A stretch of 63,231 nucleotides of DNA, counting the filler, from Folioceros fuciformis (taxonomy: Eukaryota): the NCBI GenBank assembly GCA_049999805.1. It is 7 parts of 7 records of this genome, joined end to end, with 100 filler letters (N's around TTAATTAATTAA, not from the genome) between each part and the next. Parts side by side here need not be neighbours in the genome. Positions count along the whole stretch, not along the records: positions 1 to 2,167 come from JBNGIO010002911.1; 6 more parts are not named here. The stretch is one strand, 5' to 3'. Under the pieces are notes generated by a model. That model saw only the letters and a program-made list of their open reading frames with translations, did no database searches and was not told the DNA's origin. A program made the position numbers and the translations under genes. Shown one piece after another: positions 1-63,231 of the stretch (within the stretch, counting starts at the first letter, position 1; each line of letters begins with the position of its first letter).

Positions 1-4
1 TCTA

Positions 5-853
5 ATGGATGCAGCCCTTATTGACCACAGGAGAACTAGCCGGGACCACCCGCAGGCTGATGGCTTAGCCGAGCGCATGGTCCAGACTATGAAGAAGGGG
101 CTTCGCAAGCTGTGTCTCCGAGAACCCAAAACAGATTGGGATCTCTTGCTTCCATATATTGCAATGGGTTACCGCATGAGCAAGCATGCTGCCCTTGCCC
201 ATTTTTCCCCTTACTTCCTCTTGTTTGGCAGAGAACCAATTCCACCTAGTTCTATAGCCAAACAAATGCTAGAAGTTGTCAAGCTGGATGATGCAGCTAC
301 ATAGGCACGTGTGATAGGTAATAGGGCAGCCTTGTTCAAACAGGCCATGCCCATGGCAATGGCTAACTTGCACATTGCCCAGCATAGGGATACCCTTCGT
401 TATGCACACACTAGGGGAGGCAGTTTTAGGCCCAAGCTCAGGAAGTTCCAGGTAGGAGACTTTGTTTACCTACAGAGGCAGACCTCAGATACCCTGGACA
501 CTTCCAGCAGTCGGCATGTGTTGCGGATTCAGGAGGTCAAGCCTAATGGCATCCTGGTATTGCAAGGCTCAGATGGTCGGATCACCACTGACCACACCAA
601 GAATTGCGCACCTTGCCACTTGCCCAATCTTGATCCTTCTATTGTCACAGCAGATTGGATTCCACCAACGGACTATCCTTGTCAGGTTTGTCAACGCACA
701 GATGATGCTGACCTCATGTTACTTTGTGATGGCTGCAATGGGGGTTTCCACCTTTTCTGCTTACAGCCACCACTTACCCATGTACCGGAGCAACTTTGGT
801 ATTGTCCCAAGTGCCAACCGGACACAGCAGGTGTGACCAGCCTAGGAGTGTAG
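5..853 (+). mobile_element. Ty3/Gypsy pol 3' end: integrase core and C-terminal module followed by a PHD finger (one in-frame TAG at 302-304)
   Basis: HPQADGLAERMVQTMK, WDLLLP and SPYFLLFGREP integrase motifs; FQVGDFVYL; then CQVC..LLCDGC..FHLFC..WYCPKC (C4HC3, about 680-814). ORFs 5-304 and 311-853 are in the same frame. Confidence 0.92.
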
Positions 854-895
854 CTCTTGTCGTGCTCTTTCATGCTTTCAGCCCGTCCATCAGCT

Positions 896-907
896 GGGGG
901 GGGGAGG
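896..907 (+). promoter_or_regulatory. Polypurine tract of the Gypsy-PHD element; 3' LTR probably starts at the TG near 910
   Basis: GGGGGGGGGAGG about 40 bp after the pol stop codon, followed by caTG. Confidence 0.6.
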
Positions 908-1367
908 CATGGACAATCTTTTTGTTCTCTTTTTCTGAGTGCACAAGACATTAGCCTTGCAGCTGATGGACTGAATTGAAGTGCTCACAACAGCTGATAC
1001 CGGGAGCACGACACCCTCTAAATTTTGTGCCATCTGAATGGCTAGAACTTTGACTGTAAGAATAGGAATGCATTCTTCTTATTCTGAATTTATAAATCAA
1101 TTTCAAATGCTTATTTTCATGATCTGACATGTGTCCTCGCGGACCTTTATCAGAATTGCTAAAAGGTCTGCTAGGAAATTTTTCAGGTTTGAAAAATCAA
1201 GCAAATAAATTCAAATAAACAATCAAAGTTTAGTTTCTTGAATGTGTCTTGTTTATATTTTCAAGAAATATTTTCTTGAAAAGATATGAACCAAAACACA
1301 TGTTTGTGCATATCTAAGTATGCACAATTTGATGTGCATTCTCTAGAATGCAACCAACACCTCTAAA

Positions 1368-1596
1368 GCTCTGATACCATCGTAAACTAAAGCATTTAGT
1401 GCAGGTTAATTAGATAATAAACTATTAAATAATTACATCTTGTCAAGAAACTTCAAGTACAATTACTATATATATTCAGGTAAGTCCAACTTAAACTAAT
1501 ATAAAAAGGTATGTCTATTCGCCAAAAGACGTAACCCTAATGAAACGATAAGCTGACTTAACATAATTAATTATATTTCTTAATATGCTGATAACA
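1368..1596 (-). mobile_element. LTR (about 1380-1596) plus tRNA-iMet PBS of a truncated LTR retrotransposon
   Basis: GCTCTGATACCA at 1368-1379 is the reverse complement of TGGTATCAGAGC; the adjacent AT-rich block ends in ATAACA. Confidence 0.65.
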
Positions 1597-1671
1597 CTCT
1601 TCACCTAACCACCCTTAGGTTTCATCATTATCACCCTCTTCTTTATTGGCATTTTCTCTAGTGTTGGGAAG

Positions 1672-2167
1672 ATGGCAGGGTGGGAACGGCTTTGGTCTTC
1701 GTCATATGGTGCGTTTTCGGCTAAAGTGTCCGAAGACCAACGCAGGGCTTTGGATCAGCCGATAACTGCTGATGAGGTGTTTTGGGCTCTGAAGGGGATG
1801 CCGAGGGATAAATCCCCAGGGCCTGATGGTATTCCCCCGAATTCTTGCTCTAGGGTTGGGAATTTATGTAGCTGCTATTCATGGAGGCGGTTAATATGTT
1901 TTGGGAGGAGGGTAGCATGGAGAGTTGGTTCAATATGGGGGTTATCTCCCGGCTTCCTAAGCAAGACGCCAGTTTATCTATCTCCAATTGGCGCCCGATT
2001 ACCTTGCTCACCACCACGTACAAGGTGATGGGTAAGGTACTGGCTAACCGAATTACTCCATTTCTTGATGATTGGATTGAGAAAGAACAGCGAGGGTTCA
2101 TTCAAAATAGGTGCATCCTGGACAACCTCCTTCTTCTGAGGGAAGCTAAGTACAACACCCAGGTACA
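1672..2167 (+). mobile_element. LINE (L1/Tx1-like) ORF2 reverse transcriptase N-terminal fragment, frameshifted, cut by contig end
   Basis: PITADEV..KSPGPDGIP, NWRPITLL..YKVMGKVLANRI, EQRGFIQNRCILDN. Confidence 0.88.
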
Positions 2168-2267
2168 NNNNNNNNNNNNNNNNNNNNNNNNNNNNNNNNN
2201 NNNNNNNNNNNTTAATTAATTAANNNNNNNNNNNNNNNNNNNNNNNNNNNNNNNNNNNNNNNNNNNN
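2168..2267. other. Artificial contig spacer; identical spacers at 9312-9411, 20697-20796, 38826-38925, 50199-50298 and 58978-59077
   Basis: 44 N + TTAATTAATTAA (stops in all six frames) + 44 N, repeated six times. Confidence 0.98.
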
Positions 2268-3102
2268 GCCTCAAAGGGACGCTCACATTCAAGATGCAGA
2301 CACTGGCAGCACCACCAGAGGAAGCAGGAGGGGAAAGCGCCAGCAGCAGCTCAAGCACAAGCACAAGGTGGCATCATCCGAGTGTGTGCACCCGAGTTCA
2401 ATCGATGGGCGGTATCGTGACATGCGGAAGAAGGATCTGCAAGGACTCGATCCCACCAAGCTCCCGCCACGGGAGCTTCCAAAAATGAGAGAAGGTCGCA
2501 GACGCAGTACTCCAGCACAGCCCGTAGAGGCGAGAGCGACTCGAGCTAGTCGGAAGCGGGCCCCATGGTCCAACGGGGACAGCCCCGATCCCTGCTGTCC
2601 TGGATTTGTCATAACTTCACTTCCCACGCTGTCTCTCTCAGTCTTTTTCTTTCTTCCCGTATCAGTCTTCCTCCTCCCTGAAATTCTCATGCCCTGCCTG
2701 CCTCCCCGTCACGGCCAGGAGCCCACACTGCCACCAGTCCCACAACCTGTGACCATCTCCTACTCGGCCCTCTCCACCCTCCACTTTACATAGAATATTC
2801 CTTCGCAGCGGACGCCATTCCCCCACTCCTTCCATGGCCTTATGATGGTCGGAATACAAATGATTGTCTCCTCAAATTCGTTCATACAAAATGCGTCTAT
2901 GATCATTTATTCAAAAGTAGGAACCCATATACCCACTCCTCACATGTTCTTTGTCACTTTCTTAGCTCCTTAAAAAACTTTCTTCATGCATCCATCCCAC
3001 TTCTTAGTAAATATACCACTGTCAGATCTTCCATCCTTGTAGGAATTCCTATATTGTCTCCTATAGAATTCCTCCTTTAGTGTATCGGTGTCATGTGTTA
3101 CA

Positions 3103-3272
3103 GTTCTTCTAGTATTCTTGTCTTTCTAGGAAGTCTTTCCAGTGACTACATTTAGTAAATGTAGTACACAGTACATATGCTTCTCGCAAGTTCTTCTAGT
3201 ATTCTTGTCCTTGTGGGAAGTCTTTCCAATGACTACATTTAGTAACCTTAGTACACAGTATATATGCTTCTC
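3103..3272. repeat. Diverged tandem duplication, 87-bp period, 2 copies
   Basis: gttcttctagtattcttgtc...tatgcttctc begins at 3103 and 3190. Confidence 0.85.
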
Positions 3273-4259
3273 TCCCTCAAAAGCAGGTAACAAGATTGAC
3301 CTCACGTGCACCCATCAGTACCCCAAATTCTCATGCCTCAAATACCTAGTACCAAGTACGTTGTATTATGGACACCGGCACCATATGATAGTTATGGACA
3401 CCGGCACCATATTCAACGATGTGAACCTTGCTCTAGACCTCGACCGTGCATGAGATCGAATAAACTACATTTTGTCTTGGATGCTAACAATAAGGACGTG
3501 TTATGGACTATATATATGGTACAATTTATATGCAGGTCTACGTCAAGTGTTCCTTGTACTCTCTCTATATGTACATGCGTCAACATTGATGTGTACATGC
3601 ATATATGTATGTAAGATAAGTAAATAATACATAGCTACCTAAATGTTCTGACAAGACGCATTATGTTAAAGGAGGCCAATCGAATGGGCTGCAGTCTAGA
3701 GGATATGCTTGTAGGAAATTGAATCTAGCCAAATATGCCATACATAGTAGTACATACTTATACACTTCATTTATAGATTTAGCATAATTTGCTATGCTTA
3801 ATCTCCATAGGATTAATGCTAGGTTATTGAGTTAACAAATAGTCGATTACTTTCTATTACTCAAAAACAACATAGAAAGTCCCATCTACTCAAAAGATTA
3901 GAGCACAACCCGAGTAGGGCCAGAGGACAAGCCAAGTAGGGCCAAAGGCTAGTAGGTATTAGCTCCTTCAAACATCAGCCTTAAAAGCTATTCCCAAAAT
4001 GTCATGATGTGGAATAACAAAAACTAACTCTAACACAAGTAGTCAAGTAGGTTTTCATGCTCAAAAGTTGTAAGTAATTTTAGTATAATAAAAAATTAAT
4101 GAAATTTATATTTATGAAAAAAAAATAGAATTTTTAGGCCACAAAGTGTGGCTTAGCTTTGTCCTTGGCCCAAGAATGTCACACCGCTATGAGTGGATCG
4201 CATTATATGTTGCAGCCTTTTGATGTATACTCTACCATTCCAACTAGGTTTTATGGCAT

Positions 4260-4815
4260 TTGATCTTGAAGTAGCCTAAGGCAATTGTAATGGCTATGTC
4301 TGTCGTACCATATGGTGATGATACGCGAGTCATGGGTTTAGGGTTCGGTATGACGTAGTTCGGTGGGTTCATATGTTTGTAAGGGCATGATGTTGCCCTT
4401 GCACTACACATAAACACGGATGGGAAGGTGTAGAACTTGTGCTAGCATCAAGATCTCAAGTTCTCCTATCCACTCCGCATCCCTCTTCATCCTTTTCATA
4501 GTTGGCAAAGCCCCCTTCGACTATATGCTTGTAAGTTTCTTCTTGTTTCTCCAACTCAGCAATAGCTCGTCTTCGAAGGACCTTTGCTATATGCCCTTGC
4601 ACCTCGTCATTCAATGTTGATTTTAAGCCTTGGAAGTTTGATGCTGCCACGGAGCGAAACAAGCACTTGCCATCCCCCTTAACACGTATGACTTCATACT
4701 CATCTTGATTGAGTATGTGAGTCCCTTTGGGTGCTGGTGGCGCACCTCGCGTTAGGGTATTGCCGACATACACCGCGGACTGATGCATAACGTTTTCAGG
4801 GCACGTTTCGGTTTA
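4260..4815 (-). pseudogene. OTU-family cysteine protease (deubiquitinase) domain, disabled
   Basis: VIRVKGDGKCLFRSVA Cys box; after a frameshift near 4495, AEWIGELEILMLAQVLHLPIRVYV and IITIWYDRHSHYNCL His box, with two in-frame stops. Confidence 0.85.
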
Positions 4816-4818
4816 CCC

Positions 4819-7020
4819 TGCTTAAGCACACATAATAGTAAATAATAAATATCGTAGTTAGTGTAGTTACGAATAGTTAAACTGCCCAAACCGAATAGCG
4901 GTTTATACTTTCCTATATGTGGCCATCAGCCATAATGATCGATGTTCTTTTCATGAGAATCATTCTCTCCGTTTCCACCAAATGGTATCAGAGCCATCTT
5001 GCTCCATGCCGCCATGTGCCATCCTCCTCTCCTCGCCTAGGCCCTCACAGCCTAGCGCCATGACCTTGCAGAATACTTATTGCGTTGAGCTCTAGCAATC
5101 TCTCATCCAACAAGATGCCTAGAAGACGTTCTTCCTCAATCTACATACCTGTCAGTAAGGCAACTCAGCACCACCAGTGTCTCTACAACAACTGCTCGGA
5201 GTCCTTGAACAAACCTCCTAGACGTAGACTACCTCTCTTCGAGCACAGACGTAACACTTGCGATCCTCATTCTTGCCCAGTAAAAACTTCAAGCTCACTC
5301 AATCGGTCAACCCTTGCACCAACTCAACCTGATGATGCCTCTCATGTGCTCTCTTCTTGTCTTCTTTCCACACACGATTGTCTTAGGATTCAACTCGCCT
5401 GTTTAGAACCTCAATTAGAAGCACTGCGTTTGGTAATCAGCAAGTTCTCAACACAACTGTACGTCTAGGTAGAGTAGAGTCTTACCTACAGAAGAGCCCC
5501 CTATAGATGCTATCTTTTGATTCCCTTAGACTTTTTCAGCACTACATAATGACGACCTCAACACCTTCTGTACCTTCCACAATTATCTCTAAAATAGAGT
5601 TATGTGACCGAGATCGCTTCAACGAAAGTGATTTCGAGGCATGGCAGGTGCGCATCACTGCGCTCTTAGAGGAGCATGATCTAATATCAGTTGTAGATAG
5701 AACCCTAAAGCAACCATCCATAACTCATGCCTCTTGCAACCCTTGACGAGATTGCAGCCTGGCATAAGAAAAACGAGAGAGCACGAAGCACTCTTATTTC
5801 TGCATTAGACAAGAGTATGCTAACCCACACACAAGGTCAGAGTACCTTAGCAAAAGTGTGGAGCGTTTTTAAGGACATGTTCCAAGCTCAAAGCTCCATG
5901 TCCCTGATCAACGCCACACATCAGATTTATTAATAAACGAAGGCGAAACCGTGGAGCAGCACATCCATAACTTCAGGTCTTTGCGGGCCAATCTTACAGC
6001 CAGTGGCACAACTGTTAGAGAGTTGCAAGCAGCCGTCGCACTACTCACTTCTCTTCCTCCCTCTTACAGAACTTTCGTCAGTTCTCAGAACTCTGTCTTA
6101 CGGCAGTCAATTCAGGCAGCGGTATCTGGAGGAGTACCAGCTTACACTCTTTTGGAAGTCGTGGGAGCCTTGTTGGAGGAAGAATCAAGTCGTGCGAGCA
6201 ATCCCAAGTTTAGTGCAGACCCAAGTCACGCTCTTTTCACATCATAGAGTAGAGGCGGAAGACGAGGCGGCCTCAGACCAAACCCTGCCACAAGGAGGCT
6301 TGTTCATCAATTTGGAACACAACCAATTTTCAGCGGAAATAAGCAGCAACAGCAGCAACAAAGAACTACAAAGGGACCCTGCAACTGGTGCAGGATCCCT
6401 GGGCACTTCGAGTATGAGTGCCGCAAGAAGGCGGCAAGTGAACCTCGTCGCAATCCTCCTCGACATGAAACACACTTGTCGCAGGCTCCCACGCCACCTA
6501 CTGCAAATTCAATTTTGGCGGTCTGCCTCACACTCACTAGAACTGACACCAGCAAGTGGTTTCTCGATTCCGGAGCAACAACTCACATTTGCAGCAGTCA
6601 CAACATGTTCACCTCATACCATGGCACACTCTCGGACCAACATGTCCTGCTCGGTGACGAAAACACCCTAGCTATCTAAGGATCGGGAGAAATTCAGCTC
6701 TGATTATCTAACGGGGAGCTACTCACCATTAATGGAGTCCTCCACATCCCGGCAATGACGAAGAACCTGCTCTCAGTTCGTAAACTCGCAACTGAGCACG
6801 ATCTCATCATCACTTTTCGAGGTAATCACTGCACAATCCACCACTCGTGAGATCAGAATCAAATTGCGCTTGCTCATGGTCTCCTGTATAACAATCTTTA
6901 CCTCCTGAACATCCACTCGACCTCATCCTCCCTTTTGGTGGACAGCTCCACCGCCACTTCTCCAAACCATCAGAATCATGTCCTTCTTTGGCATTGTCGT
7001 GCCGGTCACATGAGCCCCAC
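4819..7020 (+). mobile_element. Ty1/Copia 5' part: LTR (left edge approximate), PBS, gag, zinc knuckle, protease and GAG-pre-integrase; decayed and interrupted at about 7020
   Basis: PBS TGGTATCAGAGCC at 4983-4995; LLTSLPPSY; CNWCRIPGHFEYEC; WFLDSGATTHI; KNLLSV; LWHCRAGH. Confidence 0.88.
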
Positions 7021-9311
7021 TATCTACATACTTTTGCTAACCCCAACATATACAAAGACCCTGTGACAATCAAAGTACATAAAGACTTCTTCTATGAGAT
7101 TTGTAAGTATGCTAAGCTTGCCCAATTACTATCGTGCTTCAAGAAGTCTTGCCCTTCAACATCTGAACATAACCCTAGACATCTCTAAACACATATATAT
7201 TCTATATATTTAGCATACATTCATGTATATATGGGGTGGCCAGCCCCTATATAATATACGCGTATATTCTTGCAATAGTGCACACACAGATGCCTCCCCT
7301 TGGGTGCTTCCTCTCCGTCGTACACACCAAGGCTACTAGTCATCCTGCCACTCTTTGGTGGTTTACTACACACGAGATCGACGAAAGGAGTAGCTTTCGT
7401 CTACTCCTCCTCCGTCGATATGAGTACAGTGATCACACTTATAATTCATGAATGCCTCCCCTTGATGGCTTCCTCCCCGTCGTGCACACCGAGGTTATTG
7501 GTCATCCTAGCACTCTTTGGTGGTTTACTACACACGAGATCGACGAAAGCATTAGCTTTCCTCTACTCCTCCTCCCTCAATGTGAGTACAATGATCACAC
7601 TCATAATTCATGGGTGCCTCCCCTTGATGGCTTCCTCCCCGTCGTGCACACCAAGGCTACTGGTCATCCTACCACTCTTTGGTGGTTTACTACACACGAG
7701 ATCGACGAAAGGAGTAGCTTTCCTCTACTCCTCCTCCCTTGATGTGGCACCATCACTTCCCCCCCGTAATCTGCTGACCATCTTTCATTGGTAAAACAGA
7801 TTAACAAACCTTAACATCAAAATTCATACATGTTGACCGCACTGCTCCTCATAATGTATCAACTGCTACACACATTGGACAAAACCATTGCCCATCACGC
7901 ACTGCTTCTAGTGGAGTCTCTAAACAAAAGGTGTGCGACACGTTATTACACCTATTGCACAACAACATGTAATGATCACTTCCAGAATCTCCATAGCCTG
8001 TACAAGCAAATCCCCTTCTTGGTATGAAAGCTTGCACATCAATTGCTGAATTCAAGTAAGGCAAATGGCATGGCACACAATTTTTCATGTGTTCCAAACA
8101 AGTTGTGTCATCCTTTCCCTCCAACTCCAAAATCCCATTCAACTTCACACTTCTCACCCTTAATATTATCCTACTCACACTTGTATCAATTGTTGTCATT
8201 GTCTTCCTCTGCAAATATACATAATCTCCAACTTCAAACTTCTTCACCTTAGGCCTGAAATGCCCACTCCTTGTTTTTCTGTACTTCAACTCATCTCTAT
8301 GTTAAGCTATCAACAAGTAATCCATTGCCATAGGCATAATTCTCCTGAACAATTCTGCTTTGTGTGTAACTATCTTCAACCATTTATTAGGGTCATCCAG
8401 ATCCACTATAGTATTCACCTTGTCTTCTAACATCCTAGAAAACTATGGTCTACGTCCAAACAACATGTATGGTGAAAATTTTCCCAGCAATGCTTGCCTA
8501 CTCATCCTATAACCCATCGCAAGAATGGCAACATCCTATCCCACTCACTCTTGTCCATTACCAAACAATACTTCCTCAAAGCATTCTTACATGTCTGTAC
8601 CATTCTTTCTGCAAAACCATCAGCCTCTGGGTGATTCCTTGAAGTTACCCTATGATTAATAAAGATACTTATTTAAAAATTCATCAAAATCTCCCATAAA
8701 TTTAGTACCCTGATCTGTCAAAACTTCTGCTCAAGCCCAAAAACACTCAACACATGATTAAGAAATGCTTCTTTAATGTCATGTGACTTCTTCTCTCTCA
8801 AAGGTACCAAAACTATCCACTTAGAGAAATGTTCTATCATCACCAACAAATATGTGAATCTTCTATGCGTGAATGGCAACTCTCCAACCAAATCCTAACC
8901 AACTCTTCATGAATTTTTCTTATCAAACTTATCCTTTCTTCCGGACTAGACACCACCTTCATGTTTTCCTTAAATAAGAACTTACTATCAACCCACATGT
9001 AACTTCTACTTCGCTTTGTTACTTTATCATTTTCTTCACAGGTAACAGGTTCTTATTTCCACCTGTCATAATACATTCCATTGTATTATAATCTTCCCAA
9101 ATATCCATTGTTGTCAAAGAAGACACTAGTTCTACAAGATTCACCAAATATCCACTTGGTGTCCACTTAGACACCACCCAGTTACATTCAACATTCTCTT
9201 CTCTATCAAAATTATGTCTAGCAATTGTTGTATCCACCGAACTCCCTAGCAGATTCCTTGACATCACATTTGCATTAGCATGTTTTACTCCTGCTCTATG
9301 TTCTATAGAAA
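7021..9311 (-). mobile_element. Second Ty3/Gypsy element with PHD-tailed integrase: RNase H end, integrase, PHD (7870-8004), PPT (about 7757-7766) and 3' LTR (about 7021-7752)
   Basis: IEHRAGVKHANANVMSR; FEVGDYVYLQR..HMKNCVPCHLP..CTGY..MLLCNRC..HTFC..WFCPMC; GGGGGGGAAG PPT; interrupts the Copia coding sequence at 7020. Confidence 0.85.
7291..7745. repeat. 162-bp tandem repeat, about 2.8 copies, inside the presumed Gypsy LTR
   Basis: Units beginning tgcctcccctt at 7291, 7453 and 7615. Confidence 0.92.
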
Positions 9312-11272
9312 NNNNNNNNNNNNNNNNNNNNNNNNNNNNNNNNNNNNNNNNNNNNTTAATTAATTAANNNNNNNNNNNNNNNNNNNNNNNNNNNNNNNNN
9401 NNNNNNNNNNNCTCTGAAGTTCGCAGGCAAGTTGAGGTGTGCGGCCGATTCTTTTCATAGCCGCAAGCGCCAGTCTCTTTCCACAAAGAATGTCACGTCC
9501 AGGGCTGCCCCGAGATACTTTCAACCAGGGGAATCTTGATGCAATTCGAGCATGTAGATGCAGCCGCCGTCCATCCGCAACCGCAATAGCAGCAGAAACT
9601 GTCCCTTCTCCCTCGCCGGCACCAGGAGCAGCGGAGATGCAAGACCTAGCACGACGAAATTCGTCCTTAGTGGACTGTGATACAATTAATTTATTCTTCT
9701 TCTTTAAAAGGAAAACAGCTGTTTGACCCCACGATCCAGCGGCACTCAATCGGCCAGCTCCATTCCTTCCGATCTGCCGCCATACATATCAACCTTTTCC
9801 TTTGCGGCTGGCCACGTCTTGCACCCACATTGTGCTGTACGAAGATGCGGGGGCTGCGGCCTTGGATTAGTTTCGCATCTTGGCTGAATCCCCCCAAAAA
9901 ATACCAATGGCACACAAGACACTGCCACACCCCGCAAACTATATTGAACCCAGTAAACTTTACCTGTCAGGCTATCTACCGTTACATCCATCTTCTTAAG
10001 TAATTTATTAGGATAGAATTCTTCGTCCTTCTTTTTATGTCCCTACGATACGCACGCAACACTCTACTTCATTCTTCGTCCTTCCACGCAACACTCTACT
10101 TCGTTGTTGATCACTCCTAGTGTGTTATACCAATGATATGGAGTATCCATTAAGAAGGAATTTTCATCCTAGACTTATACTTAATAACTTGTACTCAATG
10201 ACTTATACTTAATAACTTGTACAAAGGCATCCATGTTCAAAGGTACTGGTCCCATCTAAGTGCGATTTGAGTACATGATGCTAAATCAAAGTGCCGATCT
10301 AAGCGCAGATCCTTAATCCCAAGTTAAGGATCTCATCTAAGTAGGATCTCAAAATGCCTAAAATTTGATGTAAGGAAGAATGAAGCCAAAGTGTTATCCA
10401 GATGCCGGACTTTCTATGGGACCTACACTCTGGTCGGCCGGTGTCTCGGGTGACGAATGCACCGGTGGAAAAGGCACAAAGGTACCAACGACCTGGCTGA
10501 CAATGGTTAGGCAGACGTTGGGTGACACAGACAGCGTAACGTTCCCTTTCCGCTTGACTCATCGGAATACAATATTGAGGGACGACGGACGGTTCGATAC
10601 ACGCAACTTGGCAATCCTGCGGTATTCGCATACACGCCACACCCGGGGGTCCGAGCGACGGGCCACAAGCGTGCACAATTCTTACAGCGCACACCATTCG
10701 CGACATTCCTCACCTTTCCATCTCTATCTGAATGGAGAGCGTGGATCACGAGGTTCCAGCCATTGCAGCTATGCACGTGGTCACGTATGTACTCCCCTTG
10801 CCCCTCTTCCCCTCCAAGGCTTCAGGGGCTCTGTTGAACAGTGTTGATTTAGTATACCTGTCCACAGTAGGGTCTCGGGTCACACTTTCTCCGTTATGAC
10901 TCAGGGTCACTTCTGTGGCATGTGGTGATGGAAAGGTAGAGTGAGAATCTCCCCTCTTGCTCTTTTTCCTCCAGCGCGTATGGCCATGATTTTCGATTCT
11001 TTGTAATTCTGCTATAGGGCTGCATCTCAATCGCAAGGGCAGTGTAATCTTTGGTACCTTCTAATGACTCCTAGCAGCCATCTCTTAGAGGTCTAAGTGT
11101 GCACTTGCTAACGCTTTCGACACCCTTTCCAGCACCTCATGGACGAAACCTTTTCTCACTCACAACCCTAATCTAAGATAAGATAAGGATTTGTGGAGGC
11201 GTATGGTGCTTACTGCACTGCCAAATGCAAGTACGTACGCAGGCTTTGAAGAACGCAGCTCCATCTGTTGGG

Positions 11273-11404
11273 CTGAACCTTGAATGTTGCTCAAGGTTCA
11301 ACCCATTGCCTGAACCTTGAATGTTGCTCAAGGTTCAACCCATTGCCTGAACCTTGGAATGTTGCTCAAGGTTCAACCCATTGCCTGAACCTTGAATGGT
11401 GCTC
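11273..11404. repeat. 37-bp palindromic tandem repeat, about 3.5 copies
   Basis: Unit cTGAACCTTGAatgttgcTCAAGGTTCAacccattgc at 11273, 11310, 11347 and partially 11385. Confidence 0.92.
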
Positions 11405-11521
11405 GGCCTACAGCCACAAACATAAAAAAGCAACCGCCAACGTGGGGCTCGCCTGGATTCAAGCTCTTCAAAACCTTTTTTTTTTCCTATGGTCGACGTT
11501 TGTGATGTATCCACGGGGCCA

Positions 11522-12058
11522 GGCTCAGCAGCAGCTTCTCCTTGACGCTGGGATTCTCATGCAGCAGCTTTACAAGTCAGATGAGTGTGATGCTGGTGGT
11601 CTAAAAGCCAGCAACGACAATGGTGAGCACATTGTCCCTCAGCTGCTCGTCGTCCAGCGCAGGCTTATCGCTGGACGAATATTCTTCATCGGGGTCGACT
11701 GCCTTCTTCTCTTCGTTCAACAGCCCGTTGCGAACAAATTTTCCGCTCCTTCTGAAGTAGAATTAGGTGTCGAACACTCTACCCAGCTACTTTCTTACCC
11801 TCACGCCCAGTCCACTTGCCGTGTTAGATTTACTGCGGCCCCATCGCAAGCCTTGGGAAAAATCGGACACCTGTACCTCTATCAAATCGGGCCTAGGATG
11901 AATTCGCACCTGCGTAGCTTTGAGAAAATCGATCCACGAAAATTGATGGGCACCGTGAGAAAGCTGGTACTCACTGTTTTTGTGCGCTCCAAGCCCCTGT
12001 CACGCGCTAGACCAGGACCCCAGCTCATCATCGGTCCCACAATCACATGGTAAGCGAG
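11522..12058 (-). pseudogene. Cytochrome P450 (CYP85 clan, CYP722-like) two-exon remnant
   Basis: Exon about 12058-11912 reads LAYHVIVGPMMS..VSTSFLTVPINFRGSIFSK with AG/GT edges; next exon reads RRSGK..LDDEQLRDNVLTIVVAGF*TTSITLI*LVKLLHENPSVKEKL (I-helix with stops). Confidence 0.8.
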
Positions 12059-15000
12059 CTGCGCACCAGCGTCTCACCAAATACTCAACGAAGAGGCAGC
12101 CAGGTTCCGCCATGCAAGGCGACAAGGGAGAGGTTAGCCAGCAGCACGATTTCCAAAGCACACCTGTGAACGGCAAGGGGCTCGGGCCCGCACGGGATAT
12201 ATGTGACGGGGCCACCCATGCCTACTCGTCAGTACTAGGTAGCAGCAAGCATTACAAGAACAAAAAGATAGTCAGGATTGCAAGGGCAAAGCCGTGCACG
12301 CCTTTGCCCTCAAATCCCGAGCTGAGCTGGTGAGCTCCTTGTTACAGATCACGTAAAGTTAGTACTACTTCACAGACATGGGCCCCTGGGCCTACGATGT
12401 GGGGCATGCTTTAGAGTCCCCCGCCCAGGGCGTGTATTGCGTTGCGTGATGGAGACTGTCTACTTGTCCACAGTCGGGAGACACGTTGTTGTCCCCGTTG
12501 AGCGTCGGGTACTCAAGTATGTATACCTTTGTATGCAAAACGTGAGGTAGCCCTTCTTTAATGTGACATGATGAAGGGTACTTCCTGAGCGAGTCTCTAC
12601 TCCTACCCTTTTTCCTCAGGCGCGCGTGGCCGTGATTTTCATTTCTTAATCTGAAGCCGGTCATTGGAGCAACGTCGCCTCACATCGTTGCAAGATACGC
12701 AACATTTACTCTCTCACATCAGTCAGCTTCAAGACCAACCTTTTCGCCTTCCATGACGTTGTCTGGCGTCTGCGTCTCAATCTCCGAAGCTATGAATGCT
12801 CAATCTTGTAAACTCCTACGTGGCATGCCATGCCCCGCCCATCCAAAGAAAACCATACCCCTTAGTATAGCCAGCACATACGTTTCGCCAGGACGCATTA
12901 TGCTATGGGCGTAAGCGCCGCAGGCAATAGGACCGGGCGGGCTTAGACCTCGGCAAATACTCTTTAGTTAGAGGTTTAAAACTTTTTTTATTTCTCAAGA
13001 TATTTTATACTTCAGTTGACTGTCAAATAGACCCTTATATTTTAAAATTGGAGGCCTAAATTAATTTTACGTTTAAAAATATTATTTTCTAAAACCCAAA
13101 AAAAAACTACTCAAAAATATGAAAGGGGAAGATTTTAACAACCGGAACATCAAAATAGTTTGCAAGCTTCGTGAAAGACACCTTGCAAACACCTAAGCTT
13201 TAAGTCTTTAAAGCTCACTACTTCTCGTTTGAATCTGGCCAAAAGTTATCAAATATTATCATATTTGAAAATAAAAACTTATGTCATTTGATCTATGATG
13301 CATATTAATATTCTTAAGTTTTTAATATAAATTATAATAAATATTGAACATATATACTTTTAGTGTAAGGAGGTAAAAAGTTATTTTTCTCTTTACCAAA
13401 AATCCAAAACCTATTTTTCTCAAAAACTAGATTTCCTTGTACCTCATTTTTTAGTTTAGTTAGATGTTCGAAGCCAATTTCTTTGAGAAATGCTCTTTTT
13501 CTCCCAAGGTTTGGAGGCCAAGTTGAATAAAGCGTACACGATCCCTCCCATGGCCAGTACTGTTTCATCCAATGGAATACAAAAGTGTTTGCACAATGAC
13601 CAAGACAACCCACATACAGGGCATTGATTCATTTGTTAATATTGCAAATAATTAGAATGTTAATGAAATACCTACCGAACAGGTACTTCAAATTCAACAC
13701 TTGTGTCTTTGTGTTCTAGCATAAAATTAGAAACACAAACCACAACATAATGACTTTTTTTTTTCAATCCAAATATACTTCACTAGCTACTCCTTATTTT
13801 TGCAATTATGGTAAATTAAATGTGGTGCCAATGCCACGTGGAAAACCTTTCTCTTATATAACATAACCAACCTCATGCCGTCATTTTGTAGGAGGTCATT
13901 GCACCCATACATTAAATAGGGCAAGTATAACTTCTATCACTCTGTTGGTAAATAGGAAAGGATTTTGTGCCCTACTAGAAAGAGGTGGGGGAGATGAGGA
14001 AGGAGTTTGCTATTCCAATTCATCATATTAGATTAATTTTAACTTGGTTGCAGGAGGGTCTAAACGTAGTAGCGAAACAAGCCTTGCTATAGAGGGTGGG
14101 GGTCGCTCACAAGTCATAAGGTGCTTATGCCATGGATTGTTAGGCACATGACACGGACTTAGAAGAGTAAGAGATGTCAAAGAGCTTTAAATGAGGCATT
14201 TAATGTTCCCTCTTCAACAAGTGCTGGAGTATATTGGTCATTCAAGGTTGTATTACCAAGTGCACTCCTAGAGAAACAAAGTAGAGGAGAAGAGAAGGTG
14301 TGCCAGAAGATGGTGTGCCCCATAACGATAACGGTACTAACAAGATCCATGCTCTCAGGACGGTGACTCACTCATGAGGAACAAAGTAATTATCAAGAAG
14401 GTCCTTTAAAGCAATCTTCCACCAAAATGCTAGTTTCCCATGGTGGAAAACCGGGAATTAGCTCGAAGACCTGATCTCCTTAGGAGGCCTTGGCACTAAA
14501 ATAGCCGGCAAGGTTGTTCTCAGTCCTTCTTTAACTTTCAAACAACAGATATTTACCATTGGCTGGTTCGCATGTGGAAACATAAAGAGCATAAGCCTTG
14601 GGCACCTAGGATGGGAATTTTCTTTCGACGTGAAAAGGCAGGTATATACCTCCTTTGGTCAGCCATAAGAATTCCACCTAAGGTTAGCCTAAGTTTTAAG
14701 TGCCTCTTTCAAGTATCCTTATAGAATGCGAACTAGTGAGAAGGATTGCTAGTAGCGGTAAGGGAGAAAATATGTAGGTTCGGCACTAGAGGGTCCCTCC
14801 ACAAACGCTAACATACGTTTTTACACTACAAGTTTGCCTAAGGGGATTGGAGGGAGGTCGAGTGCTGGCTGCAAAGGCTCTTTTGTATGGCAAACCTAAA
14901 CCCTACTAATGGGTTGCTATCGCTAAGCAAATTGCACTTTTTGGTCTTGACAAGGTATCAAGTGAACCACTTATCCAAACTTTTAGTCAACGGTGGGGAT

Positions 15001-15606
15001 TGGTGTGGAGTTCTTATGGGTGGCTCTTCTATATGTGGCTCAACTGGACTACGATTGTATATGGGGGGGACACCAAATATTGCTTGCATCATGCCCATGC
15101 TAGCTCCATTGCCATTGGCATTAAACCCTACAAAGCGTTAAATCTAACTCCCAATCTAGGGTTGTTTGTGAACACCTAAAATTGTTGTTGAAGATTAAAT
15201 GCCCCTTAGGGACCGGAAACAATGATACAAAGCCTCTTGATTGGAGGTACAAAATAGTTGCCTAAATTCGTCATTAGTAATCATAGAGAAAGAATTAAAA
15301 AAGAAAGGCACATAACGATATAGTAGACAAATAGCAAGAGACACAAGTAGAGAAGGAAAGTTAAGCGACCTCATTTTCATAAGAGGATTCAAAAAAGAAG
15401 ATTCTGAGGATGAGTCGTGAATAGTAGCCAGAACAATCTAATGGGTAAGGTTGTTCAAAAAATATTGTCTCTCAAATCTATAAAGCATGGCTGCTAGAAG
15501 ATTGTGTACCCAATGGGTGAGCAACCATGGAATTGTAGTGAAGAGATTGGAGGAGGGACTCATGGGTTTGCAAATCTATGCACTTCTTCACAAATTGGTA
15601 CACGAT

Positions 15607-18600
15607 TGTCTTAGGATAAGTAATCGTTAATTATTTATATGCTAAGTACATAGCATTTCATATTAACTTACACTTATAGAGTGAAGGGGCACCAAGCCCA
15701 ATTGATATATAATATACATTTTTGTCACATACATTAATTGAGTATTAGTCCACTTGCTGTGCTGCTAGGACTACATCACTACCGCCCTCACAACACAAAT
15801 GAAGACTCTTTTCATGGTATTAGAGCCCAATTGGGTTCTGATCTAACTACATCACAATGCGTTTCTTTGTTGTAGACTTGCAGATGCTAGTGGCGAAACC
15901 TTCAACTGGGCTCAAGACCTAGTAGTCATCATTCTTGATGGCTTCTTGTTTTTGTGGCTGGATGAAACGCCGCGTGTGTCATCGGCAGGCAACGGTTGGC
16001 AGCTCTCGGTTTTATAGAAGAAATCTGGAGAATCTTGGCACGGGCTGCCACTGCCTAAAAAATTATACAGATCTTAGAAATTTGTAGATCGCAAGCACCT
16101 GATTTGCGATCCTAGGTCCAGCGCGAGAATCCCCCTCAGTTGACGGCTCAGGTTTTGTATATCTGTCGCAAGATTTTGTATTTGCATGCTCACTTGCTTT
16201 ATTTCTTCCTTCTATCTGCTAAGGCAGGAAGGCAATTGCCGCTCATTTGCCGAACGATTGTGCTCAAGAAGATCTGTAGGCAAGGAATAAAAAATCTGCT
16301 CAGATAGAAAACAGCGTTCACAACGTTCTACTGGTCTGGTAGGGTTCAATCTCCTTGATGATGAAGAAAGCTCGTGCTGGCAAGTGCTAATTAAATTTTG
16401 ACTTTTTGTTGGTGCAGAGTTTCGGCCGACTGCAACAGATGTCTTGGTGGGCTGAAAAGAGTCAATGGCTTTTCTGTAGGCTTTGTTTCTGACGTGAGCC
16501 TGCCAGCATGCTCTGCGCCTCGGCATTTTCAAGAAAGTAACCCTTTAGTAGCCAATTCAATCGCAGCGGAGATTGATGCAATTTCTTTGTTGATTGCACA
16601 GACGATTCGCGACAGTCAGCTTCTGAAAAAGGTGGCGCCCTCTGGATATACAGATCTGTATCGGTGTGAAGGGGTTTGCGATTTTAGCTATAAATCGTCA
16701 TGTATGACGGCTCCTGCAAGTTCTACCCTGTAGTGTTTAATAAACACGGAACCCCTAGCGGTGAATAGGTCGGAAGGAGGAGCGGTTACTTACCCTGTCA
16801 CGAGCCGGCTAACTTTCCAACCAATAGTGGTGTTTGGAGAACGAAGGTTCCCCTTGCCTACTCAGAAAACGAGATAAGGAGTGACGGCCATCCTCAGCGA
16901 TGAGCACCACACCTTCTACATCCTCACCACCACCGCCTCCTCCCGACAAACCTGGCACCCAGAGACAGCGAACTCCTCCGCCACTTGTTTTCCCACCAAT
17001 TGCTTTCATGCAACCTGCATACACAGCCGATTTCAAGGAAAAGGATCGCTTTAATGGAACTAAATATGAGGTTTGGAGTGTTAGGATGTGTTCCGCTCTG
17101 GAGGAGAGGAATGTCTGGAATGTGGTATCCGGAGCTCTGCCTCCACCAGGCCTAATGGTGACTGATGCAGAAAAGGAACGATGGGGCAACGCAAACAATG
17201 TTGCCCGTGCCTTCTTGATCAGTGGTCTCCATGAAGTACTGGTTCTAGATGTTGCTTATATGATCAAGGCATTTGAGATATGGAATCAGCTCTCACAAAC
17301 AATGAGGTGAAGAACATTCTTCCCCTATTCGCGGAGATCTGTTCTCCTTGAGAATGAGGGAAGGCGAGAAGGCTGCAACCTTTGTTGGCAGGTTCCGTCA
17401 TCTTCGTTCTCAGCTGATTTCACTCGGTTCCACCATGAGTGAACTTGATGTTGTTGCTCAACTCTTAACTAGCTTGCCTGCGAGTTATCAGCCTTTCATT
17501 TCTAGCTATGGAGCTTCTCTCCATGATGTAGGAGCGGCTATAGCTGCAGAGCGACCAAGCACCATCAGTTTTACAAACGTAGTTGGCGCATTATTTCAAG
17601 AAGAGCAAAGCAGGGCTACTCATCACGGCCCGGGACGCACAAAGACAGACAAAGTTTTGTATGCATCAAAAGGGAAACCATAGAAAAATAAAAACCTTCC
17701 TGGCTTTGGATCTGCAAAAACAGGACAACCCAAGAGATCAGGTTCTTGCAACCGGTGTGGTGCTTAGGGTCACTAGGAAAGGGAATGCAAAAAGAAGAAA
17801 TCTGGTGAACCACGGAAAGCCGAGAAGCTCTTCAAGCAGGCTGTGAGGCACACCTTGTCACCAAGGATCGGCATACTTCGGCCAGCACTTCTAAGCACCC
17901 TGTGGTTATGACTATTTGTCTTTCCACTTCCACGAGTGACTCTGACAGCTGGTACCTCAATTTAAGAGCTACCTCACACATATGCAAGGACAAGGCTTTG
18001 ATGAGGCTTCACATCAGCTAGTGCAGCCAAGAGAGTGTTGTTAGGTGATGAGCTTACTCATACTGGCCTCATGATTCTTGGAACTGGCACCTGTTCGTTT
18101 CAACTTGCCGATAACAGTGTGCTCTCCCTCAACCATGTATTGTATGTACCTACAATGGCCAAGCATTTAATATCAGTAAGTCAGCTGATGCGTTTATGCC
18201 GTTTCGATCTATTGTTCACTTCCAATGGCTGTGCTCTCACCATTAAGGGCTCACCTACCAACGTAGTGGCAAAGGGGGTGCGCTTTAATGACTTGTACAA
18301 ACTCCATGTGGTTTGTTGCCGTCCACCTAGTTTGCACCTGGCAGAGGAATCCCAAGCTGTTCAAGCACAGCTGTGGCACGCCAGGCTTGGCCATGTCAAC
18401 CAACAGAAGCTGGTAAAGATGTCTTCTATGGACTGCTACCGTGAACCCTTGCTCAAATGCTTCAAGAACTCCCCATGTGCGCTGCATGTGTGGTTGCTAA
18501 GCAGAAGGAGTTGCCCTTCCCGACTGCTCCTGCTTATCGCACTATGAATGTTCTGGACCTGGTGCATGCCGACATTTCGGGCAAAATACATGTTTCCTCT

Positions 18601-20633
18601 CTGGGAGGAGCTTCTTATTACCTTACGCTTATCGATGACTATAGTCACTATTCCTGGACTTACACTATGAAGACAAAGTCTGATACTTTCCCTATATTCC
18701 AGGAATGGGTGCTATGATTCATCGGCAAATTGGTCGACTCTTGCGCTGCTTGCAATCCGACAATGGCACCGAGTTTGTCCATGCCTTTTTGAACAGTTCC
18801 TTACAACACAAGGGGTAATCAGACAGCTCATTGTTCCGTATACCCAGCAGCAAAACGGGGTAGCAGAACGACGTAATCAGACTCTCCTGGGCATGACCCG
18901 TAGCATGCTAGCTTGGTTAGGGTTGAGTAAATCTTACTGGGCGGAGGCCGTTGTCACTGCTACGTATATCCTTAATCGGCTGATTACCTCTGCAATAGTT
19001 GGCAAGACTCCGTATGAGTTCATTTGGGGACGCAAGCCGAGTATTCTGCATCTTCATGTTTTTGGTTCCCCTGCTTACGCCTATGTCCCTTCCGAGCTAC
19101 GCAAGAAGCTGCATGATCGAGCTAAACCTCTGGTTTTTGTTGGTTATGGCGAGGAAGCTAAAGCTTATAAGCTCTATGATCCTCCTTCTCACAGATCCAT
19201 CCTTGCTCGAAGTGTCACGTTCAAGGAACTGTGGCAGCCAGCTAAGCCTCATTTTTTGGATGCTGCTCCCTCCTCTTCGACTGACCCTCTTAGCTTCTAT
19301 GCCCTTGCAGAGCTTCCAGACGCCCTGGACTCGTATGTTCTCTCAGCTTATCCTCAGGATTCACCAGTTGCAGCTTTAGGGGGTGACCTTGATGAAACTG
19401 CCTCTGTCAAAGTTGCTGAAGTTGATTCTGTAGAAACGGCCCCCATCGAAGTGACTGAGGATGAAGTCACTGTTCGATGACAAGGCTGTTCAGTCTGCTG
19501 CTGAGGCACTTGAAGCAGTCCCTCCAGCATTAGTATCTGCTGAGCCTGAACGACGTTATCCGTCTAGACATAGACCTCCTAGGGATCAATGGCATGAAGT
19601 ACCTTATGTAGCATCTGAATGGCGAGCTCCACGAGTTTCTTCAGTCCGTCGACACTCTGTCGATTTTGGTATAGGCTATCCTCCAGAGCCTCGTACATAC
19701 TAAGAGGCGATTACAGGCAAAGACAAGGATCGGTGGATTCCTTCTATCAAAGATGAATATGACTCACTAATAAAAAATGAGACATGGGAGCTTAGTCCCT
19801 TACCCGCTGATAGGAAAGCCGTGAGCTGCAAGTGGGTGTTTAAGCACAAGCTTAATGCACAAGGCCAAATAGCTAGATTTAAATCTAGACTTGTGGCTCG
19901 TGGCTTTTCTTAGGTTGCGGGTGTCGATTATACAGAAACCTTTGGCTCTGTGGTTAAAAATCAGTCTATTAGGCTCATATTGGGACTTGCATTTGCTCGA
20001 GATTGGGACTTAGAGCAGATGGATGTATCTACAGCATTCTTGTACGGGGAGCTTGAAGAAGAAATATTTATGGAATATTTATGAAGGTTTTATTGACCCT
20101 GAACATCCCACATGGGCATGTAAGCTCACGTGGGCATGAAGAAGACTATCTACGGCCTAAAGCAGAGTGCACGTGAGTGGTACAAAACCATTCATGCCTA
20201 CCTAAAGTCTATCGGTTTTCTCCAGGATCCTGCAGATGCCAACATTTATGTTTATTTCAAGGATGGGAAAATGGTGTTGTTAGCTCTCTACGTTGATGAC
20301 GCAATTTTAGCATCAGACAATCGTGAGCTGTTAACATGGGTTAAGGAAATGCTCCACAGACAATATGATATGAAGGATATAGGAATACCTACTTTTGTGC
20401 TGGGAGTCCAGTTGTTGAGAGACAGACAAAACAAGATCCTGGTCCTGCATCAAACAAAGTATGTGAATGAAACCCTCCGACATTTTAATCTCGATAGTGC
20501 ACGACCTGTAAACACGCTTGGCATTGTTGGTTTCAAACTTACCTCTGAGCAATCACCCAAGGACAATGACGAGATTGAAGCTATGTCCTCTGTCCCCTAT
20601 CGCCACGCAGTAGGGTGTCTGAACTATATTGCT
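15607..20633 (+). mobile_element. Ty1/Copia element: 5' LTR 15607-15814, PBS, about 1-kb leader, gag (16900), protease, integrase and RT; decayed, broken at about 20633
   Basis: TG..CA LTR followed by TGGTATTAGAGCC; LWHARLGH; VHADI; QQNGVAERRN; KSRLVARGF; IYGLKQSAREW; LYVDD. Confidence 0.93.
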
Positions 20634-20796
20634 TGAGAAATGGTTTGTTGGAGGGTGGGAGGGATATCAAGAGAACAAGGAATGCAACAAGTTCGGNNNN
20701 NNNNNNNNNNNNNNNNNNNNNNNNNNNNNNNNNNNNNNNNTTAATTAATTAANNNNNNNNNNNNNNNNNNNNNNNNNNNNNNNNNNNNNNNNNNNN

Positions 20797-20997
20797 GGCT
20801 TCGATTCATGTTCTGCCACAAGCGTTGTAGTCCAATGTTGGGCCCTCTGAAGTCTACCCGGCAGCATCAGCATCGGCAGGAGCAGCATCAGCAAGGGCTA
20901 TGCCCAGGATTTCTGCATTCCCTCAGGTTGAGGGTAGGGCCATCCATGCTGGTCGCTGGCCCATCTGTCTCCAGCCTGGAACCATATCGGTTGCTTG
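20797..20997 (+). repeat. GC-rich segment duplicated at about 24611-24912
   Basis: ggcttcgattcatgttctgccacaagcgttgtagtccaatgttgggc... is shared, roughly 90% identical by eye. Confidence 0.88.
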
Positions 20998-22740
20998 GAT
21001 AAGTGATCCCTATGGATTTCTAACACTCCCACTCAACACAACGACAATCTAACCTATAAGACTTACTCAATTAACCTTAACATCTTGCTAAACTTCATAT
21101 GCTTCTCTAAGGCTAGACCTTTGGTAAGAACATCAGCCAACATGTTCTATGTAGGACAGTAAGCTGATTCCATTTCTTTAGATTGGACTTTCTCCCTAAT
21201 GAAATGATGCTTAACTTCAATATGTTTTGTCCTTGCATGAAAGATAGCATTCTTGGCCTAATGAATGCAGCCTTGATTGTCATTGAAGATGAGGGTCGCA
21301 CCCTTCTGCTTGAATCCCATCTTTTCGAGCAATCTACGAAGCTATATGGTTTCCACTGTTGCAGCTGAGGTTGCCATGTACTCTGCTTCTATAGAGGATA
21401 GTGCTACTGTGGGTTGACGTCTATTACTCCACGAGATAGCTCCCCCGAATAGCATGAAGGCATATCCAGTGGTAGACTTGCGGGTATCAACGTCTCCTGC
21501 CCAATCTGAATCATAAAATCTGACAACCTGGGCTTCTTCTTTTTGGTTTTGGTAAGTCAATTTCCAGTGCTTTGTACCCTGTAAATACCTGAAAATTCTC
21601 TTGACTGCTTGATAATGTTGTTGTTGAGGATTGACCAAGAATTGGCTCACAACCCCCAGTGCCTCTACAATGTCTGGCCTTGTGCTTGTTGCCAAATAGG
21701 TGGGACAGCTAACAGCACGCTGTTAAAGATTTTTGTATACTTTTTCTGTCACGTTTTCGTTTATAGGATTTGCTTCCTTTGACAGTTTCTCCTTGAGGAT
21801 CATTGTAGTTGATCTTCTTAAGATTGGTTGCGTCTCTGGAATACTTAGTTTTGCATTGTTATCTGCAGCTGCAACAGTTCCTAGAGATGCATCCGCTTCT
21901 TCAATTGCAATGATGATAGGAGTGTCTCTCTTTCCCCCTCTATGTCAGAAAGTTGAGAAGGTGCAATAGGCAATGAGGTAAATTGTCCAAGGCTGTCATA
22001 AGCTTTAGAATCCCCGATGTGGTCAGTGCTATACGACAGGGAATCCTGCGAGATGAAGCGTGAGAAAGTGGTGTCTCCCATTCCACTAGTAGGTTGGGCG
22101 ACCTCATGAAAAACAACATCCCGGCTAAAAAGTATCTTCTTTGTGGTAGGATTGTATAATCGGTAACCTTTAACCTCATTCGAATAACCAAACATAAGGC
22201 ATTTGATGCCATGTGGATCCCACTTGGTCCGGTTGGCCTTCGGGACATGAGCATAAACCGTGGATCCAAAGATCCGTAGATGACTGATGTCGGGTTTTAT
22301 GCCAGACCATGCTTCCTCGGGAGTCATGTTGGGTACAACCTTTGTTGGAACTCTATTTAACATATAGGTTGATGTCATAATAGCCTCTCTCCAAAAACAG
22401 AGTGGCAAGACATTTTGATGGAGCATGCACTTAGCGCTTTCAACAAGGCTTCATATCTTGCGCTTTGCCACTCCATTTTGTTGAGGCATGTGCGGAATTG
22501 TGAGTTTCCGTTTGATGCCGTTCTCCTTGCAAAAACTCTGGAACGAAAAAGAGACATATTCCTCCCCATTGTCTGCAAGCGCTCATCACGTTCATTCTCA
22601 ACCAAAGCTTTCCACTCCTTCAATGTTTGGAACACATGAGATTTCTCCTTCAAGAGGTAAGTCCATACCTTCCGTGTGAAATCGTTGACAAAGATGAGAA
22701 TATAGCGGGCGCTACCCTAAGTAGGGTTTTTCGTTGGCCT

Positions 22741-22910
22741 GCACACATCAGTATGCACTAGCTCTAGTGCCTTGCGTGCTCGATGCATGGTAATTTTAGG
22801 AAACTTGGTGCGATGTAGCTTCCCCGCACACATCAGTATGCACTAGCTCTAGTGCCTTGCGTGCTCGATGCATGGTAATTTTAGGAAACTTGGTGCGATG
22901 TAGCTTCCCC
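22741..22910. repeat. Perfect 85-bp tandem duplication inside the Copia integrase
   Basis: gcacacatcag...gcttcccc at 22741-22825 and 22826-22910. Confidence 0.93.
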
Positions 22911-23948
22911 ATCGTACATCCTTGACATAATTGTGTCTCATTGATCTCCTTCAAATCCAATCCTGTTACCATATGGTGGGTTTTCATCAACTTGAGCCTG
23001 TCAACTCCGATATGCCCCAAACATTGATGCCATAAATCAACAGATACAATACAATCTTGTGAACTAGTTATAGATGTACAAGTTTGCTTTCTCATGGAAG
23101 CACATAATTTGTACGGTTTCCCACATGAACACCACGAGCAATGACTGAATTGTGTGGCGACTCAAGTTGGACAAGTTGAATGCGACAACCTTGAGAATTG
23201 AAGATGACCTCGTGACATGTATTTGCAATCTTAGCGATAGAAAGAAGATTTCTTGGGAGATTAGGCACATGATACACATCTTGAATCCATGCAAAGGTTC
23301 TACTTTGCAATTGGACTTGTAAAGAACCTTTTCCTTGATGTCTTGTGACGTATTATCACCCAATGCCACAGTATGACCTGTCGGGAGGTGTGCATAGATG
23401 GTAACCAAAGAAGGTTATAGCTGAAATGTTGAGTTGCGTCAAAGTCAAGATAAAGACTCTTATCCGTCTTTGATGAGTTGGCATGATCCCCATTGATAAA
23501 GCACATAGATGTCTGTTCATGTTGGGTCTTATCACTGACTTGATTAGCTTGAGATGATTTCTCCTTCTTCAAGTCTGCCAACCTAGTTTTACATTCCTTT
23601 GCATGATGATCTGACTACTTGCAATAGTAGTAGGATCCTTTCACCTTACTTTTTGTGCTTGTATTCTTTGTCTCATCTATAGATTTGGGTTGTGTGCCCT
23701 TACGATGAGATGCACTCTTCTTGGAGAAGAATAACGAGGCTTCGCCCCCTATGCCTTGGAAGCATTATGGAGTTCCTCCTGCAAAAGGAATGCAACCACC
23801 TCGTTGAATGTTGGTTGATAATGCTTTGAGTTCACAGCTATAGATGACCTGTAGAATACTAGAAAGTGTTTGTATGATTGTGGCAGGCTATACAATAGCG
23901 TTGTGATCATCTTGCCTTCTGAGGGTTCAATGTTTGCCTCTCTCAGTT

Positions 23949-24048
23949 CGTTTACTAAGCTTTCTAGCTTGTATAGACGCATAGTATCCATACTTGCGTT
24001 TACTAAGCTTTCTAGCTTGTATAGACGCATAGTATCCATACTTGCGTT
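23949..24048. repeat. 48-bp perfect tandem duplication in Copia gag
   Basis: cgtttactaagctttctagcttgtatagacgcatagtatccatacttg twice (MDTMRLYKLESLVN twice). Confidence 0.9.
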
Positions 24049-24685
24049 ATAAGCGAATAAACAGGATGACTTCCTCGCACTAATAGATGACTTCCTCGCA
24101 CCAATAACTATCGCTAAGCGTCACGAACTTGCACAAGCTGTTACAAACACCTAGTCTACGTAGCTACATAATGCAAGAGAAGCAAGGAAAGATGGTTCTA
24201 CACAAGGTAGTGCTTAGTACTCTACGCATCTCCCGAACTTAGGTACTTGGGCTTTGATACTATGTTAAAAACAGTGAGTCCCAAGATTAATCTCTGTTCA
24301 ATACATTTAGATTGATAACCTATACATACATATATAGCCTTAAACGTGACAATACCTCGATGTGGATAAACAATATCTCGACCTTGGTATTATCCTATAT
24401 ATCTTGGGATATACTTACAGCATTCTAGTCTAGATGTGTTGTTACAAAACCCTATGGATTTCTAACAAAACAAGCGTGGACTAACGTTGACCCTCTGTAC
24501 TGGCCTCGAGAGTCGACAATGGCCTCGTGGACACGGATTTCAAGCCCTCAACGGTGATGCAGCTCATATCGTGCTCGATAGTGTCACTCACGATTCAAGC
24601 TGGCCAGCCTGGGCTTCGATTCATGTTCTGCCACAAGCGTTGTAGTCCAATGTTGGGCTGTCCGAAGTCTACCCAGCAGCATCAG

Positions 24686-24890
24686 CATCAGCAGGAGCAG
24701 CATCGGCAAGGGCAGTGCCCAGGATTTCTGCACTCCCTCAGGTTGAGGGTAGGGCCATCCATGTCGGTCGCTGGCCCATCTGTCTCCATCAGCAGGAGCA
24801 GCATCGGCAAGGGCAGTGCCCAGGATTTTTGTACTCCCTCAGGTTGAGGGTAGGGCCATCCATGCCGGTCGCTGGCCCATCTGTCTCCAG
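24686..24890. repeat. 101-bp tandem duplication upstream of RGS1
   Basis: catcagcaggagcagcatcggcaagggcagtgcccagg... at 24686 and 24787. Confidence 0.9.
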
Positions 24891-25147
24891 CCCGGAACCA
24901 GATCGGCTGCTTGTGGAACCCAGGCCTGAGCCGGCTCCTCTGGTACTTGCTTCGCATGAGGCAAAAAGTTGGGTGCTGTAGAGGCCCACGCTCTGGGCCC
25001 CAACGTCAAATTTCTTGGCTCCCATCGCCGCGGTCCATGGCTTCCTCGCCGCACTGCCTTGCCTTCGCAAGCCCAAGCCCGCCATGGTCTTATCTCGGGG
25101 GCCAGTCTACGCCAGGTTGCTGCTGACCGGCCCCAAGGTTGCCGGAC

Positions 25148-28100
25148 ATGACAGAGACGACACTGCGCGGCTGTGCCGAGCATGGCGGCTGTCCCACTGA
25201 CTACATTGCTGCGGCGGGATCGGCCTGCGTTCTGGGCTTGTAAGCCTTCTATTCCTTTTTGCCATGGTTGTTTCTTTCGTGGAGTGCTTGTTCTCTATGT
25301 AGCATGGGTGCACAATTTTGTGTCTTGCGCTCATTTTGTTTGTTCGATTGTCTCTGGTGGTATTAGTGTGTTCTTAGGGACGGTCGCAATTTATCGGAAG
25401 AGGCACGTGCCGGAGATCAAAGCTAAGCAGGTCTATCTTATGGTGCTCCAGTCGATTGCAAGTTCAATTTTTATTATCTCTCTCCTGGTAAGACCCTTGT
25501 CTTGATGTAGAGATGCATTTGCTGGCGTATGGGTGCCTCCGCTAGTATGTTTTTTCTGGGTTCTGAAGCTCATGTCCGTCACTTGCTCAAGCACCCACCT
25601 TGTGTGTTGACATTGGCTGCAGATGGCCAGAAATATTTTCAAGTTGTCCAGAAAGGCGCATGGTTTTTGGCTTTCATGTCAACTGTGGCAAAGTAAGCCT
25701 CAACTTCAAGTCACCCAGTGGATCCTTTTCGCACACCAGTATTGCTGTGACGAAGGCTTATGGAAGTAAGCTCACAGCGCCAGGGTAGATTTTCAGGTTT
25801 GGGAGTTGGGGTAATCATGAATGACAATCAGCTGTGATTCTCGGTTTCTGTCGTATCTTTCAGTTTGGGTAGAAGATACAGGCTTTGGCTTGTTGCTCAG
25901 CTGTCATCTCGCAAGGGCGTACAGGCTTTATCACGTTTTTGTCGGGTATGCAAACACGCATTTTATCTCCTGTGCTCTTCTGCCAGAGGCCCATCACTTC
26001 ATTTGTTTTGCAGCTGCGCTCAAGAGGCAGCTTCTTTTCAAGGCTCTGTGCTTATGAAATCAGTCATTTCTGTTGCAGGAGACGGTTGCCTCCTCTAAAG
26101 TCTTTCCAGCTCGTGCCTTTGCTCATAGTGCCCTGGATTGTGGGAGCAGCAGGTTTCTATGCACCCCGGCACCATCATCTCTGGCTTCTGAGTCTTAACA
26201 GAAAATGGGCCGCTTAAGACTTGCTTTGTCTATACAGTAATGCAGGGAGTGGATGTCTTCCATAACTCCAATCGCTGTGTCGCACACTCGACTTGGTGGG
26301 TCATTGCCGGAGCCCTGCATGTCACCTACACCTTTATGCTGATGGCTGCCACTTGGAAGATCCGGAATATCAGGTTTGAGTTCAATGAATACAAGGAGCT
26401 GATGGCTGGAGGCTCGCTTTGCATCGTATTTCTAGGTGAAGCTCACTGCACTGGTGCTGATGCTGAAAGACGACTCCTCTATATGGTTCATAGCCCTAGA
26501 GAGTACTTGTGCAAGCCTCTGCCGTGTTCAGCGCTTTTTTATGTTCAATTCGCGCTGACAGTTGGGGAGTGTGTCGTTCCATTGTTGACAGCTGTTGGAT
26601 TCTTCCTATACGCATGGAATGCAATGCGAAGGAACGGAAGCGAGGACCTTGAGGTTTCCATGAGGTTCTTCATTGTACTCGTGGTAGATACCAACTCCTC
26701 AATCCCTTGGGCAATTGCTGATGTGTCCTATGATCTTGTATTCCATCCACGTAGGTTTTAGTGTCTGTCAAGAGCTGGCACTCTTTTGCTCTTTGCTTAC
26801 CCTCTCTCCAGTTTGAGGTTTTGGTTTGTTGATCTGGAACATAACAGGGGAATCTGGTGGTCATTTTCTTCTTCTGGTTTCCCGTGTCACGGCCTTTCAT
26901 GGCACAGTTCGGTGCCAGACAAAGAGAAACCGAAATCAGCATGGGGCAAGCACTTGGAGTTCCCCCTAGTGGCGTACTTATACCCCCAACACGAACAGCT
27001 TTTAACTTTGAAGAGCCTCTTGACTGCCTACTTCAAAACAAGCGATTCCGTCTGTCTTTTCTCGCTTTTGCTGACAGGTTAGACGTGAGGTCAAGGCTTA
27101 GGACTTGCAAGTCCTGAATTCTACACTGTAGCTCACTTCACATTTCAATAGGCGATTGTTGTTGAGAATGAACTTGCCCAGGACTGCGTATGCGGAATTG
27201 TTCAATCTCAGCAATGTGGACCGCAGCTCAGCAACTGGAGCATGTATATCTTGCAGCAGTTGCCGACCTGGTGTTGATGTAGACCCTGATATACAGTCTC
27301 TGGTTGTCTTGCAGCCGCTTGGCAGGAGAAGCTGTGCACTTCTATGATGAGGTCCGGGTATTCAACAGGATGCCCTTATCCAACTTCGTGGGGAGGATCT
27401 ACATGGCGACCTATATCATTGACAAATACATACAAGTGGGTACGTACGTCTAAATCCAGATACGTGCCCTGCACCAAGTGGACCTGAGAGTGAGACGGGC
27501 TGCGATTGAGTATGATACAGGGTCACGGATGGAGATCAACATTTCCCACCAAATGCGCTCCGAGATATTGAACACCATGGACTTGACAAATCCAAATTTA
27601 TTCAAGCGTGCCATCAACGAAGCCGTGAAAATGATGCAGCAGGTACTCCTTCATTGCTTTCATCTTGTATTCTGTATTCGACCGTTTCCAGCTGCACGCC
27701 AACTGAGCCACTGAATCCATCCTTCACTTGTGAGCATCAGAATCTTGAAAAAGATTACTGGGCATCGTCCTTTTTCCGGGAGCTGAAGGAGGAGCTTGAT
27801 GCAGAAGCAGAATACAGTGAACAGCTGGAGCGAATGAGCATTCGGAACTTTCCCCTTCGACGCCTGTCGTATGACCCTCTGCCTAGCTCTGACAACCCGT
27901 TTGACAGTGGCGATGTACCTGCTGTGAACGACGAAGGAATCTGGATGCCTCTTGACGATTTCAGTAACTGTGGGAAGTATGACGATGATGGAAACCTTGT
28001 AGAGCCCGCATGTTACGTCCTCGATCATGATGCCAAGTCAACCTATTCTGTTGCTTCTTCAGGGGACGCCTCTCAGGTTTGTTCCCTTGAAGGCTCTGGT

Positions 28101-28329
28101 TGTTGGGCCGTTTCGTCTTGTTGGTTTCATTGACAAACACTCATAAGCTATTTTGGCTTCAATTACTGACACGTGGTAGCTTCCATGGAATCAGGTCACA
28201 GAAAATTTAACGCCCACTCAACCATGTCTTTCAGTGGAGTCCATGCGCCGGCCTGAGATGGCGAGTTTCAAGATAGATCTGGAGGGGCCCAGGGAACAGG
28301 TTCTTCATAGACCAACAAGGTCCGCCTGA
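25148..28329 (+). CDS. RGS1: 7-transmembrane Regulator of G-protein Signalling, multi-exon (about 11-12 exons; stop at 28329 if the last intron is used, otherwise 28133)
   Basis: Exon 1 (25148-25239) [110 protein letters not shown]; GT-AG introns in phase where checked. Confidence 0.93.
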
Positions 28330-29157
28330 TTCTGGGTACAAGCTCTGGCTTGATTACGAAGGGAGTGACAACACAACAGCTAGATGTAGATGGAACTGGA
28401 GTCACTGTACCCTGGTTTTCCGAGAAACTTGTATGATACGTGGTGCGTATGTACATATGAACTGTATTTTGCGTCTCGCAGGACGTCTCCTCATTTATGA
28501 AACCGTGTGTCTCTACTTTAGAGTCTTGTCGGTCCTGGACTCCCTGCCATAGAGAAGCTGCGACTCGTGGGCACTCTAACCTGGGTTCCCTGGGAAACTG
28601 CTCCTTCACGACCGCACTTGTTCTGGGCCTGACGCTCCCGTATTCAAGGGGCAAAGCCTTTTTGTTTGCAGCCTCACCTCTCCATGAATGCAGCCAATGT
28701 GAGGGCATACGGGTTTGAGGCGGCTCCCACGTGCTATGCGTTTGCAAGTTTCTGACGAATGGCGGTATCTGTAGCTGATGTGAGATTGTGAATCGTCCTC
28801 TTTGTGGAGAATCGTCCTGTCCGGAGCACATAATTGGGACATAGTATGCTGGATGCGTGGGAAGCGGGGTGTGGAGCTGAGAGTTCCGCCTGAGTGGTGA
28901 GTCTGTGAGACTATGGTTGCTCCAGCTTCGTGCGGGAATGGTTTGGGTTGGCAATTGGCACGGGTCGTCTGAGAGCTCTATCTACACTGCGGGAGCAATG
29001 TGGCTGACCTAGGCTGTGATATGGATCTGGTCTCGCCAGACGTCTTGGCAGTTCACGAGCTTTCGATGCGTTTGGTGTCTTGGAGGAGCGTGCAATGCAG
29101 CTACGCCAAGCTTGTAGAGATTTTGCGCTTTGCACAGTTTTGTAGAGGAGCTGAAAA

Positions 29158-32100
29158 ATGTGCCTGGGTCAACTAGGCTCTCGTTCAGGGCCGTTGAGAA
29201 CGATGGCATCCAAACGGGCGGGGTTGGAGCTTCGCGATGTGCACTACCGTCACCAGAGGGTCGTCACTAGGGATCGGAGACCGGTTGCACGTGGGCACAG
29301 GGCTTTTGTGGTTATCTTACTGGGCTTGGGGGTGCTCCTACTTTCCTTGCACCTCACGGGGAAGTCTGTTGCGGGCCAGAGGCTGGACTACAATGAATTA
29401 AGGGACGATGACGATCTTGTCAACGCTGTTTTGCTTGCAAACGCTACGGAGGGTCAGGACAGCTTTGCTGAGATGTTTGATCGAGTTCTTGAAAAGGAAT
29501 TTCCTGAGAAGGATCCTCAGGAAGGTAAGTATTGAGAAGTGGCAGTCCTGGTCTATCATCGGGGGATACGGTCATTGTTTTCTGCGTCTGCTTTAGTTGC
29601 AGCATCATGTCACAACAGATACCTTGATTTTGTAGGTACCGAGCAGGAAGTTGGCAAAAGCTTCAACAACAGTGTCGCAGAGCAGCAGGTCACTTCTCAC
29701 TGCATTTACCACTGCCTGCCTTCTCTGTACGCGCGATACTATGTGAAATATTTAGTCAAGACACGTTGTGAGGTACTTCAGGCATCGAAGATCTGCACGG
29801 GCTAGAAACTTACCCCTAGTCTTTTTCAGGCTGTTCTGGAAACAGTTGCAAGAGTCACACATGAGAAGCCTAAGCGCAATGATTCTCAGGATGAGAGGAA
29901 GTAAGCTGTCCAACACGGGTTGCGAGATGAGGACTCTTTTTCGCGTTTATTCCTAACCTTGCCACCAATGTCATTGTTTGTGTTATGTGCTGCAGTGGGA
30001 CAATGAAATCCTTTCAACTCCATGATCTCATTACCCTTGAATCTGAAAGTGGTGCCGACGAGTTGCCCACTTTAATTGATAAGGAGGTAAGTGGAAGGAT
30101 GTGGTTCCCATCTTCCGTTCACTATTCTTCGTGGGGCGAGAGCTTGATATCTGCTTATCTACAGGACAATGTCTTTGTCATATCGAATCCAAGATCTGGG
30201 TACATGGTGCTTCAACAAGATCTACGGTGCGTAATGGACTGGACTGTCTGTTGATTGAAATAGGCGGGACCAACTATGGCTTTAAAAACAAATTAAGCTG
30301 ATCTTATGTGTCCATTGTTTGTTGCTCTCTGCAGTCTCATTTCAGAGCTAGTGATTGTCATTGTATCTGCAGCAATTGGTGGCATCGTATTTGCCTGGAT
30401 GGGGCAGCCTGTATGTTTTTCTGCCTCGTGCTTTCTCGTGTGAGAGGAAGAGCTTTTATAAATGTGTTCCTGGCTTGGTCACATTGCATTGTTCTGCCTT
30501 CCACTGCAATTATTCTTCTTAATCATTATGCCTTTTGGTTCAGGTTATCACTGGGTATTTGCTTGCTGGGTCTGCGATCGGCCCTGGCGGTTTCAGTGTC
30601 ATCTCTGAGTTGGTGCAGGTAGCCCAGTGCCGAAGTTGTATTTATGCTAATTGCCCTGCTTGCAAAGAAGGGGAATCTCGTGGCTTTATGTATTTCGTCA
30701 TCTGTCCTTTTTCAGGTTGAAACGATTGCTCAGTTTGGAGTTATTTTCCTACTGTTCTGTCTAGGGCTTGAGTTCTCAACTGCAAAGGTGAGGGATTTGT
30801 TTCATTGATGGTTGAGTTTGGCAGTACTTGCTTCATCTCCTGTGGTTCCCTAAGTTCTTCGACTGCTATCAATTTGTAGTGCAAAGAATGGCTCGGCTGT
30901 GAAAGATCATTGTTAATACTGCTGAAGAGCTTACCTGTGGCTGCTTTATTTGGGGCATATTCTGATGACGTTTAGCATGTCATACAGCTGCGAGCAGTGC
31001 GAGCGGTTGCTGTTTTCGGTGGACTCCTTCAAATCCTACTGTTTATGTGCATCAGTGGACTCATTGCCATGGCAAGTGGTTGAGGCATTGAAACTGGAAA
31101 TGCATGCTGTCAGGCGCATTTGGTATGTGCCATTGTTTGACAATATTTGATCTACAGCTATGTGGAGGAAAGTCAACGGAGGGTGTCTTTGTTGGTGCTT
31201 TTTTGTCCATGTCATCGACTGCAGTGGTGAGTACTGATACTTTTGCAAGCTCCAGCTCATTCTTTGCAAATACGAGCCGTTGACGTGATGTAATGTTTCT
31301 GTGACAGGTGCTGAAGTTTCTGATGGAGAAGAACAGCGTGAATTCTCTCTCTGGTCAAATAACTGTAGGAACTTTGGTTCTTCAGGTATTGTGTGACACA
31401 ATACTTTGTGTTTGTACCTTGCTGCTTTCACGACGGTGTGTGCGGGACTTAATGTGGATTCTATTGTGCATCTCTCTGCAGGACTGCGCTGTAGGTTTAC
31501 TGTTTGCCATGCTCCCTGTCCTAGGCGGAGATGGGGGCTTGTTTCAGGGCATCATCTCAATGGTGAAAGCGTACGTGTGCACACATAGGACTTCACTGGA
31601 ACAGACTTGTGACTATTGAGAGTTTTCTCAGGGCTATATTTGTGTGCCTGCAGATTGTTTTTGCTAGGGACGTTTATACTGATGGCTATGTTCATAGCTC
31701 GGACTCTCGTACCTCGCTTCTTGAGGATGATGAGAAAGCTATCTGTACCTGTAAGTCTGCAGTATGAACTCGTGTCGGTCACGGTGACGGTACTTCTTTC
31801 TAGTCAACGCTTATGGCCCGTCTGCTAACTTAATATTGTGCAGACAAATGAGCTATTCCAGCTAACAGCTGTTGCATTCTGCCTTCTTGTTGCATGGGTA
31901 AGCATTGCTGCCCTCTTGGGTCAGATTCAGACGTCGATGCTTAGCTAACAAAACTAAAATTGAGCGTGTGGGCGGTGTGAACTACTGCAGTGCAGTGACA
32001 AGTTGGGGCTGAGCTTAGAGTTAGGGGCCTTTATGGCCGGGGTGATGATATCCGGTACTGATCAAGCTGAACACACTCTTGAGCAGGTCTGTGAGTAGCC

Positions 32101-33048
32101 CATGGTGTTATTTCAACGGTTCAACTGTGATGCATTAAGCGCGTAGAAGTTGGTGTCGCCTAACCAGCAGGTTCTGTTTGCAGATCGAATCAATCAGGAA
32201 TCTGTTCAGTGCTCTTTTCCTCGCAAGTATAGGCATGTTAATCAACTTGCAGTTTCTATGGAATCATATGGACATTCTCCTAGCGTCTGTAATTTTAGTA
32301 ATCGCTGCAAAGACCATTGTTATCACTTTTGTGGTCAGAGTCTTCGGCCATAGTGTGAAGACGTCGTTAATTGTGAGTATCTTCATGGTTCTGAATCTGC
32401 ACTATTGGTTTGTGTACTGACGTTTGCCACAAGGACTAACAGAATGTACTCTGTGACGTATGGGGCAGGTGGGCATGTCACTTGCTCAAATCGGGGAATT
32501 TGCATTTGTTTTGCTTAGTCGTGCATCCAACCTGCATCTTGTGCAGGTGCGGGACTGTTTTCAGACACAAGAAGCCATTGCGTGTGGCCTGTTTCGATTT
32601 CGATGTAGGGTGGAGTGGTGTGCATCCTAACTCCTGTCGCTTTTTTCTCAGAGGAAGCTTTACCTTCTGCTTCTGGGAACAACAGCGTTGAGTCTGGTAC
32701 GCGAACAGCGTTCAAATCGTGGGTTTGCTCTGATCTGAGGTGATGGTATTTTGTAGTAATGGTACATTCTTACGTGCAGATTACAACTCCTGTTCTGTTT
32801 CGGATGATTCCCGCGCTCATGCATTTGGGTGTTTTAATGAACTGGTTCTCTCCAGATTTAAGCCACCAAGAGGTGAGTCGTAGTGCAGTTGTGTTGAGCC
32901 GGTGGATGTTTAGGGTTTAGCAGCATGGTTAGACGCCACGAGTTAGAGCTGAAGCTTTGGTTTGCAGCAGGTGGTTATGAAAGGAGACCATCTTCATACT
33001 GGCAGCTCAAGGCATATTTCTATAGCAGTGCCAGGATCTGAAAGATGA
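29158..33048 (+). CDS. KEA4: K+ efflux antiporter, CPA2 family, KEA4/5/6 (endomembrane) clade; about 20 exons; start at 29158 or 29203
   Basis: SFAEMFDRVLEKEFPE; AVLETVARV; DNVFVISNPRS..LQQDL; ITGYLLAGSAIGPGG; ETIAQFGVIFLLF; LSMSSTAV; GTLVLQDCAVGLLFA; LSLELGAFMAGVMIS; LAQIGEFAFVLLSRA; final exon 32971-33048. Exact paralog not resolvable. Confidence 0.95.
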
Positions 33049-34787
33049 TGAGCCAGGATCTTTTGAAGCAAGTGGAAGGGTCATTCCTGTTTACGCTAAG
33101 GATGTCAGCTTGCAGGTCTATTTCAAGCAGGAGCGCGAATGAAGGCCGGCTAAAGTTTGTGATTCCACATTGGGGACCAGAGGCGAAAGGTGAGGCAGCG
33201 TTTGATGACTACGTGTCACAAGACCTTTAAATATTGTTGTTTTTTTTATTTTTTTTCTCGTATGAGTAAAGCGTGGAAGCGTTACGAGCGTGGTTCAGGG
33301 CTTGGTTTTGGTGTTAGTAATTACTGACGTGAGCCCGAGTGACACAATCGCTAAACTAGTTGCATGTTGTGATCACGGCCGGGCTTGGCAGGATGCATCC
33401 CTGTATGCTGAAATTTCTCGTTGGCGGTGGACGTCGCCTGTGTGTTGAGGCGGGCTTCCTCGTGGACTGAGGGTGATGAGAGGAGCGGCGAATGGCTGAC
33501 GACCTGGTCGGGTATGCTCCCAAGAAGGGAAGGGAAGGGAGGGGGCGGGAGTGCGTTTGTCGCTGTGGACTTGGAACCGATGGGAGGCCAAAGGTGTGGC
33601 TGGTAGCCCAATAATGTGGGGCATCCACGTTAGTCCTTGGGGTCTGAACTTGTGGCAGAGGGTAGGAGCACGCCTGCTGGGGCGTGGCGTCAACTAGACC
33701 CTTGTCCTGTGGTGAGAGAATTTGGGGGGGAGACGTGGACAGCAGTTGTCGTAGATACAGACGGAATATGTGTACTGTACGTATGGAATCCGTGCTGCTC
33801 GATTGGATGCACCGCTGTGGTGTAACGTATGTCTGTGGACATGGTACAGGAACGCGGCAGACGTGGCGCACATGATACACGCAAGGTGTGAGCGTGGCTC
33901 ACGTCAGTCCTTGAGATTTTGTTGCGAGTCGAAAAAGCATGACACGCGCGAATGCCACCCGGGACGTTGGCCGTAGCCGCGAAAAGCAACGCATGGGAAA
34001 AGGAAGGGGTCCAGCAGCCGGTCAGGGCCAGCTGGTGTGAACAGGGTCTGGTCCAGGTTGCAGGTTCCTGCAAGGTGAGGTCAGGGCAGTCCTGTCCTGT
34101 CCTATCCTGCAGGCTGCGACGCGCATGAGTGAGAGGGCAGGAATCTGGCTTGCTTCCCTTCCCTCCTTCGTCCTGGCGCTGGCGCTGGCTCTGGCCCTGG
34201 CCCTGGCCGAGCCTCCCACCTTCCCCTTGGCTGTGCGTACTGTTCTCTCGTCTCGGTAACGTTGCACAGCGCAGGTGCAGGTGGTGTGTTTCCCAGGTCA
34301 CGCATGTACTTTTCTTTTTCGTTCGTTCCGTTCCGTTGCGCTTCGTTCCGTGCTTGTGTGGCCGCGCCTGGCTTCCAGTGACCCGCCATATCTCGCTGAA
34401 CCCAAGACACAACCACCAAGCAGGGCACGAACCCAGAGGTGAAGGCTTGTCAGAGACAGAGACACGCAGCAGCAAGAGATTGATGAAAGCGTTGAATGAA
34501 AGATCCTTGATATGCACAGTGATTTTTGGCTGCCAATGCAGAGGATAAAGTGGGCAGTGAGTGTGGTGTGCGTGGGGCCGGAGAGTGGCCAGGGCGGGAG
34601 CAGGCGCTCATGATTGGATCGAGGCGAGGCGGGTTCGCCTTAAAAGCAACACAGCCTACAGCAAGGCATATCTGTCGGTGGCAACAGCCCAGCCAAGCTA
34701 ATAAGCTGGTGCTTGGTGCAGCGGCAAGTGCCGTCCTCCATACACATTACACACCCTACCCACACATACTGTATGTATGTACATATG

Positions 34788-35193
34788 CTACTTTGGCGAC
34801 AAGGAAGGAGGCCACGGCCATCTGGAATTGTTGAAAGAGTCGTTGCAGTCCCGGTGGGCTGAGCCCAAGCCCACTCCGGCACCGAAGGCCACAGCCGCGC
34901 ATCTGGTCTTGGGGCTCCCTACAAGGACAAGGACAAGTGCGTTCAAAGTGAGCGCCTGTTGTTGGAAGAAGAAGGCAGCCCTAATTTTGGCATTGGCAGT
35001 TGGCAGTTGCTGGATGGAGCGGGCATTGTTTGTAACTGCACAAGAGGAGCGCGGCCACAGCACCCGCCATAGTGCTGTACACGAAGCGCCGAAGAGTGAG
35101 ATCGATGCAGGCGTCCCACTTCTTTTCCAGCTCCAGCACCAAATCCGGCGGCCTGTCCTGGCCACTGCCAGACTTGCCTTTGCCGCTACTCAT
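34788..35193 (-). CDS. MIC10: MICOS complex subunit MIC10 (exons 35193-35037 and 34918-34788)
   Basis: KKWDACIDLTLRRFVYS..ALLLC-RSPKTRCAAVAFGAGVGLGSAHRDC with the GxGxGxG motif; in-phase GT-AG intron. Confidence 0.9.
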
Positions 35194-36945
35194 GGCCTTG
35201 GAGGAGAGTTTTAGGGTTGATGTTTGCTACACTATTCTACTATAGTATACATATGTGTAAGGCAGGGCATCGGAGTCAGAGGCAGAGGCAGACGCAGACG
35301 CAGAAGACGCAGATGCAGAGGGGAAGCCGCTGCACCAGCAGCGGCACCGGTAGCAGACGAGTTTGAGGTGATGAGGCCCGTCCCCGACCCCCGACCCAGA
35401 CCGCGGGAACTGGTCTGGCCTCCCGTGCTTTCTGCTCTTGTGTATCTCCTTCATTCCCTCCATATCTCCCGGGACCCCTTCAGTTCCATGGCACCCCCTG
35501 TCGGCAGAACGGAACAAGAAACCCAATTGTTGATGCAACAGTTGAAGGCAGCGCACACGCATAGCGACCAGCCTGTATGTTCTTTTGTAGGCGCATTTCA
35601 GGATAAAATGCAACTGCGGGGTAGGCTGCGGGATGCAGGCTGTAGGCTGCAGGGCGAGGGTCAGGGCCAAAGGCAGGCGTGTCTGCTTGCGCGTGAGCTT
35701 CCGGACGTGCACATGGGCCGGTCTGGAGTCGAATAGCTGGCAGTGCTGGGCCATCCTCCTGTGTACTGTACATTACTGTCCACAGCCGGGTCAATGAAAA
35801 ACAAAATCCCGCTGATCTCATCCCACCTCGCCTCGCCTCTCGCCCTTGCAAGGGCCCATGCCCAGGTACTCAGATGCTTCTCTTCCTTCTTCCTTCTCGG
35901 GACGCCAACCAGCACCAAGCATTGTCAACTCCGCGGGGCCCGGCCCCCATCCCTGCCTTTTCAAACCGCTTTCACATTTGCGGCCGGGATGCCCAAGACG
36001 GCGCGGCCCGCATTGGGCCGCGCGCTCCTCGCCCCCAAAAGTTTCAGGAACTCTCTCGCCCGGGGGCCCTTTTCTTTATGCGATACTGCTCTCATTCATT
36101 AATAATGTTAAGCGGGTGTGCTCCAGCGGACACAACTGAACACAGTGCGTGTAACGTTTATTGTGCTGCAGCAAAGTGCAAGCAGCTTGCGGCAGGAGCA
36201 GGAGCAGAGAATTCCACTCGTCCCCGCAGAGTGCTGCACCAGGCACGCAGGCAGGTCCAGGAAGGGGCCCATCCCGCTCCCTCCAGAAGGCCATGGCAGG
36301 CCCTCCCCGCTGCTGCTTCTACATCAGCTCGGACAGCCCCGCGAGAAGGCAGGAGGGAAACACGGCGCAGCTCTAGACTGCGATCCCGGACCTGGATGAG
36401 GAAGTTATAGCTGCCAGGCCGGGCCAGGCCCCTGCCTGCCACCGATCTCCTTCCTCCCACTGTCCACCACATCACAGATCTTCTCTCCACACAAACACAC
36501 AAACAAACACTCACCAATATACATACTTGCACAGGAGTGGCCCAGCAATAGTATACACGACCCGGCCCGGGCCCCGGGCCCCGGGCTTGCCGCCTCCCGC
36601 ATCCCCATACACTGCATACAAGTTTGCACCAGGGGCCCTTTGTCTTCCTCCCTCACTTCCCAGATTCGTCCAGTCCACGCGCGCACACGCACATACCCGC
36701 GCAGCAGCTCACAGCCTCTCTCTGCTGCCCCATGTCAAACTGTTAGTCTGCACACATCCTCGGGCCCAGACTACAACACACCTTCTTCCACCACGCAAGC
36801 CAATAACCGCGTGACACTACATGGTAACTGATTTCTTGCCCGTCTGCAGCGGCAGCAGGCACTGCGACCTGCAACCCGCTCCCTCATGACTCCTCGGCCT
36901 TCGCCCTAACCTGGGTCAGCGTGATCATACACTTCGTGATAGGAG

Positions 36946-37050
36946 AAGCCAAGCCCAAGCCCAAGCCCAAGCCCAAGCCCAAGCCCAAGCCCAAGCCCAA
37001 GCCCAAGCCCAAGCAATGCAAAGCAAAGCCAAGCCAAGCCAAGCCAAGCT
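36946..37050. repeat. (AAGCCC)10 microsatellite grading into (AAGCC)n
   Basis: Direct reading of 36951-37010. Confidence 0.95.
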
Positions 37051-38155
37051 AAGGACCTCAGCTCAGCCTAGCCCAGACCAGCCCAGCCCATCCCAGCACA
37101 GAAAGGGCAGGGGCAGAAAAGAGGGTCCTGCCAGCGCACAACGCGCTTGCATTGAATACTCCACAGCCTTCAATATTCCCTGCAACCTCCCCTTTCATTT
37201 TGTTTTCTATCTCCTACCAATCATTCCAATCTACTTCATCTCTCCTGCATAATTCGACACAGTCTTGCCTAATTTTCTGTCACGTAGTTCCACACTCGTC
37301 TTGTATTATTTGTATAACCAACCACAGTCCAGTCTAGATCTTTAGGTGGGATCTTCCACCTGCCTCTCGGCTCCACTCCTGGCCATGTTAGTCTCGCTGT
37401 GATAATGAAGTTGGTTCCATGGAATGATGCTGGACGCTGGCAGAGATCATGATCTCCCAGTCCATGCACGAAAGCAAGCAAAGAGGAAAGGAAAGTGAGA
37501 AGAGAAATCAGAGGAAGAGAAGGCTAATTTGTACCGGCAAGCCCCCATATTTACCACCAACCTTTTGTACAAACACACAAGCACCGTCGCGAGCGTAACG
37601 TATGCAGACGTGGAGAGTTGGGGAAAAAGTGGGGCGTGTTTGACGACTGTTTACTTGTCCATACGTGTCCCGGGTAGGATATTAGGCCTGTCTATTCCCA
37701 TGTCCTGAGGCCGTCAGTACGGGGCCGCTCAGAGGGGGAGGGAGAGAAGACGACACTAATCTTTGAGAAGCGGCCGCACCCCATCCCGCCGGCCCCTTTG
37801 TGTTGTTGTGTGCTTCCGAGCTGCTGCGTGCGCTGTGGAGCAAGTTATGGCGCTCGGCGCGCAGGGAGGCGTCTCGTAGCAGCGGGGAGTGTCGACGTAG
37901 AGGATACCAGCGGAAGGGCGGGTGCGTGTTACTGCTGCTATTGCTGCCGCCGCTGCCTCTTGTACTGCCGGGCAGACGCAGGCCCAGGTGCCACGCCCCG
38001 TCGTCAAGCTGGCGGCAGAGTGCGCGGAGTTCGTGGATGAAGCTGCCCGAAAGCGGCATCTTTGGAGGGGCGCAGAGCTTGTGGAGCACGGGACTGGCCG
38101 CAGCGGCAACTGCAACGCCATCGGGAAGGCGGATTCGTCCAGGAAGCAGCTCCAG

Positions 38156-38825
38156 ATGAGTAAGTTGGAGCAGTCCGGGGCCCTCCAGCCCGCGCAAGTG
38201 ACGCACAAACGGGAGAAGCTGCCGGGCTCCGGCATGTCTCCCTGCGCGGCCTGCAAGCTCCTGCGCCGCCGCTGTGCCAAGGAATGCGTCTTTGCCCCCT
38301 ACTTCCCACCCGACGAGCCCCAGAAGTTTGCCAACGTTCACAAGGTCTTCGGCGCCAGCAATGTGAACAAGATGCTTCAGGTATTTGGAAGGCTCCCCCC
38401 GGGCTGCTCCTTGACGTGCTCGTTGCTCCCCCTGCTCGCTTTCCTCTGTGCTGCCGCTCTAGCTCTCGGAGCGAGCTGGTTCAGCCGTCGTGGTGTGTAC
38501 AGCGCCTGGGCCGCTGCGGCCTGGGCTCCCGAAGTGCTGCGAATGCGGGAGAGTCCGTGAGAGCTGTCTTAGGCTTGTGGTTCTGCTGCAGCAGCTGTAC
38601 ACATTGGTGTTGTGGTTTGCAGGACCTGCCTGTGCACCAGAGGAGCGACGCGGTCGGGAGCATGGTGTACGAGGCGGATTCCCGAGTGCGAGATCCGGTC
38701 TACGGGTGCGTGGGCCTCATATCGGCGCTACAGCAGCAGGTGGCGAGCCTGCAGCAGCAGCTGGCGACGGCGCAGGCGGAAATTGTGTGTCTGCGGATGC
38801 ACCAGGCGGCAGTTGCGTCCAACGT
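38156..38825 (+). CDS. LBD4: Class I LOB-domain transcription factor (LBD3/LBD4-like); exons 38156-38380 and 38623->38825; start uncertain, 3' end cut by contig end
   Basis: CAACKLLRRRCAKEC (CX2CX6CX3C), FANVHKVFGASNV GAS block, RDPVYGCVG and leucine zipper LQQQVASLQQQL. Confidence 0.93.
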
Positions 38826-38925
38826 NNNNNNNNNNNNNNNNNNNNNNNNNNNNNNNNNNNNNNNNNNNNTTAATTAATTAANNNNNNNNNNNNNNNNNNN
38901 NNNNNNNNNNNNNNNNNNNNNNNNN

Positions 38926-41105
38926 CCTTTCTTGCACTCTTCAACAAGGAGTCCTGCAGGTGTAAATCTAACTTGCAGTCCTTGCTCAACCATCTGCCCA
39001 ACTGACACCAAGTTCTTTGTGATGTTGGGTACGTGAAGAACATCTACCAGGCACTTCACTTTGCCATCCTGCATCTTCAGAGGTACAGTTCCTGTATGCA
39101 CAATTGCATGTGCTGTGTCATCTCCAGTTTCTACATATCCAGGTTTGTCAAGCACTTGCATTTCTTTGAACCACTCCCCATGGCATGTCATGTGGTTCGA
39201 AGCTCCTGAGTCCACATACCACACAATCTCACCATTGTTGGATCCATTAGCAGACATAGAGTTAAGCATATGCTGCATGACAAACAAGTTTTCTGAGTCA
39301 TTCTGACTGCTGCTAGAGGCATAATTGTTCTGCTGCCTCCTGTTGCCTTGATTTCTCCTTGGACAGTCTCTTTCGAAGTGGTCTAACCTACCACAAGTCC
39401 AGCAACCACTATTGTCTGCATTTGCATCATTTTGTTGTTGATTTCCACGTCCTCTTTGACTCCCCCAGCCTCGAGAATTTTCTCCTCTTCCACGTGTACT
39501 CTTGTACTGGGACTCCTGATTCTGTTGTGGATTTTGGTGGGGATTCCGACCTCTACCACCTCTTTGCCCTCTGCCACCTTGGGCTCTACCTCTGCCTCTG
39601 CCAGAGTAGAAGGCCTGCTCAGAGTTTTCCTTAGGCTTAGAGGATGATTCCTCGCCTAGGTTTTTCTCCTCTATGATCAACATAGAAATCAGGTCTGAGA
39701 AATTGAGAATGTTTTTCCGAGTCTGTATGGAAGTCTTGAACTGCTTGTAGGCAGGTTTAACCCGCGCAAGCAAACTTCGACCTTGTCATCATCTTCCACA
39801 CTGACACCAATGGACGCAAGGGATTCTACTATCCCTTTGATCTTTAACGCGTACTCATTGATTGATAAGTTCTTCTTCATAACTGTGTTGAAGTCATTCT
39901 TCAACTGCAGTTTTCTCGCCTTCATGTTAGTCTCATAGAGTTTTACCAACTCATCCCATGCTTCTTTGGGCGACTCTGCATCCTGTATGTGCCCAATCAT
40001 GGTGTTATGAATGTTGATTGACAGCCAATACATGACCTTCCGAGATCCTTGACTCCAATCCTTCAGCGCCTTAATCTGCTCCACTGTTGCATTCCGTTCA
40101 AGTACTACAGGGGGTTTTTCATGCTCCTCCTCAATGTAGTCCCAATAACCCTTTCCCATAAGAAAGTTTGTAAAACGAAACTTCCAGGCATGGAAGTTGT
40201 TTTTGTCCAGCTTCTCCTGTACGATCTGGTTAATACTGTCACTGGCCATTCTTGCCACCACTCAAGGTTGACACTCAATCCTTTCTTGAGTACTCACACC
40301 TGATAAATGTCTGAAAGAACCAGACTGCTTCTGACTGGAGTTTTACTCACAAGACCTTAAGTCTCTTCTTCCTAAGAGCAATCTGGTGCGGAATCACGCT
40401 GCCTTGCGTGAACCAGATTGTCTCATGCTCCGTGTCCTTACAGACTCTTGACTATCTGCCCACAAAGCTCCCGTGAGATTTCTTGTCAATTCCTTCCCTG
40501 CTGCCAAGCTAGGGTTAGCACACTTTCTTGCAGCTGCTGAGGCTATTGCAGCTGTTGCCTCCACTTGTCAGCCCTTCCACAGAGCTCTGGGGATCAACAG
40601 CTAGTCCAGTAAGCTGACAGGGCCTTGTCGCCCTTCTCCTCACTTCCTGCACACACCGATATGAGAGTTAGCTGCCGGGACGCTTGCTGCCGATCTCCCT
40701 CCAAGCTGCTCCAACTTCTCGTAGCTGCTCTAGCTTTTGGTGTGCACTCTTGCTGCCTCTTGCAGCACCTCCTACGCCGATCTTGCACCGCCTGCACCGG
40801 GCTCTGATACCATGTCAATAGGATCGACTCCAATCTACGTGCAAGTGTAGGAGAGGAGAGGAGAGAAGAGAGGGTGGTATTGGTGATCACAACCATGAAA
40901 ACAATACACATCACCACTGTCTTACTATGGAGGTCCGAGGTCTCCATTTAAGTAGTACATTTAGGGCTACACAACTTCCAGGTTCAATATGGGATAATCT
41001 ACACTATCCTAAGTTCACTAATAACTAGAACTAGTCTAGTATGAACCCAACTGGGATAACTAACACCACATGAGTTTAGCTCATATAGAGCTCGATAACT
41101 CAACA
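38926..41105 (-). mobile_element. Ty1/Copia 5' part: LTR 40813-41105, PBS, gag (ATG 40248), zinc knuckle and protease; cut by contig end
   Basis: GCTCTGATACCA at 40801-40812; CWTCGRLDHFERDC; WYVDSGASNHM; one frameshift near 39760. Confidence 0.93.
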
Positions 41106-41200
41106 CTTTGTCTTGCAAGGTTATTACTATTTTAATAGGTCAACTAAGGCTAGCAGACTATCACCAATCACTAATTTATCCTAGTATCTAACCTCCTATC

Positions 41201-41527
41201 AGTATTAATGGGTCAGCCCTACCACTAGTTGACCCTTCTACTACAGAGATCCTCCAACTATTAAGCTATTCGAAGGTAGTAAATACTGACTGATCTTCTT
41301 GGATTTTGTGGGCGCCGTCCTTTGAGGTTGTCTCCTTGGGTTTTTCTTCCCACTGATCCGCTATAAGTATTAATAAGTCAGCCCTGCTACTAGTTAACCC
41401 TTCTACCACAAGGATCCTCTAGGTATTAAACTATTCTAAGGTAGTAGATACTGATTGATCTTCTTAGATTTTGTGGGCATCGCCCTTGGAGGTTGCTTCC
41501 TTGGTCTTTTCCTCCCACTGACCTACT
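41201..41527. repeat. Diverged 165-bp tandem repeat, 2 copies, probably retroelement-internal
   Basis: agtattaat..gtcagccct..cccactga at 41201 and 41366. Confidence 0.8.
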
Positions 41528-41679
41528 GTCATATGACGTGTCATTCGGACAATCAAACTTGTCATTCGGATAGTTAACCACCTCCAACACTTCCTATAGC
41601 AAGTGCCTCCAGCCATCCCGTTTGATAATCCTTCAGCTCCTCAAACTGACAAGTCAGTAGGCTCATTAACCCTCAGTCA

Positions 41680-44600
41680 TGTTGAAATAGCACCACAGGC
41701 ATAGAAGGACTCCACAGTTCCTTACTTAAGGTGCACAGGATGCTACATATATAGCCTTCAAGTGGGGCAACCCTCAATAAGGTAAGCCTTAGTCTCGAGG
41801 GTGCAATATCCTAGTATATCCTGATATATCCTGATAACACTTAGGTGATAGATAACTACAAGTTCAATATGGGATAACCTACACTATCCTAAGTGTTGTA
41901 TGCTCTTAATAACAATTCAGTTAGAGCTTGATTTCTAACACACCCCCTCACGCTCAGACTATTTGTAACACTCCAAGTAGTTCACGAAAGTGTAAGAACT
42001 TATCTCTACCTAGCGACTTAGTAAAAATATCTGCTACCTGGTTTTCGGTCTTCACGTGCCGAAGATCTATCTTCTCAGATAATACCGCTTCCCTGATGAA
42101 ATGATAATGTACTTCTATGTGCTTCGAACGAGCATGAAACACATGATTAGTAGCCAACCTCATGCTACTCATGTTGTCACAGTAGATTGTAACCTTGCTG
42201 TTCACTATATTTCCAAAATCATGTAGCAACTTCTGCAACCAAGCTGCTTCACATGCTGTCATTGCAGCTCCTTGATACTCTGCTTGTGTGCTTGACAAAG
42301 CAATTGTCGGTTGTTTCTTGGTTTGCCAGCTGATCATACTACTTCGCAGACCGAATGCATATCCACTGGTTGATCTTCAGTCATACGCACAACCAGCCCA
42401 ATTAGCATCTGTATATCCTGTCAGTTCAAAATGCTTCCTATGCTCATAGAGCAATCCAAACTCAGTAGATCCTTTCACATATCTCATGATTCTTCTAACT
42501 GCATCCAAGTGCGGTTTCCTTGGGTTCTACATGAATTGACTAATCAGTCCCACTGCATAACTTAAGTCAAGACGTGTGATAGTCAAGTAGATCAAACTTC
42601 CGACCATCTGTCGATACATAGTCACATTTTCCAACTCAGCTCCTACATCCATTTGCAGCTTGACGTTCTGCTCCAATGATGTATCCATCGCTTTGCAATC
42701 TGACATGCCATACTTCTGTCCTTTAGCTGCTGCTAATGCTATGACTGTCCTTACAGTTGTCATCTTGGCTACTGGACTAAAGGTTTCCTCATAATCAAGA
42801 CCATACTATTGTGCATATCCCTTTGCAACCAACCTGGCCTTGTAACGCTCCAGCGTTCTATCTGACTTGAACTTCAGCTTGTACACCCACTTAGAACCAA
42901 TAGGAACCTTGCCATCAGGCAATTGAACCAAATCCCACGTTCCGTTCTCAACTAATGCTGAGTATTCTTCATCCATGGCTTGACACCACTTATCATCTGT
43001 CATTGCCTCAGCAAACTTGGTTGGCTCCTTACAAGCTGTGACCCTTGTCATATACGCATAATGTTGCGCATTGTAGCTTGTATAGGTGTACCTATCAATG
43101 GGTTTCCTAACCCTCTCAGATCTCCTTGGTCTTGGTTCATTTTGAACCTGCCTTGCATATTGTTGCTCCTTAGCATCTAGCGTTTCCACAGACGGAATGC
43201 CAAACTCACTGTCAATGCTCTCACTACTTGAGGATTCATATCCCTCATTTCCAGTTTTGCTGCTTTCTACTCTCCCCCTCACTGACATATCCGGGTCAGT
43301 GGTCTTCGGTTTACCATTTCGCAGTCTTCCAGACCATGGATTCACCGTTGGTGATCCACCATTGGTCACATCCTCACTCTTTGCTGGAGTACTCTTAACA
43401 GTACTCTCCCCTGTGGATTCGTCATAGGGTAGTGCAACTGAGTTGCTATACCAGGAGGCTAACTCATCAAATACCACATCCCTGCTTATCAGGATCTCAT
43501 GTGTGGATAGCACAAAACACTTATATGCCTTCCTATTTTGTGCATACCCCAGCAAAACACTCTTCACTGCTTTAGGATCCAGCTTCCTACGCTTCTCATC
43601 AGGTACATGCACATATGCAATGCACCCAAACACTTTCAAGTGCCTAATATCCGGCTTATAGGCAGATAGTCTCTCAATTGGTGAAGCATCATGAATTTCT
43701 GCCGTAGGAGTTTGATTCAGTACATACACTGCTGTCATCACTGCTTCTGCCCAATAATCATTAGGTAAGCACTTCTCAATCAGCATTGCCCTTGCTGTTT
43801 CCATGACTACCCTCTTCTTCCTCTCTGCAACACCATTTTGCTGTGGTGTGTATCTGCAAGTCAGCTGTCTTCGTATACCATGATCTGCAAGATACCTATC
43901 AAACTCATTTGAGACATATTCTCCCCCTTCATATGATCTTAGATAAGAGATGGAGCAGCTGAATTCATTTTCAGCATGCGTTTTGAAGTCCTTGAAAGAC
44001 TCGAACACTTCATCCTTATGCTTCAGTATGTACAGCCACCTGTACCTGCTGAAATCATCAATGAAGGAGACATTGTAGTGGGCTCCTCCAAACAATGCTC
44101 CTCCAAACAATTCTGTGAAGGACCCCATACATAAGAGTGTATCAATTGCAAAGGTCTCGAGTTGTTCTGCACGTGTCGCACAAATGGAAACCTTGATTGT
44201 TTTCCAAATTGACGTGTAGAACACACATGACCAAGATCAACATACTTGAACTTGGGCAATCCTTCCACCACGCTTTTCTGTTGCATAGATTTCAGCTTCT
44301 CTATGTTCACATGCCCAATCCTCTTATGCCATATTTCAACATCACGTATGGCACCTACATCATTTGCAAACATTGCTGCATTTAGCTCTAGAATGGATGT
44401 ATCCAGAGTGAACATCCATCCATTCCTACTACCTTTAGCAATCAGTTTGCGCCCTTTGTTATATTCTTCAATAAAGCATCCATCTTTATTAAATCGAACC
44501 TGCAGATTTTGTTCAGCCATCTGCCCAACAAAAACAGGTTCTTCGTAATGGTTGGAACATGCAACACATCTTGCAGACGCTTCTACTGACCATTCGGCAT

Positions 44601-46500
44601 CCTAAGAGGAACAATTCCTCTGTGCTTTATGTCATGTTGTGTGTCATCTCCTGTACGCACATGGCCATGGGGACCTGCATCCATCTTGTTAAACCACTCG
44701 CCATGCGGAGTCATGTGGTTTGATGCTCCTGAATCAATGTACCATCTCTCATCATTCTGCCCACCCTGTTCAGAGAGATGTTGCATGGCAAACAACCTAT
44801 CTTGGTCATTTCCAGCATTACTAGAGGAGGCATAGTTCCCATGCTGCATTCCTTTTCCTCTCATGTCTGCTTGCTGCTTATAGCAGTCCTTAGCAATATG
44901 ACCAACCTTACCACAGTAGTAACACTCCTTGTCTCTATTGGAATGGTCATGAGATTGAAAAGAACCATCTCTTCCTCTTGTGGCTCTACCTGCGCCTCTA
45001 AAACTTCCAGATTCTCTCTGGCCTTGTGCATTTCCTCCACGCCAATTGTCTTGCTGATTTTGCGTGTTCCGAGCATCCCCCCGTCCTCAGAATGAACCAC
45101 GACCTTTATGGCCTCTCCCACGCTGGTTAGAAAACAAAACAGTGTCTCTCCCTTGAGATATACCTGAACCTGTGTTCAAACCAAGCTTAACTTCCTCATG
45201 CAACAACAAAGCAACCAATTCATCCCAACTTGGGAACTCAACTCTCACAGAGATTGATGTGTCAAAGGACTTGTACTCCTTGCCAAGTCCGTTTAGAGTA
45301 ACTGCAACCATGTCATCTTCCGTCATACTTGCACCGATTGTAGCAAGCTGATCAGCTATGGTCTTCACCTCTATTGTATACACGAGTATGGATCTGCTAC
45401 CTCGTGACAGATTGTTGAACTGCTGCTTCAACTGGATTTTCCTAGCATGTGTGACATTTCCATAGTTCCTCATGAGTATGTCCCATGCATCCTTCGGAGA
45501 CTCACATCCCGTGATCTGTATGACCATAGCACCTGAAATGCTTAAGGAGAGCTAGTGTAACACTTTACATGCTCTCTCAGTTCAATGCTTGTGAGCAGTC
45601 TTTTGCTCCTGTGATGGAGTACGATCCATCTCTAGTTCACTCTCATTACCTGTGCAGAGGTCCCAATAGCCTCTACCTACCAAGAAGTTCTTCATCCTGA
45701 ACTTCCACAAAGCAAAATTCTTGTTATCCAACCTCTCTCCCACGACCTGAGAGATATTGTCTGATCCCTGCACATTAGCCATGATTCAGGCTCCTTTACG
45801 CACCAACACTTGTCCTGCAACTCCCTGCATTGCTATAGAGCTCCAACACTCCACAAGCCTCAATCAAATCTCAACAATTCCTGAATGTGCAGCTGACTCT
45901 TCGCTAAGCAAAAATAGCCTTTGCTCAAGCTTTCAAAAACAAAAACAAAACAAAACACTGTTTGCCAAGTTCAGGCCTTCCTCCTCGCAAATCCTGGGCC
46001 TGCTGTGGCTTCTACGGCTTGGTTGCCTCCAGTAGTTGCTTCTCCTCCTGAGTCTCTCTCTCTCTCGTGCCTCTCGCGTGCTCTTGCGCTTGTTGCGGCT
46101 TCCTATGCCGCCTACTCCGCTGCGCCTCCTACGCCTCTCAATGGCTTGCGTTGCCAACCACCTTCACGCTCACGGCCATAGCCTCAAACCCCCGCCATAG
46201 CTGCAATGGCCGCCGGCGCTCTCTCTGGCTCTGATACCATGTTGAAATAGCACCACATGCCTAGAAGGACTCCACAGTTCCTTACTTATGGTGCACAAGA
46301 TGCTACATATGTAGCCTTCAGGCGGGGCAACCCTCGATAAGGTAAGCCTTAGTCTCGAGGGTGCAATATCCTAGTATATCCTGATATATCCTGATAACAC
46401 TTAGGTAACAGATAACTACGAGTTCAATATGGGATAATCTACACTATTCTAAGTGTTGTATGCTCTTAATAACAATTCAGTTAGAGCTTGATTTCTAACA
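41680..46500 (-). mobile_element. Ty1/Copia with both 261-bp LTRs (41680-41940, 46240-46500) and TSD AGTCA; decayed gag-pol with an RT deletion near 42720
   Basis: TG..CA LTRs with 13 mismatches by eye; AGTCA at 41675-41679 and 46501-46505; PBS at 46227-46239; PPT at 41941-41950; YTPQQNGVAERK, RYKARLVAKGY, ADIFTKSL. Confidence 0.97.
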
Positions 46501-47593
46501 AGTCAGTCGGTGTATTGACTTGACGTAAGTTAGTTTCTAACTAGGAAAATACAACATTAGCATTAGTGGAGAGTCGTAGGGGCCAACCTCTTGCTGGAAT
46601 GAGATGGCAACCAGGCAGCTAGCCTATTTGTTCGGTAGTTTAGTAAAACTAGTAAGCGCAAGTGTAGTCGAAAATTCCTAAGGGTTAGTTGATTAGTTCC
46701 ACATCTAGACAATGATATGACAAAAGGTCCCTAGGGCTGATGAGAGTAGGGGATGAGAAGGTGGAGTGACTGGAGAAGGAGAGGGGTCAGAAGCCGGAGG
46801 TACGCCAACTACTAAACTATTTAAGTCCTTATTTATTATTATCTATATTAATTAAGTTAATTATATATAAATTAATATTTCCAAGACCAAGAATCGAATC
46901 TACACCCGGACCTAGTACCAAGCCAAAACTATGGTCCGGTAGGAAAGCCAGGTTTCCTTAGCCTCGGTATCAAACCTACTCCTATCCAGGTGACAACACT
47001 ACCCACCATCCTCCAGTTAGTTAGCTCATCACTAGCTATCATCTGGTCAATTAACCTAACTGATAGAAAAAATAGGAGAAATCAAAAGGAAATAAAATCT
47101 AAAATAAAGGAAGAAAAGAAAACCTTACTAAGCTACATCAAACCCTTTTTTGACCAAACTAAACCAGTGCCCCAAAATTTAGAGTTACACACCACTATAG
47201 GGATAGTAAGGCTAATTCTTCAAGCCTAATGACTATCATGGTCTATGACTAACTCTTCAAGCCTAATAACTATCTTGGTCCGGGAAAAGAAAGGTTCTAC
47301 CATCAAATCCATTTAGATAAAGATATTAGAAGCTAACCCTAAAGATTGTTAATAGCACCTAAAATATCATGGCCTAGGAGGAGAAAGGGTTTACCATCAT
47401 ATCTATTTAGAAAGTGTGTTGTTCATTCTTTTAATATTTACAAAGTCCATAGTACATTCTCTAAATAAATAGTTTGTTGTTGAACCAATAGCATCTTGAA
47501 AATTATGATGGTGCATGGCATAGTGTTACTAAAGATTTTAAGCCTTAGGGTATAATTATCTTAGCTTATCCTTACTTAGAACTCGTGCTCTCT

Positions 47594-48065
47594 CAACCAA
47601 GCTTTCTTTCTACCCTCTCATTTGGTCCTACCCTCTCACCCAACCTTTCTTTCCACAAAAATAAATTTCTTATTCTAGCTTCCCTATCATTCAAGCTTTC
47701 TTTCTATCCAAGATCTTTGAGTTTCTTATATATCCCATTCGAGCTTCCTTATCATCCAAGCTTCCTTTCTACCCTCTCGTTTGCCTCTACCTTCTTACCC
47801 AAGTTTTCTTTCTACAAAAATGAATTTTGTGTCATTTCCCCTATTAAGTTCCCAATCATCCAAGCTTTCTTTCTATCCTCTTGCTTGCCCCACCCTCTCA
47901 CCCAAGCTTCCTTTCTACAAATATGAATTTTATATCATTTCTCCTTCTATCTTCCCTATCATCCAAGGTTTCATTCTACCCTCTCGTTTGCTCGTAGCCT
48001 CTCACCCAAGCTTTCTTTCTACGAAGATGAATTTTGATTAGTTCCCCCTTGTAGCTTCCCTATCC
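47594..48065. repeat. Degenerate pyrimidine-rich tandem array built on CCAAGCTTTCTTTCTA
   Basis: Motif variants recur about 9-10 times. Confidence 0.8.
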
Positions 48066-48155
48066 TTTCCCGATACCTCAATTTTTGTCTCTCTTTCATG
48101 CCTTGCAATCTTATTTGGCCAAATTTTTGTTAGGGTCTAGGGTTTAGGGACCAAC

Positions 48156-48196
48156 GCACTCTATCTATGCGTCCAGCGGACGCATAGATAGAGTGC
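48156..48196. repeat. Perfect 19-bp inverted repeat with a 3-nt loop
   Basis: GCACTCTATCTATGCGTCC-agc-GGACGCATAGATAGAGTGC. Confidence 0.95.
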
Positions 48197-50585
48197 ATGG
48201 GTCTAGTGGCACACTTGTACATAGGGTGCGCTAGAAGTCCAGTGCATGCATAGGTAGAGTGCGTCGATCAACCGGCGTACACCTACAAAGAGTTCACTAA
48301 TTCTCCGGTGAACTCACACAGGCTGTGTGTCGATTGACCAGTGCACTACTACATGGGGCATGCATTCGTGGCACTAGCATACCAAGGCATGCATTCACAT
48401 ATTATTAACCACTACAATGTGCAAACTTTCTTCAGACATGGACATTTGACATGGCTATTGTTTAAGGTATACTTTAAAGTACTTTCCAAGTAAGGTCTGC
48501 CAATTGGTCATCGATTCTATCTGCAGGGTTCCCATGATCTCGTTTTAGCACATACAAGTTCTTTCCAATAAGCTTTCGAGTGCGAGCATGGAGTTGTTTT
48601 TGACAAGTCAAATTAAATTCATATCCTTAAATAAATGTGTCCACGATAGATTGTGTGTCAATACGCTTTCACAATCTCCTACTTGGTCGTCGTTTTTGTC
48701 TTCTAGAACCCATGGGAGGATCTTCATTGGGCAATATCATCTCCTCTTGGTATCGACCTTCAAATGCATATGAACATTTGGTAACCCACCAATGCACTCT
48801 AGCAGAAGGTATGTCACTACCCTTATCCACATCCAACGCTTTGGCGATCCAACATGACCTATTGTCTTCGTCTGTCTCGCATAGGATAGCAATCATGTGC
48901 TAGTGGTCAATTGCACCTCTCCTGACACCAACACACTTACTACACCCACTATAACGACACGAACCTCTCATGTCTGTGACTTTCCTTACTCACTCACTCA
49001 TTCCAGCACCAGCACCAGCACCAGCACCACTACCTTTTACACGTCCCTATTGACTCCCTCACTCGGCAAGAGTCACTAGACTAACCCCAAAGAAGAACAT
49101 GTCACCCACAATCCTACCGGACACCATGCAAGCATAGTCGGTACACACTCCAGTCCTGCAAGGACCCGAGGGATAGATCATAGGGACATGATACGAATAG
49201 CACAATCAAGAATAAAGCGGCTCAGCCCTTAACCTTGGCCACTACCTCTCAAAGGTTTACTCGGCATTGCACAACACGCATAGCCGGCACACACTGCTTC
49301 ATTCACGCAGGGACAACCGGAGAGAGAGCATTAAGTGACAAGTAGGTTCTAAAGGCTCACAACGTCTTATAGAAGACTCTTGACTCTAGTCCCCCTTACT
49401 CTCTCTATAGGTTGACTACTATGACACGACAGCTAAAGGAGTAGTTTATCCCAAACTATTATTCTAGGCTAGTCTACCCTACCATCAACTTGATGAGTCA
49501 CTAGCCCCCTTGTTGACCCTACCAACAGCCCTTGCAGATCCTTGGCTGTTGATGGCAACCCTTCTAGATATGGTGGGCGCTGCCTTCTTATTGCTGAGTG
49601 GCTACTTGCAAAGTCTTCCCTTGCCACTGCTTCCATGGTGGTTGAGGCTACCTCTGGTCCATACACCTTCACCCTTACAGCATCTCCCCTAACGGTTCCC
49701 ACAAAGACTAATGCATAGCCCTCATGGGAGGAGCATCTGTCAGTTTGTTAGTTTAGTCGTAAAATGGTGTTCTACGGGGCCCACGAACAATAAATCAGAC
49801 CTACTTGGGACGTGTTAGTAGCAAAAAGAACACAGCAAAAGAGGCTAGTGGGGAGGTTGCTGGAGCTGAACTCCCGTTGGAGTAGGTTAGAATAGCAAAC
49901 AAGCAAACAATCCACTTAGGCAGCTAAAAGAAGTGGTAGCTGACAGGTTAGAAACAACCCCAAGGAGCGATGGGCCATCAGATTATCGAACAGTCCTGAG
50001 ACAAAGGTCCCTTGGTGTTATTAAGAGCAATGGGAGGAAAAAGGAAAAAGAACGGAAGAGGATTGGCCAGTGGCTGAACTTAGGCTTGAAATCGGTAGCT
50101 TATTTAGCAGAAACGGCTTTTAGCTAGATTGCTCCCTTAGTCACCGAAAATTGATCCTGAGGTGCCAGGATAATTCTTGAAGTGTTAGAGGAATGAAGNN
50201 NNNNNNNNNNNNNNNNNNNNNNNNNNNNNNNNNNNNNNNNNNTTAATTAATTAANNNNNNNNNNNNNNNNNNNNNNNNNNNNNNNNNNNNNNNNNNNNCA
50301 TTTGTGAGTGGTTGTGGGAGCTTGTTGAAGCTCATGAGGGATGGTGTGAGATTGCTGAAGATTGGTGGACAAAGTTGGAGATTGAGACCCTTGGGGGCAG
50401 GCCTGTGAAAATAATTGTGAACCAGAGCTCTTGTGTGTGTTTTGTGTGTGTGGAGTGCTGCATAAGTGTGTGGGGAGGTGTGGCTGATCTGCAAGGCTTT
50501 GTTCCCACAAGGATCAGCCCTTGCATGTGTGAGGAGCATGGAATAACCCAGCTCTGTGAGTCTGGAAGGTCTAGGGCAAAAACCA

Positions 50586-53500
50586 CGGCGCCGGAAATAA
50601 TTAGTTAGGGTTTGGGGTGGGACCCACCACGGAGGTAGCTGAAGCGGCTACCGGTAGTTGAAAGACGACGGAGGTAGCCGAAGCGGCTACCGGTAGTTGA
50701 GACCCTATCTTGGTAGTTGAAGGGTCGGTAGTTGTAGAGACCCCCAGTCCAGTAGCCAAGTAGGTCTGTTAGGTAGTCCAGGGACGGAGGTAGGGGTAGT
50801 TGAACCTGTAGGTAGTGGAACTGGGGTAGTTGAAGTCCAACCTAGGTAGTAACTGACTTTTAGAAGAAACCTGTGTTATTTGATACAAATCATTCCCTTG
50901 GGATTGAATCCCAGTGCTATAACGACAAAGAGGGTTTGTGTGGACCTCGCAGCACCCCCGGGTGCAATATTTTCCCCCACACGCTGGCAGCAAATGTGGT
51001 GCAAAATCTGCATCATTCTTGAACTCATGTATACGAACGTTCTTCAAGGCTTCCCTGCACTGCACTGGATGGGTACGATTGGATCTTGTTTGACGTCAGC
51101 GACTTATCCTAAGTATTTACAACACAATGCTGCAATTTCCTAAGAGTACCTTTCATTTATGGCTTCCAACTTCCTATAGAAGTGCTTATATTGTGCTTTC
51201 AGATCACCTCCGTGACCTGTTTGCTCAGAAAAATGCACCTTTCTCACACGTTCTCCTGGATCAGTACACAAGGCATCTGCTATATCATATTATGCTGGAG
51301 TATGATTTGAAAGAACCTGAAGTACTTACAGTTACATTGCAACTATGTCTTGAGCATTCCCAGAAATTCTCCTGCAAGGCCACATTCGTTCCTCTAGTGG
51401 TGTAAGCGCAGCCTGCAAACATGGCGCAAGTTCCAGCAACTACACCAACTCCTTCCCTCACTATAGCAAAGGAGGACAAGTTTGACAGGACAAACTTCCA
51501 TGTATGGAAGTTTCGAATGATAGAGATCTTCAAGTCGAGTAGATTATGCGAGCATGTGCACGGTGTGGGGACACCACCAGTCCCCACACCCAAGCCTCTC
51601 AGGACAACACCACCTGATGAAATTGCACAATGGGAAGAGCATGATGAGTTAGCACAAACTCTGCTACACTTCAGTGTGAAAAGCACCCATATTAATGTTT
51701 TTCAAGGAGCTGCAGAAACTGCCCAGGACAGGTGGCAGGAAGTGCTTTCAGTTTATGACTCACGTAACCTAATGCTTCAAACATATATCCTGCAGCAGTT
51801 TACCAGTTTGAAAATGTCGGAGAATGAATCCGTGGACAAGCATGTTCTGGAGTTTAAGACCCTTCGAGGGAAAATGCTGGCAGCCGGATTCCACCTCGAA
51901 GAGGAGTTTATGGCCGTGTTCTTCCTCACCACGTTGCCTGAAACTTGGACAAGCATAGTGCACGCTCTCCAAGATGTTCCTACACTCACAGTTTACCGTG
52001 TCATAGCTGCAATGCTCACGGAGGAGTCAAGAAGGAGGATAGCAACCACTACGCTATCAGGAAGCCAGGACAAAGCATTGTACCTAAGCAAGCCATTTCG
52101 AGGCAGAGGAGGAGGCCATCCTTTCTAGAGAGGCCGCGGAGGCAAAGGTGGAAGGGGTGCATTTCGCCCCCAAAACATCGGGGGTGGAAGGCCGAAACCA
52201 CCTTGAGGATACTGTGGTATTCCCAATCACACTTGGGAGGTGTGTAGGAAATGGCTGGCTGGAGAGAGCAGCAACTCTTCTGGCCATCTGGCAATGACTA
52301 TGGGCAAGTATAGCCGGGCTTTCTTGGCTCAGACCCATCCGAGTATGACCAAGGTCCACTTGCAGCAGCAGCCCACATGCTTAGTAGTATCCTGCTATGC
52401 TAATCAGGCCGAGACAACATGGTATATCGACAGTGGAGCCTCTCAACACATGACTCCACATGCCTCCTATTTCACAGATTACAGGCCAAGTGCTGCAACC
52501 AACTTCGTATGTCTTGGCGACGACACCAAGCAAAGAATAGAGGGACAAGGCACCATTTTACTTGACCTTGCCCCTGCACAGCATCTATCTATTCCAGATG
52601 TCCTATATGTACCTGGTTTGACTAAAAACCTTGTATCTGTGCGGAAAATTGACGAGTCTGGGTGTTTCATCTGCTTCGGAGGCAGCAGATGCATTGTGGA
52701 ATCACCCAAGGGTGCCCTGCTGGCAACAGGCCACCTACAGGCAGATGATCTGTATCACCTGGATCTTCAACCAGGTTTAGCAAGCGTGTTGAGTACCTCA
52801 CAACATTATGCACAGCCATCACAGACCTACCTCTGGCACCTCCACTTGGGTCATGTAAATTTCAGGAAGCTTCTACAAATGTAGAGAGAGAAGCTTGTCG
52901 AAGGACTCAGCTTGGATGTTGTCCAAGACTTTGGCGTGTGCGAAGCTTGTGTCATGGGGCAGCACAAGAAGGCAGCTTTCCCCGCGGATCCTGCCACAAG
53001 GGCCACCAAACCACTCGAGTTAATTCATAATGATGTGTGTGGCCCTCTCCCCTGCTCACTTGGAGGCAAGGAGTATTTCCTTACCTTCATCGACGACTTC
53101 ACTTGGTTTTGCGTGGTGTATTTCTTACTTCGCAAGTCCGACACATTCTCTTGTTTTGTGGAGTTTCTTCGATGGGCAGAACTGTAGATTGGGCACAAGC
53201 TGAAAATCTTGCGATCAGATAATGGCGGGGAGTATCAGTCCAAGGACTTCAAGGCATTCTGCAAATCCAATGGGATCTCTTGTCAGCTTACTACTCCGTA
53301 TACCCCTCAGCAGAACGGAATAGTGGAACATAAGAATTGGGAACTCGAGACTTCTGCCTCCAGCATGCTGCATTATGCAAAGTTGCCCAAAAGTTATTGG
53401 GCGAAGGCTGTGGGTTACGCTACTTACATTCAAAATCGTATCCCACACAAGGCAGTGAAGGGCGCCACACCGTACGAGCTATGGACGGGAAAGAAGCCAA

Positions 53501-56004
53501 CAATAGCTCATCTTCGTGTCTTTGGCTCTATGGCTTATGCACAAGTGTCCAAGGACGTCCGAAGGAAGTTTGAGCCGAAGTCTCGACCCTGCATCTTTCT
53601 GGGGTTCACAAACGGCATTAAAGGTTACAAGCCAATTAACAAGCAGACTCGTCAGATCATGCATTCTTGTGACGTAGTCTTTGTTGAAGGAGTCGAAGCT
53701 TTGCAAACAGCAGGAGCCAATGGGAGCACAAACCTGTCTTTTTCAGACAGCGACAATGAGCAGGAGGACTTCCTGGTTGGAGACATATCGATTCCACTGC
53801 AGCCACCTCACATACCTGCACAGGTGGCACCGAATGCACAGGTTACAGTGCCTCCACAAGCACCACTGAGGACTCAGCTACCTCATGTGCAGTCACCTAG
53901 CATGCACGCACTAGCTAGGACCCCTGGACGGGCAATTAGTAACAGGGATATTAGTGGCTCACCTCGGGTCACGTTCGACTTGGATTTCGAAGATGCAGTG
54001 TACAAGCCTGCATCTGAAACCGTGCAGTCGAGGAGGAAACCAAAGCATGGGCATCTGGCACCTAGGCGCTCAGCTCAGACACATCGTCCACTAGATTTTT
54101 ATGTACCAGAATACAGCAAACATCATAAGTCACATCTAACCTACTACTTAGCTGCAAATACAAGTCTGTATGAGCCATCCACTTATGAGGAGGCTTTAAG
54201 TTGTCCAGATGCTGCACAGTGGTAGCAAGCTATCAATTCCGAGCTAGCATCCTTGTATGAGAACAACACCTGGAAACTTGACAGCCTGCCTGCAAATAGA
54301 AAAGCGGTGGGGTCAAAATGGGTGTTTAAATTGAAGCTCAAGGCGGATGGTACAATAGCAAGGTACAAAGGAAGGGTGGTAGCGAAGGGGTACTCACAGA
54401 CACTCGGCATCGACTTTGATGACACTTTCAGCCCTGTAGTAAAACTCACTACACTCAGAATGTTCATTGCCCTTGCAGCAGTTAAGAACCTAGAGCAAGA
54501 ACAGCTCGATGTCACAACTACCTTTCTATAGGGCAACCTAGAAGAGGAAATTTTCATGCAAGTTCCTAAAGGAGTCATTGTACCAGCAGAACTTCCTCGG
54601 CCAGTATGCAGATTACAAAAGACCTTGTACGGGCTCAAGCAAAGCCCTAGGGCTTGGTACTCTCGCATCGACACATACCTGAAGGAGTTAGGCTTTACCA
54701 ACAGCAATGTAGAAAACAACGTGTATACTAAGCAAGAAGGTGCAAATTTCCTAGCTTTGGCTATCTACGTGGATGATATTATCATACTGAGCAGTTCCTG
54801 GAGCATGATTGCCGAGCTGAAGGAGCACCTACGCAAGGCCTTCAAGATTACGGATGCAGGAGCTCTCACATTCTGCATAGGCATGCAGCTACAGAGGAAC
54901 AAGAGTGTTGGCACCATACTCTTGCACCAGAACAAATATGTCAAGCAAATCCTTAGGTATGGCATGACTTATTGCAAGCACTCACCAACCCTTGTCGAGC
55001 AGAATGTAAAGTACCTGGCACAAGATGGCAATGTACCTGAGCAAGATCTATCTTATGTTGAGGAGTATCCATCGATGAATGGATTTGTAATGCATCTGAT
55101 GGTGGGCACGAGGCCAGACCTGGCCTTCAGTTCAGGTCTATCATCTAGATTTGTTGCCAAGCCAAACCGTTCTCACCAAGACCTACTGAACAAAATATAC
55201 AGGTACATTGCAGCAACAAAAGAATGGGGCATCTTATATAGTGCAAAGGTAAAGGATGCTCTCCAGCTGGTGGTTTACAGTGACGCGGACTGGGCTGGGG
55301 ACCCAGACAGCTGCAAGTCCATATCGAGCTATGTCACGCTGTTTGCAGGTGGCGCAATTTCCTGGAGCAGCAGAAGGTAGAGCACCATAGCATTATCCTC
55401 AACTGAGGCCAAGTACAAAAGCCTCACGGAGGCGTGCAAAGAAGCGACATGGTCAGTGGGAGCTCTGAGTGAGCTGGGCATACCTCAATCACTGCCAATT
55501 GAGCTCTTCTGTGATAACCAGAGCGCCATAGCGATGTCAATGAATCCGAGGTTCCACGCGAGAACAAAGAATATTTAGATTCAGCATCACTATATCAGGG
55601 AGACGGCGGCGCAAGGTATTGTTCGAATTTCCGATTGTCCTACACAGCACATGGTTGCAGATATATTGACGAAGGCGCTCGAGAAGGTAAAGCACTATCA
55701 GCACGCCAACAACATGGGACTCCGTACAGTTGGAGCGTCCCTGAGATGCAGCGCAACATCGGATCAGTGAGCTGGGAGCACATCGACAGAAGAGGCGGCA
55801 AGTGAAGACTGAAGTGGTGGCAAAGAATGCTCAAAGGGGTTAGGGCCTGACGAGGTTTTCTTAACCTCCCGTCGAGGTTTCTTTGTTAGGTTTCTTTGAG
55901 TTAAAACGCCTATCGCGAAAAAGTCGAAAAACAATTTAATAGTTAGCTTTAAGACTATAAACCTAAGACTAAACTAATCACTAACCATTCAACCTGAGTG
56001 GGAG
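50586..56004 (+). mobile_element. Near-complete Ty1/Copia internal region: leader, gag (51421), protease, integrase, RT, RNase H and PPT; many premature stops; 5' LTR not seen
   Basis: WYIDSGASQHM; RSDNGGEY; YKGRVVAKGY; LYGLKQSPRAW; IYVDD; YSDADWAGD; ADILTKAL; PPT TGAGTGGGAG at 55995-56004. Confidence 0.93.
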
Positions 56005-56834
56005 TGATGGAAAGTAGGTAGTTAGAGCAGGTTTAGGTTACTTAAGTACTACCGGTTAGAAACCCTAACCGTTCGTTCACGCCTACAAGACACTCTACCT
56101 ATAAGCACCAGTGCGCTTAATTGCTACGCGTTTTTTCAAATCTATTCTAAGATTTCCTATCAGGGGCTTCGAGCTAGTGGCAAACCTCTGCGGTGGAGTG
56201 CGGCATCCAATTCGAGATCCATCTCAGCTGAGGAAGATAGGAGCTGAAGATCGAAGACTGAAGATTGTCGAACTAGCTTTTAGGGCAGCCTCTACCCTTT
56301 TTCTCTTGCAACGAACTTTTTTGCCTCGTCGAAGTTTCTTTAGAGTAATTTGAAGTTTTTGGTTAGGTCCACCTTTCCTTAGCAATAGACATATACATAT
56401 CTAAAATTAAGATTATTTCTAACCCTAGACCTGAGTGGGAGTGAGACTATATAAAATATATAGGCAGTTAGGGTTTATAGGTCGGTAGGTTAGTTTACTC
56501 AACCGCCACAACCGTCGTGTTCATAAGACACGTGACTGTAACTTACAATAATGTATTCTCTATTCTACGCCTACGCACTCCCGTGTGCCCTCTGATAGTG
56601 TCAAGGGGTGCCTGGCGCCCCGCGCTGCGGGGTGGAGCGGCGACACCCTCCCGGGTGAGGTGCCCCGCGCCTGAGCACGGCGGGGCTGGAGCCCCCTACA
56701 CCTTGGGCAGCAGGGTTGCCGCACATGGGCCCCCGAGATGTTGCCCTCACCCAGGTCCTTCCTCACGGCCTTTTTGCGCCTTTGTGCATCATGTTCGCAG
56801 CACCTACAGCCATAACCCTCTTGCTCCACAACCT

Positions 56835-57090
56835 GGCTCTAATACCAATTGAAGGATCGCTAGGGGAGCCACATGATGAAGAAGGAGAGGAGAAAACCTG
56901 GTCTCTATCTTGCAAGGGAGCTCAAGAGGGTATTTATACCCTGTAGAAGAGCTCCAGAGGAAGCTTCACATGAAGCTCACGGGAAGCTGCGCAAGAAGCT
57001 TCCTAAAGATTAGCTTAAGCTAATCTAAACAAATGATACGTAATTAGCTAATATTTTAGACTAAACACATTGGGCTTTAATAACCCAACA
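56835..57090 (-). mobile_element. LTR (56850-57090) plus iMet PBS of another truncated element
   Basis: GGCTCTAATACCA at 56835-56847, then TGAAGG...CCCAACA. Confidence 0.75.
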
Positions 57091-58977
57091 CGAGATGGCA
57101 ACTCAGGTGGAGACCGTGATTTCCATCGCCTAGTGGCCCAACATGGATCATTGGAAAATAAAGGCGAGCGGTCTGGTGCGGGAGCTGGGCCTTGGGTTTA
57201 TGGAGAAGAAATGGTGTCATGACAGTCCTGCTCTAGTGCAGGAGTGTGCCCGTTTTTTGAGGAATATGGGACCCGAAGAAACTCTGAGGTAGAGGCCCTA
57301 CAGTTGGAGTCTGGAGCTGTTTCAAGAGGCTTATGGGCGAGAGAAGACGAAGCGGGGAGGAGCAATCATCGACCTGCAGAAGAAAAAGCCTTTGAAAATT
57401 GTAATAGCTGCGCTCATGCGGCCTGGGGAACAAGAATTGACAATGGCTGGGTGGTACGATAGTTAAATTCAGGATAGTTGGTGGGGTTGGTTTATGCTTC
57501 CTACACAGTAAGAAGTTAATCAAATGGCTGACCATTTCCTCGTGTTTCTCCATGAGGTAGTCACCTGGGCGTGGGTGGATTGGACCCGGATCATCTTTGA
57601 GTGTGCTTGTGAGGAGAGGGCAAATTTGCTGACCACTTCCCCCTGTCCCTCCTTCATCTCACCATTTGTGATTCATCTTTTTACACACACTAAGTGTCTG
57701 ACAGAGTTGGAAGTGGTGTCTTCCCTCCACAGTTAGAAACTTGTCAAGGAGGTCAAGGTAGAGGAAGGTGAACCCAAGGACATCTCGGGAGAAGACTCCA
57801 GCAGCTGGGAACTCGACTCCCCAAGGGATTCTAAGGAAGGGGCCAAGGCAACCAGGAAAAGGAGGGGCCGAACAACAGGACGGAGGGCGGCAAAGAAAAG
57901 GAAGAGCCTAGCACATGAGCAAGGGGTAGTAACCCCACCCCGAGTCACTAGGTCCAGGGAGGCCACCAGAGCGCGAGAGGAGTAAGGAGGGAAATAGGCT
58001 AACCCCAACCTTAGACTGAAAAATGAAGCACCAAGGGTTAATGAGCCCGTAATTGGGGATGGGGGCTAGCAGGGACATAGGAGGCTGCTAAGGAGTGGAA
58101 GGTTATTTTCGGGACCACGCCTTTGAGCGTCCCAACAGGAGCAGAGACCGAAAGTGTGGCTCGCGTGCAGGAGTGGTTGTGGAAAAGGATGGACGTGAGG
58201 GCCACAACGATCCGAGATTTACAAGGATTAACTATTGCCATGGCTCAGACACAAGCGGACCTACTCAAGCAAGCCACCATGGTACTCACATGTCTTAGCA
58301 TGTAGGGCAACAAGAGCACCTGCTGAGGGTTAGGTTGGTGGAGGTGGAGGACAAGAGCAAAGTCGCCAAGGAACACAAGTAGGCAAGTGAGGAATTACTA
58401 GGTAAAATGTAGAGAGAGTTGGAAGCGATGGCGAAGCAACAAGAAGCCTTGGTAAATCAGGTGACGACAGCCCATGCCACCATTGAAGAGCTTTAAAATG
58501 AGATATCCCGGACCTCCAAAGTTTGGGGTAGTAGTTTGTTTTGGTTGAAAAAGGGTTAATAGTGGTATGGTTTGGTTTTCTTTTTCACCTTATTTTTCCT
58601 AATTTTCCTTTATTTTCTGGTCATTTTTCCTTTTTTTCTTTGTGCTAATTAGGTTAATTGACCAGAAAATAGTTGGTTTGGTTATAAGAGTGGGTATAGG
58701 TTTGGTCCCAGACCTGGGAAGGTTTAGGTTCGGTACCAGGCCATAGGGTTGGGAAAGTTTGAGTATAGGTCTGGTGATTAGTTTATATTAATTAAAGATA
58801 TATAATATTAAATGATTAAATAATAATAATATAATATTAAATAAATAAAATAATAAAATAATGGTTTGAACATAGGAACGGGAATCTGGGTATGTCAGGG
58901 TCTGACGATAGGCTAGCCGATTGCTTGGCTGGCATGAACGGCCATGGAGGCCATGCCCTAGCTAGAGCTAGAGGTAG
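57091..58977 (+). mobile_element. Decayed retroelement accessory ORF plus AT-rich internal region; related to about 46800-47190 in opposite orientation
   Basis: Broken frame VDWTRIIF..ISPFVIHLF, a basic stretch and a coiled-coil-like end; TTAGGTTAATTGACCAGA and flanks shared with the reverse complement of 47041-47185. Confidence 0.5.
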
Positions 58978-59077
58978 NNNNNNNNNNNNNNNNNNNNNNN
59001 NNNNNNNNNNNNNNNNNNNNNTTAATTAATTAANNNNNNNNNNNNNNNNNNNNNNNNNNNNNNNNNNNNNNNNNNNN

Positions 59078-60115
59078 TAGCTTCAAATTCTTCTTCAATC
59101 ACTCCGGCCATAGCTAATCGTCCTCAAAGGACAAAGCTCTTGCGGTAAGGCTTATGTTCAATTTTGTTGCACATATAGAATTCCTCCATTAGGCTGTTTT
59201 CAGGAGATGATGGCCTACTCTCTAATTCTTGATTAGTATTAATCAAAGAAAATTTTGATTTCAAATCAAATAATTCAGTTTGTAGATTAGAGACTTGAAT
59301 TTTGAGGGATGAAAATTGATCATAAAAATCATGAAGAGATGGAGTTTGAATTCTATTTTTATTTGACAAAAAAAAAGTACGGGAAGAAATCAATCCATTT
59401 ATTAAATTTGGAATATGGTTAAGAGCCAATTCCAAAGCTTTAATATGGATAGGACTGAAGTATTCAAGCAAATTACATCTTGATGACTTGATAAGCTTTC
59501 CTTGATTCGGTTTTGGAAATAAAATTGATGCAATGAAATTTGCTATAGATGAAGAGATTTCTTCTATTTCACTCTCAATAGCTTGTTGTTTGATGAGATT
59601 CGCTCTCGTTTTAACCTTCTGTTTTCTCCTTATAATAGAATTGAAGTCCATGGAGAAATTGTAGAAGATTAGAACATATAAGCATGTTAAAGGAAGAGAT
59701 AAAGAATTGGTGAAATAGAGAATATAGGACAATAGCACTCCATTTTGATAAATGCTAGATTTAAGAGTGCCTTGTAAACAATCTCCTCATATATGAGAAA
59801 CATAAGCATACGCAAGAGAGCAAAGATGCTTTAATACCATGATGAGAATCAATAGCTCTCAGATAGGAAAGAAAACAACGGAATCAATTAATGAGTAAAG
59901 TACAGGCCTTTAAATAGGCTAGGTGGTTGGTCGGTTGCAACCATAAGTTGTTGCAACCGTAATTAGTTGCAACCGTAATTAGTTGCAACCGTAAGCGGTT
60001 ACCACTAATATAACTAATATAACCATTAACTACCTAAATAAACCCTAGGTAGATAATAATGTTTAAAGTTACGAGGCCCTAATGAATAGTGCCCTAATCT
60101 AGACCCATTTCATCA
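59078..60115 (-). mobile_element. 5' end of an LTR retrotransposon: LTR 59840-60115, degenerate PBS, and an AT-rich ORF (ATG 59651, stop 59124)
   Basis: TGATGA...TCATCA termini; GCTTTAATACCA at 59828-59839; interrupts a Copia integrase at 60116. Confidence 0.8.
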
Positions 60116-62595
60116 CTTCCGAACAGATAATGGCGGGGAGTTCACTGGACATCATTTTGATGACCTATTCACACAATTTGGCATTGTTCGTCAGCTCTCT
60201 GTCCCATACACCCAACAGCAAAACGGTGTTGCAGAGAGGAAAAACCAAACCCTAATGGAAATGGTTAGAAGCATGCTATCATGGTTAGCTCTACCTAAGA
60301 CGTATTGGGCAGAGGCTATCGTGAGTGCTACTTACATTCTCAATATTAAGTTTGTAGACAGCGGGGAGCGAGAGCCGGAGGGCGAGAGGCATTAGCATAC
60401 AAACTATCCAAATGATTAAGTGTTGATAAAGAACAAAAAAGGGTCTTTAAATATAGTTTCGAAGTACTATCCACAGAACCCTAACCTAGCCGGTTAGTTG
60501 ACCAGTGTAGGGTTATCCCTTTCAACACTCAATAGGGTAGTCACTTTCAGCTCTTCCTGGTACAACACCTTACGAAGCTCTTTGGGGACAAAAACCAAGT
60601 CTGTTACACTTGAAGGTCTTCGGCTCACCTGCTTTTGCCTATATACCTGAACTCAAACGGAGAAAGCTAGATAATCTTCCTCGATTATTCAGAAGAGTCA
60701 AAGGCATACAAGCTATTTGATCCAGTGACAGCAAAGATAACTTTGTCCAGAAGTGCCATTTTCAAGGAACTACTGTCGCCTAGGTCAGATCTTATAGTTG
60801 ATGTTATGCTCTCAACTGAATCCGTTCAGGATAAGACTCCTGAACTTGAAGTTGAGGATGATCAGCAGCTCCCTGTGCACTATCCTGCTTCAGATGGTGA
60901 TCCACCTACACAATCAGACATTGATGATGTCCATTCTCTCCCTGTTGACAGTAGTGACCCTATTAGTGACACATCTGACCTGGCTGGGTGTTGAGGACTA
61001 TGGTGATGATGTACAGTCTCTTGTTTCAGTGGACAATGATGATGTCCTTGATCTTCCTAATCCTCCTATGAGGAGCTTGTAACACCTATGGACGTGGACC
61101 CAAATACTGCTCCAGTTATTTCCCCTCGTTATCCCACTAGAGACAGACGACCAAGGGAAGAGTGGAGTGAGCCCCCATACAACTCAGCTGATTTCAGGAA
61201 ACATGCTGCAAATATTATTGACCTACATGTTCCAGAGATCAGGCTTGATCCACAGAGTTACACTGAAGCCTTGAATGGACCAGATGGTGAACACTGGTAG
61301 GTCTCCATAAATGACGAGTATAACTCGTTGGTCAAAAACCACACTTGGGAGCTTGCAGATCTTCCTCCTGGAAGAAAGCCTATCCCCTGTAAATGGGTTT
61401 TTAAAACCAACTTGAAGTCAGATGGCACAATTGCCTGTCACAAGTCCAGACTTGTTGCAAGAGGGTTTTCACAACTATGGAGATACATTCTCCCCTGTGG
61501 TCAAGCCTCCCTCAGTTCGAATCTTACTTGCTATGGTAGCTGAGTTTGATTTAGAACTGCACCAGATGGACGTTTGTACAGCGTTTCTTCATGGTGAGCT
61601 CGAAGAGGTGTTGTTCATGGAACAGCCTGAGGGGTTTGTTGATAAGGAATGTCCGAACAAAGTCTGTAAGCTCTTGAAGACCTTGTATGGCCTTAAGCAA
61701 AGTCCCCATGCCTGGTACAAGCGTATTATGACATTCCTGAAGAACCATGGCTTCGTTCAATCACCAGCTGACTCAAACGTTTTTTACCTAGTTTCTGGTG
61801 ACCTATTTGTCATCTTGCCGCTGTACATTAATGATGCTATCCTGCTGAGCAATAGTATAGCTCAGCTTGATCAAGTAAAGGCCCTTTTACACTTAGAGTT
61901 CGAGATGTCTGATCAGGGCCCCTTACAATACTGTCTAGGCATCCAGATCCTGTGCAACTGGACACAAGGGTCAATAGTCCTTCATCAAAGAAAATACCTG
62001 AAGGAGATTTTAAACGGTTTAATATGGATGCTGCTAAATCAGTCTTGACGCCATCAGCAATGGGGGAAAAAACTTACCAAGGAACAGTCTCCACTTGCCG
62101 ATGATGACAAGCTTACAATGTCTATTGTGCCATATGCTGAAGCCGTCGGCTGTCTGATCTTTCTGGCCAACTGGACATGTCCAGACATATCTTACTCTGT
62201 TAGTATAGTGTCACAGTTTCTGAAAAATCCTAGCAAAGCCCACTGGTCAGCCGTTAAGTGCATTTACAGATACTTAAAAGGCACCCTTACTTACGAGTTG
62301 CACTATGTGGCTAGTGGACAGCAACAGTTCTTACTTACAGCATTCGCAGGTGCTGATTGGGCATCTGATGCTGACTCCCGTAAGAGTCTCTCAGCGTATG
62401 TATTCATACTGGCTATAGGAGCTGTGAACTGGTCTTGTAAAAAGCAAACATCCTTGTCGTTGTCGTCCACTGAAGCTGAGTACAAAGCCCTGACAGACGC
62501 ATGCAAGGAATTAGAGTGGGAGAGGCAATTCTTGGAAGCAATCCACTTACCTCAGATTGGCCCCACTACTCTGCTATTCGACAATATGTCAACTA
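60116..62595 (+). mobile_element. Decayed Ty1/Copia integrase-RT-RNase H, interrupted by three insertions
   Basis: LRTDNGGEF, QQNGVAERKN, KSRLVARGF, LYGLKQSP, ADWASDADSRKS. Confidence 0.92.
60344..60527. mobile_element. 184-bp solo LTR with 5-bp TSD CTCAA
   Basis: CTCAA at 60339-60343 and 60528-60532; removing it rejoins YILN|RV; ends are TATTAA...TCAACA. Confidence 0.85.
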
Positions 62596-63231
62596 TGTTG
62601 GGGAATTAAACCCAACACGAGTCTTACTCAAGATAGGTAGCTTGAGGGTTAACCTATCTAACTCAAAAGACACATACAATTTGTGTATAAAAGGACATCT
62701 GTTCATTTTTATATATTACATTACTTTTACAAGTCTTGCTTCTAGTCTTAGATGCTCTACTCAAGTAGAAGATATAATTGTCATGGTATCAGAGCCATCG
62801 ATGGTTTGAGTCTTCCGCTGTATTTACTAATTGATGTGTCTAGTCTAGGATCTCAATAGTCATAGATGATAGTCGCATCAGCTTTTGGCCCTAGTGCTTA
62901 AAATGCCTAGAAGGGGTGATAGGTGTAGCAACAGGCTCATTCCTACACCTCCTTGGGCTGCCAAGGCCGATTATATTCTAAGGCAACACAATAATTTGGA
63001 TCCTGAGGTTCGGATTCAAGACAGTGAGAGACAGAATGGAGTGAGAGAACGTTTTGTCTCTCCTCATTCATACTACAGTCGTGTGTTTGCCAGACGTCTT
63101 GAGATTGAGAGGAGGAACCTTCTGCAATCAAGTATTAATAGAGACAATCGGTCAGAAAGAGTTGACAAATACATATTTGATCAATTGGACTCTACAAGAC
63201 GTTCTTTTGCAGATAAGAGATTCTCTTCCAA
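62596..63231 (+). mobile_element. 5' LTR (62596-62783), PBS and start of leader of an element inserted in the Copia RNase H
   Basis: TGTTG...TGTCA followed by TGGTATCAGAGCC at 62784-62796. Confidence 0.85.

Follow-up and report, generated by a model that had tools for sequence, protein, structure and literature searches.

The locus described here raises the question of whether a histone reader other than a chromodomain can sit at the end of a Gypsy-type integrase and guide its insertion. Chromoviruses, for example MAGGY, are Ty3/Gypsy elements with a chromodomain at the C-terminus of the integrase. For chromodomain targeting, Gao et al. (2008) is cited in the available text of PMC6673714 and of bioRxiv 10.1101/2021.11.30.470311. 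The window, meaning the whole stretch of Folioceros fuciformis DNA that was analyzed (63,231 nt, filler included), had received a first-pass annotation, according to which an integrase frame runs into a PHD finger at exactly the position of the chromovirus chromodomain.

Layout of the window copy

The window is composed of at least seven separate pieces with N44-TTAATTAATTAA-N44 spacers between them, and only positions 1–2167 are contiguous with the finding. The plus strand at 2–301 encodes the final part of the catalytic core of the integrase, which is truncated at the window edge and was recognized from the translation, from an rve_3 match over the same positions in the Pfam profile search, which was weak (E = 0.013), and from the alignment with P0006, a 929-aa RT-RNase H-integrase-PHD protein whose residues 654–924 share 75% identity with nt 2–814. 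The core end contains a DGLAER stretch at about nt 59–76, the E of which (nt 71–73) is presumably the third catalytic residue. Since the window edge falls inside the integrase, the remaining 5′ part of the element, including any methyltransferase (DNMT), lies outside the view. The Ty3/Gypsy integrase features in the window comprise the core end and the C-terminal domain only, and the complete order RT-RNase H-H2C2-rve-PHD was found in the 74–75% identical relatives P0006, P0284, and P0282.

An in-frame TAG at 302–304 (plus strand) interrupts the integrase directly before the start used by the first-pass annotation. The relatives covering this column in the A1 alignment share one conserved residue there, and all contigs covering place 303 read a letter different from that of the window (X1, n = 6; X2, n = 4; X3, n = 1). 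The nonsense codon is therefore private to the window copy. Behind it, an open frame of 182 aa covers 305–850 in frame 2 of the plus strand and is closed by a TAG at 851–853. The integrase C-terminal region occupies 305–679 (plus strand), and its structure model shows a long helix (aa 2–37, pLDDT 95–96) and a small beta-barrel with strands at aa 53–103 (pLDDT 92–95 across the later strands), followed by a linker with the conserved NCAPCHLP motif, in which P103 and C104 are 99% and 100% conserved among 216 relatives. The PHD finger follows at 680–814, and the polyprotein ends with a 12-residue tail and the stop at 815–853, both on the plus strand. The proteins of close relatives likewise end 4–13 residues past the last cysteine, the exception being P0009, a run-on prediction. 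No Rfam match at gathering score was obtained for the whole window.

Another copy belonging to this clade, diverged and broken, lies on the minus strand of a different assembly piece (7849–9311) and was recognized by its similarity to the first copy, with 47% identity over query residues 53–271 and 58% over residues 4–53. It holds an integrase and a PHD at 7870–8004, in which the second zinc-binding cysteine is replaced by tyrosine, has a frame break near 8520, and is cut off at the piece end 9311, before the spacer at 9312–9411. The regions downstream of the two copies have no mutual similarity. Both copies are dead, and each is found on a short assembly piece beside other transposon fragments, a siting which amounts to an anecdote and has been filtered by post-insertion selection.

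A complete PHD finger in place of the chromodomain

The domain at the integrase end is a genuine and complete PHD finger, as the first-pass annotation had stated. The PF00628 profile matched aa 126–170 (nt 680–814) over its whole length (1–47 of 47) with an E-value of 4.2e-13 and a score of 49.5 bits (cut-off 24), within the frame continuous with the integrase. The zinc ligands C126, C129, C141, C144, H149, C152, C167, and C170 form a C4HC3 set with canonical spacing, and the predicted model has pLDDT values of 90–95 over aa 121–170. The LLCDxC motif (as LMLLCDGC), the acidic TDDAD patch preceding the LMLLCD strand, and a GGFH without a cage tryptophan were all recovered in the translated sequence as described before. 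Between the first and the last cysteine, the finger is acidic, with five D/E and two K/R residues.

The finger occupies the position that the chromodomain has in chromoviruses. The chromodomain profile PF00385 was not found in the window protein at E ≤ 1, and it was also absent from the 107 word-indexed matches and the 120 RT-RNase H neighbours listed. The window element thus differs from a chromovirus as defined by a chromodomain at the integrase C-terminus.

The probable 3′ end of the insertion

The polypurine tract that had been noted behind the stop corresponds to a G-run. Nine G residues at 896–904, 43 nt past the stop, are followed by AGG, forming a polypurine-tract-like purine tract at 896–907 (plus strand). 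A run of at least five G residues is located 40–49 nt past the stop in 65 of the 73 related loci, so the tract is a conserved feature. In the related locus L049, it lies immediately 5′ of repeat B1, and repeat B of this locus ends in ...GTCACGACA. The terminal noncoding segment of the window copy (908–1013, plus strand) ends in ...CACGACA. Read depth was several hundred and fell to about 10–15 past 1026, loose contig ends were located behind 1013 (X1, n = 5; X2, n = 8, with one more at 1014; X3, n = 1), and beyond 1013 other copies in the public runs continue differently. We infer that 908–1013 probably represents a repeat of the B type, with which the insertion ends on its 3′ side.

No direct repeat that could represent terminal repeats of the window copy was detected within 840–1700 or 854–6000. 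Some related loci have split direct repeats with the layout A1-internal-B1-A2-B2. Among 16 related loci inspected, A and B pairs were found in four, a B pair only in three, and neither in nine. No LTR pairs were found in L034 and L032, and the inspected flanks of L049 do not match as a target-site duplication would.

A large green-lineage clade

When the 182-aa frame was searched against 1.84 billion cluster representatives, 8224 matches were obtained at E ≤ 1e-3, of which 269 reached E ≤ 1e-30, the latter being clusters at 50% identity that match both the integrase tail and the PHD. Among the best 150 matches, 148 run as one stretch from the integrase tail into the PHD, and PF00628 was detected on 97 of the 107 word-indexed matches. 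The order RT, RNase H, integrase, PHD was found in P0006, P0112, P0030, P0032, P0284, P0282, P0059, and P0293. The clade is present in liverworts, Sphagnum, Klebsormidium, Closterium, and chlorophytes, with named relatives from Calypogeia, Sphagnum, Marchantia, Closterium, and Tetradesmus, and with the Klebsormidium proteins P0028, P0364, P0410, and P0411 among the matches. By these matches and the Pfam make-up of its nearest neighbours, the integrase-PHD element belongs to a large and old clade of Gypsy-type elements of the green lineage. The predicted protein extends more than 60 residues beyond the PHD in 171 of the 216 relatives, so the PHD is nonterminal in much of the clade, and these run-on members may carry a further unrecognised module behind it.

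Contigs from two DNA runs of the source organism map on 1–1600 in numbers of 75 and 76, and the element is thus a multi-copy family in this organism. One contig of 9,251 nt spans 1–1013 with four differences. Run X3 is RNA by guess only, and the X3 contig was taken to document a longer copy rather than transcription.

Constraint on the finger

The eight zinc ligands are 99–100% conserved among the 216 relatives, all of which are gene predictions and are therefore biased toward intact frames. Other residues of the finger are similarly retained, including D142 (94–96%), G147 (92%), P161 (98%), and W165 (96%). Compared with 73 related loci, the window PHD had a pN of 0.219 and a pS of 0.926 (pN/pS about 0.24), and the integrase tail had an equal ratio with a pN of 0.209 and a pS of 0.874, although pS against the window is saturated. 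Among the loci, in pairs that are not independent of each other, the dN/dS of the PHD was 0.14–0.36 over five divergence bins and 0.21–0.36 in the four bins above a dS of 0.05, while that of the integrase tail was 0.22–1.15. The low PHD values persist despite stops in 59 of the 73 loci. All eight ligands are retained in only 34 of these loci, and the lost ones are mostly Cys to Tyr changes in copies that also bear stops, which points to decay after insertion, not to neutrality in the active lineage. The substitution pattern thus indicates that the PHD is kept under purifying selection. Absence of the finger from the family and its neutral evolution had been proposed as checks on the first-pass annotation; the finger is present in the family and, on these values, constrained.

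Resemblance to readers of the unmodified H3 tail

Readers of H3K4me0 have no aromatic cage, that is, no tryptophan two positions before the zinc-binding histidine, and acidic residues ahead of their first beta-strand can pair with R2 and K4 of H3. Two positions before the histidine, 209 of the 216 relatives have G or A and none has an aromatic residue, which agrees with GGFH in the window. At least two acidic residues are present in the eight positions before the beta-strand in 159 of the 216 relatives, with none or one in the other 57, and the acidic patch therefore appears moderately conserved across the family.

The best PDB sequence matches were Lid/KDM5 PHD1, JARID1D, WSTF, UHRF1, KDM5A, and BAZ2B (E 1e-15 to 1e-13), followed by KMT2C/D, CHD4, KDM5B, ORC1b, KAT6A, ATXR5, BAZ2A, PHF21A, AIRE, and DPF3. 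We take KDM5 PHD1, WSTF, BAZ2A/B, UHRF1, and ATXR5 to be readers of the unmodified H3 tail, with "unmodified H3" given in the titles of some entries only. The predicted PHD model superposes on the fingers of ATXR5, BAZ2A/B, KDM5D, and UHRF1 with deviations of 0.9–1.6 Å over 47–48 residues, including 0.9 Å over 48 residues (TM 0.83) for ATXR5-H3 and 1.2–1.3 Å for BAZ2A with an unmodified H3K4 peptide. The H3-tail readers KDM5 PHD1, BAZ2A/B, WSTF, UHRF1, ATXR5, AIRE, and PHF21A share 41–55% identity over the finger (E 1e-15 to 1e-9), the LLCDxC strand, the preceding acidic residues, and the lack of a cage tryptophan. They are host chromatin proteins, whereas the candidate reader described here is the tail of a transposon integrase. 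In sequence and in its predicted model, the finger thus resembles readers of the unmodified H3 N-terminus, without the aromatic cage needed for H3K4me3, and the earlier comparison with KDM5 PHD1 and BAZ2-type fingers is upheld.

Methyltransferases encoded by clade members

P0284, the closest long relative, falls into the same 90% cluster as P0006 and carries an N-terminal DNMT domain, all 29 PDB matches of which are DNMT3A/B/C. By hand count, roughly 24 of the 120 listed RT-RNase H neighbours carry PF00145. The PHD stands at the integrase end both where the DNMT precedes the RT (P0284) and where it lies between RNase H and integrase (P0112, P0032, and P0059). Protease domains (PF13650 and PF13975) occur in long members, so that the DNMT and the PHD are probably separated when the polyprotein is cleaved. 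Among PHD-bearing members of about 1000–1150 aa, many have no DNMT Pfam match, and some of these may be predictions truncated at the N-terminus.

The ADD domain of DNMT3 reads H3K4me0. A possible but rather doubtful extension of our reading is that the clade carries an epigenetic kit composed of an H3K4me0-reading PHD fused to the integrase and its own methyltransferase, DNMT3-like and in some members Dam-like, which would place both insertion and methylation on H3K4-unmethylated chromatin and would be older and wider than the Klebsormidium event discussed below. If this were true, the kit would mimic the ADD-DNMT3 logic of de novo methylation by the host.

Discussion

We lean, with modest confidence, toward the reading that window positions 1–1013 are the 3′ end of a dead Ty3/Gypsy-type copy, the PHD of which would have tethered integration to H3K4-unmethylated chromatin. 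Long members of the clade have a polyprotein with gag/protease, RT, RNase H, and integrase, the PHD being fused to the integrase C-terminal domain, and many members, including the closest long relative, add a DNMT3-like methyltransferase. After reverse transcription, the PHD would tether the integrase-cDNA complex to nucleosomes with H3 unmethylated at K4, so that new copies would tend to avoid active promoters and to land in chromatin that is unmarked or silent. This would parallel the tethering of chromoviruses to H3K9me through their chromodomain, only the reader and the mark being different.

The finger might instead serve the DNMT of the element in the manner of an ADD domain and direct or license methylation rather than integration. 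This is unlikely in our view, although it would fit the ADD reading of H3K4me0, the N-terminal DNMT3-like domain of P0284, and the PF00145 matches on about a fifth of the neighbours listed (about 24 of 120), and although an element with a DNMT3-like domain, KnitGypsy-Dnmt3, is already in print (in the part of PMC5890265 available). The PHD is always at the integrase end and distant from the DNMT wherever the latter sits, the two are probably separated by protease cleavage, and many of the shorter PHD-bearing members have no DNMT match. Less probable still is a finger that binds nucleic acid or another protein. The C-terminal cross-brace finger of the piggyBac transposase binds a specific DNA sequence, and PHDs that bind DNA rather than histones are described for BRPF2 and BRPF1 PHD2 and for PHF6 (both from the available part of PMC5861402); furthermore, the conserved G-tract and the repeat start lie directly past the coding region, so that a cis target is available for a DNA-binding finger. 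Against this stand the acidity of the PHD and the solved structures closest to it in sequence and fold, which are H3-tail readers, several of them solved with H3 peptides, and not DNA-binding fingers.

Many PHD fingers read H3K4me3, and a finger of this type would steer insertion toward active promoters. The PDB neighbour 3sow, the UHRF1 PHD solved with an H3K4me3 peptide, agrees with this idea, but we regard it as very improbable, since no relative has an aromatic residue two before the zinc-binding histidine and since the best 60 PDB sequence matches include none of the classical cage readers ING, BPTF, TAF3, and PHF8. It is scarcely credible that the finger was captured from a host exon, or is a chimera of annotation, and is decaying without a role in the element. 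Most genomic copies are indeed dead, with the stops and lost ligands reported above, and a BAZ1/ACF1-like host protein (P0107) shares 55% identity with the finger. Nevertheless, the ligand losses reflect, as far as the stop-bearing copies indicate, decay after insertion, and the PHD has the pN/pS of the integrase tail. Chance or host-exon capture was rejected on the basis of the same fusion site in the 269 clusters (E ≤ 1e-30), the ligand conservation of 99–100%, and the pN/pS of about 0.24.

Among comparable systems, the chromoviruses likewise have a small histone-tail reader that continues the frame of a Gypsy integrase at its end and is proposed as a chromatin tether. The reader and its mark are a chromodomain and H3K9me there, and a PHD and likely H3K4me0 here. 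REM1 of Chlamydomonas is said to be a Gypsy-type LTR element with a PHD finger. The accessible text on Chlamydomonas likewise records green-lineage Gypsy-type LTR elements encoding a PHD, which is a common accessory domain in C. reinhardtii transposons (PMC8557442) and is given for Gypsy-7a_cRei in the series GAG, PROT, RT, RH, PHD, INT (PMC9940879, Fig. 6 legend). If the legend reflects the order, the PHD of Gypsy-7a_cRei precedes the integrase, whereas it follows the integrase C-terminal domain here.

KnitGypsy-Dnmt3 of Klebsormidium nitens (de Mendoza et al., 2018, PMC5890265) is comparable through the DNMT3-like domain of the closest long relative. According to its Fig. 4 legend, this element has DIRS-like split repeats and Gypsy domains, a combination shared by related loci of the present clade. 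Its DNMT lies between RNase H and integrase, in contrast to the position before the RT in P0284, and the sections available treat the DNMT acquisition as specific to the K. nitens lineage. The term PHD has no occurrence in the main text of PMC5890265, of which the figures and supplements may show the domain. The cysteine-rich domain of piggyBac is also a cross-brace zinc finger that ends a DDE-type transposition enzyme (PMC5861402, available part). It is of the C5HC2 type and binds transposon DNA, unlike the canonical, acidic C4HC3 finger described here, which is nearest to histone readers.

Elsewhere, the only PHD mentioned in the Ginger paper (PMC2836005) belongs to a DNA transposon whose integrase is Gypsy-like, and PMC6338049 names the chromodomain and a DnaQ-like exonuclease as accessory domains of LTR elements, the PHD not being listed. 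The lycophyte Gypsy lineage with a PHD, mentioned in the first-pass annotation, was not traced, as the term has no occurrence in the main text of the REXdb paper PMC6317226. The literature search returned no description or test of a Gypsy integrase with a C-terminal PHD in texts whose figures and supplements may show the domain. The suggested novelty was overstated, given the 269 database clusters with the fusion and the retrotransposon PHD fingers, a Chlamydomonas Gypsy included, in the published text available.

The window itself is ordinary, containing a dead and truncated copy, and since PHD fingers in retrotransposons are in print, the element design is little-studied and not new. In the portions of the literature examined, LTR retrotransposons are shown to be targeted by a reader only in the case of the chromodomain. 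If the tethering reading is true, the PHD would be an independent second reader in this position, conserved over liverworts, mosses, charophytes, and chlorophytes, and transposons would have repeatedly used histone readers for their landing sites. The integrase C-terminal domain with its PHD would offer a compact natural module for tests of H3K4me0 tethering, and the element-encoded DNMT3 and Dam-like domains would broaden what has been published on transposons with methylation enzymes of their own.

A complete PHD finger at the end of a Gypsy-type integrase

The finger at the C-terminal domain of the integrase is a complete, conserved, and constrained PHD of the unmodified-H3-reader type. The left edge of the window falls inside the integrase, and translation of the plus strand (frame 2) gave the end of the integrase core at nt 2–301, an in-frame TAG at 302–304, and an open frame of 182 aa at 305–850, terminated by a TAG at 851–853. 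The PHD finger occupies nt 680–814 (aa 126–170 of the translated frame) and was matched by Pfam PF00628 at an E value of 4.2e-13; the score of 49.5 bits exceeds the cut-off of 24, and all 47 model positions are covered. The zinc ligands C126, C129, C141, C144, H149, C152, C167, and C170 form a C4HC3 set, and 12 residues lie between the last PHD cysteine and the frame end. A run of nine Gs at 896–904, in a purine tract reaching 907, is located 43 bases 3′ of the stop. The frame translation, the Pfam match, and the G-run agreed with the coordinates and description in the first-pass annotation, which had reported a Gypsy integrase ending in a PHD instead of a chromodomain, and the motifs quoted there (LLCDxC, here within LMLLCDGC, TDDAD, and GGFH) are present in the frame.

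The window is interrupted by six spacers, each N44-TTAATTAATTAA-N44, at 2168–2267, 9312–9411, 20697–20796, 38826–38925, 50199–50298, and 58978–59077. Each is an artificial joiner with stops in all six frames; the window thus comprises at least seven separate assembly pieces, neighborhood across pieces is not established, and physical contiguity with the PHD-tailed element is limited to window 1–2167. This piece also carries a LINE-type reverse-transcriptase fragment on the plus strand (1609–2167, by eye), separated from the element's end by about 600 nt of DNA that has no assignment. On other pieces, several Copia-type elements with gag, protease, integrase, and RT frames were recognized by eye (18000–20640, 21880–22450, 38930–44600, 51400–55400, and 61400–62610), and a LOB/AS2-type motif (CAACKLLRRRCAKECVFAPYFPPDEPQKFANVHKVFGASNVNKML) in an open plus-strand frame at about 37900–38560, where G+C is 56%, presumably marks a host gene of that family. 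These Copia elements and the LOB-type gene identify the host as a streptophyte plant but are uninformative on the surroundings of the insertion.

A tblastn search of the frame against the window found a second copy, strongly diverged, on the piece that follows (minus strand), with 47% identity over residues 53–271 of the query (8523–7870) and 58% over residues 4–53 (8669–8520). This copy reaches upstream as far as the piece end at 9311, and its PHD (7870–8004) is followed by a stop at 7849–7851. One zinc cysteine has become tyrosine, and the reading frame is interrupted near 8520. The window thus holds two families of one clade, each with a PHD tail. Directly downstream of the second copy on the minus strand, a 162-nt unit is repeated three times in tandem (7290–7775, 80–88% alike), which may be part of that copy's terminal noncoding region.

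Sister copies in public sequencing runs

Contigs from four public runs were placed on window 1–1600 at a likeness of at least 88%, and two DNA runs contributed 75 and 76 of them. The summed depth, which is not a copy number, was several hundred over 1–1026 and about 10–50 over most of the remainder (10–190 by bin), a pattern that points to a multi-copy family. At place 303, every covering contig differed from the window (six in run X1, four in X2, and one in X3); therefore, the stop at 302–304 is private to the window copy. Among the variant places listed, only 682 and 700 fall in the PHD, and both were synonymous when the codons were read by hand. Beyond 1013, the other copies carry different sequence, with loose ends in five contigs of X1, eight of X2 (plus one at 1014), and one of X3. 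An X3 contig of 9,251 nt spans 1–1013 with four differences, extending 294 nt past 1013 and about 7.9 kb upstream of window base 1. Two DNA runs each contain one contig in which 47 nt at window 866–914, the G-tract among them, are replaced by three other letters; thus, some family copies are without the G-tract.

Spread of the integrase–PHD fusion

The 182-aa frame was searched against 1.84 billion cluster representatives, yielding 8224 matches at E ≤ 1e-3, 1237 at E ≤ 1e-10, and 269 at E ≤ 1e-30. Among the best 150, 148 matched without a break across the integrase tail and the PHD, and the remaining two were multi-PHD proteins with four matched stretches. A word-indexed search for longer proteins passed 107 of 426 candidates. 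According to the precomputed domain column, read by hand, PF00628 was flagged in 97 of the 107 and a chromodomain in none; when nine of the ten unflagged proteins were rescanned, three had a weak or cut PHD. The top matches of the word-indexed search (73–74% identity) came from the liverwort Calypogeia fissa, and others from Sphagnum magellanicum and Klebsormidium nitens. Cluster look-up added transcript-derived proteins of the chlorophyte Tetradesmus deserticola, and Marchantia polymorpha and Closterium were among the RT–RNase H neighbors. Judging from these matches, the integrase–PHD fusion is family-wide and old.

Long relatives have the domain order RT, RNase H, integrase (H2C2, rve), and PHD, with protease and CCHC matches in some members. 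In the close subfamily, the protein ends 4–13 residues past the last cysteine, as in the window, with the exception of one run-on prediction; across the clade at large, the predicted protein extends more than 60 residues past the PHD in 171 of 216 cases. The database protein P0107 is of host type (BAZ1/ACF1-like), combining WAC, WSD, a bromodomain, and a PHD. Over 38% of the query it shares 55% identity with the PHD of the element, and a host protein of this kind may have been the donor.

Methyltransferase domains, repeats, and the G-tract in relatives

The closest long relative, P0284 (1471 aa), shares a 90% cluster with P0006, which is itself 74–75% identical to the window. It carries a C5-methyltransferase domain ahead of the RT, and all 29 PDB matches of this domain were DNMT3A/B/C. 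This position is that of the liverwort-like subfamily; in the more distant members P0112, P0032, and P0059, the DNMT follows RNase H and precedes the integrase. The two positions suggest either two gains or one move. Two RT–RNase H neighbors, P0424 and P0429, combine a Dam-type adenine methyltransferase domain (PF05869) with a terminal PHD, which links the clade to the DAM-LTR elements of a 2026 preprint (10.64898/2026.05.21.726589).

Repeats were surveyed in 16 related loci on metagenome contigs with sufficient flank: four had an A1/A2 pair with a B1/B2 pair flanking A2, three had the B pair alone, and nine had neither. Locus L049 has split direct repeats, A1 (1547–1839), the internal part, the G-tract, B1 (10579–10742), A2 (10745–11037), and B2 (11038–11201), about 9.65 kb in total. 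This arrangement, A1-internal-B1-A2-B2, was seen in L049 (1547–11201), L003, L051, and L079 despite an encoded DDE integrase. DIRS-like split repeats together with Gypsy domains are also given for KnitGypsy-Dnmt3 in the Fig. 4 legend of PMC5890265. Taken together, A and B start with TG and finish with CA, as one LTR would; comparison of the flanks of L049 gave no matching target-site duplication. The G-tract lies 40–49 nt 3′ of the stop in 65 of 73 loci, with an equal offset in the window. Window 908–1013 ends in CACGACA, as does B of L049, and we infer that 1013 is the end of the window copy, which would have only one B segment.

Constraint on the PHD

In an alignment of 216 relatives covering query positions ≤30 to ≥168, which are gene predictions and hence biased toward intact frames, the eight zinc ligands were conserved at 99–100% and the structural residues D142, G147, L153, P161, and W165 at about 90–98%. 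A scan of metagenome contigs gave at least 600 candidate stretches, at least 428 of these encoding a relative, and 80 loci with 60–74% identity were retained. The 73 full-length locus matches had in-frame stops in 59 cases and all eight ligands intact in only 34, the losses being mostly Cys to Tyr; most copies, including that in the window, are dead.

Codons were compared by the Nei–Gojobori method with nonindependent pairs. Between the window and the 73 loci, pN was 0.219 and pS 0.926 for the PHD, and 0.209 and 0.874 for the integrase tail, with pS saturated in both. Among the loci, dN/dS was 0.14–0.36 over five divergence bins for the PHD (0.21–0.36 in the four bins above dS 0.05) and 0.22–1.15 by bin for the integrase tail. 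By this codon measure, the PHD is at least as constrained as its fused integrase. The first-pass annotation had held that its proposal would fail if the PHD were missing from family members or neutral; the PHD was found to be present and constrained.

Type of PHD

A PDB sequence search returned 91 distinct chains at E ≤ 0.01, led by Lid/KDM5 PHD1 and JARID1D (1.3e-15) and WSTF (1.8e-15), with UHRF1, KDM5A, BAZ2B, KMT2C/D, CHD4, KDM5B, ORC1b, KAT6A/B, ATXR5, BAZ2A, PHF21A, AIRE, and DPF2/3 as further leading matches. Modeling with AlphaFold2 on an alignment of 55 sequences (mean pLDDT 86.5; 90–95 over aa 121–170) predicted a long helix and a small beta-barrel besides the PHD. Foldseek placed this predicted model on the ATXR5 PHD with H3 at 0.9 Å over 48 residues (TM 0.83), on KDM5D at 1.1 Å, on UHRF1 at 1.2 Å, on BAZ2A with an unmodified H3K4 peptide at 1.2–1.3 Å, and on BAZ2B at 1.4–1.6 Å. 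Two-domain matches to the Tudor–PHD cassettes of UHRF1 and PHF1 had an rmsd of 12–19 Å, and for the predicted fold they show merely that the pairing of barrel and PHD is familiar. The nearest PDB relatives, partly from their entry titles, we take to be readers of the unmodified H3 tail. The first-pass interpretation is upheld in part, for the domain type, a PHD resembling unmodified-H3 readers, and for its position at the integrase end.

Proposed function and relation to known elements

We lean slightly toward a role in targeting, in which the PHD would anchor the integration complex on nucleosomes lacking H3K4 methylation and thereby bias insertion away from active promoters. Its main rival, which we consider unlikely, is that the PHD works for the DNMT3-like enzyme of the element in the way that ADD does for DNMT3; however, the PHD always stays with the integrase wherever the DNMT sits, and the protease domains of long members also speak against it. 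Recognition of H3K4me3 seems very improbable. Readers of that mark have a cage Trp two residues ahead of the zinc-binding His, and the first-pass annotation rightly saw none here: of 216 relatives, 209 have G or A in this column, and none has an aromatic residue there. Directly ahead of the His, 97% carry an aromatic residue (W 119, Y 74, F 17), and 159 of 216 have at least two acidic residues in the eight positions ahead of the strand.

Binding of DNA or protein by the PHD is a more doubtful proposal than service to the DNMT. The piggyBac C-terminal finger has a DNA-binding role (PMC5861402); the element's finger is acidic (5 D/E vs. 2 K/R by hand count), which argues against such a role here. 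We give hardly any credence to a functionless captured exon, considered beside the codon-level constraint.

The integrase–PHD element belongs among retrotransposons with a captured chromatin reader. Its novelty had been overstated at first pass, since retrotransposons with a PHD are already in print: PHD is a common accessory domain of Chlamydomonas transposons (PMC8557442), and a legend in PMC9940879 lists the PHD of Gypsy-7a_cRei between RH and INT. If that listing reflects domain order, it differs from the present PHD, which follows the integrase. Across 172 eukaryote genomes, chromo and PHD domains frequently co-occur with reverse transcriptases and integrases (bioRxiv 10.1101/2021.11.30.470311). 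Part of the clade was published earlier as KnitGypsy-Dnmt3 (PMC5890265) and treated there as restricted to the lineage of K. nitens; the word PHD has 0 occurrences in that main text. The 2026 preprint also names "streptophytes (Gypsy-DNMT3)". Full-text searches, covering the main text of open-access papers, yielded neither a description of a PHD ending a Gypsy integrase nor a functional test of one. It is possible, if doubtful, that the clade spread through the green lineage with an "epigenetic kit" of integrase–PHD plus DNMT3 or Dam. The copy in the window is dead, and it is the clade-level pattern that deserves proper study.
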